From assembly GCA_050273025.1 (NCBI GenBank), contig CP158635.1, positions 12,214,001 to 12,278,000 of the forward strand: a DNA stretch of 64,000 bases, read 5' to 3'. The translations under genes were made by a program, and so were the position numbers. How positions within the stretch are numbered: the stretch's first letter is position 1; each line of letters opens with the position of its first letter. This stretch comes from Cenococcum geophilum (taxonomy: Eukaryota). This document shows, piece by piece, positions 1 through 64,000 of this stretch. The notes under the pieces were generated by a model. It was not told where the DNA came from and did no database searches. It was given only the letters and a program-made list of their open reading frames with translations.

Positions 1-300
1 TAGGCTAAGAGGTAAGACTATAATAAGCCCTGTCGCGATTCTAATATGTCCTTTTTTAAGGTCTAATATTATCTTCTTAAAGATAAGGTCAGTGTTATTT
101 TAAAAGGAGTTGTGGTTCCTATAGGATCTTAGGGTAGGAATAGACTTGGCTCCTATCTCGCAGCTATAGGTTAGGATACCTACTAAGATGGCTAGTAGAT
201 TGCCTAGGTAGTTAGATAGAAGGTAGTGCCACGCTAAAATCCTTAGGGGCGATAGAGAGTAGTAGAGAGCCTTCGCCTCTATAAAGGTAGGAAATAATAG
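1..300 (-). pseudogene. N-terminal part of a DIRS/Ngaro-type reverse transcriptase
   Basis: Translates SPLRILAWHYLLSNYLGNLLAILVGILTYSCEIG...NHNS...KIILDLKKGHI...VLPLSL. This matches the PLxxxxWxxLLxxYP...GxxIG...NxxS...SPLGL lead-in of YR-element RTs. Confidence 0.65.
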
Positions 301-389
301 TAACGTATTAGGCCTAGGTCCTAGGCGTATAACTAAAGTTAGTGTTATTATTAGGCTAAACCCTACTTCGTAAGGTTTACTTTACTATT

Positions 390-1273
390 CCTAGGCACAA
401 GCTTTAGATAATATAGTAATTTTTACTATACTTTAAGCACTTATATAGGTATTTATAAGCTGTATTATTATAGCCTCTACTATTAAACCTATGGCAGGTA
501 TTAGAGGTATAAAAGGTATCTAACTTGGGTCTCTTTAAGGCGGCAAAGCCGATAGCACTAGATATCGTAAGGTATGGCGCTGTATACTAGGCTAGTATTT
601 GCCAATTAGCGGGCTCTAGTTAGCCATTGGTTATTATAAAGGTATAATAGTTAAGTACTAAATTAAGTATATAACCTACCTAGATATACTAGGTTAATAA
701 GGTATAAATTATGTTTATCTAAAGAAGTATGCTAGTAATAAGGTCTAGCGGGTATGTATAGAGGGTGCCAGTAATAACTACGTAGTTAGTAAAACCTTTA
801 AATTAGACACCTTTATCTATAAATAGCTTTCTATCTACCTTTGCCTTCCTTATAACTAGAGTACCATTCTTAATCTATATCTTATTAGCAATCTTAATTT
901 AAGCAGTATAGACTTAAAGATAGGCGAGGTTTACTAGATTGAAGGTACCCTTAAAAATATCTAGGTAATCCCTTTTTATAACGCTAGAAAGGTAGAGTTT
1001 AAGCGACTTTATACTAGGAGGAAGAGGCTTACTAAGGACATTAGCTATAGCAGCTGTTATAGTAGCCTATAAGGCCGAAGCGGCTAAGCCTAACTATAAT
1101 TAAGCTATTTAAGCTAGGTGGTATTTATACTAGCGAGCCTCCTCTACTAGGCGGGCTTTATGCTCTTCCTTATACTTCTAAATCTCCCTTTTATCTCGGG
1201 CTTGTTCCCTTTACTCTTTAGTAATTTCGCGCTTTTTTATGGCAGTGGCGCGTATATTAGCCTCGGACGGCAT
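390..1273 (-). pseudogene. ORF1/gag-like protein of the YR retroelement
   Basis: ATG at 1273 (MPSEANIRATAIKKRE...), then a charged coiled-coil. The C-terminus TCHRFNSRGYNNTAYKYLYKCLKYSKNY reverts under RIP to CxxFNxxGCxxxxCxYxHxCxxCGxxH. Many TAA/TAG stops. Confidence 0.6.
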
Positions 1274-1561
1274 TATAGGACTAGTAGAGGAAGATATAGC
1301 GGTTATAGACGATGGTGTAGTTAAGGTAGGTTATCTAGGTAGGTTTGCTTATTAGGATTATACACGTGTACAAATCTCCCAGTTAGTTATAAGCGGTAAT
1401 AACGTTATAAAATAATTCTTAAACGAATGGATAATAAATATATAATGAATATTAATGAGTTTAGCAATATTAAAAGCGAATTAGCCACGTAGTGACTGCG
1501 TTTAATATTCGCAAATATTGCAGGAGGTCTTAGCATTATACGTTACTAAGGTAGTTGCTAC

Positions 1562-1984
1562 TGTAACGGAACCTTATAGCAGGAACTATAATAGGCTCGT
1601 TATTAGGCTAGGTATATAGGTGAAGTAAGTTAAAGTTAATAATGTAATAATAACTAGTGGAGTAGTTGCCTAATAGATTAACTCTAATTATATTCTAAGA
1701 ATTACTATAAGGAAGGAACTATCTAGGTAGGGACTAAGGGTCCTTAAATACATAACCGTACTCCTAAGAAATCCTTCTTATATATAATGTACGTCTTATA
1801 TATAAGGTATATAAGTTCCTCTTATTTCTCTTGTTTAATATATAGCATATTATATAACCTTAGTTACTATTCCTCGTTATATAGTTTTATTGGCTCCATC
1901 CTAGACTATACTTAAATTAACTAACTAGCTTCTTCCGACTCCCCTCCTAGTAGCTATAATATTATACTTAAAGCGTCCGTAACA
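1562..1984 (-). repeat. 3' LTR of element A
   Basis: TGTAACGGAACC...GTCCGTAACA; direct repeat of 16938-17360. Confidence 0.95.
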
Positions 1985-2092
1985 CTATCTCCCTCCTCTT
2001 TATCTTTGTCCTTAAAGATTTAAAATATCTCTAAGTTATTTACTAGAGGTATAATATCCGTCTAATTAATTTAGTTAATATTATTACTTATT

Positions 2093-2750
2093 ATACCTAA
2101 AGCAATTTCTTCTTTACACGCCCAACGTTGTGCTCGCACTGTTGCTGTAATAGTATCTCTTAATAAGATTATACCGTCTCTATATTCTTACTATTTAAAA
2201 GAGGGGTTAGTCTATATTGCGTTAGCGAACCCATCTTTACAATAACTGTCCTCTTATTTGGAGTGTACTAAAGTAAATATTTATTTGTCCTATAACATTC
2301 GCTCTACCTTTAATACTAAATATACGCGACCTATTACTCTTAATAGTTATCTAGTTCCCTAATTAATTTATCTTAGGGTTTTATATTTAATCTACTGCTA
2401 CGTAGCTAAATAGTAAACTATTGTATACCCTTATAGAGTTAGAATGTTCTTAGAATGCGGAATAGAAGGCCCTAGATACTCGTATTATGGCGTCTACTTA
2501 ATTACTCCGTCTTAAGAAGGTTTATAAAAAGGTGTATTTTAAAGAGTAGAAACTTATAAAATAAGGTCTGTAGGAACTTAGTAATAAAAGAATAGATTTT
2601 TTTTTAATAGAGAAGGAAATAGATCTAAGTAGCTCGGCAACTATTCTTCTTAGGTCCCCCTTAAGTAACTTATTCTTTGGCAATCCTTCTTTATTAATAC
2701 TGCCTGACCTAATTTCTTCTAATACTCCTATACCTTTCCTATAGCGTTCT
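2093..2750 (+). pseudogene. Antisense accessory ORF of element A: Zn2Cys6-like motif plus coiled coil, with a putative 55-nt intron (2322-2376)
   Basis: ATA(ATG) CCT AAA GCA at 2093. The Cys pattern is reconstructed from copies A, B and C. Removing 2322-2376 joins T+GG (Trp) into a heptad-rich frame (ELECS*NAE*KALDTRIMAST*LLRLKK). The 3' end is approximate. Confidence 0.6.
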
Positions 2751-5700
2751 TTAAATTTTTTAGTAGCTCTTAGGTAGTCTTAGTGTAGCCTATCTACTTA
2801 ACCTTATACTATATTTTATTATTAACGTCCTTATAACTAACGATCTTTAAAACTTATTATTTATCTTTTTTCTAACCTCTATATGTGTCTGCTTTATAAA
2901 CTAGTGGCTTAATATTCCTATATACTAGCTTTAGCATTACAATATACTATATAGGGTAGATCTTTATTTTAGCTAGTAGGTTTAACTTAAACGTAACCGG
3001 TGAAATCCTTTATATAATTTTAAAAGGTCTTAGTCTAATATAGTCTAACTTCTTACTTAGTTGTTAACTCTTAAAATTTTTGTGTAGTAGCTATACTTTA
3101 TCTCCCTCCTTAAGATTTGGTCCCTTAGATCTCTTAGTATTATAGTACTTTTTTATTTTCTCTTATATTTTCTTTACTAATTCTATAAGGTCTATATAAA
3201 GATTTATTAACGTCTTTATTCTTTCTTTTACTATACTACTTATCTTCTTTACTTATTATGGTAATAATAATATTCTAGGCTTATATCCGTAATTTGCCTT
3301 AAATAGTAATATACCTATTTCTTTTTAAGGTATTATATTATATATAAACTATATAACTAGTAATAATAATACCTAATTATTTTACGCGTGGTTAATATAG
3401 TGTTTTAGATACTGCTCTAGTGTCTAATTTAATCTTTCCGTTTAACTGTCTGTCTATAGATAATATACGGTAAAAGTTGCTACTCTAACTTCTTACTCCG
3501 CTAAGAATACTTCCTAGAATACTGCTATAAATCTTAGATCTCTATCTAATATAATCTTACTTAGTGCTCTATATCTTAAGAATATTTCCTTTATATAGAT
3601 TCTAGCGATATCTTCCGCTAAGATTTCTTCTATATATGCTATAAAGTATCCCTACTTTATAAGCTTATCTACTATTACTAAGATTATATTATAATCTTAT
3701 CCGGTAATAGGGTCTCTTAACTTTAGTAACTTAATAATAAAGTCCTATAATATAACCTCCTATAGTCTCTCTAGTATTTTAATAGGTTGTAGCCCTCTAT
3801 ATAGCTTATGCCTTATTAGTTTATTTTTTTAGTAATTTAGATATTCCTTTATAACTTTACGCGCTAGTTCCTAGATTCTATTAATAATATACTCCTCTTA
3901 GAGTTTTAATACTAAGCCTCTGGCTCCATTGTATCCTTAAGTTATTCCCTTATAGAATTTTTCTATAAATTATCCTACTATGCTTCTTAGGATGTACTTA
4001 GCTTCTTAATTCTTATATATATCCGTCTATAGATCTTCTAGCTATACTTTTAGAATCCTTTATACCTAAAAGCTTTTTAGTATTTTATAAACTCTTTCTA
4101 GTTCTTCCTAAGTTATTATAATTTTTGGATAATTATACCTAATTAATCCATCTATATCTTTTCGTAGTAAAGCCCCTAATAGCTTCTTATTGTTTTATAG
4201 TTTAGCTTTTTAACTTAAAGCATCTGCCCTTATATTATCTATACCCTTAGTATACTAAATCTTAAAATGGTATTCTGTAAGCATCTCTACCTATCTAACC
4301 TATCTTTAGTTAAGTTCCTTTATTATTAGGAATCCTATTAGGTTCTTATAATCCGTCTTAACTATAAATAGTTTTTCTATACCTTATAAGAATACTCTCT
4401 ATTTCTTTAGTACTGTAACTATACCTAATAACTCCTTATTATAGATGTTATAGTTTAACTCTAGTAGTATTATCTTCCAACTATAGTATACTACTAGGTG
4501 CTATCTATCTTAATATTTCTATATAAAGTACGCCCCTAGTATATAGTCTAATGTATTTGTTTTTATAACTATCTCTAGTCCTAGTTAATAGATCTTAAGA
4601 ACTAGCTCCTAGATAAACGACTCTTTGACTTTTTTTTAAAAAGTTCCCTTTATTTCTCTCCCTATGCCTATAGTTTTTCTTTTTTTATTAATTGCGTAAA
4701 CGGCTTAATATCCTTTAACCATTATACTATAAACCTTCTATAGTAATTGCAAAACCCTAGGAATAATCTTAACTGCGTAACGTTCTCTAGTTCTTGCTAA
4801 TTTACTATAGCCTCGATCTTCTTTAGATCTATACTAAGTTGGCCTAGTTTAATAATAAATTTAACGAAATCTGTCTTCCTAATAAAGAACTTGCATTTCT
4901 TAATTGCTACTAGCATCTATTCTTCTTATAGTCTCTTTAAGACCTATTTAACGTATTCTCCGTGTTCTTCCTTACTTATTAAGTAGATAATAATATTATT
5001 AAGGTATACCATAACAAATTCATCTAAGTGTTCTCCTAATATATTATTAATGCGCTTTTAGAACATTACTAGTGCGTTTATAAGCCCAAATTATATAACT
5101 AATAGTTTATATAGTCCTTCCTTTAACCTAAAGGCTGTCTTCCATTTATTGCCTTCCTTAATCCTAATCTAATAGTACGCCTATCTTAGATCTATCTTTA
5201 TAAAGATTTGCGCGTTACCTATCCTATCTTAAATTTCGCTAATTAAGGGTAAAGGATACCTATCCTTCCTAGTGATGCTGTTTAACTGTCTGTAGTCAAT
5301 ATACAGCCTTAGTTTGCTATTCTTCTTAGGTATAAATAGTACTAGATATCCTGCTAATGATTATTATTACAAACGCTTTAAGTACGATGTTATAACTACT
5401 AGGAGAGGAGTCGGAAGAAGCTAGTTAGTTAATTTAGGCACGGTCTAGGATGGAGCCGATAGAACTATATGACGAGGAATAGTAACTAAGGTTATATGAC
5501 GTGCTATGTATTAAATAAGAGGAACGAGAGGAACTTACGTACCTTATGTATAAGACGTACATCACGTATAAGAAGGATTTCTTAGGAGTACAGTTGTGTA
5601 TTTAAGGACCTTTAGTCCCTACCTAGATAGTTCCTTCCTTATAGTAATTCTTAGAATATAATTAGAGTTAATCTATTGGGCAACTACTCCACCAGTTATT

Positions 5701-5831
5701 ATTATTTGTTAACTTTAACTTATATTACCTATATACCTAGCCCATTAATAAACCCATTGTAGTTCCTACTATAAGGTTCCGTTATATAATTACTACCTGG
5801 TTACGGTATTAAGTATAAAAAGTTAAATAAT

Positions 5832-8768
5832 ATACCACCAAAGACAGCCACTACGACGCCATTAACGGCGGTAACTACTTTAAGGTTAGTAGGTAACACT
5901 AGTATAGCGGACACTAACTTTTAGTAACCTGTGACGGTCGGACAGTTATAAGAGGTAATTAATTAGTTAATAGCTAATAATACAGTGTTAGAAGAAAGGG
6001 TTAATGGGATAGGAGTAGCGAAGGTTAAGTTACCATTAATTAAGAGATTCTTAGGAGAAAGAACGAAGCTTAAGGGATTCCTTACGTAAATGCACTTTAA
6101 AGTTATATAAGAAGGGGTAAAGCTATTAATACCTATGGATCGAATAGCCTATGCAGGACTATTCTTATTAAGAAGAGTACTTAAGTAGTTTAAACCTTAT
6201 TTTATAGAGATATAGACGAATGGGATAACAACCACTAACTAAGAGGTGCGATTTATGTTCTTAAGCTGGGAAGGATTTATAGAGCGACTTATATAAATAT
6301 TTGGAGACCCGGAGGCAGTGACTATAGTAAAAAGAAAACTTTAAGACCTTATATAAAGAATATTAGTAATTAAGTATATAACGTAGTTCCAGACGCTAGT
6401 AATATAAGTAAAGTGAAATAATAAGGCGCTTATAGTATAGTATAAATAAGGACTTAAGGCTAAAGTTTAGGACATAATTATCCTAATAGAAGATGCGGAT
6501 ACCCTAAGGGACCTAATAGATTAAGCGATTAAGATTAATAATTGGATCTACTAAAGGGAACAGACTAAGAGAGGTTAAAATAGAGTTCTATAGTTATATA
6601 AGGCGTAAAGTACGTAATAACTAAAGCTAAGTTAGAAATTATGGTATGGTGCGGAGCTAATAGACCTAAGTGGTACTAAAGAAGCCTATAAGAGATAGAG
6701 TAAGAAACTATAGAAATTTAGAGGTTAAGGATTTAGTGATTATAGGACTAAGGAGTAGAGGCTAAACTAGGGATCTTAGTAGTAGAAGATATTTAGGCGG
6801 ACTTTATAGTAAAGTTAATGGTTTAAAGATGGAGCTTATATAAATTATAGGAAATAAGGTTATTTTGCGAGGAATTATAAAGATGGTTAGAGTTACTATA
6901 TAATAAAGGGAATAAGACTAGTAGTGGAAGACATATATATATAGAGGGACAATAGTATACTGCGAGGAATAAAGGAATGTTTAATTAGAAGTTTTACGTT
7001 CTATTATAACAACACATACCAAATTTATAAAGACGCTAAGTATGGCGTAAGCTATTAGCTATAGAAGCCGAAATCTATATAGTATAGAGGAACTAATGAA
7101 TTAGTTTATAGATCGGATATTAAGGACGATAACTTTAACGTAGGCGAAACATTCTGTAATAATAAGGTAATAAAGGCGGCTTACTAGGAGCACGTAAACC
7201 TTAGAGATGTTATAATAGAGGTAGAGGATAATTCTACTATAGAATAGGGAATATTAGTAGGGATTAAGACCCCACTAGACACGATGTTTATTGCTTTATA
7301 AGATATAAGAGAAGTAGGACAGTGAACTACTTTAGTACTTAATAAAGGTAAAAAGCTAAAGGCTTAAGATTCTTAAGACAAGATAAGAGATGACTAAGAC
7401 TTTTAAGATAAAATAAGGTAGACCTAAGGACCTATAATAGATAGCAACCGATAGAGTAGGGTAGTAGCTTAGTTTAAAGATATATAAATAAGCTTAGGAT
7501 AGAGTTTCCCATAGGTATAAGACTCTTAAAGTAAAATAAGTGAGATTTAAAACTCTTAAGACGAGATAAAAACACTAAGTAAGCCTAGATAGACTAAGGC
7601 TAGAGTAAAGCTTAAGTTAGAAGTAAGCTTAGGATTAAGAATCCTATAGAACTAAGACTTTAAGTAACAAATAAGGACTATTAAATAGATTAGAGAATCT
7701 ATAGTATAAACAGTAACTAGACTGGGAGACAGATATATAAACTTAGAGGACTTATTAGTAGAATATAGTGTTCGGACTAAAGATTAAAAAGTTAATACTA
7801 AGATTAAGAAGTAAGAAGACTTTAAGGATCTACTTATAAGACGCGAAAGAAAAGAGACTATAGAGGACTTTAGGGCAAAAATTACCTTATAGTAAGAATA
7901 GAAACTAGATAAGAGATCTAGCACGTTAGGACGTACTAAGGATAGAGTACCTGTATAAAGAATCACTAATAGGCCTAGGGTAGGCACACTAAGAGCTAAG
8001 TGGCTTATTAAACTGGAATAAGAAGAGGATTTAGGGATTTTAACTAGGTTCGAGGAACGACATATAAAAGGCTGTTACGACGTAGTAATGAGAAGATACT
8101 TCCTTATAGATAAACCGTATATACTCTAGCAGCTATACTAAAAGTAGTATAGGCAAAGGCACAACAATAAGTAGGAAGATTTCTATATATAGTTAGACGA
8201 GAAAGTTATTTAAGACTACCCGATTATAGAAAAAGCGATAAGTTATATTAAGGGAGCCTTAATTATAATATTAAAAGATCTAAAGGAGCGTTTAGAGGAC
8301 TAAAAAAGTAAAAGACATATCTTAGTACCTGCGAATAAAGTTATAACGTTTAGATTAATATAAGAGAGGTTTAAACTTAAGAATAAAGATAAACTAAGAG
8401 TTAACCTAAAGCACCTAGTATATTATATATTAACGTGGATTATATATATAAATAATACGTATAATATATATAGAGCACTAAAGGATAAGTATTAAAAATA
8501 TCCTATAAGAATATATTAGATAACTAAGGAGTAAAAATACTAGAACGCTAAGTATATATATAGCTAGTATCTAGTAGAAGTTTAGGAGTTAGGAGACTTA
8601 ATACTTTAGCTAGGAAGATTCCTTACGGAAGAATACCTAGATGGATAATAGTGGTGGGAATGCCTAGAGAATACGTATCTATAGTATATTAAAGAAAAGA
8701 AGCGAACTAAGTATTAGCTTAAGTTGGACTAAGTATAAATAGGATTAAGTAGCTAATAGTTGGGAAAA
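5832..8768 (+). pseudogene. gag: gag of element B with a long C-terminal extension
   Basis: ATA(ATG)CCACCAAAG start; KVKLPLIKRFLGERTKLKGFLT*M capsid lead-in; RIPed CCHC knuckle at about 6835-6880; ends at slippery heptamer G GGA AAA (8762-8768). Confidence 0.85.
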
Positions 8769-11700
8769 GTAGAGGCCTACGGGACCAGAGGGAGCCAGTA
8801 GTAGAGCCTTAGACCCTTAAAGGAATTTAAGGACAACACCTAAATTTATAAGTTAAATAGTAAGATTAATAGTTTAAGGCGTTAATAGATAGTGGAGCGA
8901 TAAGGAACTATATCTTATTAGTAGCAGTTAAGAGAATGGGATTACCTTATAAATAAAAGGAGAAACCTTACCTATTAGTAATAATTTTAGGAGATCTAAT
9001 AACCTATAGAGGAGGGATTATTAATTTAGAAACAGGACCTATTTAGTTAACTATTAAAGGGAGATAAATTGAGATGTCTTTTAATATATTACCATTAGGG
9101 AATAATAAGGTAGTACTAGGAATGCCTTAGTTATAGGAATATAATCTAAAGATCGATTAGATTATAAGTTAGGTTAATATTAGAGATACTTAACGCCATA
9201 AGATATAATAATAAGCTAAGTTAGTATAGTATTAAGTCGGAGCAATATATAAGGAGACTGAGTGAGGCTTAAGTTATATACCAAAGAGATACTATAAGTA
9301 CGGTAAGAAACTATAGTTACTAGAAAGTAAGAAACTGTTAAAATATATAGTATGGGACTATAAGATAGAATTAGAACTAGGAATAAGTCTAAAGTTCTTT
9401 CTAATATATAAGCTTACCGAAGAAGAAGGTAGAGCATTGAAAGAGTTTATCTAGGAAAACCTACGAAAGGGATATATTAGACCATCGCAGTTATTAGTAG
9501 GATATCCAGTACTATTCGTACTAAAGAAGAATAGTAAACTAAGACTGTGTATCGACTATAGATAGTTAAACAGTATTACTAGAAAGGATAAATATTCTTT
9601 ACCCTTAATTAGCGAAATCTAAGATAGGATAGGTAACACGTAAATCTTTACAAAGATAGATTTAAGATAGGCGTACTATTAAATCCGGATTAAGGAAGGC
9701 GACAAATAGAAGGCAGCCTTTAGGTTAAAGGAAGGACTGTATAAACCATTAGTTATATAATTTAGGCTTATAAACGCACTAGTAACGTTCTAGAAGCGTA
9801 TTAATAATATATTAGGAGAACACTTAGATGAATTTATTATGGTATATCTTAATAATATTATTATCTACTTAATAACTAAGGAAGAACACAGGGAACACGT
9901 TAAATGGGTTTTAAAGAGACTATAAGAAGAATAGATGCTAGTAGCGATTAAAAAATGCGAGTTCTTTACTAAAAAGATAGATTTTATCGGATTTATTATT
10001 AAACTAGGCCAACTTAGTATAGATCTAAAGAAGATTAAGGCTATAGTGAATTAGCAAGAACTAGAGAACGTAATACAGTTAAGATCGTTTTTAGGGTTTT
10101 GCAATTACTATAAAAGGTTTATAGCGCAGTAGTTAAAGGACATTAAGCTATTTACGCGGTTAATAAAGAAAGAAGAACTATAGGTATAGGGAGAGGAGTA
10201 GTAAGAACTCTTTAGAAAAGTTAAAGGGTTATTTACCTAGGAGCTAGTTCTTAAGATCTATTAACTAGGTCTAAAGACGGTTGTAGAGACGGACGCATTA
10301 GACTATATACTAGGGGTATACTTTATATAGAAATATTAAGATAGATGGCACCTAGTAGTATATTATAGTTGAAAAATAACACTACCGGAGTTAAACTATG
10401 ACATTTACAATAAGGAGTTATTAAGTATAGTTATAATACTAAAGGAATAGAGAGCATTCTTATAAGGTATAGAGAAACTATTTATAGTTAAAACAGACTA
10501 TAAGAACCTAATAGGATTTCTAACGACAAAGGAACTTAACTAAAAATAGGTTAGATGGGCGGAGATGCTTACAGAATACTATTTTGAGATTTAGTATACT
10601 AAGGGTAGATGCTCTAAGTTATAAGGCTAAACTATAGAACGATGAAAAGCCATTAGGGGCTTTACTGCGAAAAGATATAGACGGATTAATTAGATATAAC
10701 TATCCAAAAATCGCAGCAACTTAGGAAAATAAAGAACTAGAAAAAGTGTACAAGACATTAGAAAGCTTTTAGGAGTAAAGAATTCTAAAAGTATAGCTAG
10801 AAGATCTATAAATAGATATATATAAGAATTGAGAAGTAAAGTATATTCTAAAAAGCATAGCAGAGCAATTTATAGAAGATTTTTATAAAGGAATAACTTA
10901 AGGACATAATAGAGCCAGAGGCTTAGTGTCGAGACTCTAAGAGGAGTATATTATTAATAGAATCTAAAGCTTAGCACAGAAAATTACTAAAGAATATCTA
11001 GATTATTAAAGGAATAAACTAATAAGGTATAAGCCGTATAGAGGGCTATAACCTATTAAAACACTAGAGAGACTATAGGAGGTTATATTATGGGACTTTA
11101 TTATTAAGTTGCTAAAATTAAGAGATCCTATTACCGGATAAGATTATAACGTAATTTTAGTAATAGTAGACAAGCTTATAAAGTGGGGATACTTTATAGT
11201 ATATACAGAAGAAATCTTAGCGGAAGATGTTGCTAGAATCTATATAAAGGAAGTGTTTATAAAATATAAAGCACTAAGTAAGATTATATTAGATAGAGAT
11301 CTAAGATTTATAGTAGTATTTTAGGAGGTATTCTTAGCGGAGTAAGGAGTTAGAGTAGCAACTTTTACCGTATATTACCTATAGACAGACGGTTAAATGG
11401 AAAGATTAAATTAGACACTAGAGTAGTATCTAAGACATTATATTAATTATGTATAGAATAATTAGGTATTGCTATTACTAGTTATATAGTTTGCATATAA
11501 TGCAACACCTTAAAAAGGAATAGGTATATTACTATTTAAGGCGAATTACAGATATAAGCTAAGAATATTATTATTACTATAATAAGTAAAGAAAATAAGT
11601 AGCAGAGCTAAAGAAAGAATAAAGACGTTAATAAATCTTTATATAGACCTTATGGAATTAGTAAAGAAAGTATAAAAGAGAATAAAAAGGTACTATAATA

Positions 11701-12170
11701 CTAAGAGATCTAAGGGACCAGATCTTAAGGAGGGAAATAAAGTATAGCTACTATATAAAAATCTCAAGAGTTAATAACTAAGTAAGAAGTTAGACTACGT
11801 TAGACTAGGACCTTTTAAAATTATATAAAGGATTTTACTGGTTACATTTAAGTTAAACCTACTAGCTAAAATAAAGATCTACCCTATATAGTATATTGTA
11901 ATACTAGAGCTAGTATATAGGAATATTAAGCTATTAGTTTACGAAGCAGACACGTATAAAGGATAGGAAGAAGACAAATAGCAAGTTTTAAAGCTTATTA
12001 GTTATAAAAACGTTAACGATAAAATATAGTATAAGGTAAAGTAGATAGGCTATAATAAGACTACCTAGAAACTACTAAAGAATTAAAAAAATATTATAGG
12101 AAAGGTATAGGAGTATTAGAAGAAATTAGGTTAGGCAGTATTAATAAAAAAGGATTACTAAAGAATAAGT
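8762..12170 (+). pseudogene. pol: pol of element B (protease, RT, RNase H, integrase, chromodomain)
   Basis: LIDSGA at 8882; VYLNNIIIY (=YLDD) at about 9842; ETDALDY at about 10286; NYDIYNKELL at about 10394; WDFIIKL at 11091; TDG*MERLN*TLE*YL at about 11385; chromodomain at about 11970-12120. Many TAA/TAG stops. Confidence 0.9.
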
Positions 12171-12745
12171 CACCTAAGGGGGACCTAAGAAGAGCAGTTA
12201 CTGAACTACTTAGATCTATTTCCTTCTCTATTAAAAGAGAATCTGTTTTTTTATTACTAAGTTTTTATAGACCCTATTCTATAAGTTTTTACTTCTTAAA
12301 ACGCACCTTTTTATAACCCTTCTTAAGATAAAGTAAATGAGCAGACGCCGTAATCTAAGTATCTAAGGCTTTCTATTCCACATTATAAGAATATTCTAGC
12401 TTAGTAAGAGCCTAAGATAGTTTACCATCTAGCTAAGTAGCAGTAGATTAGACACGAGATTTTAAGATAAATTAATTAGGGAACTAGACAACTATTAAGA
12501 GTAATAGGTCACGTATATTTAGCATTAAAAGTAGAGCGAACGTTACAGGATAAATAAATATTTGCTTTAGTATACTTTAAATAAGAGGACGGTTATTATA
12601 AAGAAGGGTTTGCTAACGTAATATAAACTAACCCCTTTTTTAAACAGCAAGAATATAGAGATAGTATAATCTTACTAAGAAATAGTATCGCAGTAATAGT
12701 ATAAGCACGACGTTAGGCGTATAAAGAAGAAATTACTTTAGGTAT
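12090..12745 (-). pseudogene. Antisense Zn2Cys6-like/coiled-coil ORF of element B
   Basis: Reverse-complement homologue of 2093-2750, at the same position between the pol end and the PPT. Confidence 0.55.
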
Positions 12746-15700
12746 AATAAGCAATAATATTAACTAAATTAATTAAACGGATATTATACCTCTAGTAAAC
12801 GACTTAAAGATATTTTAAATCTTTAAGGACAAAGATAAAGAGGAGGGAGATAGTGTTACGGACGCTTTAAGTATAATATTATAACTACTAGGAGAGGAGT
12901 TAGAAAAAGCTAGTTAGTTAATTTAGGCATAATTTAGAATAAAGCCGATAGAACTATATAATAAGAAACGGTAATTAAGGTTATATAACGTGCTATATAT
13001 TAAATAAGAGGAATAAGAGAAACTTACGTACCTTATATATAAGACGTACATCACGTATAAGAAGGATTTCTTAGGAGTACGGTTATATATTTAAGGACCC
13101 TTAGTCCCTACCTAAATAGTTCCTTCCTTATAATAATTCTTAGAATATAATTAGAGTTAATCTATTAGGCAACCACTCTACCAGTTATTATTATTTGTTA
13201 ACTTTAACTTACATTACCTACACACCTAGCTTATTAATAAACCTATTATAGTTCCTGCTATAAGGTTCCGTTATAATTATAATAGTCTAATATATCCTTT
13301 TCGTAGATTTTCCTAGATAAACTCTTTTAATACACTACCTTTTTCTTCGGTAAGCTTATAGATTGGAAAGAACCTTAGACTTATTCCTAGTTCTAATTCT
13401 ATCTTATAGTCCTATGCTATATACTCTAATAGCTTTTTATTTTCTAATAACTATAGTTTCTTACTATACTTATAGTATCTTTTTGGTATATAACTTAAGC
13501 CTTACTTAGTTTCCTTATATATCACTTTAACTTAGTACTATACCAACTTAGCTTATTATTATATTTTGCGGCATTAAGTATCTCTAATATTGACCTGACC
13601 TATAACCTAATTAATCTTTAGATTATATTCCTATAACTAAGGCATTCTTAGTACTACCTTATTATTCCCTAATAGTAATATATTAAAAGACATCTTAATT
13701 TATCTCCCTTTAATAGTTAACTAAATAGGTCCTGTTTTAAGATTAATAATCCCTCCTCTATAGGTTATTAGATCTCCTAAAATTGTCACTAATAGGTAAG
13801 GCTCCTCCTTTTACCTATAAGGTAGTCCTATTCTCTTAACTACTATTAGTAAGATATAGTTCCTTATTGCTCTACTATCTATTAACACCTTAAACTATTA
13901 ATCTTACTATTTAACTTATAAATTTAGGTATTATCCTTAAATTCCTTTAAGGGTCTAAGGCTCTATTACTAGCTTCCTCTACTTTTCCTAACTATTAGCT
14001 ACTTAATCCTATTTACGCTTAGTCCAACTTAGGCTAATACTTAGTTTACTTTTTGTCTTTAATATACTATAGATATATATTTTCTAGGCATTCCCACTAC
14101 TATTATTTATTTAGGTATTCTTCTGTAAAGAATCTTTCTAGCTAAAGTATTAAGTCTTCTAACTTCTAGACTTCTACTAGATGCCAGTTATATATATACT
14201 TAACGTTCCGGTATTTCTGCTCCTTAGTTATCTAATATATTCTTATAGGATATTTTTAATACTTATCCTTTAGTGCTATGTATATATTATATATATTATC
14301 TATATATACAATCCACGTTAACATATAATATGCTAGGTGCTTTAGGTTAACTCTTAGCTTATCTTTATCCTTAAGTTTAAACCTCTCTCGTATTAATCTA
14401 AACGTTACAACTTTATTTACAGGTACTAAGATACGCCTCTTGCTTCTCCAGTCCTCTAATTATTTCTTTAGATCTCTTAATATTATAATTAAGGCTCCCT
14501 TAATATAACTTATTGCTTTCTCTATAATTAGGTAATTTTAAATAACTTTCTCATCTAACTATATATAGAAATCTTCCTACTTATTGTTGTGCCTTTGCCT
14601 ATACTACTTTTAGTACAGCTGCTAGAGTGTATACGGCTCGTCCGTAAGAAAGTATCTTCTTATTACTATATTATAATAGCCCTTTATATATCGTTCCTTA
14701 AACCTAATTAAAATCCCTAAATTCTCTTCTTATTCTAGTTTAGTAAGCCACTTAACTCTTAATATGCCTACCCTAGGCTTATTAGTGATTCTTTATATAG
14801 GTACTCTATCCTTAGTACGTCCTAATATACTAGATCTCTTATCTAGTTTCTGTTCTTACTATAAGGTAATTCTTACTTAAAACTCCTCTATAGTTTCTTT
14901 CCTTTTACGTCTTATAAGTAGATCCTTAAAGTCTTCTTACTTTTTAATCTTAGTATTAGTCTTCCGATCTTTAGTCTAAACGCTATATTCTACTAGTAAG
15001 TCCTCTAGGTCTATATATCTGTCTCCTAGTCTAGTTACTATTTATACTATAGATTCTCTAATCTATTTAATAGTCCTTATTTATTACTTAAAATCTTAGT
15101 TCTATAGGATTCTTAATCCTAAGCTTGCTTCTAACTTAAGCTTTACTCCAGCCTTAGTCTATTTAGGCTTGCTTAGTGTTCTTATCTTATCTTAAGAGTC
15201 TTAAATCTCACTCATCTTACTTTAAAAGTCTTGTACCTATAGGAAACTCTATCCCAAGCTTATTTATACGTCTTTAAACTAAGCTACTGCCCTACTCTAT
15301 CAGTTTCTGTCTATTATAGGTCCTTAGGTCTACCTTATTTCATCTTAAGAATCTTAAGCCTTTAGCTTCTTGCCTTTATTAAGTGCCAAAATAATTTATT
15401 ATCCTACTTCTCTTACGTCTTATAAAGCAATAGACATTATATCTAGTGGGGTCTTAATCCCTACTAATGTTTCCTGTTCTATAGTAGAATTATTCTCTAC
15501 CTCTTTTATAATATCTTTAAGGTCTATATACTCCTAGTAAGCCGCCTTTATTACCTTATTATTACGGAATATTTCGCCTATTTTAAAGTTATTGTCCTTA
15601 ATATCTAATCTGCGAACTGGTTTATTAGTTCCTCTATACTATATAGATTTTAGCTCCTATAGCTAATAGCTTACGCCGTACTTGGCGTCCTTATAAATTC

Positions 15701-16937
15701 GGTATACGTTGTTATAATAGAACGCGAAACTTCTAATTAAATATTCTTTTATTCCTCGCAGCATACTATCGTCCCTCTATACGTATATATCTTCTACTAC
15801 TATTAGTCTTATTCCCTTTATTATATAGTAACTCTAACTATCTTTATAATCCCTCGCAAAATAACCTTATTTCCCGTAATTTATATAAGCTCCATTTTTA
15901 AACCATTAACTTTGCTATAGAGTCCGCCTAAATATCTTCTGCTACTAAGATCCCTAGTTTAACCTCTACTCTTTAGTTCTATAATTACTAGATTCTTAAT
16001 TTTTAGGTTTCTATAGTTTCTTACTCTATCTCTTATAGGCTTCTTTAGTACCACTTAGGTCTATTAGCTTTGCGCCGTACCATAGTTTCTAACTTAGCTT
16101 TAGTTATTGCGTACTTTACACCTTATATAACTATAAAACTCTATCCTAACCTCTCTTAACCTGTTCCCTTTGGTAGATCTAATTATTAATCTTAATTGCT
16201 TAATCTATTAGTTCCCTTAGGGTGTCCGCATCTTCTATTAGGATAATTACGTCCTAGACTTTAGCCTTAAGTCCTTGCTTATACTATGCCATAAGTACCC
16301 TATTATTCTACTTTATTTATATTGCTAGTGTCTAGAACTATATTATATACTTAATTGCTAAAGTTCATTGCATAAGGTTCTAGAGTTTTCTTTCCGCTAT
16401 AGTTATTTCTTCTAGATCTCTAAATATCTGCGTAAGTTATTCTATAAATCCTTCCTAACTTAAGAATATAAATCGCACGTCCTAATTGGTAGTTATTATT
16501 CCATTTGCCTATATCTCCGTAAGATAAGGTTTAAACCACTTAAGTGCTTTTCCTAATAAGAATAGTCCTGTGTAGGCTATTCGATCCATAGGTATTAGTA
16601 GTTTTACTCCTTCTTATAAGACCTTAAAATGCATCTACATAAGGAATCCTTTAAGCTTTAATCTCTCTCCTAAGAATCTTTTAATCAATAGTAGCTTAAT
16701 CTTTACCGCTCCTATCCTATTAAGTCTTTCTTCCAACACTGCATTATTTGCTATTAACTAGTTAACTATCTCTTATAGCTATCCGACCGTTATAGGTTGC
16801 TATAAGTTAGTACCTGCTATACTAGTGTCGTTTTCTAATCTTAAAGTAGTTACTGCCGTCGATAGCGTTATAGTGGCTACTTTTGGTGGCATATTATTCG
16901 ACTTTTTATACTTATTACTATAACTAGGTAGTAATTA

Positions 16938-17360
16938 TATAATAGAACCTTATAGCAGAAACTACAATGGGCTTATTATTGGGCTAGGTATATAGGTAAA
17001 GCAAGTTAAAGTTAACAATATAATAATAACTGGTGGAGTGGTTGCCTAATAGATTAACTCTAATTATATTCTAAGAATCACTATAAGAAAGGAACTATCT
17101 AGGTAGGGACTAAGGGTCCTTAAATACATAACCGTACTCCTAAGAAATCCTTCTTATATATGATGTACGTCTTATACGTAAGGTATATAAGTTCCTCTTA
17201 TTCCTCTTATTTAATACGTAGCATATTATATAACCTCGGTTACCATTCCTCGTTATATAGTTCTATCGGCTCCATTCTGGACCGTGCCTAAATCAACTAA
17301 CTAGCTTCTTTCGACTTCCCTCCTAGTAGTCGTAACATTATACTTAAAGCGTCCGTAATA
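16938..17360 (-). repeat. 5' LTR of element A
   Basis: TATAATAGAACC...GTCCGTAATA; differs from 1562-1984 mostly by C/T and G/A transitions. Confidence 0.95.
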
Positions 17361-17765
17361 GCTGCCAAGCAATATATAGACGCTAGTATATATTTTAATT
17401 ATATATAGCTAAAATAGGTTTATAACTAGTTATAAATATATTTTAAACGTATTAGAAACATATTTTAAATATATTAGAAAAAACTTATTATTTACCTTTA
17501 TAGGATTTTTGTTTTAAATAGGCTTTATAAATAGCTTAAACTATTAAAACTACTATAAAATAGGCTATAAATAGCTTATATAGCTCTTTAAGGTAATAAT
17601 TATTATATTAAAAAAAATTATAATAGATTTAAGATATATATATAAGAAAAGATAAAGTAAAAGGTAAGGTCAAATTAAGAGAGGCAGGGTGGGGTTTGGT
17701 GTGGTAGGCGGAGGTTTCGCCTATCGGGCCGACATTTTAGCGTGGTCGCGCCGACCTGTACGCAC
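17361..17765 (-). mobile_element. Possible terminal fragment of a DNA transposon (MULE-like end), unassigned
   Basis: GC-rich end (minus strand GTGCGTACAGGTCGGCGCGACC...CCCCACCC) grading into AT-rich DNA. It abuts the gag-only element where that element's 3' LTR should be. No partner TIR seen. Confidence 0.25.
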
Positions 17766-19168
17766 ACATCACCCCCCCTTTTGAAGAAGCCTGCCCTCAG
17801 GCTTTGATATATTAAATTTCACCCCTTTATAACCGACCAATCTCCTCATCTATATCCAAATCTGATTCCAATTGTTACTTGCGGAGGGTTACTATATCAA
17901 TCTGTTTTCTATATAGCTGTAATAAACAGTCTGCAACCCAGTGGTCATGTGCTCCACACCGTATACATCGTCCTTCCAATCTACATTGTTCTCGGTAAGC
18001 TGGTGACATTAATCGAGCGCGGGGCCCCGTGGGGGGGGTAGTGGATCGTGGGGTAGATCGAGGACTAGTAGATCGTAGGGTAGATCGAGGACTAGGGATA
18101 CTAATTACATTAATTCCAATAGCACCGATATCCATAGGCTCCGATCCACGGTGGTAGTTGCCATTGCTCGAAGGTTGTACTGTAGAATAAAAAGACGAAC
18201 GGCCAGCTAGTTATTGTACGGTTCGAACAAAATCGGAATATTTTTACGGTAGGTTAAGCTGCTGGTTAAGCCTGCTGCGGATAGTAGAGCTCAGCCCGTT
18301 CCTGAATATTGATATCTTATTAATGTCTGGCCAATCCTGCCCACATGCCTCGTACAAAACGCGTTCGAATTTTGATATATAGGTCGGTACTGAGTCGTTG
18401 CCTTAACGTAGGGACAGCAGCCTATCTTCTGCCTCTTAAACCTTGTTCGGATTATCATAGACGCGCGTCAGCTGGTCTAGAATCGAATTGTAATCCTATA
18501 TATTTGACTTCTCTGCCTGCCCGAGCTGGGGGAGAACCATTGCCTGTACGCTGCTCTCGAGGTTTAAGAATACGTAGTAGAACTGCGCAACTGTATCGCC
18601 AATAGCCGTACCATCAACCCGTAGCTTTGCCTTAATCGATGGCAGCCAAGTATCAAATTTATAAGAATGTCCGTTGAACTTTTCTGGATCAAGAAGGGAA
18701 GGTTTCGGTCGGGAGGGGGTAGTCAAAATAAAAGAACGTAAAAACTGGATCTCTGCTTGCAGGTGCGCGATCTAGTTTTGTAAGCTTTCAAAAGCCTGCT
18801 GCGGATCCATTGTAAAAGAAGGTAAGATAAGTAAAAAGATACACGAGCCTGAGTAACCTAAGACCTAAGAACCTGGGAGAAGCTATAGGGTGTCGCTATC
18901 GCACGCATGCACGATCCTATGCAGAAACCAGAGACCTGAGATACCGCAGCCTGTGTATGACTAGGGACCTTGATATAATGTGACGGCTCGAACCATTAAA
19001 CAAATGTCTTGACGTAGACTTAAACAAATGCTTGCAAGATGAAGCGAACGAATGCTGTATTACAAAGATATCAAGGTAAGGAGCAGAAGGTGGTGAGGCC
19101 ACGTCTAAATACACAAGCCAAGCCTTAAGCGAACCCCTGACTAGGTGACGCGCCCCAGCGCCGTTACA
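17766..19168 (-). mobile_element. Small gag-only non-autonomous LTR retroelement with its 3' LTR missing
   Basis: 5' LTR 18979-19168 (TGTGACGGC...GCCGTTACA); priming site 18967-18976; single gag; PPT AAAAGGGGGGGTGA (minus strand, 17769-17782) followed by only TGT of the expected LTR. No pol. Confidence 0.85.
17875..18810 (-). pseudogene. gag: Retrotransposon Gag (311 codons, six internal TAA/TAG stops)
   Basis: MDPQQAFESLQ...RPKPSLLDPEKFNG...YDNPNK...EPMDIG...CIRCGAHDHWVADC. The track ORFs 18496-18726 and 17875-18135 are two pieces of this one frame. Confidence 0.9.
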
Positions 19169-20463
19169 ACTTAGATCTATTAGCTCTGCGCTATACTATA
19201 GTTTCTAACCTTAACTTTATTATTATATACCCTGCGCCTTATATAACTATAGAACTCTATCCTAACCCTTCTTAATCTGCTCTCTTTAGTAGATCCTATT
19301 ATTAATCTTAATTACTTAATTAATTAAATCCCTAAGAGTATCCGTATCTTCTATTAGGATAATTATATCCTAAACTTTTACCTTAAGTCTTTGCTTATGC
19401 TGTGCTATAAGCGCCTTATTATTCTATTTAACTTATATTATTAATATTTAAAACTGCGTTATATACTTAATTACTAAAGTCCTTTATACTAGGTTTTAAA
19501 GCTTTCTTTCTACCATAGTAGTTGCCTCTAGGTCTCTAAATATTTGCGTTAATTATTCCGCGAACCCGTTTTAACTTAAGAATATATATTATACCTCCTA
19601 GTTGGTGGTTGTTATACCATACTCTTATACCTCCGTAAGGTAAGGCTTAAACTACTTAAGTGCCCTTTCTGTTAAAAACAATCTTATGTAAGCGACTTAA
19701 TCCATAGGCGTTTCTAGTTTAACTCCTTCCTATATAACCTTAAAGTGCATTTATATAAGAAATCCCTTAAGTTTTAACTTCTCCCCTAAGAATCGCTTAA
19801 TTAAGGGTAACTTAACCTTTACTGCTCCGATTCCATTAATCCTTTCTTTAAATATCCTATTATTATCTGTTAATTAATTAACTATTTCCTATAGCTATTT
19901 AATAGTAACTAGTTGCGAGTTAGTATCTGCTATACTAGTGTCATTACCTAATCCTAAGGTAGTCGCCGCTGTTAACGCCGTTATAGCTGCTGCTTTTAGT
20001 AGCATATTATTTAACTTTTTTTACTATAACCTTGGTAGTAAATATATAACGAAGCCTTATAGGAAATACTACGGTAGACTTATTAATGGGCTGGGTATAT
20101 AGGTATAGAATAGTTAACAACATAAATATAACTGGTGGAGTAGTTACCTAATAAATTAACTTTAATTATATTCTAAGATTTACTATAAAGAAGAAAAACT
20201 ATCTATAGAGACCGTATGTCCTTAAATATATAACTCCTCCTTATAGTAAAGGGTTTAGTACATCGGTACGTCAGTACGTCAGTACGTCGCGTTCCCACGT
20301 TCCTATGTTCCCACGTTCTAAACTTGTAACGTAACTGGTCACGTAACTTAGCTACCTCTTATCCCATAGCTCGATCGGTTCCAGCGCCTCCTATACTATC
20401 TCAACTAACCCGTTTATATCTCTTCTTAGTAGTCGTACTACTGCTAATATAAGGTCCGTAACA
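19169..20463 (-). mobile_element. Truncated family-1-related gypsy (subfamily 1b): 5' LTR plus the first part of gag
   Basis: LTR 20045-20463; gag ATG at 20005; 19169-20005 aligns by eye with 16055-16892 of A; cut off by the gag-only element. Confidence 0.85.
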
Positions 20464-20526
20464 ATAGGCCCGTAGGGCCGCTACTCTATATAGATATGGC
20501 AAAATTGGGGGTTTTTATCCTATTAA

Positions 20527-20948
20527 TGTAACGAAGCCTTATAGCAGGAACTACGGTAGACTTATTAATAGGCTGGGTATATAGGTAAATAAGAAGTTAA
20601 TAACGTAATAATAACTAGTAGAGTGGTTGCCTAATAGATTAACTCCAATTATATTCTAAGATTTACTACAGAAAAGAGAAACTATCTAGGTAGGGACTAT
20701 AGTCCTTTAAATACACAATACTGCGCCTAAGAAATACTGAGTACGTAAGGTACGTAAGGTACGTAAGATATATAGACAGATCTTACAGATCTTATAGATT
20801 AATAGATCTCCTCTTATAACTTATTATATAACTTAGCTACCCCTTATCCCATAATTCTACTAGTTCCAGTACCTCCCATACTTCCACTACTAGTCTATTT
20901 ATATCTCTCCTTAGTAGTTCTACTACTGCCAATATAAGGTCTGTAACA
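20527..20948 (-). repeat. Solo LTR, family 1-related
   Basis: TGTAACGAAGCC...GTCTGTAACA with TSD ATTAA/ATTGA. Confidence 0.9.
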
Positions 20949-21364
20949 ATTGAGGTAGCTTATAGGGTTTTTCCTTCCCTAACTATAGGGGTTTTCTTCT
21001 TATAAATATATAAGTTTTCCCCCCTATAATAGAAATAGTCTGCGTAGGCCATAGGGATCCGTATTAGATATTAAGCAAAAAGTAAATAATAATAATACTT
21101 TTAAACTTAAACTTAAGTCTATTAAATAGGTATTCTAGCTTTATATTAACCTATATTAAATAACTTTACAATTTAAATAAAAATAAAACTAAGAAAATAA
21201 GCTAGTATTCTAATAAATAGTTTTAACTTTAGGTAAGATTTAAACTTTAAATAAACCTTTATCCTATAATACCTTTCTCTACTATATTTAGTAACTAGAC
21301 TTTATAGTTAAAATAATATAAATCTTTAATCCCTATAATATTTAGTAAGGAGTAGGTAAGATAG

Positions 21365-22440
21365 TATTACGGAGTTAATAAAGCAGTTTATAAATAAGCT
21401 TAATTGCTAGCTATTGACCGTACTAAGTACATTAACGCGTGATAGTTTAAGACGTTTAATACAGAACAGGAACAGGTTAGGAAACGTGGTTGAAGATATA
21501 GGGGTAGTAGTGGTACGTGCGTAGGTATTACAGGACGAACGTACGCGGGTGACTCCCGTGACAGTACCCCCCTCTTAAACTTAAGCTCCTGCGAGACGGG
21601 TGCGTATACGGAAAGAAAAGACAGGAAAGGAAAGGGGAGGGTAGGTAGGTAAAAGCTAAAGCTATATCAGCCTTGCTCCGACGCCTCTACGTCCTCCGCC
21701 TACGTGGCTTCGCCAGTTTGGGCCTCCTTACTTAATCGTTAAGCCACTGGCTCATTTAGCCCGAAGCATAGCCCTAGCCTCTGTCGCCAGCTTCGCTACA
21801 GTCCTCGCTGCTAGGAGACGCTATATACTAGAGCTTGTACGGTCCCCTTGCTCGCTCTTAGCAGCTCTATGGCTTCCTATCATCCATACTAGGTCCCCTA
21901 AAAAATTATTCCAAAAATCCGTTATTTTCGGTCCAAAATACGGTCCAAAACGGGCGTTCTTAGCGGTATTTGTTGACTTATATGGCAGTAAGGTGCCAGC
22001 TTCCATGTTCGTGTTCGTCATGTAGTAGGATGTGAGCCATCAGGTCAAACCGAAGGGCAGTAATATGCTAGTAGGTACCCTTCCTATCGTATATGGCAGA
22101 CAACGGTACCAATATTGCTTCCAGCCTCGCAGCTAGCGGTAGTCTTGCTACCCGCTATACAGTCATTATAATGCGGCCGTAGCACTGCGGCCCGCGACCG
22201 GTCTAGCAATATAATACTGGTAGGTAGGGGATTAAACGTAGTGTTATGGAGTTGACAAAGCAGTTTACAAATAAGCTTAATTGCTAGCTATTAACCGTGC
22301 TAAGTACATTAACGCGTAATGGTTTAAGACGTTTAATACAGAACAGGAACAGGTTAGGAAACGTGGTTAAAGATATAGGGGTAGTAGTGGTACGTGCGTA
22401 GGTGTTACGGGACGAACGTGCGCGGGTGACTCCCGTGACA
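21365..22440 (-). mobile_element. TRIM-like miniature LTR element (1076 bp)
   Basis: 199-bp LTRs at 21365-21563 and 22242-22440. Perfect TSD GATAG. PPT (minus strand AAGAGGGGGGTAC) next to 21564. The 678-bp interior has no recognisable gag or pol motif. Confidence 0.92.
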
Positions 22441-22548
22441 GATAGTTAATATAATAATAACCTAAGCTTAATTATAATAGGTTATAGATTATATAAATAC
22501 TAAGATCTTTTAGGCTTATATTAATAAGTGGATTTAATATAATATATA

Positions 22549-22777
22549 ACGTAGGTAACGGGGTTATAACCGCTCCCTAGGTTATAACCGCGCTAGCGTA
22601 CCGCCTGCTATTTTAAGTAAAGTTTTGTTATTCTGCCAAAATTAAAGTAACACATACATTTAAAAGGCGGTGTGTCGTGCTAAGGCTTACCTAGGCGTGA
22701 TAGATATAACTTAGGTAAAGTTTTAATGTTCAAAACGGTTATAACCTAAGGAGCGGTCATAACCCCATTACCTACGT
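22549..22777. mobile_element. Fot1/pogo-type (Tc1-mariner) MITE, 229 bp
   Basis: About 42-bp TIRs (ACGTAGGTAACGGGGTTATAACCGCTCC... / ...GGAGCGGTCATAACCCCATTACCTACGT), TA on both flanks, doubled GGTTATAACCG motif inside each TIR. Confidence 0.9.
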
Positions 22778-23615
22778 TAAGCTATTTTTTTAAACACCCT
22801 TTTACTAACGCAATTTTCAAGTCCCTAACTTATATTAATTGGGATATTAACCTATAGGTTTCCTAAGCTGTTATATATTTAATAAATAATTCTTTTAAGG
22901 CTTACCTACTTGTTATAGAACTTTACTAGTAGTATAATACTTTGTCTAAAGTAATTAAAGAACAATATAGAACTTTAAAATTATATAAGTAGTTAGGAGT
23001 AAAAAGTATAAATTATATATAAGCTATATTAGATTTTAAAAAATATAAAAAGACTTTAAAAAACAAAAATAAAAGGAAATATAGTTTAATATTTTTTAAT
23101 ATAATTAAGACTAAAGATTTAAGATAATAACTTACCCTATTAGCTATTGGTTTAAATAATAAAGAGTAAAAACTAAAACTAGTAAAGTATAATTTAGAAC
23201 AAAAATATATTATTAAACTTTTATATTAATACTGTTCTAAACTTATAGTATAAAAGAAGCTTTAATATTAAATTAATATAATTAAGGCTTTACTTAATTT
23301 ATACTAGGTACTAAAACCTATAGTTAGGCATATAGTTATTTATAATTGTAATTAGGTTATTTTTTATCCTTTAGAGCTAAATTTAAAACTAGGCCCTATA
23401 AAGATTATAAATTAATAGTATTTCTTCTATACTGATAAAATAGGGGTATATACCCTTTTTCATTGCCTATATAAAATAAAAAAATAGATTAAAAAGTAAT
23501 TTTTTTTTCTTTAAATAGAATAAATTAATCCTATATCCAAACCTATATTATTACTTATTAGGAATAATACTCTATAGGTATAAGTATTTTAAAAACTATA
23601 TATTTATAATATATA

Positions 23616-24034
23616 TATTACGGACCTTATATTAGTAGTAGTGCGACTACTAAGAAGAGATATAAATAGGTTGGTTAAGATAGTATAGGAGGCGCTGGAA
23701 CCGATCGGGCTATAGGATAAGGGGTAGCCGAGTTACATGACGAGTTATAAGGAACTTAGTACGTAAGTATATAAGTAAATAGGAATGCCAGACGTATTAA
23801 TATACTAACGTATTGACGTACCTAACGAATCTCTTAGGAGTTAGGATATGTATTTAAAGGACTACAGTCCCTACTATAAATAGTTCTCTTCTTTATAGTA
23901 AATCTTAGAATATAATTAGAGTTAATCTATTAGGCACTTACTCTATAGTTTAGTTGTTAATGATTTATATCTTTACCTATATACCTAGCCTATTTGTAAG
24001 TCTACTATAGTATTTCCTATAAGGCTTTATTATA
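23616..24034 (+). repeat. Solo LTR, family 1-related
   Basis: TATTACGGACC...GGCTTTATTATA, a reverse-complement homologue of 20045-20463; TSD ATATA/ATATA. Confidence 0.88.
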
Positions 24035-24721
24035 ATATAGCGCTTCTCTACTACCTTGTACTTTATAGTTTTTTTATTTTTTTTATAATATTATAGGAGG
24101 TTATATTTGCCCTATTTAGAAATTAGTAAAGGTTAAAAATTTTAAGATCCCCTTTCTAGCTCTCTTATTATTTACTACTAGTATTTTTATATGCCTTTTA
24201 TCTCTTTTAAAAACCCTAAGTTTTACTAGTAATATTAGTAGTTAGGTTAAGTTATAAGTTTTAGTCCTTAACTAAACTAATATAAAAATTACTAAATTAA
24301 GTAAATGCTAAGCCTATATAAGCTAGTAAACCAAATAAAAAATTAACTAGTTAGTTTTTTTTAAATTAAATTAATCTAATTTAACTCGAAGTATAACTAT
24401 TATATAGATAAGTTACTTATAAGAACTCTATCTTATTATAAGAGGCTCTAGAGCCTTACTATATATATAGGTAGGCGGTAAAGAACTATTGGTAATGCCG
24501 ATAGCAATTTGTAACTGTTACTTAATTACCACCTAGTTAATATTGCTACTTAGTCGGTAATATATAAGCTTTACAACCTAGGCTTATAACCTCTTAGTAA
24601 AGGCTTTATAGTATATAGAAGTGCTTATAAATATTATCTAAAGGATTAACTTAATTAATTTTATCCCTAGTTTATAGAGGTCTATATATTATAAAGCTAG
24701 TTAATGCGGATAAGTTATACT

Positions 24722-24977
24722 TGTAAGGCACATTGCTAGGGTATATGGTAGGGAGTAGGTAAGCCGAGCATAAGTCATAAGGAAAGTCGATAGAAGAGGA
24801 CGATATGGTAATGAGGGTAGGTAATAGCCTAAGTATAGAGACGAACCGATAAGGAGGGAAGGGCTGTAAGCCTAAGGTGCTTATAAGGAGGTGCTAAGGG
24901 CTAGCTAAAGGCTAGCCTTGGCGACCCCTAAGAGCCTCTAGGCGATGCAGCCGAGTAAGGGCTAAATAACCCTTACA
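24722..24977. repeat. Solo LTR of an unassigned family (256 bp)
   Basis: TGTAAGG...CCTTACA inverted ends; perfect TSD ATACT. Confidence 0.85.
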
Positions 24978-25860
24978 ATACTATTATAATAAGTCAAACA
25001 GCGGCTGTACCTATATATCCGCTAAACTAATTAGTAAGGTTGCTAGCTCTAATATATTATCTATTTAATATAGAGGAGTATAGAAAGATCGATAGTTAGT
25101 ATAGGATTACGTAATCGTCTATCTAATATAGGCATAGATAAAGTAGTAGGAAAGGGAGTAAAAGGAGTAGGAGAGGCATAATATATTACGTGGTATTATT
25201 ACCTTTATTAAAAAGAGTCCGCAGTTAAACAGCTTGCTTGCTTATCTTTATCTCGCTCGCTTATCTTACTTATTTAACTTACTCATGTTTAAGCCCTTAT
25301 AAAGTTTATCTTCTATTTATTCTACTTTCCTTTATCTATATAGATTTTCTAGTATATTCTAGCTTACTCGTTCCATCTATAAGAGGATCTTACAATCCAG
25401 CTATAGATAGGACAGTTAATTAATACTTTCCTTTAACACTCCACCAAAAGGCTTAGAAGGAAATGTGTAACCAACTACTGGTACTAAAGCTTGCGCTACC
25501 TTATAACTCATTACCCTACTTCTTGCCATCGCATATCTTACTACTTATTTCTATTACCTATTTCTATTACCTATCACCGACTAAGTAGCGCTGTCTATAG
25601 TGGCTATTGTAGATTATCGTCGTTATCTTTTTACCCCCTACCTTATATATATATAGAGACGTTAAAGCTACATTTACAATTAAGTCGCTTATTTAATTCC
25701 TATATACTATAAAGCTTACAGTTATAAGCCTGGATCGCACTACCTGTTAAGCAATCAATTTACTACCTTATTTAAGAAGTCACTACTTCTACTACCTTTA
25801 TAGTGTCTTAAGTATCTTTACCTATTAAACGAACGGACGGTTAAACCCGACCAATATACC

Positions 25861-26041
25861 TGTGACAGCGACCAGTCAATCGAGGTACTAGCACGGCATA
25901 ACACGCATGCAACCTGTACAATTGGAATATCATTCACGAGGATATTAAGCTAAGGAGCTGAGGTGGAAGAGGACACGTCTATATACATATGCCAAGCCCC
26001 AAGCGAGAGCCCCTGAGCGAATCCGTTACGGTGCCGTAACA
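25861..26041 (-). repeat. Solo LTR (181 bp) inserted in the copia D leader
   Basis: TGTGAC...GTAACA with perfect TSD ATACC. Orientation inferred from similarity to the LTRs of E and the gag-only element. Confidence 0.88.
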
Positions 26042-28488
26042 ATACCCGACTGACAAACGAACTGACAAATCAAATTAAAGGTTTGAAATGTTAAAATAAG
26101 GTTTTTGCTAAGACGCTAATTAGACCCTTTTTGACCTATTAAAATCCTAAAATAACAACTATAAATAAATTAAAAATTATCCTTATCCTTAACCAGCCAT
26201 CTAATTAAATTTAATAGTTTTTTATTATCTAAGACACTACTAAAACTAATAAGGTATAGTAGTATATCGACCTATCTAAAAAAGAAAAGACGAGCTTTTA
26301 AAGCTAGAACTACCGAAACGGCCTATATTAACGGACGTACTACCTATAGCTATATTAATAACTTAACTAAACTAAAACTAGCTTACTACCTATAATTAGC
26401 TCTATGCCGAATATAAGGACGATCTCTATATATACTAAAAGTGAGAATAGGCTATAAACAATATCAGCAACTATATCGTCCGCTCTATATTGGTAGCCTA
26501 CCTTCCTCTTATTAACGGCCTCAAAACGGTATATAAACGGCTTTAAGCACTTAAGACTGCACTTGCCCCTACTACCTTAGGTTAAAAGCATAATGTCCTT
26601 AATTAATATATGGCTTTAAAAGCCTATAATAAAAAGTAGAGTATTAATAAATAGCTAAATAACTAGTGGAACGTCTATAAGCTTATGGAATAGTTAGAGC
26701 TACTAGACGTATAGGGATTTAGGCCACACTATAATTTTGTTTAAGCTATTAAGCCTATCTCTTCTAGCTTTACAGGAGTACTAGAAGTAGATCTTATTTA
26801 TAAAGAATAGAATGACGAAAACGCCCTATTTATTATTAATCTAATTAAGGAATTTAAGGAGTACTACTATATGTAGTAAGTAGTATTAACCTCTACCGCT
26901 GCTAATAGCTCTATATTTACAACCTTTTAAAATAATTTAAATTCTAATTTAAGATAGAATAAGAAATGTATATACGGCCTTATATATTGATTTAACAACT
27001 ACTACTATATTACTAAGAAGAAGCGCCTATATAGATAGAGACTAAACCTAGACGTCTAGAAGGAAGTAGAAGAAAAGATCTCATCTACGCCTTAAATTAA
27101 ACGTATAGTTAATTGTATTTAAAAAGGAGGATAAGAAGCAAAGAAGGACGCAGAATCTATAATTGATTTTAACTCTAAAACCTTACCTTCTACAACACTA
27201 ACCAGCTATACTACTATATTTAGTACTAGCTAAACTCTATTTAAACTCTAGAATACCTAGATACTTAACCCTAGTATAGATATACATATCTGCAGCAATA
27301 AAGACAACTTTATATTTTCTTACCTAGCTATAGAAGACGACTACCTAATTGCTAACGGAAATTTTAAAAAGATTTAAGCTTATGGAATAGTAATTATTAC
27401 TATTAATACACCTACTAGCAAGTTAAAAATAAAGCTATCCTATATAGTACTAGTACCTACCTTTTTTATAAATATTATAGCACTTTTAAGAGCTACTAAT
27501 AACAATATCCATTTCGACTTAGGACGAAACTTACTATACTATCTAGTAACTAGCGAAACAGTCTACTATACAAAACGACTAGGGGGCTACTAGGCGCTAA
27601 TGCATAGAGAGCCTACGCCTACGAATACCCTAGATCTATTAAATTAATTAACCTTCTTAATAGGAAGATACTAACTAAGCAGAATGGCCTATAAACTAGT
27701 CGGAGCTATAGCTACTAAATGGCATAAAATACTTGGCCATATAGGACCTAATGCTATTAAGTAGCTTCCTAAGTATATTAATAGCATAGAGCTAGCTAAA
27801 GAATAAGCACCGCTTAAAATCAAATGTGAAATTTGCTTATTAGCAAAATATATATAGCAGATCTCTTAGAGACGAGAACACGAATATTTAGCCACTTAAC
27901 TATTCGAACGGCTAGTATTTAATATTATTAACCTTAGAGTACCTAGATATAATAGTAATAGATACGCTATACATTTCTATTACACATAATCTAAATTTAA
28001 CTTTATATTTACCTCTAGGAATAAGGATAAAGCTACTATCCTACCTACTATCTAAAAGACTTACCGTTTAATTAAAATACAATTTTACTAAGATGTTATC
28101 TTCTTCTAGAGCAATAATAAACGAGTTTTTTTGATAGATAGGAGACACCCTATAGATATAGTGCGTAGATAAAGGCATTACTTTTAAATGCTAAGCCCTG
28201 TATATAGAAGAATAAAATAGTAGAGCCAAATAATCTAGATAAACCCTTATAGAATAATTAAGGGCTATATAGCTAGAAGCATCCTTACCCCTATCTCTAG
28301 GGCTAGAAGCTTTCCTTACTACTAGCTATACACTTAATTAAACCCTAAATAAGCAACTAGAGTAGAAAACTCTGTATAAGATCGCCTATAATAAGACGCT
28401 ATCTCTTACCTATATGCATGTATACGGTTATAAGACCTATACGCTAGATAAAAGAGTTAAAGGGGGAGACAAGGTAGCTCCTTATGCA

Positions 28489-31400
28489 TGTTAGCGACTT
28501 AGTCAATTCGAGGTACAAGCACGGCAAAAGGGACGCGCAAGCCTATACGAATGGTAGTCTATAAACGAGGATCTAAAGCTAGAGAAAGAAAAGGAGACGG
28601 AGGGTGGCGCCGCTTAACGTTATATATAATCCTCTAGTCACGTAACGGAAACTGTTTAGAACTGTATAAAACTGTCTATAACTATCTATAACTATCTGCA
28701 ATAATCTACCAATATCTATCAGCTATAATCTACTAGTTTCCACTAGTGCCATAACATTACCTCCCCCTCTAAAAAGCCTGCCCTTAGGCTTTATACGTCC
28801 ATATTATGTCCATAGGGTATTCTTATCTTTATACTTAATGGGCAGCTTATTATCTTTGCTATTCTAGTACTCTATCTACTCATCGAGGTACTTTAGGGGT
28901 TTGGGTTTATTAGGGTAATAACTATAGAATTCCTAAAGCTTATAGGGACTACCTATAAAGTTCTATGTAGGGTACTAAGTGGAGTCTAGGTCGTACCCTT
29001 TCCAACTAATATAATATTTTAACGTTCCCCTTACGGGCTTATAGGCCAGTATTTCTTTAATTTCCTATTTGTTATCGCTATTGACTTAGATTAGTAGGGG
29101 AGGTTTATTCTTTTATCTAGGTAATAGGTTATTTATAGCTTTCCGTAGTTTGTCCGGAGAGAAAATAGGGTAAACTTTAATTAAATCTAGGAGCTTTACT
29201 TTATACGCGTTGCCTATCTTCTTAAGAACCTTATACGGTCCTGCTATTTAATAGTTTAGCTTACAGCTAGGTCGTTCCGTCTTCTAGTTCTTTATTATTA
29301 CTTAGAATATATCTCCTACGGCAAAGTTAGGCTCTCGCCTATGCTTATTTGCCTGCTATTATATTAATTTCTAGGCCTTTTCTAAATTTATACGGTCTAC
29401 CATCCAGGCTTCTTTTAAGCGCTTGGTGTATTACTGGGCTTCCTTATAAGATAGTTTTTCGCGTATAGTCTGGGGTCCTTCTAGTCTTTTCTAGTTAAAG
29501 CTTGTGTAGGGTAAGTAGCCTATTTCTAGCTAGATAGGGGCAAATCCTATAGAGTTGTAAGGTAGGGTCGCTTGGGCGTAGTTTATTAGGGGTAATAGTT
29601 TAGCCTAGTTATCTTAGAAGTAGTTAACAAAGGGCCGAAGTCTCTGGTCTAAGTATTAATTTATAATTTCCGTCTAACAATCTATCTGGGGGTAGTATAC
29701 TATAAAAAGCTTTAGCTTAATACCTAAAATCCGAGTAAACTTATTCTAGAAAGCCGAAATAAATTACGGCCTATAATTAAATATAATAGTATCTGGTAGT
29801 CCATAAATTTGGTAGACGTAGTAGATATATAATTAGGCCGCCTCTTTAATATTAATATTTTTATAATAGGGAATTAAGAACGGGCGCTTGCTAAAGCGGT
29901 TAACTAAGATTATAACTATATCGTATCCGTTACGGTCTATAGGTAGTTTATAGAAGTCTATAAAGATATACTATTAGGGGTGTTCTAGTATCAGGAGTGG
30001 TTTTAATAGTCCTGGGGTCTTATCTTGTGAAATTGTAGATCTGCGGCAGTTATTACAGTTCTATATATAGCGGTTAATATCTATAACTATTCTGGGCTAG
30101 TAGTAGCGGTTAACAATAATCTTATAGGTCTTATTTTTTCTAGGGTAGGCCGTAGAGACCTAGGTATAAGCTTTGGTAATAAGTTAGGTCTGTAAGTTCT
30201 GTTCTTTAGCTACTACTAGCCGTTCCTAGTGCTTAAGTAGTCTGTTTTTAAGGGACTATAGGCTAGTAACGTTCTTTGCCTTTTTACAGTACTTCTATAG
30301 AGAGGGGGTCGTTCGGTTAGCCTATAGTAGTTTATTAATAAGGTTAAGTTTAAAGGAGTTAATAGGATATATTTTGGCGCCTAAAGAGTTTGTGCTTAGT
30401 TCTGCCTATATCTAGGGGTTAAGGTGTTTTAGTTATAATAGCGTCTGGGTCCGTAATAAGATCTTTATAGCCGTCTAGTTATTTAGGTCTTGCTTACGCC
30501 TTATAAAAGTGTCCGTATAGTTTATAGCGCCTGGTCTATATATAATTAAGAAGTTAAACTAAGATAGGGTATCCGCCTAGCGTACCTATTAGGCTGTAAG
30601 GGCCTTAGTTATTATAAAGTATTCTAGGGCCTTATAATCTAAAACTACCTTAATTAGCTTAGGGGTCCCCTCTAGCTATATACACTAGTGCTAAAAGCTA
30701 GAGATAATAGCCAGCATTTCTTTATTATAGATATAGTAGTTTAGCTCGGCATCTATTATAGTCTTTAAATAGTATATAATAGGGTGTCACTCTCTGTCCA
30801 GTTGCTTTTAGGAAAAAATACTAGCTATTGCGCCGTCTAAGGTATTAGTTTTTAGTATTAAGGGCCGTTTTGGGTTAAAATAGATAAATAGGGGAGCCGA
30901 TACTAGCCGTTTCTTAAGCTTATTAAAGGCCTGTCTATATATAGCGTTAAAGTAGAAGGGCTAGTTTTTTTAGTAAGACGGTTAAGAGGCCGGGCGATTC
31001 TACTGTAGTTCTTAATAAAGCATTAGTAGAAGTTATAAAAACCTAAAAATAATTATACCCTCTTTACGGTCTGTGGGGGTGCCTACTAGTTAATTATAGC
31101 TGTCTTCTCTGGGTTGGTTTTAATTCCGTCTATGCTAATAATAAAACCTAAGTACTTTATACGCTTAACACTAAACTCTAACTTCTTAATATTAACCTAG
31201 AGGCTAGCCTTGCGGAGCCGTTATAGGACTTTATAGACGTGCTCCTCGTATTCTAGCTTATTCTTAAAGTAGATTATAATATTATCTAAATAGGCCGTAT
31301 AGAGGTCGTTAAGGTAGTTAAAGAGTATATCGTTTATGTACTGCTAGTATATAGCTAGTCCGTTAGTTAGTCTAAAAGGGAGTACCTTATATTTATATAT

Positions 31401-34012
31401 TCTGTAATAGGTCTAAAATATAGTAAGATCTTTAGACCTAGGGTTTATCCTAATTTAGTGGAAGGCCTAGCGGATATTAAGCTTTATAAAGACCTTAGCT
31501 CTATTTATTTAGGCCAGAGTCTTATTAAGTAGGGGTAGCGGATAGCGGTCCTTGCGGGTTATATTATTTAGTTTATAGTAGTTAATATAGAAGCGGAGTC
31601 CTCTATTTAGCTTTTTAATAAAGAGAATAGGTAAGGTAAAAGGGGCTTAGCTAGGCTTAATAAAGCCCTTATTTAGGTTATTAATAAAATACTGCTTTAT
31701 AGCCTGTAATTTAGTAATAGACTATTTATAGAGGGGGCTAAAGCTAAGGGTGTTTTCCTTGCCCTGCTTAATCTTAATCTTATAATTATACAGTTAGTAA
31801 GGTGGAAGTATATTGGACGCTACTTTAGAGAATATATCCTTAAATTTTTGGTGTTAATAAGGCAGCTTTTATTTTACTAGTTCCTTATCTATAAGCTCGC
31901 TTTCTTATCCGCTAAGCTTACTTCCCTTTTCCTTAATTATTTAATTAATTTCGTATAAGCTCGTTATAAAGGTAATAGTATTAGGCTAAACTAAGTTCTA
32001 ATAAAATCCTACGGCACTAATATAGCAGATATTAACTAGTAGGGGGTTTACTAGTTTCCTTATAGCCGTTTTCTAGACTATATTTTGCGGTGTAGGGTTC
32101 GTAATCTTTCTTAGCTCCTATTCTATTTTCCATAGATTATCCCTCCGATCTATTAGTTTAGTATAATGTCTAATATCCCTTACTATTCTTTATAGCAGTA
32201 TAGGGCCTAAGCTCTCTATAGGGGGCTTTTCTAGGTCACTACTAACTTCCTAGGTTTTTAATGCGGGTGGCGTAATATAGGTAGTCTGGGGGCAACGTAG
32301 TATACAAATCCGTTGCGAATTAAGCTGTATATCTTTCTCGAAGGCCTAGTCCCTACGTATAGTATTGGCCTGGTAAATAGTATTAATCTAGGGCCGTATA
32401 AGGTTTTTTATTGTAATACTAATTTCTTTTATAAAGGAAGGGGTTAGGGGTAAGGTTTTAGGCTAGATAAGCCGTCTACTCTATACGTTAAGCTATAAGC
32501 CTAAATGGGCTAGCTATTTTCGCCCTAAGATTATATTATAGCTACCTAGGTCCGTAATAAGGAAGGGGATATTATACTACCTTTGTCCGTTAACACGGAG
32601 GTAAATCTACAAGATAGTCGTAATAGGTGGCCCTATCTGCCCATTATACCCATGGATAGAAATTGGTTTAGGCAGTTCTTTAATAGGTACATTTAGAAAG
32701 TTAGCTAGCTTTACGGTATATTAGGTATCTATTAAGGTAAAGGCATTTACTTTAAAATTAGCTAAAGCAGAGGTTAAAACTTAGTATTTATTGCGGAATA
32801 AAGTATAAGGGATAGTATAGCTTTTTTTACTAACTAGCCGACCTAGATTAACATCTAATATATTAATCCCTTTTAACCCTAAAGAGGAGTCTTCCTCTAA
32901 GGTTCCTCTTTTTCTAACTCTATACTATCCTCCTAGATTAACAGAACCTCGTCCGCTTTTACGCCTATTAGGTAATCCTTTATATAGTAATCTTTCTAAC
33001 CATAAAAGAAGCAAGCTCCTTAATCACTAAGGGCCTATATATGGGGGTTGCTCTACGTAGGCCGAGCATTTACTAGACCTATAGCAGGACTAGCCGCACG
33101 GCTAGCTATTAAATTGGCGGCGGGCTATACAGGTAGTGCTATAGGGGTTGTTAATTGTGCTGGGGCATTATAGGCTGTTTTTATATTGCTTATGATCTGA
33201 TTTAAAGGGTTTCTAGCTTTATACCGTTTAGCGTATACCTTAATTTAGCGAAGGCCTTAGTCGATAGCTAAGCACTAGTCTATAAGTTCCTTTAGCGTCT
33301 ATACAGTAGTAAAAACTAGCAGTACGGCTCGCTGTAGGTCTAGGGTAAGCTTATTAAATAGGTCTGGTATTAGATCTTCCTGGGGAATTTAAACCTAGCT
33401 AGCTAGGTATAGAAAGCGGGTCTAAAAGGCTAAGAAGGTCTCTGTTATTTTTATATTTAGGCTTTTATAATCAAGTTAAGCGTTTTATACTTTAAATGGG
33501 TCCCTACAGCTGCTTTGCCGGCTGCTATATTTCTTAGCATCGTAGTATAGTTATTAGAGTAACTTTTAGTAGAATTCTATAGGGGTTCTAGTCTGTGCGT
33601 GTTCTATAGATCTTGTTATTCTTTTCTATTCTTTAAGTTCTAGTAATAGTCTTTAGGTCTATTTCTGTGTTCTATTCTTATTTATGGTCCGTAAATATTT
33701 TTAAGTTCCTTCTCAGGAAGAAGAGGTAGTTAAGCTTTAGATAATATTAGCAACTTAGTTAATTTAAGGCACGAGCACGGCAAAAGGGACGCGTAAGCCT
33801 ATATAAATGGTAGTCTATAAACAAGGATCTAAAGCTAAAGAAAGGAAAGGAGACGGAGGGTAGCGCCGCTTAACGTTATATACGATCCTCTAGTCACGTG
33901 ACGGAAACTGTCTAGAACTGTATAAAACTGTTTACGACTATCTATAACTGTCTGCGATAATCTACCGATATCCATCAGCTATAATCTACCAGTTTCCACT
34001 AGTGCCATAATA
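28489..34012 (-). mobile_element. Ty3/gypsy chromovirus E (family 2), inserted near the end of the copia D integrase
   Basis: 268-bp LTRs at 28489-28756 and 33745-34012; perfect TSD ATGCA; PPT 28757-28770. Chromodomain (YYISWKGYD) at about 28900-29070, RT AYLDNIII at about 31270-31295, protease at about 32730-32770, CCHC knuckle at about 32975-33015. Confidence 0.93.
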
Positions 34013-37000
34013 ATGCACTAATTAGATATCTAGTCGGCTATAATTTAACTAATATTTACTATATTTAGATTCTAAGTCTCTGCAAGGTTATTTAAACTAG
34101 AGATATTATATTTAATAAGAACTTGTTCTATAACCCTAAGGGTTAAAATATTAACTACCTACTAAGGGAAGTATTAGAAGATACCCTCTAGATAATTAGT
34201 TTACTAAAACCTCTCTATAAGGATAAATCTAAGGATAAGTCTATCCTATATAAACCTACCTTAAATATAGATTAAATAACTATACCTAAATTAAACGATT
34301 TGGTAGAGCCTTCTATAAAGGATACTAAGTAGTTACTAAATTCTAGTAGAATAGTATTTTTAGATATACTAGAAACAAATACTATACTAGGAGGACTTTA
34401 AGACGATATCTTAGATATAATTAAAGTAATTCCTACCTAGCTAAGCAGTTTACTAGAACTATTAAATACCGCTCTATAAACTAATAAAGTCTTAGCTAAA
34501 CCTTCTACTAACCTTACCCTACTAGAAGGATTAGAAAGAATTTAATATTAAGTATTTATAATAGTACTAGCTAATCTATCTACCCTATTTAGTTACTATA
34601 CTAGATTAACTATAGGACTAGTAAAGGATATTAACCAAACTAGATTCTTATCCTTATCTCTATATTAAGATAATCTTCCTCCTAAACTAAAGAACCTTAA
34701 AGAGCTAAGAAAGCATCTATTAACTACCAGCTTTTAAAAGGCTATAGAAAAAGAATATAACAACCTAAAATAATAAGAAACGTTTAAATCTGTACTAAAA
34801 GTAGAGGTAAGTAATAAACAGATTCTACTACTAAAATAGGTCTTTAAATATAAGCTTAACAGCGATAGTTACCTTTAAAAGCTAAAAGCTTAACTATATA
34901 CCCATAGAGACCTATAGATTACTAAAGAAGAGACCTATGTAGTAACCCTAGCTGCTTAAATATTCCGTGCTCTTATAGCTATAGCAGCTACATTTAATTT
35001 GGAAATTTAATAGTATAATACTATAAATGTATTTATAAATGCTAAGCTTAGTAAACTAGTCTACTACTACTACCTAGAAGGATTTAATTAAAATAGATAT
35101 ATCCTAGAGCTATTTATAGCGCTCTATAGATTAAAAATATTACCACTACTATAGTATAAAGAACTTGCTAGTATACTAACTGCCTATTTACTAATAGATA
35201 ACTTATTGTCTTTTTTTACGTAGATAATATTGCTGTTCTATTTACTAAAAAGGACCTACTAAGACTAGAAGAATTTAAAGCTAAATTACTATAACAATAT
35301 AAGATCTATGCATTAGGAGACCTATAGTAGTTCCTAGGAATTTAAATTAAATAAGATTAACTAAGTTAAAAGCTCTAGCTTTACTAAGATTCCTATATTA
35401 AAAAGATAGCTAATTAATTTAATATTTAACTAGGTAGATTTCCTAAGTTACTACTTCCCGCTAAAGAACTAATTCCGTCCAACTAGTAGATAAACCCTTA
35501 AAGAACTCTAGCCTACTAGTAACGGGTTAGTTCGCTTATATATCTTACTATATTTAAAAGGCCTAATATTACTAAAACGTATTCTAAGCTGGCTAAATTC
35601 CTTACTAATCTAAATTAAAAGTACCTTAATATAGCAAACTAAGTAATTACCTATTACCTTAGAATAAAATCTATAGCTATTAAATATTCTAGTAAAGTAT
35701 TTAGAGTATATATATACTTTAAGAACCCTAAAGAAGAAGACGTTACCTTTTATAGAGCATTTAATATAGCATTTACAGACTATAAAGAAACTAGATAGAG
35801 CTCTTAAGAATACCTATTTATACTATATAGAGGACTAATTAATTAGAAAGCAACCCTATAAAGGTCCGTTACTTAATTAACTACTAATGTAGAACTTCTT
35901 TCCCTATCTACTACTACTATTAAGATTATCTAGTGGTAACGTTTCTTTAAAGCAATTGGCTTTAATTTAGAACGCGAATTTATCTTACTATATAATAATA
36001 TATAGACCGTACGCCTACTAAGACAGGATACACCAAAACTTAATACTAAGCTTTAATATATTAACATCTATTAGTATTAGCTTAGATAGGAGGTCTAAGA
36101 TAAAAAGATTAATGTCTAATAGATGTTACGGAGTAAGTATAAGCGGCGATAATATATAGCAAGGCAGATATTATTAAGCTATATACATAAACTATATAAG
36201 AAGTTAAGACGTTACATAAGGAAAGAAGGTAAGAAAATAGGAGGAAAGGGTATATATCGTTAACTTAGTTACTTAGTTAATACGTACACGGGGTAGAATA
36301 GGATTTAGGCAATAGTCCTAGCAAAACTTAGTAGGATTTAGTAGACTTAGCAGAATATAGCAGAATGTGGCAGATTACTATAGATTATTATTAAATTGCC
36401 GTTAGATTACTATTAGGCTGCTATTTTATAGTTAGTCTCTAATTACTAAGTTGGTAGAAATAGGTAGATATATATAAGGTATTATAGGGGTGTCCCATAA
36501 TAGTATCCCCCCTTTAAACTTAAGCTTTTGTAAAATAGGGCTATAGTAGTTCTAGGTAAAGTTTATAAAAGTCTTCTACGGCTTATATAAGTCCTATAAA
36601 GTTAACGGGTTCCTATAAGGGCTTAGTATAGCCTTTCCACTTTATAAGATATATATATTAGCGTTTCCGTTTATTATACTTAATATTATTAATTCTTTTA
36701 ATAAAGTATTTATCCTTACTATCCACCTTAACTAGTAGGGGAAGGTTCTATATTTGTTTAGGCAGGGCGTTTAATATGGGGGCAGTAGGGTAAAGGACTG
36801 ACGTATAGAATACAGGGTGGATTTTAACTATATTAGGGAGCTTTAGTTGGTAAGCATAAGGAAAGATAACCTTTTTAACCTTATAAGGGCCAGCGTTCTT
36901 CTAACTAAGTTTTTTAATAGGTCGTTTTATATTTAGATTTCTTATATCTAGCTAGACGAAATTACTAACTTAATAGGCTAGTGCTAGGGTTTATTTCTTA

Positions 37001-40000
37001 TTCGCTGCGGCTTTATAGATAGATTAAGCCTATATTATCTTATTAATAAGAAACTGTTATAGTTCCTCTATCTTCTCTATAAATTAATTTACTTCTATAA
37101 CTTATAAGGCATAATAAACGGGGTAAGGAATATTACTAAAGGGTTTAAAACCTATTTGTAGGTGCTAGCCGTAATTGGCTAGGAATGGGGAAACTTTTGT
37201 AGTTTCTAAAATGGAATTATTTGTAGTAAACTCGGCGAATATAAGCTAGTTAATTCAGTTATTCTATAAATATGACGTGTATATCTAAATATACTATTCT
37301 ATTATAGTATTTACGCGTTCTATTTAACTATCCGTTTCTAGGTAATATGTAATAAACAATAGTGCTTTAATATAGAGTTAAGTAGTTAGTTCTTTCTAGA
37401 ATACTAAGATAAACTAGCTACCTTTATTAGAGGTAATCGTTTTAAAGAGTCCGTAGAGATTTTATACGTAGTCTAGAAATAATTAGGTAATAGTAGGCGT
37501 TAATATATTAGGGCAGGCAATTAAGTATCTTATCTTAGATAGTTGGTTTATAACTACTATAATATTTATATAGCCTCTACTCTTAGGGAGGTTAATAATA
37601 AAGTTAATTAAGATATCCTCTTATCTTTAGTCCGGAATAGGCAGCGGCTTTAAAAGGCCGTTATATATCTTATATAAGGCTTTAGCTCGTTAATAGATAT
37701 AGTAGCTAAAGACGTACCTTCGTGTTATATTATACATATTTAGCTAGTAATACTCCCGTTAAAGTAGTTCTAAGATCTTTCCTTAGCCCAGGTAGCTGGC
37801 GATAGGTAGATATTATATATATTTTAGGAGCTTAAGCTTAAGCTTATTGTAATTAGGGATAACTAGACGGTTCTAGTAATATAAGCGGTTTCTATAGGCT
37901 TTATATTTACTTAAAGAAATCTTTTTAGAGCGTCTAATGCTATCTTATATTAGCTTAAGCATCTCTTAAATAAACTTATTATTTAGGTATTTATTAACTA
38001 TAATCTATTTAATTAATTAATTAGTTATTTTAAAGACGTATACTATAAGATCTTTAGTAGGAGGGTTAAATAGTTTAGGGTAAAGTAGGGTCTAATTTCT
38101 ATAAGAGCGCGCTTTTTTTAAGGCTAGCGCGTCTTACGAGCGTTAGGTTAGGGTATTAGGCTTTTAACCTTAGATATCTAGGCGGTATATAATTAAAAAT
38201 TGGAAATAGGATAGATATTCTAACTAGCGGGCCTAATAATAGCTTATCTGTTTTATGGTTGTAAAGTACTATAGATTCTTATAGTCGCTAAGGACCTTAA
38301 TTAGAAATCTGGTGCCTTTTAGTTTAGGTCACCATTATTTAAAATATCTAATAATAGCCAGTAACTCCTTATCGTAGATTTTATAGTTATATTTAGCTAG
38401 GCTTAGTTGTTCTAAGTAGTATACTATAGGGTATAATACTCTATCTTTGTTATATTAAGATAGAATACCTTTAGTAATATAGTTGGATAAGTTAGATTCT
38501 ATAATACTTATTTAGTTTAGGTTAAAGTGTTAAAGTATAAGTATAGTAGTAAATATAACCTTTAGATAAGTAAAGGCCTTCTTATATTCCTTATTAAAGA
38601 TAAAGGCTTTATTCTTTTAGGTTAGAGCTATAAGGGGTAAAACTAAGGTAGAGAAGTTATTAATAAATTATTAGTAGAAATTGGCAAATCCTATAAAGGC
38701 TCTTATATCCTTAACATTCTTAGGTTCTTACCAGTTTATAATTACTTTAACTTTCTTTAAGTCTATTTATATACCGTTTATAAAAATAAAAAGCCTAAGG
38801 TATAGGACTTCTATTTTATAGAATTTATATTTATCTATATTTAATTATAGACTAGCTCCTTATAGGGCTTATAAAATAAGATTAACGTATTTCCGGTATT
38901 CAGTTAGGTTATTACTATATATTAGGATATCGTTAATATAAGCAGTATAGAAGATATTTAGGTAAGGACGTAGGGTATTATTTATATAATATTAAAACAA
39001 GCTCGGAGCGTTTATAAGGCTAAAGAGTATTACTAAGTACTTAAATAATCTATATTAGGTATAAAACGTAGTAAGCTATTTATCTCCTTTTATAATACGG
39101 AGGCGGTTAAATATAGAGATAATATTAAGCTTTGTGTAAAAGCGAGCCTTATTTAGTTAGTTTAGCATCTCTTATATTAGCGGGATTGGATATTAGTTCT
39201 TAATAGTAACAGCGTTAAGAGCTTAGTAGTTTACACAGAAACGTAGTCTACTGCTTAGTTTCTTAATAAAGATTACTAATACAGCTATAGGTAAAGAGCT
39301 TACTCTAATAAATCCTTTACTTAGGTTTTCGTCTAGGTACTTCTATAGCACTTAAAGTTTATTTTAGAACATCCTATATAGGGGTCTAAATCTAGGCTGC
39401 TTCCCTTCTTTAAGTATAATCTTATAATTATATAGTTAGTATTCTAGTAGCTTATCGGCTTCCTTCTATAAGAATGCCTTTAGGCGGTTATAGTACTTTA
39501 CTAGTACCTTTATAGTAGGGTTAGTGTACCTTTTTAGTACTAAGGCCTTCTTAATATCAGCTATAGTGACAGTAAAGATTATATATTTAGGTTTCTTAGC
39601 AAGTTACGCTAGCGGGGTAGCTCTAATTATATAGATATCTAGGGTGTTAAGCTTGCTTAGATTGTCCATAGTTTCTTATTTAGTATTAGGTATAAAGTTA
39701 GTATTAGATTTAGGTTTGAGTTCTTTAAAAATCCTTTTTATAGTAAAATACTAGTTTTTCTAGTATTTTCGTATATTAAGCTTAAGCTTTTACTTAGCTT
39801 AGGACAGTATAGTACTTAATAATAACTTATAGAATTTAGTAGAGTTTTTAAATCCTTAGTGGATATCGGTAGAATTCTTATATTAGTGGAATTTAGTAGA
39901 ATTCTTATGCTAGTGGAATCTGGTAGATTCCTTAGGCGTAAAGTAGATATTAGTAGAAATTTTAGACTAGTATATTCTAGTGAATTTTTTAGATTTTAGT

Positions 40001-41454
40001 TTTAGGTCTAAGCAGCAAGTTATAAGGCACTTCTGCTTATAATAAGAGGCGGTAAATAGAAGCTTAAGATTGTCCTAATTAATAGTTACCTTATATAGCT
40101 TTATCTAGGATTATTTAAGGATTACTAAGTAACCTAAGGTAGTAACAAAAAGCTTAATTAGTTCTTTATAGTTTAGGTATTAGAGTCTTAGGGCTACCAC
40201 GTAGGTAATACGGCCTAAGATAATGCGTTTACTATTAAATCTAAATACGTTAATATGCTAGTTAAGGGGGGTTAGGATAAAACTATTATCTTATATAAAG
40301 ATCCTATTAATAAATCCTATACCGCTAGCTCCTGTATTAATTAGGATTTAAGCATTAGCCTATTAACTATTCTACTAAAGGCGGCAGTTAATAGTTATAC
40401 TACGGTCCTAAGAGTTAGAGTTCGTAACGTTAAATGCATTTAATAAGATCCTATAGTAGAGCTGTCCTAAAGAGCGACTTAGCTCTAGGACCTTTTTTTT
40501 AAAGGTAATTAGGGCGGGGTTCTTATAGGACATTAGTTAGAGCTTCGTCCTTATAAACGGTGCTTACTAGATAAAGGGCTAGAACTAGATAAGGAGGGCT
40601 ATAATTAATAGCTTAAGATTATACGCGATAAATAGTTATTAACGTTAGCTATTTATAAATTGTTTTAGGGCGTAGGTAAGGGAATAAGGCAGTATTTTAA
40701 GATATAGTCCTTACTTCCGCACTTAAAGTAAAGGCTTAGCTTAATACGTCTTTTTTATTTAGGGGACCCTAGTAAGGCGTACTCTAGGATTCTAGTGTTA
40801 ATATCTATGGCGTTAGGGTACTTAGGCTAAAATAATAACTTAGTAAACGTTTATAGGGTTACCGTATTATATTAGGGGGCGGGCTTCGGTATTAGGCGTA
40901 GTATATTATTATACCGTTTATTAATAACGTTTATATAGGCATTAAGGGCTCCTAATAGGTCTACGCCTATTAGGGGGGTTTTTAGTTTAGGGCTTAGGGA
41001 TTTAATAAGGCTATTAACTAGTGCAGAGTTATTCTAGCCAGTCTCCCTTACGTAATAGTTAAATTTAGAAAAGTATACTAGGAAACTTTTCGTTCCTTAA
41101 GCTATATAGTTTATTTTTCTTTAAGCAGTAGCTTAGCAGTTCGGATTACCGTATATAGTTTTAAGAAGTATAACTAGACTTTATACTAAGTTTAGTTAAA
41201 GGGGTTTAATAAGGTTAGCTACCTCTTCTCTTAGTTAACTTAGGGCGTAATAGAGTCGGTTAGCTTTAGTTAGATAACGGTCAGCATTACTAGTTAGCTT
41301 ATTCTTAAGCTAGCTTAAGAATAATTAGAGCTCTTACTATTTACTAGTAAATACTAAAGGGTTAAATAGCCGTTTAGATTATTACGGTATACATTGGGAA
41401 AATATTCGCAGGATGAGATTTAAGTTGACTTTAGTGTTCGCGTTTCGCGTAATT

Positions 41455-41970
41455 AACATGTAATTTAACTAACTCGACACGTAATTAACCAACTTAATAC
41501 GCAATTGACCAACTTAACACGCAATTTGACTAACTCGACACGCAGTTGACCTACTTAATATGCAATTTAACTAACTTAACACGCAGTTGACCTACTTAAC
41601 ATACAATTTAACTAACTTAATACACAGTTGACCTACTTAATATGCAATTTAACTAACTTAATATATAGTTGACCTACTTAATATATAATTTAACTAACTT
41701 AACACGCAGTTGACCTACTTAATATGCAATTTAACTAACTTAATACGTAGTTGACCTACTTAATATATAATTTAACTAACTTAATACGCAGTTAACCTAC
41801 TTAATATGTAATTTAACTAACTTAACACGCAGTTAACCTATTTAATATATAATTTAACTAACTTAACACGCAGTTGACCTACTTAATATATAATTTAACT
41901 AACTTAATATGTAGTTAACCTACTTAATATATTTAAAAGTTAAATAACACGCAGTTAACCTACTTAACAA
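41455..41970 (+). repeat. Minisatellite 1: alternating 20/21-bp units (41-bp dimer)
   Basis: ACGCAGTTGACCTACTYRAY alternating with ATGCAATTTRACTAACTYRAY; roughly 25 monomers; variants are mostly RIP-type. Confidence 0.95.
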
Positions 41971-42063
41971 CTTTAAAAGCTAACTGTATATTCCTTGACA
42001 TGCAATTAAGGTAAAGTTATATACTAATTACGCAAATGAATTTTTACACAGTTTTATTACTTA

Positions 42064-42390
42064 GAGGCTCTGCATAAGGCTCTATACGAAGCTCTACACG
42101 AAGCTCTGCGTACAGAGGCTCTGCACGAAGCTCTGCACGAAGCTCTGCACGAAGCTCTGCACGAAGCTCTGCACGAAGTTCTGCACGAAGCTCTACACGA
42201 AGCTTTGCATAAGGCTCTACACGAGGCTCTACACGAAGCTCTGCGTACAGAGGCTCTGCCCGAAGCTCTACGTACAGAGGCTCTGCGCGAAGCTCTGCGT
42301 ACGGAGGCTCTGCACGAGGCTCTGCACGAAGCTCTGCACGAGGCTCTGCGCGAAGCTCTGCGTACAGAGGCTCTACACGAAGCTCTGCAT
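42064..42390 (+). repeat. Minisatellite 2: 12-bp unit with a 15-bp variant
   Basis: GARGCTCTRCAC / GAAGCTCTGCGTACA; reads EALH / EALRT in one stop-free frame. Confidence 0.95.
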
Positions 42391-42509
42391 CGGGTCCCCG
42401 CTATATTCCCGATAGCCTCTCCTATGTAGCCACCTTATTTTTTTTATCCATCCATCCTTCCTTACATCCTCCCTACCTAGGGAGGCACCAGAACGGCAGC
42501 TAGCAGAGG

Positions 42510-42852
42510 ACCGTCGCCAGAACTAGACGACCGTTACCAGAACCAGACGACCGTCGCCGTCGCCAGAACTAGAACACCGTTACCAGAACCAGACGACCGT
42601 CGCCAGAACAAGACAACCGTCGCCAGAACCAGACGACCATCGCTAGAACTAGACGACCGTTACCAGAACCAGACGACCGTCGCCGTCGCCAGACGACCGT
42701 TACCAGAACCACACGACCGTCGCCAGACGACCGTCGCCAGAGCTAGACGACCGTCGCCAGAACCAGACGATCGTCGCTAGAACCAGACAACCGTTACCAG
42801 AACTAGACAACCGTCGCCAGAACCAGACAACCGTTGCCAGAGCTAGACGACA
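42510..42852 (+). repeat. Minisatellite 3: 20-bp unit with 14- and 26-bp variants
   Basis: ACCGTCGCCAGAACCAGACG, about 17 copies. Confidence 0.95.
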
Positions 42853-42904
42853 ACGACTAGCCAGCAAACACTATAAACGATTTAATCGATCAATTAAATT
42901 AAGG

Positions 42905-43318
42905 CAGCACAGACAGGTAGGCACAAACAGGGAGATGCTAACGAGTAGGTAGATGCTGACAGGTAGGCAGATGCAGACTGGTAATTAGATACAGATAGGT
43001 AAGCAGATGCAGATAGGTAAGTAAATGCTGACGGGTAGGCAGATATAGATAGGTAGGCAGATATAAATAGGTAGGCGATGCAGACAGGTAGGCAATGCAG
43101 ATAGGTAGGCAATGCAGATAGGTAGGCGATGTAGATAGGTAGGTAATGTAAACAGGTAGGCGATGTAGATAGGTAGGCGATGCAGACAGGTAGGCGATGT
43201 AGACAGGTAGGCAATGCAGATAGGTAGGCGATGCAGACAGGTAGGCAATGTAGATAGGTAGGCGATATAGGTAGGTAGGTAGATAGGTAGGTAGGTAAGT
43301 TAATAGGTAGATAGGTAG
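42905..43318 (+). repeat. Minisatellite 4: 17/18-bp unit followed by (AGGT)n
   Basis: ATGCAGAYAGGTAGGCR, about 20 copies, then an AGGT/AGAT tetranucleotide run. Confidence 0.95.
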
Positions 43319-44149
43319 AAGAGAACCATTGCTATATTATATTAAATTATCTAAAATAATATTTATTTTGCTAGCCTTATAAATAGCCTTAAAGTAGCTT
43401 TTATTTATTTAAAATATGCTATTAGTATAAAAGAGGTAAATATAATTGTGGTTACTAAATGCGCAGATTACTGGCAGGTTTTGCGTAGGTTGCGTGTAGG
43501 TTGCGCGTAGACTGCGCGCAGGCTGCGTGTTAAAAAAACACGATATAGGCTAGTCGGTTGAGTTGCTAAATGCCCTTAACTGCGCGCTAATTGCGTCAAC
43601 CACTAACCATTAAGGCCATTGGTAGGGTACCATATTTTGCCGATGTAGTAGTTAGCTTAGGGTAAATAGCTACTATAGGTTCGGGGCCCACGTTCTACAT
43701 ATTTATCTCTAAAGATAGTATTCGGTCTTAAGGCCCTAACGTAGGCATCTTAAGTATGCGGATTTCTTCTTAGAGGTCCTTAATTATTTGCTAGTATTAT
43801 ACTTCTTATTTAGCTTATCGTTAATTTAAAGTAGTTTAGTTTTATATAAGGGCGTTTATAAAAGACTTCTATATTTCTACTAGTTATTTTTAGAGTATAG
43901 ATATAATACTAACGGCCGTTATAGGGGCTTTAGGGTTATTCTATATTTTGGGGGTAGTATATAAAGTTAACGCAATATAGTGTTACAGAGTAAGTATAAG
44001 TAGCAATAATATATAGTAAGGTAGATATTATTAAGCTATATATATAAACTATATAAGAAGTTAAGACGTTATATAAGGAAAGAAGGTAAAAAACGGGAGG
44101 AAAGGGTATATATTGTTAACTTAGTTACTTAGTTAATACGTATACAGGG

Positions 44150-47100
44150 TGTAATAGAGCCTTATAGCAAGAACTACGGTAGACTCGTTAATGGGCTAGG
44201 TATATAGGTAATGCAGGAAATCAACAACGTAATAATAACTAGTAGAGTGGTTGCCTAATAGATTAACTTTAATTATATTCTAAGAATTACTATAAAGAAG
44301 GAACTATCTAGGTAGGGACTAAGGGTCCTTAAATATACAACCGTACTCCTAAGAAATCCTTCTTATACGTGATGTACGTGATATATATAAGGTACGTAAG
44401 TTCCTCTCGTTTCTTGCGTAGTATACGTAGTATATTATATAACCTTAGTTACTATTCCTCGTTATATAGTTCTATGGGTTCTATCTTAAACTATGCTTAT
44501 ATTAACCAACTAGCTTCTTCTAACTCCTCTCTAAGTAGTTATAACATTTTACTTAAAGCGTCCGTAATACTATCTCCCTTCTTTTTATCTTTGTCCTTAA
44601 AGATACCTAGTATCTCTAGGTTGTTTACTAGAGGTATAATATCTATCTAATTAATTTAGTTAATATCTTTACTTATTATACTTAAAGCCTCTTCTTCTTT
44701 ATACGCGCAACGTTATATATATATAGTTGCTTCTATACTATTGCTTAGTAAAACAATACCGTCTCCATGTTCTCGTTGTGTGAAAAAGAGGTTAGTTTGT
44801 ATTACGTTAGCAAGTCCTTTATTTTAGCAACCCTCTTTTTGCTTAGAGTGTACTAAAGCAAATATCCTAATTGTCTTGCGATGTTCGCTCTTCTTCTAAC
44901 GCTAAATATACGCGTCCTATTACTCTTAATAATCTTTAAGTCCCCTAAGTAATTTATTATAGGGTTTTATATTTAGTCTACTGCTATAAAGCTTAATAGT
45001 AACCTAGTGTAGGCCCTTACTAAGCTTAAGCGTTTTTGTAATGTGGAATAGAAGGCCCTAAATACTTATATTACGGTATCTGCCTATCTCCTTCGTCTTA
45101 AGAAAGTTTATAAAAAGGTTCGTTTTAAGGAGTAGAAACTTATAGAATAAGATTTATAGGAACTTAGTAATAAAAAAACGGATTCTCTTTTAATAGAGAA
45201 GGAAACAACTCTAAGTAGTTCGGCAATCGTTCCTCCTAGGTCCCCCTTAGGTAGTTTATTCCTTAATAATCCTTCTTTATTAATGCTACCTAACCTTTTT
45301 TCTTCTGATACTTCTATACCTTTCCTATAATATTCTTTAAATTTTTTAGTAGCTCCTAGGTAGTCTTATTATAGCCTATCCACTTTACTTTATACTATAT
45401 TTTATTGTCTATGTCCTTATAATTAACGATCTTTAAAACTTACTATTTATCTTCCTCTTATCCTCTATACATGTCTGCTTTATAGACTAGTGGCTTAATA
45501 TTCCTATATACTGGCTTTAGTATCGCGATATACTATACGGGATAGATCTTTATTTTAGCTAGTAGGTTTAACTTAAATGTAATTAGTAAAATTCTTTTTA
45601 TAATTTTAAAAGGTCCTAGTTTAACATAGTCTAACTTCTTACTTAGTTGTTAACTCTTAAAATTTTTATATAGTAGCTATACTTTATCCCCCCCCCTTAA
45701 GATCTAGTCCCTTAGATCTCTTAGTATTATAATACTTTTTTATTCTTTACTATACCACCTTTACTATTTCTATAAGGTTTCTATAAAGATTTATTAGTAT
45801 CTCTATTCTTTACTTAGCTATACTACTCGTTCTTTTCGCTTAATATAGCAATAGTAATATTCCTATTCCTTCTTAAGGTGTTGTATTATATGCGAACTAT
45901 ATAACTAGTAATAATAATACCCAATTGTTCTGTATATAATTAATATAGTGTCTTAGATACTACTTTAGTATTTAATTTAATCTTTCCGTTTAACTGTCTG
46001 TCTGCAGATAATATATAGTAGAAGTTACTGCTTAAACTCTTTGCTTCGCTAAAAATACCTTCTAAAATACTGCTATAAATCTTGGATCTCTATCTAATAT
46101 AATTTTGCTTAGTGCTCCGTGTCTTATAAACACTTCTTTAATATAGATTTTAGCGATATCTTCCGCTAAGATTTCTTCTGTATATACTATAAAGTATCCC
46201 TACTTTATTAGCTTGTTTACTATTACTAAGATTGCGTTATAATCTTACCCGGTAATAGGATCTCTTAATTTTAGCAACTTTATAATAAAGTCCTATAATA
46301 TAACCTCCTATGGTCTCTCTAGTATTTTAATAGGTTATAGCCCTTTATATAGCTTATACCTTATTAGTTTATTTCTTTAGTAATCTAGATATTCCTTTAT
46401 AACTTATCTTGCTAGTCCCTAAATTCTATTAATAATATACTCCTCCTAGAGTCTTAATACTAAGCCTATAGCTCCGTTATGTCCTTAAGTTAGTCCCTTA
46501 TAAAATAACTTAATAAACTCTTTTATAATATTTCTTAGCATATATATTACTTCTTAGTTTTTATACTACTCTAAGTTTAGATCCTCTACCTATATATCTT
46601 AGATCTTTTATAACTATATACTCCCTAATACCTTATAGGTCTAACTAATTTCTCTTATTACTATAATTTTTAGATAATTGTATCTAATTAATCTATCTAT
46701 ATCTTTTCGTAGTAAAGCCCCTAATAGCTTTTCGTTATTTTATAATTTAGCCTTTTTACTTAGAGTATCTACTTATATATTGTTTGTACCCTTAGTATAC
46801 TAAATCTTAAAATGGTATTTTATAAGCATCTCTACCTATCTAACCTATCTCTAATTAAGTTCTTTCGTTATTAAGAACCCTGTTAGGTTTTTATAATCTA
46901 TCTTAACTATAAATAGCTTCTCTATACCTTATAAGAATGCTCTTTATTTCTAAAGTACTATAACTATACCTAATAACTCCTTATTATAAATGTTATAATT
47001 TAATTCCGGTAGTATTATCTTTCGACTATAGTATGCCACAAGGTGCCATCCGTTTTTGTATTTTTATAGGAAGTATACCCCTAGTATAAAGTTTAATATA

Positions 47101-50100
47101 TTTATTTCGACCACTATTTCTAGCTTTAGTTGGCAGATTTTAAGGATTAGGTCTTAAGTAAACAACTCCTTAACCTCCTTAAATAGTTTCCTTTGCTCTT
47201 TTCCTTATATCTAAGGTTCTTCTTTCTTTATTAACCTTATAAATGGCTTAATATCCTTTAACTATTAAGCTATAAACCTTCTACAGTAATTGTAAAACCC
47301 TAGAAATAACCTTAACTATATAACGTTCTCTGGTTCTTACCAATTTACTATAGCCTTAATCTTCTTTAGATCTATGCTAAGTTGGCCTAGTTTAATAGTA
47401 AATTTAATAAAATCTGTTTTCTTAGTAAAGAACTCGCATTTTTTAATTGCTACTAGCATCTGCTCTTTTTATAGTCTCTTTAAGACCTATTTAATATGTT
47501 CTCCATGCTCTTCCTTACTTATTAAGTAGATAATAATATTATTAAGGTATACTATAATAAATTTATCTAAGTGCTCTCTTAATATATTATTAATACGTTT
47601 CTGGAATGTTGCTAGTATATTTATAAGCCTAAACTATATAACTAATGGTTTATATAGTCCTTCCTTTAACCTAAAGGCTGCCTTCTATTTATTACCTTCC
47701 TTAATTTAGATCTAATAGTATACCTATCTTAAATCTATCTTTATAAAGATTTACGCATTACTAATCCTATTTTAGATCTTATTAATTAAGGGTAAAGGAT
47801 ACCTATCCTTCCTAGTGATGCTATTTAACTGTTTATAGTTAATGCATAGCCTAAGTTTTCTATTTTTCTTTAGTATAAATAGTACTAGATATCCTACTAA
47901 TAACTATAATAGTCTAATGTATCCCTTTTATAAGTTCTCCTAGATAAACTTTTTTAGTGCTCTCCCTTCTTCTTTGGTAAGCTTATAGATTAAAAAGAAC
48001 CTTAAACTTATTTCTAGTTCTAATTCTATCTTATAGTCCTATGCTGCATACTCTAACAGCTTTTCACTTTTTAGTAATTATAGTTTCTTACCATATTTAT
48101 GGTATCTCTTTAGTATATAACTTAGTCCTTTATCTATTTCTTTATAGGTTACCCCTACTTAGTACTATACTATTTTAGCCTGTTATTATATCTTATAGCA
48201 TTAAGTATCCCTAATATTAACCTAACCTATAATCTAATTAATCTTTAGATTATATTCCTGTAACTAAGGTATTCCTAATACTGCCTTATTATTCCCTAAT
48301 AGTAATATGTTAAAAGATATCTTAATTTATCTCCCTTTAATAGTTATCTAAATAGGTCCTATTTTAAGATTAATAATACCTCCTCCGTAGGCTATTAGAT
48401 CTCCTAAAATTATAACTAGTAGATAAGGGTACTCCTTTTATCTATGCAGTAGCCCTACCCTTTTAACTACTACTAGTAAGATATAATTCCTTATTACTTT
48501 ACTATCTACTAATACTTCGAACTATTAATCTTACCATTTAACTTATAAATTTAGGTATTATCCTTAAATTCCTTTAAGGGTTTAAGGCTTTACTACTAGC
48601 TTTCTTTAGTTTTATAGGCCTCTACTTTTCCTAACTATTAGCTGTTAGATTTTATTATACTTAGCTTACTTTTTATCCTTAATATACTATAAACACGTAT
48701 TCTCTAGGCATTCCTACTACTATTATCCATCTAAGTATTCTTCTATAAGAAATCTTCCTAGTTAAAGTATTAAGTCTCCTAACTCCTAAACTTTCACTAG
48801 ATGCTAGCCATGTATATACTTAGTATTTTTGTACTGTTGCTTATCTAGCGCCTAATATATCCTTATAAAGTATTTCCAGTTCTTTTCTTTTGGATTTTTG
48901 TATATTTTATATATATTATCTATATATACAATCTATGCCAATATATAATGCGCTGGGTGCTTTAAATTAACTTTTAACTTATTTTTATCCTTAAGTTTAA
49001 ACCTCTGTTGTATTAATCTAAACGTTATAACTTTATTTGCAGGTACTAAGATACATCTTTTACTTCTTTAGTCCTCTAATTATTCCTCTAGATCTTTTAA
49101 TGTTATAATTAAGGCTCCCTTAATATAATTTATTGCTTTTTCTATAATTAGGTAGTTTTAGATAACTCTCTTATCTAACTATATATAGAAATCTTCCTAC
49201 TTATTATTATGTCGCTACCTATACTACTTTTAGTATAGCTATTAGAGTATATACAGCTTGTCCATAAGGAAGTATCTTCTTATTACTATATTGTAATAGC
49301 CCTTTATATACCGTTCCTTAAACCTAGTTAGAATTCCTAGATTCTTTTTATTTTCTAATTTAGTAAGCTATTTAGCTTTTAGCGTGCCTGCTTTTGGCCT
49401 ATTAGTAATTCTTTATACTAGTACTCTATCTTATATATGACTTAGTGTGCTAGATCTTATGTCTAGTTTCTTATCTTGCTATATAATAATTCTTACTCTA
49501 AATTTATCCATTATCTCTTTAACTACTCGCCTTATAAATAGATCTTTAAAGTCTCCTTACTTCTTAATTGTAGTATTAACTTTTTAATCTTTAGGCTAAA
49601 CGCTACGTTCCCCTAGTAAGTCTTCTAGATTTATATATCTGTCTCCTAGTCTAACTGCTATTTATATTATAGATTCTCTAATCTATAAAGAAGCCTCTTA
49701 CCTCTTACTTATAGGTGTCCGTATTTATACTCTAAATTCTTAGTCCCTTAGATTTTTTAATCCTAAGCTTACTTCTTTCTTAAGCTATACTTTAGCCTTA
49801 GTTTAACTAGGCTTTACTAGTGTTTTTATCTTATTTTAAGAGTCTTAAATCTTACTTATCTTGTCTTAAAAGTCTTATATCTTTAGGAAACTTTATTCTA
49901 AGCTTATTTATATATTACTAAACTAAGCCGTTGCTCTGCTCTATTAGTTATTATCCATTATAGGTCCCTAAGTATACCTTATCTTATCTTAAGAATCTTA
50001 AGCCTTTAGCCTTTTACCTTTATTAAGTAGTAAGCTAGTACTAGCAGTTGTTTGCTTACTTAATTATCTTTAAATATTACTCCTTCTGTCTTATAAAGCG

Positions 50101-52063
50101 ATAGATACTGTATCTAATAGTGTTATAATACCTATTACTGAACCTTGCTTTATAGCGGTTTCAGTCTCTACTTCTATTACGTTATTAAGGCTTAAATACC
50201 CCTAGTTAGTTCTTTTTTTTCCCTTATTACTGTTAATTAATAAGTACTTTAACTCTATTATTATTATTACTAATCTTTATCTATATATTACTGTAATATC
50301 TTAATCTAGCTTATAGAGTTAATTTTGTTCTTTATCTAACTCTTTAGTTTCTTTAAGTCCTCTTAACTCTAGCTCCTATAGCCAATAGCTTACGCTATAC
50401 TTAGCGTCTTTATAAATTTAGTATGCGTTATTATAATAAAACGCAAAACTTCTAATTAAATACTCTTTTATTTCTTGTAGTATACTATTATCCCTCTATA
50501 TATATGTGTTATATACTATTAATCTAGTTCCCTTTACTACGTAGTAACTCTAACCACTTCTATAATCTCTAGCAAAATAACCCTATTTTCTATAATTTAT
50601 ATAAGCTCCGTCTTTAAACTATTGCTTTTACTATAAAGTCCGCTTAAATATCTTTTGCTATTAAGATCCTTGGTTTAACCTATGCTCCTTAGTCCTATAA
50701 TTACTTAATTCTTAACTTCTAGGTTTCTATAGTTATTTTCTCTATCTCTTATAGTTTTTTTTAGTACCGCTTAGGTCTATTAGCTCTGCGCCATACTATA
50801 GTTTCTAATTTAACTTTAATTATTACGTACTTTGCACCTTATATAACTATAAAACTTTATCCTAGCCTCTCTTAGCCTATTCCCTTTAGAAGATCCTATT
50901 ATTAATCTTAATTACTTAATCTATTAATTTCCTAAGGGTGTCCGTATCTTCCGTTAGAATAATTACATTCTAAACTTTTACCTTAAGTCCCTATTTATAC
51001 TATGCTATAAGCGCCTTATTATTCTATTTAACCTATATAGCTAACGTCTAAAACTGCGTTATATACTTAATTGCTAAGGTTCGCTATATTAGGTCCTAAA
51101 GCTTTCTTTCTACTATAGTTATTACTTCCAGGTCCCTAAATATTTATATTAATTATTCCGTAAATTTAGTTTAGCTTATAAATATATATCATACTTCCTA
51201 ATTAGTAGTTGTTATACTATTATCCTATATCTCCATAAGGTAGGGTTTAAACTATTTAAGTGCCCTTCCCGTTAGGAATAATCCTGCGTACACTACTTAA
51301 TCTATAAGTATTATTAACTTTACTCCTTCCTATGTGACTTTAAAGTGTATTTATATAAGGAATCCTTTAAGCTTTAATCTCTCTCCTAAGAATTGTTTAA
51401 TTAAAGGTAACTTAACCTTAGCTACTCCTATTTTATTAACCCTTATTTTAAGTGCCGTATTATTATCTATTAACTAATTAACTATTGCCTGTAACTATCC
51501 GACTATAACTAGTTACGAGTTAGTATTTGCTATACTAGTATTATTACCTAACCCTAAGGTTGTTGCTGCCGCTAATAGCGTCATTATGGCTGCTTTTAGT
51601 AGTATATTGTTTAACTTCTAAGACCGTAACTAGGTAGTAATTGTGTAATAGAGCCTTATAGCAAGAACTATAGTAGACTTATTAATAGGCTAGGTATATA
51701 GGTAATGCAGGAAGTTAACAACGTAATAATAACTGGTAGAGTGGTTGCCTAATAGATTAACTCTAATTGTATTCTAAGAATTACTATAAGGAAGGAACTA
51801 TCTAGGTAGGGACTAAGGGTCCTTAAATACACAAACGTACTCCTAAGAAATCCTTCTTATACGTGATGTACGTGATATACATAAGGTACGTAAGTTCCTC
51901 TCATTCCTCGCGTAGTATACGTAGCATATTATGTGACCTTAGTTACCATTTCTCGTTATATGGTTCTACGGGTTCCATCCTAAACCGTACTTATATTAAC
52001 TAACTAGCTTCTTCCAACTCCTCTCTAAGTAGTCGTAATATTGTACTTAAAGCGTCCGTAACA
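44150..52063 (-). mobile_element. Ty3/gypsy chromovirus C (family 1), full length, inserted in the 5' LTR of F
   Basis: 420-bp LTRs at 44150-44569 and 51644-52063; TSD CAGGG/CGGGG; colinear with A and B (gag start about 51605, pol down to about 45250). Confidence 0.95.
44678..45340 (+). pseudogene. Antisense Zn2Cys6-like/coiled-coil ORF of element C (best-preserved Cys codons)
   Basis: PCSRCVKKRLVC-x13-CLEC then SCDVRS after a 1-nt indel (44765-44890); putative 55-nt intron 44908-44962. Confidence 0.65.
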
Positions 52064-52140
52064 CGGGGCAGAATAGGATTTAAATAGCGGTCCTAGCAGA
52101 ACTTAACAAAATTTGGTGGACTTGGTAGAATATAGCAGAA

Positions 52141-53588
52141 TATAACTATTAGGAATATAGGTAAGTTACTATTACATAAGGCAAGTTGCCGTCATATAAG
52201 GTAAGTTGCCGTTACGTATCGCCGCGGCACTAGCGTGGCGAGGAGGCTTAAGCTCCTCGCCCTTCCTTAAGGAAGAAGGAAAAATAAAATAACAACCATT
52301 ATACTATCTGCAACCTATAGATACGTAATATTACCTTATAAAACTAACACTAATTAGTAGTTAACTTTACTGTTATACTATAGAACAGCTAGGTATTCCA
52401 CTAAGAAGAGATAAGCTACTATACTAGTGCTACTTATGTTTGAGGAAGCTATCTTTTAAGGTTAGAACTGGTCCTAAACCTTAAATAGAACTTTTCCACA
52501 AATCTAAGGATCTAAAAGGCTAGAGCTGGTCCTAAGCCTCTCCCAGATTATAGATTCTTGCGTCTATTACGTAGAATAATACGCTTTATAAGTCTTTACA
52601 ATTTAAGGCTAGAACTAGTCCTAAGCCTAATAATTATAGATTCTTGTTACGAACGCGTACTAAATAACAATCCCTATACTAATAATACTTCCCTTTCTCC
52701 GAAAATATGGCTACTCTAAATAACTAAAAAGACTTCTTACTACTAGGGGTAGCTATATACGCGAAACTTATTAATAAAAATTAGGACAAATTTACTATTA
52801 ATATAATAACTTATACCATAAAATAAGTTAACGGCTTTCTCCTATACTATATTCTATTCTACTAAGATAGCTACTACGCCGATTTATAGCTATGGGAATA
52901 TTTTAGGGAGGATTTTATAAAATAGACCGCTGATACCTAGGCACTTAGAAATATTAATATTGTTTAGGATTTTTAAGACTTCCTCTGTAAGAATAGGGTA
53001 TATATTACTAAAAACGGTAACCTAATTACTAGTAATATTTAGGCTGTTATTATTAGTATAGAAGAACCAGTATAGACAAAAGCTAAGATTATACATTAAC
53101 TACGGAAACCTAAAACTAACCTATATTCTTTAAAAGGCAACTTTAATTTAAAATAAAACCCCTAGAACGCTACTCTCTTACCTAAAGGTACTCTCTTACC
53201 TAGAGGTGCTCTCCTACCTAAAAGTGCCCTTCCTCCGCCTTCTCCACCGCCTCTAACTCCTCCATTCTAACTAACCGGTAAGCCTCTACTATAAGAAGTT
53301 ACGAATCTAATAAAGGTATATTTAGATAAAGAGAAGAAGTTTAAAGGAGAACTGTATAATATACTTAGAGTAAAACTATAGGTCTTTTATAACTGTTATA
53401 ATAAGGTTAGAATTTAATGCCACTAGTACTATTACGCTTTCTCTATTATATTAAAAGGATAGGTGGTAATATTCTATTATAACTAAATTATAGGTAAAAA
53501 CTATAGCTTTAATATAATGCTTTAGCTTACTAGAGCTTACTTTAAGACTAATAAAAATTGCTAACTTTATATATCTAAATGGCGGGAG
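52141..53588 (+). mobile_element. 5' portion of Ty1/copia-like element G, inserted in the 5' LTR of F
   Basis: F LTR homology stops at 52140. Putative LTR about 52141-52400, then GATAAGCTACTATACT. Gag motifs LWEYFREDF and KVYLDKEKKFKGELYNIL...AFSIILKG...FYYN. No pol is visible, so the copia call rests on gag resemblance. Confidence 0.7.
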
Positions 53589-53909
53589 TGTTACGGAGTG
53601 AGTATAAGCGACGATAATATATAGCAAGGTAGATATTATTAAGCTATATACATAAACTGTGTAAGGAGGTTAAGACGTTGCGTAAGGAAAGAAGGTAGGA
53701 AAACGGGAAGAAAGGGCATATATTATTAACTTAGTTACTTAGTTAATACGTGCATAGGTAAAATAGGGTTTAGGTTATAGTCCTGGCAGAACTTAGCAGA
53801 ATTTAGTAGAACTTAGCAGAATATAGTAGAATGCTGTAGATTGCCGTTAGATTAATATTTCGCGGTTAGTCTCTAATTACTAAGTTGGTAGAAATAGGTA
53901 GACGTGTAT

Positions 53910-54158
53910 TGTCACGGGACTTACACGCTCTCACGTCCCTGCGCGTTTTGACGTTCTTGACCCGTGCTCACGTTCGTCCCGAGACAGCTACGCACGTTCC
54001 CCTACAACCCCTATTTATACCCGACCTGGCACATAAAGAATCTTCTTCTTTATCCAAATGTCTTTGTATTAACCACGCATAGTTACGCGTACGTAGCCTT
54101 CTTCAATTACTACCCTGTTTAGTATATTGTATTCCAGCTCGTGCCTACTTCCGTAATA
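53910..54158 (+). repeat. Solo LTR nested in the 3' LTR of H, related to the TRIM LTR
   Basis: TGTCACGGGA...TTCCGTAATA; perfect TSD TGTAT; shares CACGTTCGTCCCG..CTACGCACGT..ACCCCTAT with the reverse complement of 22242-22440. Confidence 0.9.
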
Positions 54159-55619
54159 TGTATAAGGTGTTATGGGGGTATCCCATAATAGTACCCCCCC
54201 TTTAAACTCGAGCTTCTATAAGATGGGGCTGTAGTAGTTCTAGGTAGAGTTTATAAAAGTCTTCTACGGCTTATATAAGTCCTATAGAGTTAACGGGTTC
54301 CTATAAGGACTTAGTAAAGCCTCTCTATTTTATAAGATATATATATTAGCGTTTCCGTTTATTATACTTAATATTATTAATTCTTTTAATAAAGTACTTA
54401 TTCTTACCATCTACTTTAATTAATAGGGAAGGGTCTTATATCTATTTAGGCAGGGCGTTTAATAGAGGGGTAGTAGGGCGGAGGACTAACGTATAGAATA
54501 TGGGGTGGATTTTAACCGTATTAGGGAGCTTTAGTTAGTAGGTATAAGGAGAAATAACCTTTTTAACCTTATAAGGGCCAGCGTTCTTCTAATTAAGTTT
54601 CTTAATAGGTTGTTTTATATTTAGATTTCTTATATCTAGCCAGACAAAATTACTAATTTATTAGGCCGGTGCTGGGGTTTATTTCTTATTCGCTACGGCT
54701 TTATAGATAGATTAAGCCCATATTATCTCATTAGTAAGAAACTATTATAGTTCCTCTATCTTCTCTACGAATTTATTTATTTTTGCAACTTATAAGGTAT
54801 AATAAGCGGGGTAAGGAACATTACTAAAGGGTTTAAACCCCATTTATAGGTGCTAGCCGTAATTGGCTAAGAATAGGGAGACTTTTGTAGTTTCCAAGAT
54901 AGAATTATTTATAGTAAACTCGGCGAATATAAGCCAGTTAATCTAGTTATTCTATAAATACGACGTATATATCCAAATATACTATTCTATTATAGCATTT
55001 ATGTATTCCGTTTAGCTATCCGTTTCTGGGTAATATATAGTAGATAATAGTGCTTTAATACGGAGTTAAGTAGTTAGTTTTTTCTAGAATGCTAAGTTAA
55101 ACTAGCTGCCTTTATCAGAGATAATCGTTTTAGGGAGTCCGTGGAGTTTCTATACGTAATCTAGAAATAGTTAGGCGATAGTAGGCGTTAACATATTAGG
55201 GCAGGCGATTAAGTGTCTTATTTTAGATAGTTGGTTTATAACTACTATAATATTTATATAGCCTCTACTCTTAGGAAGGTTAATAATAAAGTCGATTAAG
55301 ATATCCTTTTATCTTCGGTTTAAAACAGGTAGTAGCTTTAAAAGACCGTTATACGTCTTATACGGGGCTTTAGCTCGTTAGTAGGTGTGGCAGCTAGAGA
55401 CGTACCTTTATATTATATTATATTATATATATTCGGCTAATAATACTCCCGTTAGAGTAGTTCTAGGATTTTTTCTTGGTTTAGGTAGCCGGCGACAGGT
55501 AGATCATATACGTATTTAAGGAGTTTAAGCTTAAGCTTATTATAATTAGGGATAACTAGGCGGTTTTAGTAATATAAGCGATTTCTATAGGCTTTGTATT
55601 TATTTAAAGAATTTTTTTT

Positions 55620-56031
55620 TCAATCCATTGTATTATACTACGTACAATTCTGCGCATGCAGCCTCTAGGCTATAGCGCTATAGTCCTATATACATGAATC
55701 CTTTTTAGGTAGCTTAATATATACTAGTAACTATGTCCTAATAGTTTATAAGCCTCTACGCTAGAGGTTTACCGCTCCCTAGTAAGATACTAGGTTACTA
55801 TTAACTATTAGGTAGTATAAAAACAGTAGAAAATCAGTAAAAATAAGAAATCCTAACGCCTGTCCCTGTCCCTTTTTTTATATTTTATTTCTGTCCTTTT
55901 GCTTACTATTATCTGTTTGCTAGAATTCTAGTAAGAGTTCCCTTCTTCTAAAGATCCTACTGCTTTTAGCCACTTTCCAGTAGCTATCCTTGTCTTATTT
56001 AGAAATAGAAAAAGTACCTCTTTTCCTTTCT
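55620..56031 (-). mobile_element. 5'-truncated LINE (ORF2 C-terminus plus 3' UTR) inserted in H pol
   Basis: Absent from the homologous F site (about 37915). Flanked by a GAATTTTTTTT duplication (55609-55619 / 56032-56042). The minus strand starts KGKEVLFLFLNKTRIATGKW and ends in an A-run. Confidence 0.75.
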
Positions 56032-59000
56032 GAATTTTTTTTAGAGCGTCTAATGCCATCTTATATTAGCTTAAGCGTCTTTTAAATAAACTTATTATTT
56101 AGGTATTTGTTAACTATAATCTATTTAATTAATTAATTAGTTATTTTAAGGACGTATACCATAAGATCTTTAGTAGGAGGGTTAAATAGTTTAGGGCGAA
56201 GTAGGGTCTAATTTTGGTAAGAGCGCGCTTCTTCTAGGGCTAGCGCGTCTTGCGAGCGTTAGGTTAGGGTATTAGGCTTTTAGCCTTAGACGCCTAGGCA
56301 GTATATAATTAAGAATTAGAAACAAAATAGATATTTTAACTAGCGGGCCTAATAATAACTTAGCTGTTTTATGGTTATAAAGTACTATAGGTTCTTATAG
56401 TCGCTAAAGACCTTAATTGGAAATCCAGCGCCTTTTAGTTTAGGTCGCTATTATTTAAAATATCTAATAATAGCTAACAATTCCTTATCGTAGATCTCGT
56501 AGTTGCATTTAGCTAGGCTTAGTTGTTTTAAGAAGTATGCTATAGGGTATAATACTCTATCCTAATTAAATTAAGATAAGATACCTCTAGTAACGTAGTT
56601 AAATAAGTTAGCTTTTATAACACTTATTTAGTTTAGGTTAAAGTGTTAAAGTATAGGCGTAGTAGTAAATATAACCTTTAGATAGGCAAAGGCCTTCTTA
56701 TATTCCTTATTAAAGACAAAGACTTTATCCTTTTAGGTTAGAGCTATAAGGGGTAAAACTAGGGCGGAGAAGTTATTAATAAACCGTTAATAGAAATTAG
56801 CAAATCCTATAAAAGCTCTTACGTCCTTAATATTCTTAGGTTCTTGCTAGTTTATAATTACTTTAACTTTTTTTAGGTCTATTTATATACCGTTTATAAA
56901 AATAAGGAGTCTAAGGTATAGGACTTCTATTTTATAGAACTTGTATTTATTTATATCTAATTATAGACTAGCTCCATATAGGGCTTATAAGACAAAGTTA
57001 ACGTATTTCCAATATTCGGTTAGGTTATTACTATATATTAGAATGTCATTAATATAAGCAGTATAGAAGATATCTAGGTAGGGGCGCAGAGTATTATTTA
57101 TAAAATATTAAAACAAGCTCAGAGTGTTTATAAGGCTAAAGGGTATTACAAAGTACTTAAATAGTCCATATTAGGTATAAAATGCAGTAAGCTATTTATC
57201 CCCTTTTATAATATAGAGACGGTTAAATACAGAGATAATATTAAGCTTTGTATAGTAACAAGCCTTACTTAGTCGGTTTAGCGTCTCTTATATTAATAGA
57301 ATCGGATATTAGTTCTTAACGGTAACAGTATTAAGAGCTTAGTAGTCTATATAGAAGCGTAGACCGCCGCTAGGTTTCTTAATAAAGATCACTAATACGG
57401 CTATAGGCAATAAGCTTGCTCTAATAAATCCTTTACTTAGGTTCTTATCTAAATACTTTTATAGCACTTAGAGTTTATTTTAGGACATCCTATATAAGGG
57501 TCTAAATCTAGGCCACTTTCCTTCTTTAAGTATAATCTTATAGTTATATAGTTGGTATTTTAGTAGCTTATTAGCTTCCTTTTATAAGAATACATCTAGG
57601 CGATAATAATACTCTATTAGTACCTTTATGGTAGGGTTAGTGTGCTTCTTTAGTGCTAAGGCCTTCTTAATATCGGCTATCGTAATAGCAAAGATTATAT
57701 ACTCGGGTTTCTTAGCAAGTTGCGCTAGCGGGGTAGCTCCAATTATGCGGATATCTAAGGTGCCGAGCTCGCTTAGATTGTCCATAGTTTCTTATTTAGG
57801 TTTAGGTTCGGTATTAGGTACGAAGTTAATATTAGATTTAGGTTCGGGTTCTTTAAGAATTCTTTTTATAGTGGAATACTAGTCCTTCTAATATTTTCGT
57901 ATATAGAGCTTAAGCTTTTACTTAGCTCGGGGCGGTGCAGTACTTAGTAATAACTTATAGAATTTAGTGGAGTTTTCGGATCCTTAGTGGATATCAATGG
58001 AATTCTTAGGCGTAGAGTAGGCATTAGTAGAAATCTTACGTCGGTGAAATTTAGTGGAATTCCTAGGTTAGTGGGATTTAGTAGATTCCTTAGGTATGGG
58101 GTAGATAGTTATAGAAATTTTAGACTAGTAAATTCTGGTGGATTTTTTAGATTTTAGTCCTAGGTCTAAGCAACAAGTTATAAGGCACTTCTGCTTATAA
58201 TAGGAGGCGGTAAATAGAAGCTTAAGGTTATTTTAATTAATAGTTACCTTATATAGCTTTATCTAGGGTTATTTAAGGATTACTAAGTAACCCAGGGTGG
58301 TAACGAAAGGTTTAATTAATTCTTTATGGTTTAGGTATTAGAGTTTTAGAAATACTACGTAAGTAATACGGCCTAAGACGGTGCGTTTACTATTAAATCT
58401 AAATACGTTAATATGCTAGTTAAGGGGGGTTAGGATAAAACTATTATCTTACGCAAAAATCTTATTAATAAATCCTATGCCGCTAGCTCCTATTTTAATT
58501 AGGATTTAAGCATTAGCCTATTAACCATTTTACCGAAGATAGCAGTTAATAGTTATACTATGGTCCTAAGAGTTAGAGTTTATAACGTTAAATATATTTA
58601 ACGAGATCCTATAGTAGAGCTATCCTAGAGAGCAACTTAGCTCTAGAACCTTCCTTTTAGAGGTAATTTAGGTAGGGTTCTTATAGGACGTCGGCTGTAG
58701 CTTTATCCTTATAAATGGTACTTACTAAATATAGGGCTAAAACTAGGTAGAGATTAGGGACGGTAACCAGAAGATCAATGCGGTAAACGGCTGCTAGTAT
58801 TAGCCGTTTATAATTTATATTTAAGTATAGGGACGGAGTAGTAGTTAGAGAGGTAAGAGTTACTTTTATATTTAAAGCAGAGGCCTAGCTTAATACATTA
58901 TTCTTATTTAGAGGACCCTAGTAGGGCGTACCTTAGGGTTTTAGTATTAATATCTATAGCGTCGGGGTGCTTAGGCTAAGATAATAACTTAGTAGACGTT

Positions 59001-59442
59001 TACGGGGTTACTATATTATATTAAGGAGCAGGCTTCGGTATTAGGCGTAGTATATTATTATATTATTTATTAATAACGTTTAAGCAGGCATTAAGGGCTC
59101 CTAGTAGGTCTACGCCTATTAGGGAGGTTTTTAGTTTAGAGCTTAGGGATTTAATAAGGCTATTAATTAGCGCGGAGTCGTTCTAGCCTATTTCCTTTAC
59201 GTAATAGTTAAATTTAGAGAAGTATACTAGGAAACTTTTCGTTCCTTAAGTTATATAGTTTATCTTTCTTTAAGTAGTAGCTTAGCGGTTTAGGTCACTA
59301 TATATAGCTTTAAGAAGTACAACTAGGCTTTACACTAAGTTTAGCTAAAGTAGTTTAATAAGGTTAGCTGCATCTCCTTTTAGTCAACTTAGGGCGTAAC
59401 AGAGTTAGTTAGCTTTAGTTAGGTAACAGTTAGCGTTATTAG

Positions 59443-62400
59443 TGTCACGGCACTGACCTATCTCATACTGTTTCCTACTGTTAGCTAGCCCACCACTAGC
59501 GCCTTAGCGGCCGGCCCTACTATTTATATACGATATCCCTTTTCGCCTCATCTCCTCTTTATACCACAACGTAGTTATTTAGTCTACTTTATTGCAGCAC
59601 TATGATAGTTTGTGATATCTCCTCTTACGCCCCGTTACGATCTTTATTTTTCTTTTTTTAGCCTACTATCTCCGTTTTCCCAGTGCAATCGCGACCCGGC
59701 GCGACTAATAATACTATATTATAGTCCCAGATAACCTTAGTATTGTCCTAGATAAATTTAACAATCTTAGTATTATAGTTAGCCTTATAAATTTTAATTG
59801 CCTCACCTAGATCCCTTAGAATGGGTGACTATAATATAGATAATACCTCGTTAACGAACACCCGCGAAGCGCTCGCTTACTTCTTTAATACCTCCCACAC
59901 TAATATTACCTAGGCAATTAGGAATGGTTCTAAGTATCCTAAGGACCTTAATGCGGCAGGAACCTTCTAGCACCTCTTTACGTATATAACCTTCTTAACT
60001 AGCGTTAAGAGCGGCCTCTAGACCGTCTACAATAAAGGCTAAACTACAAAGTCCTAACTTAAAGAAGCTTAGTATAGAATTAACTCTCTTAAGACACTTA
60101 AACTATATATAAAACAATATAAACAGCAAGCTTTAATATATACTAAGACTATATAAAACCTAAGCTCTTAGATTACTATACTTACCTAAACTATTACTAA
60201 TAAGAATACTGCTACTGGCCACCTTCCTCTAATTAAGCCCTAAAGAAAAAAGCATAAAGCAAAAAATCTAGCCCCGTTTAATGGCAAGGGACTACTAATT
60301 AAAAAGTAAGAAAATTTTAAAATATAGAAAATAAAGATCTAGGGCGTTTTCCGAAGAGATATAAAGTGCTTTAAAACCTTAATGGACGAAGTCCTCTATA
60401 TATTAGACATGCTAATAAATAAGGCTTATAACTATATTAAATATGGCCTTAATATGCTACGTATATACCTAAACAACTTAAGTAAATGGACCTTTTCTAA
60501 CCAAGAGTCTATGTTTACGTATATAAGAAGACACTATAAGACCATGGATATAACCCAAGCGGCTAAAAATAAGTTGGATACCTTAAGCTAGGGTGAGCGT
60601 AATTACTAGTCCTAGAAAGCAGAGCTTAATAAGTTAATAATTAAAGCAAACAAGACTAAGGAATAAAAAGTGGATTTGCTTAAGAAGAATATTTCCTTTA
60701 AGATAAAGGACCTGGCCCTTACCCTTAGCCGTAAGATTAGCGATAATAACTATAAAGGCTAGAGTGAGTAGATAGATATATTCGCTTATAACCTACAAAA
60801 CTATGCCTACTATACTAAGCTAAATACCGCTAAGCTAAGTGCCGCTGGCGGTTATTAACCTATATTATTATAGAATAACCTAATAAACCTAGACGCTGTT
60901 AAGTTCAGTAGCGGTAGTAGTGGTCTCCCTAATAATGTTTAAAGATATTATATAGATAATAGACTCTATATAGCGTGTGGCTAACCTAGCTACTAAAAAG
61001 ATGCTTATAACCCCTAGAAGAACCTAAATTCCCTTCTAATACTACCACACTAACCCCCTCCTAGCCGCGGCGGATTTTTTAGCAGAGGGGATAGTAATTA
61101 AGGCAGTAACCGCGGATAAGGACGTGGGTTTAGATATAGAGACCTACCCCTACGATTTCCTTTCCTAATATAGCCCTAGCCGATGGTCCCGTATACAAAC
61201 TACGGATAAGTACTTTATACTACTACCAATCGTAAAACCGGCTATATTATTAGAGAAGTACCGCTTAGTATATATACACCGTTAGAGACCAATATGTTAG
61301 GATATACTAGCTAAGACTATAGCTACTAGCCAAGCCCTATAATCTAGTTATTAAAAGGCTAACCCTTAGACTAAGTTACCTTTAAGGGTTAGAACTATAC
61401 GGGGAGGAGGATAAAAGGATTAGATTTATATTACTAGATTAGTTAGACCTTATTTTAAGCCAGCTACTACTTAACCTTAAAACAGTAAATAATAATAGAA
61501 ATGCTATCCTTATTTAGACCTACCTCTCCTTACCGCGCAACCTACTCCTAGAAGTTTTTATTAAAACAATAAGCCTTATTAATAGTAGTAGTATAGCACT
61601 AGCGTTTATAGACGAAGACTCGCTTATAAAAAGGTATAATGTTATAATAAAAAGACTCCTAGTTTTAAAACCACTCCGCCTTATTAACGGACTCCTATTT
61701 AGCTTTATTACCTATTACTTTACAGTAAAAATAATAATTGGCCACTATATAGAATCTATGCTTTTCTATATTATAAAGTTATTACCCTTAATACTAGTAA
61801 TTCTTAGAATGCCCTAGCTTAAAAGTATAACCTAAAAATAGACTTCTCTATTCTAGAGCTTAAGTTTAACTCTAATTACTATACCTATAACTGTCTCCTA
61901 TAGTATATCCCTAACTGTAACTAAGTAGTACTATACGGACGTATTGCATAGCTAACGCTTAGATACCGTTAGCTAATAGTAAAAGAGGTACCTAATACTA
62001 GTGAGCTAGTATATGTAGTAAACGAAGCGGAGATTCTGGAAGACTGGACTACTGCCCTACCCCTAAGAATAAAAACACCGTTAGAACTATAAGTCCCCTA
62101 TATACACCCGCTTAACCTAAGCCAGCTAATAAGATACCTAACTCTAAGTTATTTGCTATACGTATACGCGACCGCACGTATAATAGCTAAAGGCGTTATA
62201 TCTAAGACCAAAACCAGAGCAATTAAGACCTCCCCCTTGTAACGCCTAACCTTATACCCGTCTCCCGCGCGTACTATATAGGGCCGCCGCCTTATTTCCG
62301 CCTCCCTAAGCTAACTAAGCTGCGCTAGCCTAGCTATAGCATTAGAGAACTAGACACGCCCTAACCTAGATAATATTAGATGCACTTATGCCGTTAATTT

Positions 62401-64000
62401 TACCTAGTTCTATAAATAAAAAGATATAAAGGTGATAAGGATCTATATAGCGGAGCTAGTAGAACTAGTTAAATAAGAAGAGCATTAATAGCTGCTTAAA
62501 GAGCTGCCTATAGGCCTAATAGAAGTACCAAACCTGTTAAAAAGGTCTTTTTGCTGGCTAGTGGAAGGCAACTATATAATGGAGGAAGCCCGTAAAGTAC
62601 TACCCCCTTATTTCTATAACTTCCTTAAGACAAACCTAAAAACTAAGTCTAAGTTTTTATGCCAAAAAATAGTTAATACTAATATTGAGAAATTCCTAAA
62701 AGGTAAACTAGGATTAACCCGTAAAGATATTTTATAACGCTTACTAAAAGAGTTCCGCGAATATATTAAACACTTCTTCCCTAAGAATGTAGATAAGCTG
62801 CCCCCTTACCAACTATGGGACTATAAAATTAAGATTATACCTAGAAAGTAAGCCCCGTATTATAAAAACAGACCACTTTTACCCGCTAAACTTAATTATA
62901 TAAAAAAGTAGATTAATAAGATGCTAGACAAGGGTTTTATTTATAAATTAATGTTTCTAGTTGCCGTATTACTTTTCCTTACTATAAAACCTGGCGGCGG
63001 TATATAAATTTACTATAACTACTAAGGCCTAAATATAGTTACTATTAAGAATTGGTACCCATTACTATTAATCCGCGAGATACTTAACGCACTCTATGGT
63101 GCTAAGTACTTTACTAAGCTTAACGTAATTACTGCGTTTAACCGGATTTAGATTGCGGAAGGCTATAAGTAGCTTATAGTATTTATTACCCGGTTTAGGC
63201 TTTATAAAACATTAGTTATACTATTTAGTCTCTATAACGCACCCGCTATATTCTAAAACTATATTAACTATATTTTACACAACGCCCTTAACGACTACTG
63301 TACTGCGTATCTTAATAATATCCTTATCTTTTTAAAAACACGCACCGAGCATATAAAATATATAAATAAAATTATTTAGAGACTTAGTAATACTGGACTC
63401 TAGATTAACATTAATAAGTTTAAGTTTTATGCCACTAAAACAAAATACCTTAGCTTAATTATCTTAACTAATAGCATGACTATAGACCCTAAGAAGGTGT
63501 AGGCCTTATAGGAATAAAAGGACCCAATATTAGTTAAGGAATTATAGCAATTTCTTAGCTTCACGAACTTCTACTAATAATTTATCTAAGGCTTTTCTAA
63601 GGTAGTTGAGCCTATAACTAGGCTATTAAAGAAAAGCACTGGCTGGTTATAGGGCCTTAATTAAATACAGGCGTTCCAGACCCTAAAAATAGCGTTTACT
63701 ATAGCACCAGTTTTGGTATACTACGACTATATAAAGAAGACTGTAGTAGAGATAGACGCCTTAAACTAGGCTTTAGAAGGAGTGCTCTACTAAGCTAGTA
63801 AAGATAGCAAACTTAAGCTAGTTATATTCTTCTCTGCTAAATACTTCGCCCCTAAATATAACTATAAGATATATAATAAGGAACTCATAGCAATTATAAA
63901 AGTACTAGAAAAATAATGCCCTAAACTATAAGGAACTAAGTAACCGTTTAAGATTATTATAGACTATAAGAACTTCTAAACTTTTATAATAATGAAATAA
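59443..64000 (+). mobile_element. Ty3/gypsy element I (family 4), inserted in the H gag, running off the window end
   Basis: 5' LTR about 59443-59607; gag ATG at 59821, in frame with track ORF 60382-60591; knuckle-like motif at about 60965-61010; protease LINSSSIALAFID at about 61575; RT AYLNNILIF at 63304; RNase H EIDALN and NYKIYNKELIAII at about 63750-63900. Confidence 0.9.

Follow-up and report, generated by a model that had tools for sequence, protein, structure and literature searches.

A candidate non-autonomous Plavaka transposon of Cenococcum geophilum and its minisatellite-forming core found between the ends of several Plavaka families

The window analysed here is a stretch of 64,000 bp of the Cenococcum geophilum genome, and it holds a 2254-bp element at 41392-43645 that is flanked by TA on both sides. 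The best explanation, which we consider very probable, is that this element derives from a 20-kb Plavaka family (family A) as a non-autonomous form and that its core was passed between Plavaka families. The arrays of the element have two origins, which the original prediction did not distinguish: the ends of parent A supplied the 41-bp array and the 11-bp repeats, while arrays 2-4 and their spacers belong to a shared core. This core is a separate module of about 1000 copies, housed between the ends of at least four Plavaka families.

The element starts with CATTGGGAAAATAT and ends with ATATTTTGCCGATG, and all of its parts are given on the plus strand. The left 14-bp TIR (41392-41405) is identical to the family A parent end that lies 3' of the transposase, and the right 14-bp TIR lies at 43632-43645. 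Their complementarity was 12/14 in the window copy and 13/14 in copies with fewer mutations; an inverted-repeat scan did not return this TIR among its 25 longest pairs. The similarity to parent A was restricted to element nt 2-656 and 1943-2254. The former belongs to the left arm (41392-42047), which matched parent nt 2-428 with an E value of 9e-69, and the latter is the right arm (43334-43645, E 3e-87), so that the element retains ~650 bp from one end of the parent and ~310 bp from the opposite end. Array 1 (41455-41967) consists of a 41-bp unit that is itself a 20+21 dimer (TRF x11.8 at 41485-41967), and its copy number was ~3.5 units in the subterminal region of parent A vs 11.8 in the window element. 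The right arm contains the 11-bp repeats (43474-43527; TRF x4.1 at 43483-43527).

The shared core starts with array 2, a 12/15-bp unit at 42067-42389 (TRF 12-bp x25.7) that is not in parent A. It is followed by spacer 2 (42390-42503), which was the best-conserved core segment in a sequence comparison across end types and carries a marker motif at 42392-42413, with 6-bp hairpin arms at 42389-42394 and 42408-42413. Then come array 3 with a 20-bp unit (42504-42851; TRF x17.4), spacer 3 (42852-42928), which is shorter than in the D-ended elements and in the element L170 described below, and array 4 (42929-43318), a 17/18-bp unit grading into (TAGG)n (TRF 17-bp x18.9 at 42952-43279). The unit of array 4 is 14 bp or 4 bp in other families. 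When the best local scores were compared with those of 500 shuffles, the five repeat units (41, 12, 20, 17, and 11 bp) were unrelated to each other (p>=0.10 in 10/10 pairs), in agreement with the original prediction of four unrelated arrays plus 11-bp repeats. The window is AT-rich, and no 150-aa ORF was present anywhere in it. A protein-coding role of the arrays was rejected, as their long open frames are an artefact of the repetition and no ATG ORF of 50 aa exists in the window copy. The idea that the spacer-2 hairpin is left over from a tiny element was also rejected: the hairpin has no TSD, and the base following the arm is constant.

The element is inserted in a RIP-degraded Ty3/Gypsy LTR retrotransposon on the minus strand, which spans approximately 36001-44572 with an open left limit and has an LTR near 44218-44572. 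Matches to RT, RNase H, and SH3_Tf2 in the left flank assigned this host and its strand. The insertion had been placed in the gag of the retrotransposon. Its position between the host LTR and pol was borne out, and a Pfam search in six frames gave no gag match in the host, so the region is a putative gag by that position only. The TSD copies (TA) occupy 41390-41391 and 43646-43647. In L057, a copy of the host family without the element, the same position holds a single TA, and the two flanks taken from the window share exactly 2 nt at that point. This indicated that the insertion was clean and excluded the alternative parse with a 3-bp GTA duplication. The RIP index was 0.74 in the window element vs 0.24 in the host, so the element is less RIP-marked, and the compositions of the two differ.

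In the 178-Mb genome, the end searches yielded 546 left-end and 710 right-end candidates (40 of each were scored), and the exact left-end pattern had 435 matches compared to 0 for the reversed control. A TSD table was drawn up for 41 loci (40 plus the window), taken from the best-scoring matches and not at random. It contained 34 left/right pairs, with an exact 2-bp TSD in 34/34 and a 3-bp TSD in 0/34. One pair was dropped as the artefact of an A-in-A nested copy (L050), leaving 33 complete copies in which both termini stand together. Their TSDs were TA in 23, CA in 3, AA in 3, TT in 2, GA in 1, and TG in 1, while the TA share in the flanks was 18%. The duplication thus comprises 2 bp of any sequence, TA being favoured but not obligatory. 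A TA-only TSD is typical of Tc1/mariner elements. Eight of the 41 loci had no matching right end within ~3.8 kb; the core motif was still exact in five of these, and the right end of one was divergent.

The complete copies were 1732-2940 bp long, with a constant order of anchors and variable array lengths. The array-holding spans were 196-585 bp for array 1, 166-1050 bp for array 3, and 293-550 bp for array 4, and the span of array 2 was 48-657 bp in the 26 measurable copies. These results bear out the original view of a non-autonomous DNA transposon that disperses minisatellites. The family A derivatives fall into two subtypes of 19 and 14 copies, and some copies show RIP-type TA variants of the CA..TG termini. 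In the shared right 250 bp, the RIP load of the 33 derivatives was 0.14-0.42 (mean 0.29), compared to 0.14-0.37 in five parents. These ranges overlap, and the proposal that the derivatives are younger than the parents was rejected as unsupported.

A longer element with the same TIRs and a transposase was found. Seven of the nine unspliced top matches to the Plavaka profile PF18759 end in the left terminus of the window element. Five copies of parent A were walked to the far end; they were 19.5-20.1 kb long, carried the right terminus of the window element, and had a 2-bp TSD in 5/5. The parent L094 matched PF18759 with an E value of 8e-45, and its frame, read with stops as X, contains CTMC as the CxxC motif and HTLIH as the HxxxH motif. 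L094 also holds a fragment of a ZNFX1 helicase. These parent copies of ~20 kb were killed by RIP: 3933 of 4011 two-state columns among the five were transitions, and near-exclusive transitions between repeat copies are the signature of RIP. A search for stop-free frames in the five parents gave merely five frames of 150-200 aa, and the Pfam search on the loci L178 and L179 returned DUF6532 alone. Moreover, all 123 scored PF18759 matches carry stops (123 of 266 candidates were scored), and an intact transposase could still be present among the remaining 143.

According to the available text of the published description, CMCT elements have 5'-CA..TG-3' ends and a TSD of 2-5 bp, and PlavakaB has 5'-CATCA..TGATG-3' ends and a TSD of 2-3 bp (Kojima 2025, PMC12730594). 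Family A has CA..TG ends, a 2-bp TSD, a same-ended partner with a Plavaka transposase, and both the C(2)C and the H(3)H motif. Its termini, CATCG..CGATG, share four of five bases with the PlavakaB signature, the fifth base being G and not A. Since the same ends occur on a 20-kb element with a Plavaka transposase, the window element is classified here as a non-autonomous Plavaka derivative of the CMCT clade, PlavakaB-like by its ends. The original prediction that a CAT start and a 2-bp TSD fit no named superfamily cleanly is contradicted by the available text of PMC12730594. EnSpm/CACTA proper, which is defined by CAC..GTG ends, a 3-bp TSD, and Transposase_21, was rejected in view of the CAT..ATG ends and the 3-bp TSD in 0/34 pairs. 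A genome search with the Transposase_21 profile PF02992 gave 0 matches, and the control genomes gave none either.

The core was first met in a neighbouring element with other ends ('B'). The spacer-2 motif had 1011 exact matches in the genome, and its reversed control had 0. B ends had 353 candidates in the genome; the core was present in 21/21 B-ended short copies (20 loci), of which 19/21 had a 2-bp TSD. These ends are the termini of a 21-kb Plavaka family (4 loci; both ends read in 2/4). A further left end, D, had 136 exact matches and is the terminus of Plavaka family C, and complete D copies had the TSDs GA/GA and TA/TA. E ends had 320 matches (both ends counted), with a TSD of AA/AA in one copy, and they bracket a 19.8-kb span with the C-terminus of a Plavaka transposase that is 37% identical to that of B (E 1e-40). 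F is a fifth end type, found in metagenomes (L186, TSD TT/TT), and L170 is a core-bearing element with an unmatched left end. The end types cannot be aligned with one another; all begin with C-A/G-T-C, and all give 2-bp TSDs.

At 20 core sites, sampled as every fifth among the first 100 listed core matches, the ends were A in 8, B in 4, D in 4, E in 2, a B-like right end in 1, and rearranged in 1. Of the first 100 core matches, 55 had an exact A, D, or E end no more than 3.5 kb away, compared to a random mean of 1.1; the other 45 were without such an end, B ends being outside that test. In metagenomes, 80 of 120 loci were examined, and 57 of these had A, B, D, or E ends and 23 did not. Matched end pairs were seen at nine metagenome loci, and combinations of the left end of one type with the right end of another at none. 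In the first 18.9 Mb of C1, the core lay no more than 3.5 kb from 32/45 A left ends and 13/16 D left ends, and several of the ends that lack it adjoin transposase matches. Core-less E elements of ~0.5 and ~1.3 kb also exist.

Spacer 2 was 91-93% identical among B-, D-, and E-ended elements in the genome, with 1-3 transversions over 92-135 aligned positions in the 11 elements compared, and the transposases of A, B, and C were 27-42% identical when read with their RIP damage. This identity inside unalignable ends speaks against co-divergence and indicates a transfer of the core from family to family, for which nesting followed by trimming is the probable route. A core-bearing element would jump into an element of another family, deletions would then trim the inner ends, and the new outer ends would mobilise the core. 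Template switching in gap repair would be an alternative route. Several relics fit nesting and trimming, and Pack-CACTA hybrids arise in a related way (PMC6379663). A 28-45 bp piece of the parent A right end was present inside 4/4 E-ended elements tested, and this relic could be a sequence that parent E itself shares. A D-like piece of low complexity was found inside 2/2 F-ended elements (scores 63 and 72 vs shuffle maxima of 35 and 37), one B junction coincides exactly with an inner inverted TIR, and L050 is a nest of one A copy in another. A search for the origin of the core gave nothing in parent A (five copies), in B (four loci), in the 27-29 kb from the D end of two C copies, or in 4.6 kb of one parent E, and no host source was found either. 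The array-2 motif had a weak match of degenerate form inside family C copies (E down to 2e-26). By eye, a look-alike of array 2 was also noticed in a foldback-like stretch (L300).

In D-ended cores and in L170, the 20-bp unit is repeated only a few times and the unique spacers are longer, whereas A and B copies contain as many as 58 units in array 3 and 160 in array 2. This makes it probable that the expansion of the arrays took place within their carriers. Minisatellites grow by slippage or unequal exchange, and by these processes the arrays would have grown from few units, separately in each family and copy. The window element itself would have been cut and pasted in trans by the parent A transposase. 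It is probably immobile now, since all scored transposase matches carry RIP stops.

Sequences from 4 of 24 listed runs were mapped onto one D-ended copy, L164, only, and 12% of the raw run X21 was read; three other runs (X22-X24) contained almost none of the sequence words sought and were left out. In X21, 5677 of 9.29 million reads fell on L164, mostly 90-95% alike, and this run may derive from another strain or species. Most of the core was covered at a depth of 140-1500, compared to at most 255 in the left arm and 0-5 at the right end. The first mates pointed toward one strand over the core at ~8:1 to >100:1, and under the usual library convention the core RNA would be in the forward sense of the element. 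Three contig sets, of which two are guessed to be RNA and X1 and X2 resemble one data set, gave the same contrast between core and right end (mostly 1e4-6e5 vs ~3e2-5e2 or less, as summed depth, which is inflated in repeats). The depth contrast exceeds the ~7-fold copy ratio of core to D ends, and the loose read ends point to one or two dominant core variants. The core reads pool all 1000+ copies, so that neither expression of the window copy nor a function of the RNA would follow from them. Thus, in one raw RNA run and over pooled copies, the core sequence is transcribed on one strand.

A structured RNA, a ribozyme, or a tRNA head was rejected as the nature of the core. Rfam returned just sub-threshold hairpin matches, on the L170 palindrome, and no tRNA head was found in the core. 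No covariation was detected in 45 spacer-2 sequences (term -0.22), in an alignment whose invariant first 28 columns reflect the search pattern and in which 3/45 rows stop after the motif. Folding z-scores of -2.1 to +0.7 gave no support for a structured RNA.

It is possible, if rather unlikely, that the core is a selected module, such as a promoter, a non-coding RNA, or an array of binding sites, which keeps its carrier open or unsilenced, so that the ends which capture it out-multiply core-less derivatives. This reading does not conflict with the best explanation but supplements it with selection. It would account for the dominance of core-bearing copies among the A and D left ends and for the strong one-strand RNA signal over the core with almost nil over the D right end, and VANDAL elements amass anti-silencing binding motifs in tandem, according to the available text of PMC5735166. 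However, the dominance is explicable by founder effects, and core-less E elements exist. The RNA was mapped on a D copy alone, with reads that pool 1000+ copies and are mostly 90-95% alike and with an inflated summed contig depth, and the core reads may be read-through of genes from few loci. Furthermore, no Rfam family, tRNA head, covariation, folding signal, or 50-aa ATG ORF was found. Slightly less probable is the notion of the core as a selfish element that ranks one level beneath the non-autonomous transposon. It would be an end-less, gene-less, transcribed, minisatellite-breeding cassette, re-housed in A, B, C/D, E, and F past the RIP death of the transposase families and kept because it boosts or unsilences the ends that carry it.

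We regard it as improbable that the core is an abundant RNA retro-copied several times, in a SINE- or MINE-like manner, into small Plavaka elements. The one-strand transcription and the simple (TAGG/CAGG)n repeats at the core end would fit such an origin, but 20/20 sampled core sites had a Plavaka-type end, or a close relative of one, on at least one side, the sequences inspected showed no poly(A) and no separate TSD at the core edges, and relics of other Plavaka ends flank the core. Even less credible is a single old non-autonomous element from which all core-bearing families descend, with ends diverging along with the transposases. The common C-A/G-T-C start and the 2-bp TSDs of all end types agree with it, yet the few transversions in spacer 2 stand against unalignable ends and transposases of 27-42% identity. 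A Tc1/mariner-type (TA-targeting) element, an ESTA-type element (TA-only TSD in the available text of PMC12730594), or an element of no known group can practically be dismissed, because in spite of the TA at the window copy and at 23/33 copies vs 18% in the flanks, 10/33 TSDs are not TA and the parent encodes a Plavaka transposase.

With family A, the recently defined Plavaka group gains a well-sampled non-autonomous family with TSD statistics, and one cassette is seen to pass between transposon families with very different transposases. The graded series from 2-8 units to >50 (array 3) and up to 160 (array 2) forms a natural record of the birth and spread of minisatellites in a RIP-active fungus. 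At ~2.5 kb each, the ~1000 core copies would make up an estimated 1.4% of the genome. If the transcription of the core or its arrays aid the spread, repeats would thereby have a novel means of surviving the loss of their parents to RIP. In addition, the variable arrays are candidate multilocus markers. The literature searched contained no array-forming core common to several end types, repeat libraries such as Repbase being outside its scope. In the available text of two papers (PMC4522978, PMC5023957), tandem repeats are only counted.

Compared with PlavakaB as presented in the available text of PMC12730594, family A agrees in the CA..TG ends, the 2-bp TSD, and a parent transposase that has both C(2)C and H(3)H. 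The published start, CATCA, is found unchanged in families B and C/D, while family A starts with CATCG and E and F start with CGTCA. The Plavaka families published there are from Agaricomycotina, and that text describes no non-autonomous members and no shared array core.

Membership of the window family in HINE/DINE was rejected, as it has symmetric TIRs, an exact 2-bp TSD, and a DDE-type partner. HINE/DINE elements are not known to have a 2-bp TSD with symmetric TIRs, and their partner is of the Helitron type. CgHINE, DINE (Helentron/Helitron), pearl/CvA, Tetris, and miDNA4 resemble the present elements in being non-autonomous, in belonging to class II, and in their genome-wide spread with arrays of varying length at the centre; they differ in belonging to other superfamilies and animal hosts, and the available text describes no array cassette common to several end types (PMC9659126). 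Non-autonomous elements that spread internal arrays were thus already known from that source, and what appears to be new is one transcribed, array-forming core in the ends of four or five transposase families. The target arrays of VANDAL/VANC, as far as the available text goes, likewise consist of short motifs that have multiplied into rapidly changing tandem repeats in non-coding transposon parts, which is an analogy only (PMC5735166). Pack-CACTA elements of Arabidopsis, in the available text of Catoni et al. (PMC6379663), also have CMCT-type ends around an acquired middle, and their hybrids arise from neighbouring copies and terminal deletion. However, their cargo is host gene DNA within the ends of one family, whereas the elements described here carry one non-coding, repeat-growing core within the ends of at least four transposase families.

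The transposase-bearing Plavaka parents of family A were about 20 kb long, as seen at G000:C6:7492391-7512334 (contig C6 of the genome; loci L119, L112, and L094) and in four sister copies. These parents contained a fragment of a ZNFX1-type helicase as cargo, together with several internal arrays of 117, 153, 54/18, and 21/32 bp. Other dispersed arrays, unrelated to the core, were also observed, with units of 17/34 bp in the flank of L098 (on C1, approximately 0.5-1 kb past the right end of the parent) and 35 bp in the flank of L093. And at the A-ended loci L012 / L051 (G000:C4:1025573-1026786), a distance of about 1.2 kb separated two A left ends in a back-to-back arrangement.

The family B parents (21.0 kb; L150/L106/L151 and L152/L102/L153) opened with a 168-bp hairpin of two left ends, and in their interior a stretch of about 5 kb had been duplicated long ago, with approximately 73% identity. 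Such two-left-end hairpins were also present at the start of B and E derivatives. The flanks of two B-ended copies (L145, L142) were mismatched, namely TG/CA and GA/CT, of which the TG/CA pair is reverse-complementary. In family E, a DUF6532 match adjoined the transposase (L178:3-2300, minus strand). By eye, locus L179 appeared SNF2-like, with no such match in Pfam.

In the host Gypsy family, a second copy was located in the window at 54156-59440. This copy was interrupted near 59440 by another LTR, and it was therefore unusable as an empty-site control.

The family C parents exceeded 27 kb in situ including nested insertions, which is a lower bound (L091/L092/L157 and L096/L156/L158), and contained 81-bp arrays and an internal duplication. 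Degenerate repeats resembling array 2, the 12/15-bp array of the core, were found in both orientations in L300 (G000:C1:8662110-8662380) and in the family C interior. Array 2 may have originated from such repeats in foldback arms.

Among the core copies, L191 was a truncated D-ended core abutting an intact-looking, non-RIP gene, which by eye appeared HET-domain-like. A further end type with 22-bp repeats lay upstream of the core in L258. Moreover, the core copies L170:1899-2090 and L174 had an inverted or palindromic array 2 and unmatched ends, and these two copies are possibly intermediates in the swapping of ends.

Follow-up and report, generated by a model that had tools for sequence, protein, structure and literature searches.

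An additional antisense gene, brtn, was reportedly described from Boty-like (BcGypsy1) elements of Botrytis cinerea and Sclerotinia by Zhao et al. in 2011 (Virology 417:248). Passages citing brtn locate it, in Boty/BcGypsy1, on the opposite strand in the interval from pol to the 3′ LTR (PMC8365987, PMC7264820), and the gene is also cited for Boty-like elements elsewhere (PMC4227169, PMC5987419). In plants, antisense ORFs occupy the same interval in maize Grande, rice RIRE2 and Silene Retand, with TRP28-domain proteins (PMC7264820, PMC11963269), and one of these sources mentions the antisense genes of HTLV (PMC11963269). A gene lying antisense from pol to the 3′ LTR has, as these passages describe it, precedents both in plant elements and in brtn of Boty. 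No cysteine-cluster or coiled-coil antisense gene of a fungal retrotransposon was found in a literature search whose scope lay mostly outside subscription journals.

We analyzed a stretch of 64,000 nucleotides from Cenococcum geophilum (hereafter the window), in which a retrotransposon copy, named C, lies on the minus strand, the first LTR base in element sense being 44572. A BLAST of positions 44300-45500 against the window found the two other full copies of this family (family 1) at 1715-2914 and, on the other strand, at 13123-11924, with 81% identity. The window copies are 7.8-7.9 kb long and their LTR pairs are 87-89% identical. On the strand opposite the antisense gene, Pfam reports a reverse transcriptase (RVT_1, 2.6e-18) and an RNase H (RT_RNaseH, 2.3e-20), as well as SH3_Tf2-1 upstream of the pol tail (6.6e-6; 26.6 bits, slightly under the cut-off of 30). 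There was no Pfam match to rve or, at E≤1, to Chromo, and the integrase core and chromodomain were recognized by eye only. With an LTR pair, a polypurine tract (PPT) and the order reverse transcriptase to RNase H on one strand, family 1 belongs to the Ty3/gypsy retrotransposons, and its host is a RIP-active ascomycete. Aligning the three copies over 861 columns gave 182 transitions against 48 transversions among the variable columns, a divergence of the RIP type. All three are RIP-killed relics, each with 8-12 internal stops in the antisense gene, ATA for ATG and AT for GT, and copy C has one frameshift. The features of the locus are collected in the table.

Coordinates of the retrotransposon features and of the antisense gene in the window
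Feature	Position	Strand	Remarks
3′ LTR, copy C	44109..44572	-	local alignment with 51603-52064 (461 nt, 89% identity); outer boundary approximate
Polypurine tract, copy C	44573..44592	-	purine run abutting the LTR, read from the sequence
pol 3′ end, copy C	45098..45400	-	per-codon counts in 84 copies; chromodomain-like motif at ~45390-45290, by eye
Exon 1, copy C	44678..44907	+	codons 1-76 and first base of codon 77; start reads ATA; private 1-bp insertion at 44866
Six-cysteine module, copy C	44768..44879	+	C-x2-C-x6-C-x13-C-x2-C-x8-C, codons 31-67
Intron, copy C	44908..44962	+	55 nt, phase 1; donor AT (from GT), acceptor TAG
Exon 2, copy C	44963..45330	+	rest of codon 77 to codon 198, then stop TAA at 45328-45330
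Antisense gene, copy A	2093..2744	+	exon 1 2093-2321, intron 2322-2376, exon 2 2377-2744
Antisense gene, copy B	12094..12745	-	exon 1 12745-12517, intron 12516-12462, exon 2 12461-12094

The original prediction had proposed, between the end of pol and the PPT of all three copies, an opposite-strand reading, and BLAST and alignment recover it in each of them. Its start codon lies 106 nt inward of the PPT/LTR edge, its far end overlaps the 3′ end of pol tail to tail, and in copy C it stops at 45330 rather than at the 45340 first proposed. The signature C-x2-C-x6-C-x13-C-x2-C, found as predicted in one raw frame of copy C, is the sole match in the six frames of the window and is expected 0.01 times per shuffle (200 shuffles). 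A sixth cysteine about eight residues further on had also been proposed; it is in frame, at x8, in copies A and B, and falls out of frame in copy C because of the private 1-bp insertion at 44866, which is missing from 83 of the 84 aligned copies described below. Removing 55 nt creates the predicted in-frame Trp codon in A and C (T|GG) and T|AA in B, and in all three the 199-codon reading is terminated by a stop. Copy A (199 codons, 9 internal stops) reads YYYYCY at the six cysteine positions, and copy B (199 codons, 12 internal stops, acceptor and Trp codon RIP-mutated) reads YCYYYC; copies C, B and A retain six, two and one cysteines, respectively. A search with three intact relatives (tblastn of P0062, P0098 and P0004) returned only the three known copies, indicating that no second family in the window carries the antisense gene. 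We put at about 0.78 the probability that the element is a Ty3/gypsy retrotransposon with a third, antisense gene of two exons (about 198 residues, six cysteines and a long helix), whose frame has been under purifying selection and whose window copies are dead.

When the three copies were compared column by column, exon 1 showed no stop in 77 codons and all six cysteines were recovered, while under the same treatment 2-9 stops per 100 codons remained in the pol frame. The longest antisense frame in this comparison, 140 codons opposite gag, was rejected as a mirror artefact on account of a composition rich in Leu, Ser, Ile and Phe. Long open antisense frames do arise in family 1 by the mirror effect alone.

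We then extended the comparison to 84 copies, all RIP-mutated, namely the three of the window and 81 from metagenome contigs. Of these, 26 begin with ATG and 57 with ATA, and 98% have the terminal stop. Each of the six cysteine columns reads TGY or its RIP product TAY in 83-84 copies, in agreement with the prediction that the cysteine codons are conserved in related elements. Insertions and deletions in the exons respect the frame, 27 of the 30 types being multiples of three and one of the three exceptions being the private base of copy C. Counting transversions only, the ratio of nonsynonymous to synonymous change (N/S) is 0.25 in exon 1 and 0.40 and 0.37 in exon 2, no other of the six frames being as low in any of the three segments; the selection check that had been proposed for the gene thus came out well below 1. 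Transversion diversity at the first, second and third codon positions is.033,.014 and.096 in exon 1 and.040,.026 and.094 in exon 2. In its place, after the end of pol and before the PPT and 3′ LTR, in its orientation against gag-pol, and in its coding-like conservation in the three window copies and the 81 metagenome copies, the gene resembles the antisense additional ORFs (aORF-3R) of LTR retrotransposons. As to a promoter of its own, which such ORFs have, six intron-less protein calls (see below) give an indirect hint. The sequences indicate that the reading frame is kept under purifying selection in related elements as the family diversified.

Such a pattern could in principle be cast from the sense strand, if the pol tail or another sense ORF carried the constraint and the antisense strand were open by complementarity. 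Fixed stops are absent from the pol frame as far as 45098-45100 (the first, held by 98% of the copies, is at 45098), the sense frame whose third positions coincide with those of the gene is free of fixed stops and has N/S of 0.45 and 0.44 in exon 2, and the mirror ORF opposite the gag region shows that such frames exist. The gene frame nevertheless has the lowest N/S in every segment, with 0.25 in exon 1 against 0.59 for the mirror frame, and variation is smallest at second codon positions throughout the first eight sliding windows. The pol tail was ruled out as the source of constraint over 45100-45327 because its N/S there is 1.46. Moreover, sense frames are interrupted by fixed stops at 44896-44926 and 44973, the six cysteine columns are conserved, and the ATG, the stop, the GT..AG boundaries and the 3n+1 frame shift have a meaning solely on the strand of the antisense gene. 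We consider an origin by complementarity scarcely credible.

The original prediction read the intron donor as AT in every copy, as it does stand in the three window copies, and the underlying GT is seen among the 84: the donor opens with G in 10 copies and with A in the other 74, and T follows in all. The last acceptor base is G in 79 copies, and the intron measures 55 nt in every one. That an intron persists in a retrotransposon is explained by its lying on the strand opposite to the genomic RNA. An exhaustive search with a profile built from the three copies retrieved 49 cluster representatives at E≤1e-3, a word-based search retrieved 95 proteins, and metagenome contigs gave 548 matching stretches. 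The un-RIPed relatives called for in the original prediction were found as intact metagenome proteins: six non-RIPped ones (P0004, P0015, P0056, P0062, P0073 and P0098), known as protein calls, are continuous across the predicted junction (..E-W-S..). In each of the 80 loci kept, similarity to P0004, a protein of the spliced type, begins at its residue 15 or further on, at or after the junction Trp. In a more distant locus (L077, 59% nucleotide identity), the same Trp codon is interrupted by an intron of 91 nt, likewise of length 3n+1, in which the motif CTGAC precedes the acceptor by 13 nt. Unspliced readings also occur, two extending into the intron (P0136, P0137) and two beginning inside it (P0012, P0054).

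An alternative model would leave the 55-nt segment unspliced, the continuous proteins coming from intron-less DNA variants and the intron-bearing copies making two products or none. The six continuous proteins may derive from intron-less DNA copies as well as from RNA, the contig of P0098 has ~790 nt upstream of the ATG, which is long for a leader, that of P0062 has ~700 nt downstream of the stop, and the junction of one further protein (P0134) is odd. Against this model, all 84 DNA copies carry exactly 55 nt, compared with 30 indel types in the flanking exons, and the boundaries read GT..AG wherever they are not RIP-mutated. The diverged L077 has a different intron at the same codon and in the same phase, and the contigs of the continuous forms measure 0.9-1.4 kb without exception, against 120 kb for that of the unspliced P0054. 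We consider the unspliced model very unlikely, and, as far as sequence can tell, the antisense frame is a real, element-borne, once-spliced protein-coding gene.

We next considered whether this gene might be brtn itself, as known from Boty-like elements, or else a plain homologue, in which case only the host would be new. The place, the strand and the kind of element are the same as in the passages on brtn (PMC8365987, PMC7264820), both being an extra gene of a fungal Ty3/gypsy element on the opposite strand between pol and the 3′ LTR. However, BRTN is said in the citing text to be in the NCBI protein database (PMC5987419), yet no NCBI- or UniRef-sourced match was found among our 95, 10 and 2 protein hits, which are all JGI, ENA or SRC metagenome calls; and Boty is listed at ~6.4 kb (PMC8365987, supplementary table) against 7.8-7.9 kb here. 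The citing passages report no cysteine module, long helix or intron for brtn, a distinction of description and not of sequence. Taken together, identity or plain homology with brtn appears unlikely. The plant antisense ORFs, as their sources describe them, are alike in position and orientation, in being present in most copies and in being conserved like other element genes, and a DNA-binding or regulatory role is suspected there, though unproven. They differ in kingdom and in protein family (TRP28), and the distance from pol to the LTR is 2.9-6.6 kb in Retand against ~0.75 kb here (PMC7264820, PMC11963269).

The predicted protein of ~198 residues consists, in order, of a short basic N-terminal helix, the six-cysteine module, a helix of ~100 residues, a Ser/Thr/Pro-rich stretch and an acidic-hydrophobic tail; the last three are the product of exon 2, and the tail, which is conserved, is encoded at ~45238-45327 in copy C. 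In the last 30 residues of six intact relatives there are 2-4 Asp/Glu, 0-1 Lys/Arg and 10-15 bulky hydrophobic residues. An AlphaFold2 model of P0062 (35-row alignment, mean pLDDT 71) predicts a helix over residues 98-197, starting 7 residues after Cys6, with pLDDT of 94-98 in the 10-residue block means over 101-190, flanked by 69 for block 91-100 and 73 for block 191-200; the cysteine module has a pLDDT of ~50. The long helix of the original prediction is thus borne out by the model, while its description as heptad-rich is unconfirmed: heptads counted crudely in four intact relatives did not exceed those of shuffled sequences, of which 149 to 498 in 500 reached the observed value. In a dimer test with two chains of P0062 residues 48-200 and four zinc ions, the score was 0.28 against a mark of 0.32, a value that weighs on neither side of the question of pairing.

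The classical Zn2Cys6 spacing is C-x2-C-x6-C-x5-12-C-x2-C-x6-8-C, and basic residues between Cys2 and Cys3 contact DNA in this family. Of the likeness in spacing to the GAL4-type cluster (PF00172) that had been proposed, four of the five gaps (x2, x6, x13, x2, x8) fit and the loop is one residue over. If the protein were a true Zn(II)2Cys6 (Zn_clus) member, it may have been captured from a host transcription factor and would bind CGG-type sites as a coiled-coil dimer. Like the GAL4-type proteins, it is fungal and has six cysteines, here invariant, in two C-x2-C-x6-C-like halves and, after a short linker, a long helix, which starts 7 residues after Cys6; a Pro lies three residues ahead of Cys4, Zn_clus is the commonest weak Pfam match (four of six N-terminal pieces), and the best zinc-cluster protein in the PDB sequence search is PPR1, at E 4.4. 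In contrast, the Zn_clus gathering score of 21 bits is never reached, even by intact relatives, which with copy C range from 8.1 to 16.2 bits (N-terminal piece of P0098, 16.2, E 0.012; whole P0098, 13.6; copy C read-through, 11.5; whole P0062, 8.1), and the alignment maps Cys1-3 to positions 18-36 of the profile, which belong to its second half. Also unlike GAL4-type proteins, this one has fewer than 200 residues, lacks a middle homology region, has a loop of 13 instead of 5-12, and in intact relatives shows one or two basic residues among the six between Cys2 and Cys3, beside an acidic one.

Further searches did not place the module in this family. Raw copy C with stops as X gave weak Pfam matches to C6_DPF (E 0.027) and Zn_clus (E 0.33), and its 55-aa raw ORF gave none. 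Sequence and profile searches of the PDB had no match below E 0.06. The 30 nearest clusters of each of two ESM Atlas searches include no Zn_clus; unnamed ascomycete proteins come first (0.90, 0.89, 0.86, 0.85), and one DUF3716-bearing cluster appears at 0.76-0.77, a score in the chance range. DUF3716 (PF12511), a fungal cysteine-bearing domain, is described in two genes of the class II transposon REP9 of Zymoseptoria tritici (PMC8232023). It matches here as well as Zn_clus does, in three of the six N-terminal pieces (best E 0.01), over profile positions 7-59 of 59 with all six cysteines, and both are transposon-associated, but its score is far below the cut-off (11.3 bits for P0098 against 22). 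In view of these scores we find true membership in the GAL4-type family improbable.

What the protein does can be framed by analogy. HBZ of HTLV-1 is encoded opposite gag-pol, is made from the 3′ LTR with a spliced form, and is small and nuclear, combining an activation region with a helix that pairs. The likeness lies in a possible mode of working; there is no sequence relation, and HBZ, a bZIP protein, has no cysteine cluster. In our proposed explanation, modelled on the production of HBZ by HTLV-1, an antisense transcript would start within or next to the 3′ LTR, and its product would hold zinc through the cysteines, pair through the helix and act as a nuclear DNA-binding regulator of LTR-driven transcription. 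We infer this set of functions tentatively, at somewhat less than even odds. The fuller proposal would be that a whole fungal Ty3/gypsy clade encodes its own small, zinc-binding, dimeric DNA-binding factor, spliced antisense from the 3′ LTR, that sets the element's transcription or blunts host silencing and that has neither a relation to brtn nor an entry in curated protein databases; HBZ and the foamy-virus transactivator would then be its counterparts. That proposal is more doubtful, although possible.

Alternatively, the gene may be real and its protein an adaptor that binds Gag, integrase or host silencing factors via the helix and the tail, or the antisense RNA itself may be the active agent. 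No DNA-binding family is recognized, the helix is charged and has no clear heptad pattern, and the tail overlaps the 3′ end of pol, so that an antisense RNA would pair with the genomic RNA. A purely RNA-level role, however, needs no purifying selection on a protein frame, and such selection is seen here, including on the cysteine module. We regard an adaptor or RNA function as possible but not probable.

LTR retrotransposons are usually viewed as gag-pol machines, and the fungal clade described here keeps a third, intron-bearing, antisense gene under selection. This gene is common in environmental fungal DNA and has no named record in the databases searched. RIP masks it from ORF finders, gene callers blind to splicing yield pieces only, and the intron provides a natural marker. 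If the protein does regulate LTR transcription, the activity of fungal transposons would be controlled in part by the elements themselves, as in complex retroviruses, which would bear on genome plasticity in fungi.

BLAST of positions 44300-45500 against the window returned two more full copies of this region, belonging to the Ty3/gypsy copies A and B; at 1515-17358, B sits within A in the opposite orientation. The element strand carries RVT_1 and RT_RNaseH matches as well as a near-threshold match to a Tf2-1-type integrase SH3 domain, and the end of pol has a chromodomain-like motif, recognised by visual inspection only. G+C content is low throughout the window (27-45%), and its repeats diverge chiefly by transitions. 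Of the variable columns in an 861-column alignment of the region in the three copies, 182 show C/T or G/A differences and 48 show transversions, and a gap is present in 1 column; such an excess of transitions is the signature of RIP in an ascomycete. Counted on both strands over 44560-45420 and the corresponding parts of A and B, C-to-T changes fall at CpT (76), CpA (63), CpG (28) and CpC (15); with T and A following the changed C about equally often, RIP here lacks the strict preference for CpA known from Neurospora. In copy B the RT domain begins about 4.1 kb into the element, so that the 5′ LTR and RT are roughly 3.7 kb apart, a long distance for gag plus protease; a Pfam search of this stretch (5787-9520) gave zero families at E<=0.001. 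Just outside copy C, a block of 45% G+C (42040-43340) consists of short tandem repeats with several frames open (e.g., EALH and PTYL repeats).

Coordinates of the element copies and of the antisense gene in copy C
Feature	Window positions	Strand	Basis
Copy A	1515-5361 plus 13276-17358	-	BLAST + LTR pairs
Copy B	5362-13275	+	BLAST + LTR pairs
Copy C	44109-52064	-	BLAST + LTR pairs
Antisense gene, copy C	44678-45330	+	
Exon 1	44678-44907	+	
Intron	44908-44962	+	
Exon 2	44963-45330	+	

The original prediction described an opposite-strand ORF in all three copies, and once 55 nt are removed, A, B and C indeed share a 199-codon reading opposite the element strand that begins 106 nt inside the polypurine tract. 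It is interrupted by 9, 12 and 8 internal stops, respectively, all TAA or TAG; the start codon is ATA and the donor AT in every window copy, the latter as the original prediction had noted. All six cysteines are retained in C, two in B and one in A, the remainder being Tyr, which is the expected RIP product of TGY. The five-cysteine spacing of the original prediction occurs just once in the window, in the raw frame of copy C; shuffled sequences give 0.01 occurrences on average. When the copies are compared column by column, exon 1 has no stop in 77 codons and exon 2 has seven shared stops, and the same treatment of the pol frame leaves 2-9 stops per 100 codons. ORF length by itself proves little here; the longest open frame of this comparison is Leu/Ser/Ile-rich and mirrors the gag region. 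A 140-codon frame antisense to gag (7655-8074 in B, with matching parts of A and C) has 1-3 stops in the raw RIP-mutated copies; we rejected it as a gene, as it is rich in Leu, Ser, Ile and Phe and looks like the mirror of a purine-rich sense frame.

Relatives were sought among 1.84 billion proteins with a profile of exon 2 built from the three window copies, stops being taken as X; 49 cluster representatives matched at E<=1e-3, 15 of them at E<=1e-10. The exon 1 profile gave two relatives, both RIP-mutated. Scanning of metagenome contigs matched 548 stretches, of which the best 80 loci were retained; all 80 are RIP-mutated, at 59-84% nucleotide identity, and 81 full-length copies from them were aligned with the three window copies (84 copies).

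The intron is 55 nt long in 84/84 copies and free of indels; its first base is G in 10 and A in 74, its second T in all 84, and its last G in 79. With the metagenome protein P0004 as tblastn query, the match starts at residue 15 or later, i.e., at or after the junction Trp, in 80/80 retained loci. Six proteins without RIP damage (P0004, P0015, P0056, P0062, P0073 and P0098) are continuous across the junction (..E-W-S-[RQ]-V..), and all come from contigs of 0.9-1.4 kb; their template would most likely be spliced RNA. Undamaged unspliced forms also occur: in P0136 and P0137 the exon 1 reading continues into the intron and soon meets a stop, the junction codon being Cys (T joined to a donor whose first base is G), and P0012 and P0054, the latter from a 120-kb contig, start within the intron. 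The most diverged locus (L077) has a different intron, 91 nt long (also 3n+1), which interrupts the same Trp codon and carries a CTGAC motif ahead of the acceptor. The junction of P0134 (..AEC-TFH-VRS.., contig of 2113 nt) exceeds the spliced form by one residue and does not match the unspliced reading; a mutated copy or the use of another splice site could be the cause. The intron persists through retrotransposition, since the genomic RNA is complementary to it.

Across the 84 copies the start codon is ATG in 26 and ATA in 57, all six Cys codon columns read TGY or TAY in 83-84, and at the seven positions where the window copies share a stop, some relatives have a sense codon (Gln, Trp, Lys or another). 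Exon indel types are divisible by three in 27 of 30 cases; the other three occur in one sequence each, one being the extra base of copy C at 44866. Transversions are not made by RIP, and their diversity is highest at third positions (.033/.014/.096 by codon position in exon 1;.040/.026/.094 in exon 2). Scaled by opportunity, transversion N/S of the gene frame is 0.25, 0.40 and 0.37 in three segments, below all five other frames each time. The mirror frame on the sense strand shares its third positions with the gene; it approaches the gene's values in exon 2 (0.45 and 0.44) but not in exon 1 (0.59), and fixed stops interrupt it around the intron. The first fixed stop of the pol frame lies at 45098-45100, so that pol and the antisense gene would overlap tail to tail, by up to 230 nt (45098-45330); pol-frame N/S is 1.46 over 45100-45327, and transversion diversity drops to about 0.01 at every codon position over 45229-45318. 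Taken together, these data show an element-borne antisense gene with an intron, under selection, and confirm the original observation; the gene is real yet dead in the window.

In the intact form, given by P0062 and P0098, the protein starts with a basic stretch followed by the module C-x2-C-x6-C-x13-C-x2-C-x8-C, a predicted helix (P0062 residues 98-197; AlphaFold2 block-mean pLDDT 94-98 over 101-190), a Ser/Thr/Pro-rich stretch and a conserved tail in which Asp, Phe, Leu, Met and Pro are abundant. AlphaFold2 confidence is low over the cysteine module. The Zn2Cys6 label once given to this module is unproven: Zn_clus scores at most 16.2 bits (cut-off 21), with Cys1-3 aligned to the latter half of its profile, DUF3716 is an equally weak match, and neither PDB profile searches nor two ESM Atlas searches gave a zinc-cluster match. 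The supposed heptad richness of the helix is likewise unconfirmed, a crude heptad count not exceeding that of shuffles. The basic segment and the helix preceding the first Cys (P0098 residues 7-35; window codons about 5-33, 44690-44776) have a sub-threshold match (E 0.8-1.0) in the bHLH protein ARNT, covering its basic region and helix 1, probably by chance; if true, it would offer the protein a second way to touch DNA.

In published accounts, antisense extra genes lie at the same place in plant elements and, as brtn, in Boty of Botrytis (PMC8365987, PMC7264820, PMC11963269), a position that the window gene shares; the BRTN protein is said in PMC5987419 to be in the NCBI protein database. No search with the antisense gene returned an NCBI-sourced match. 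Our tentative reading (probability about 0.4) is that the protein, translated from an antisense RNA starting at or near the 3′ LTR, would bind zinc, pair, and work in the nucleus to regulate LTR transcription; the main alternative is a role as an adaptor or at the RNA level.
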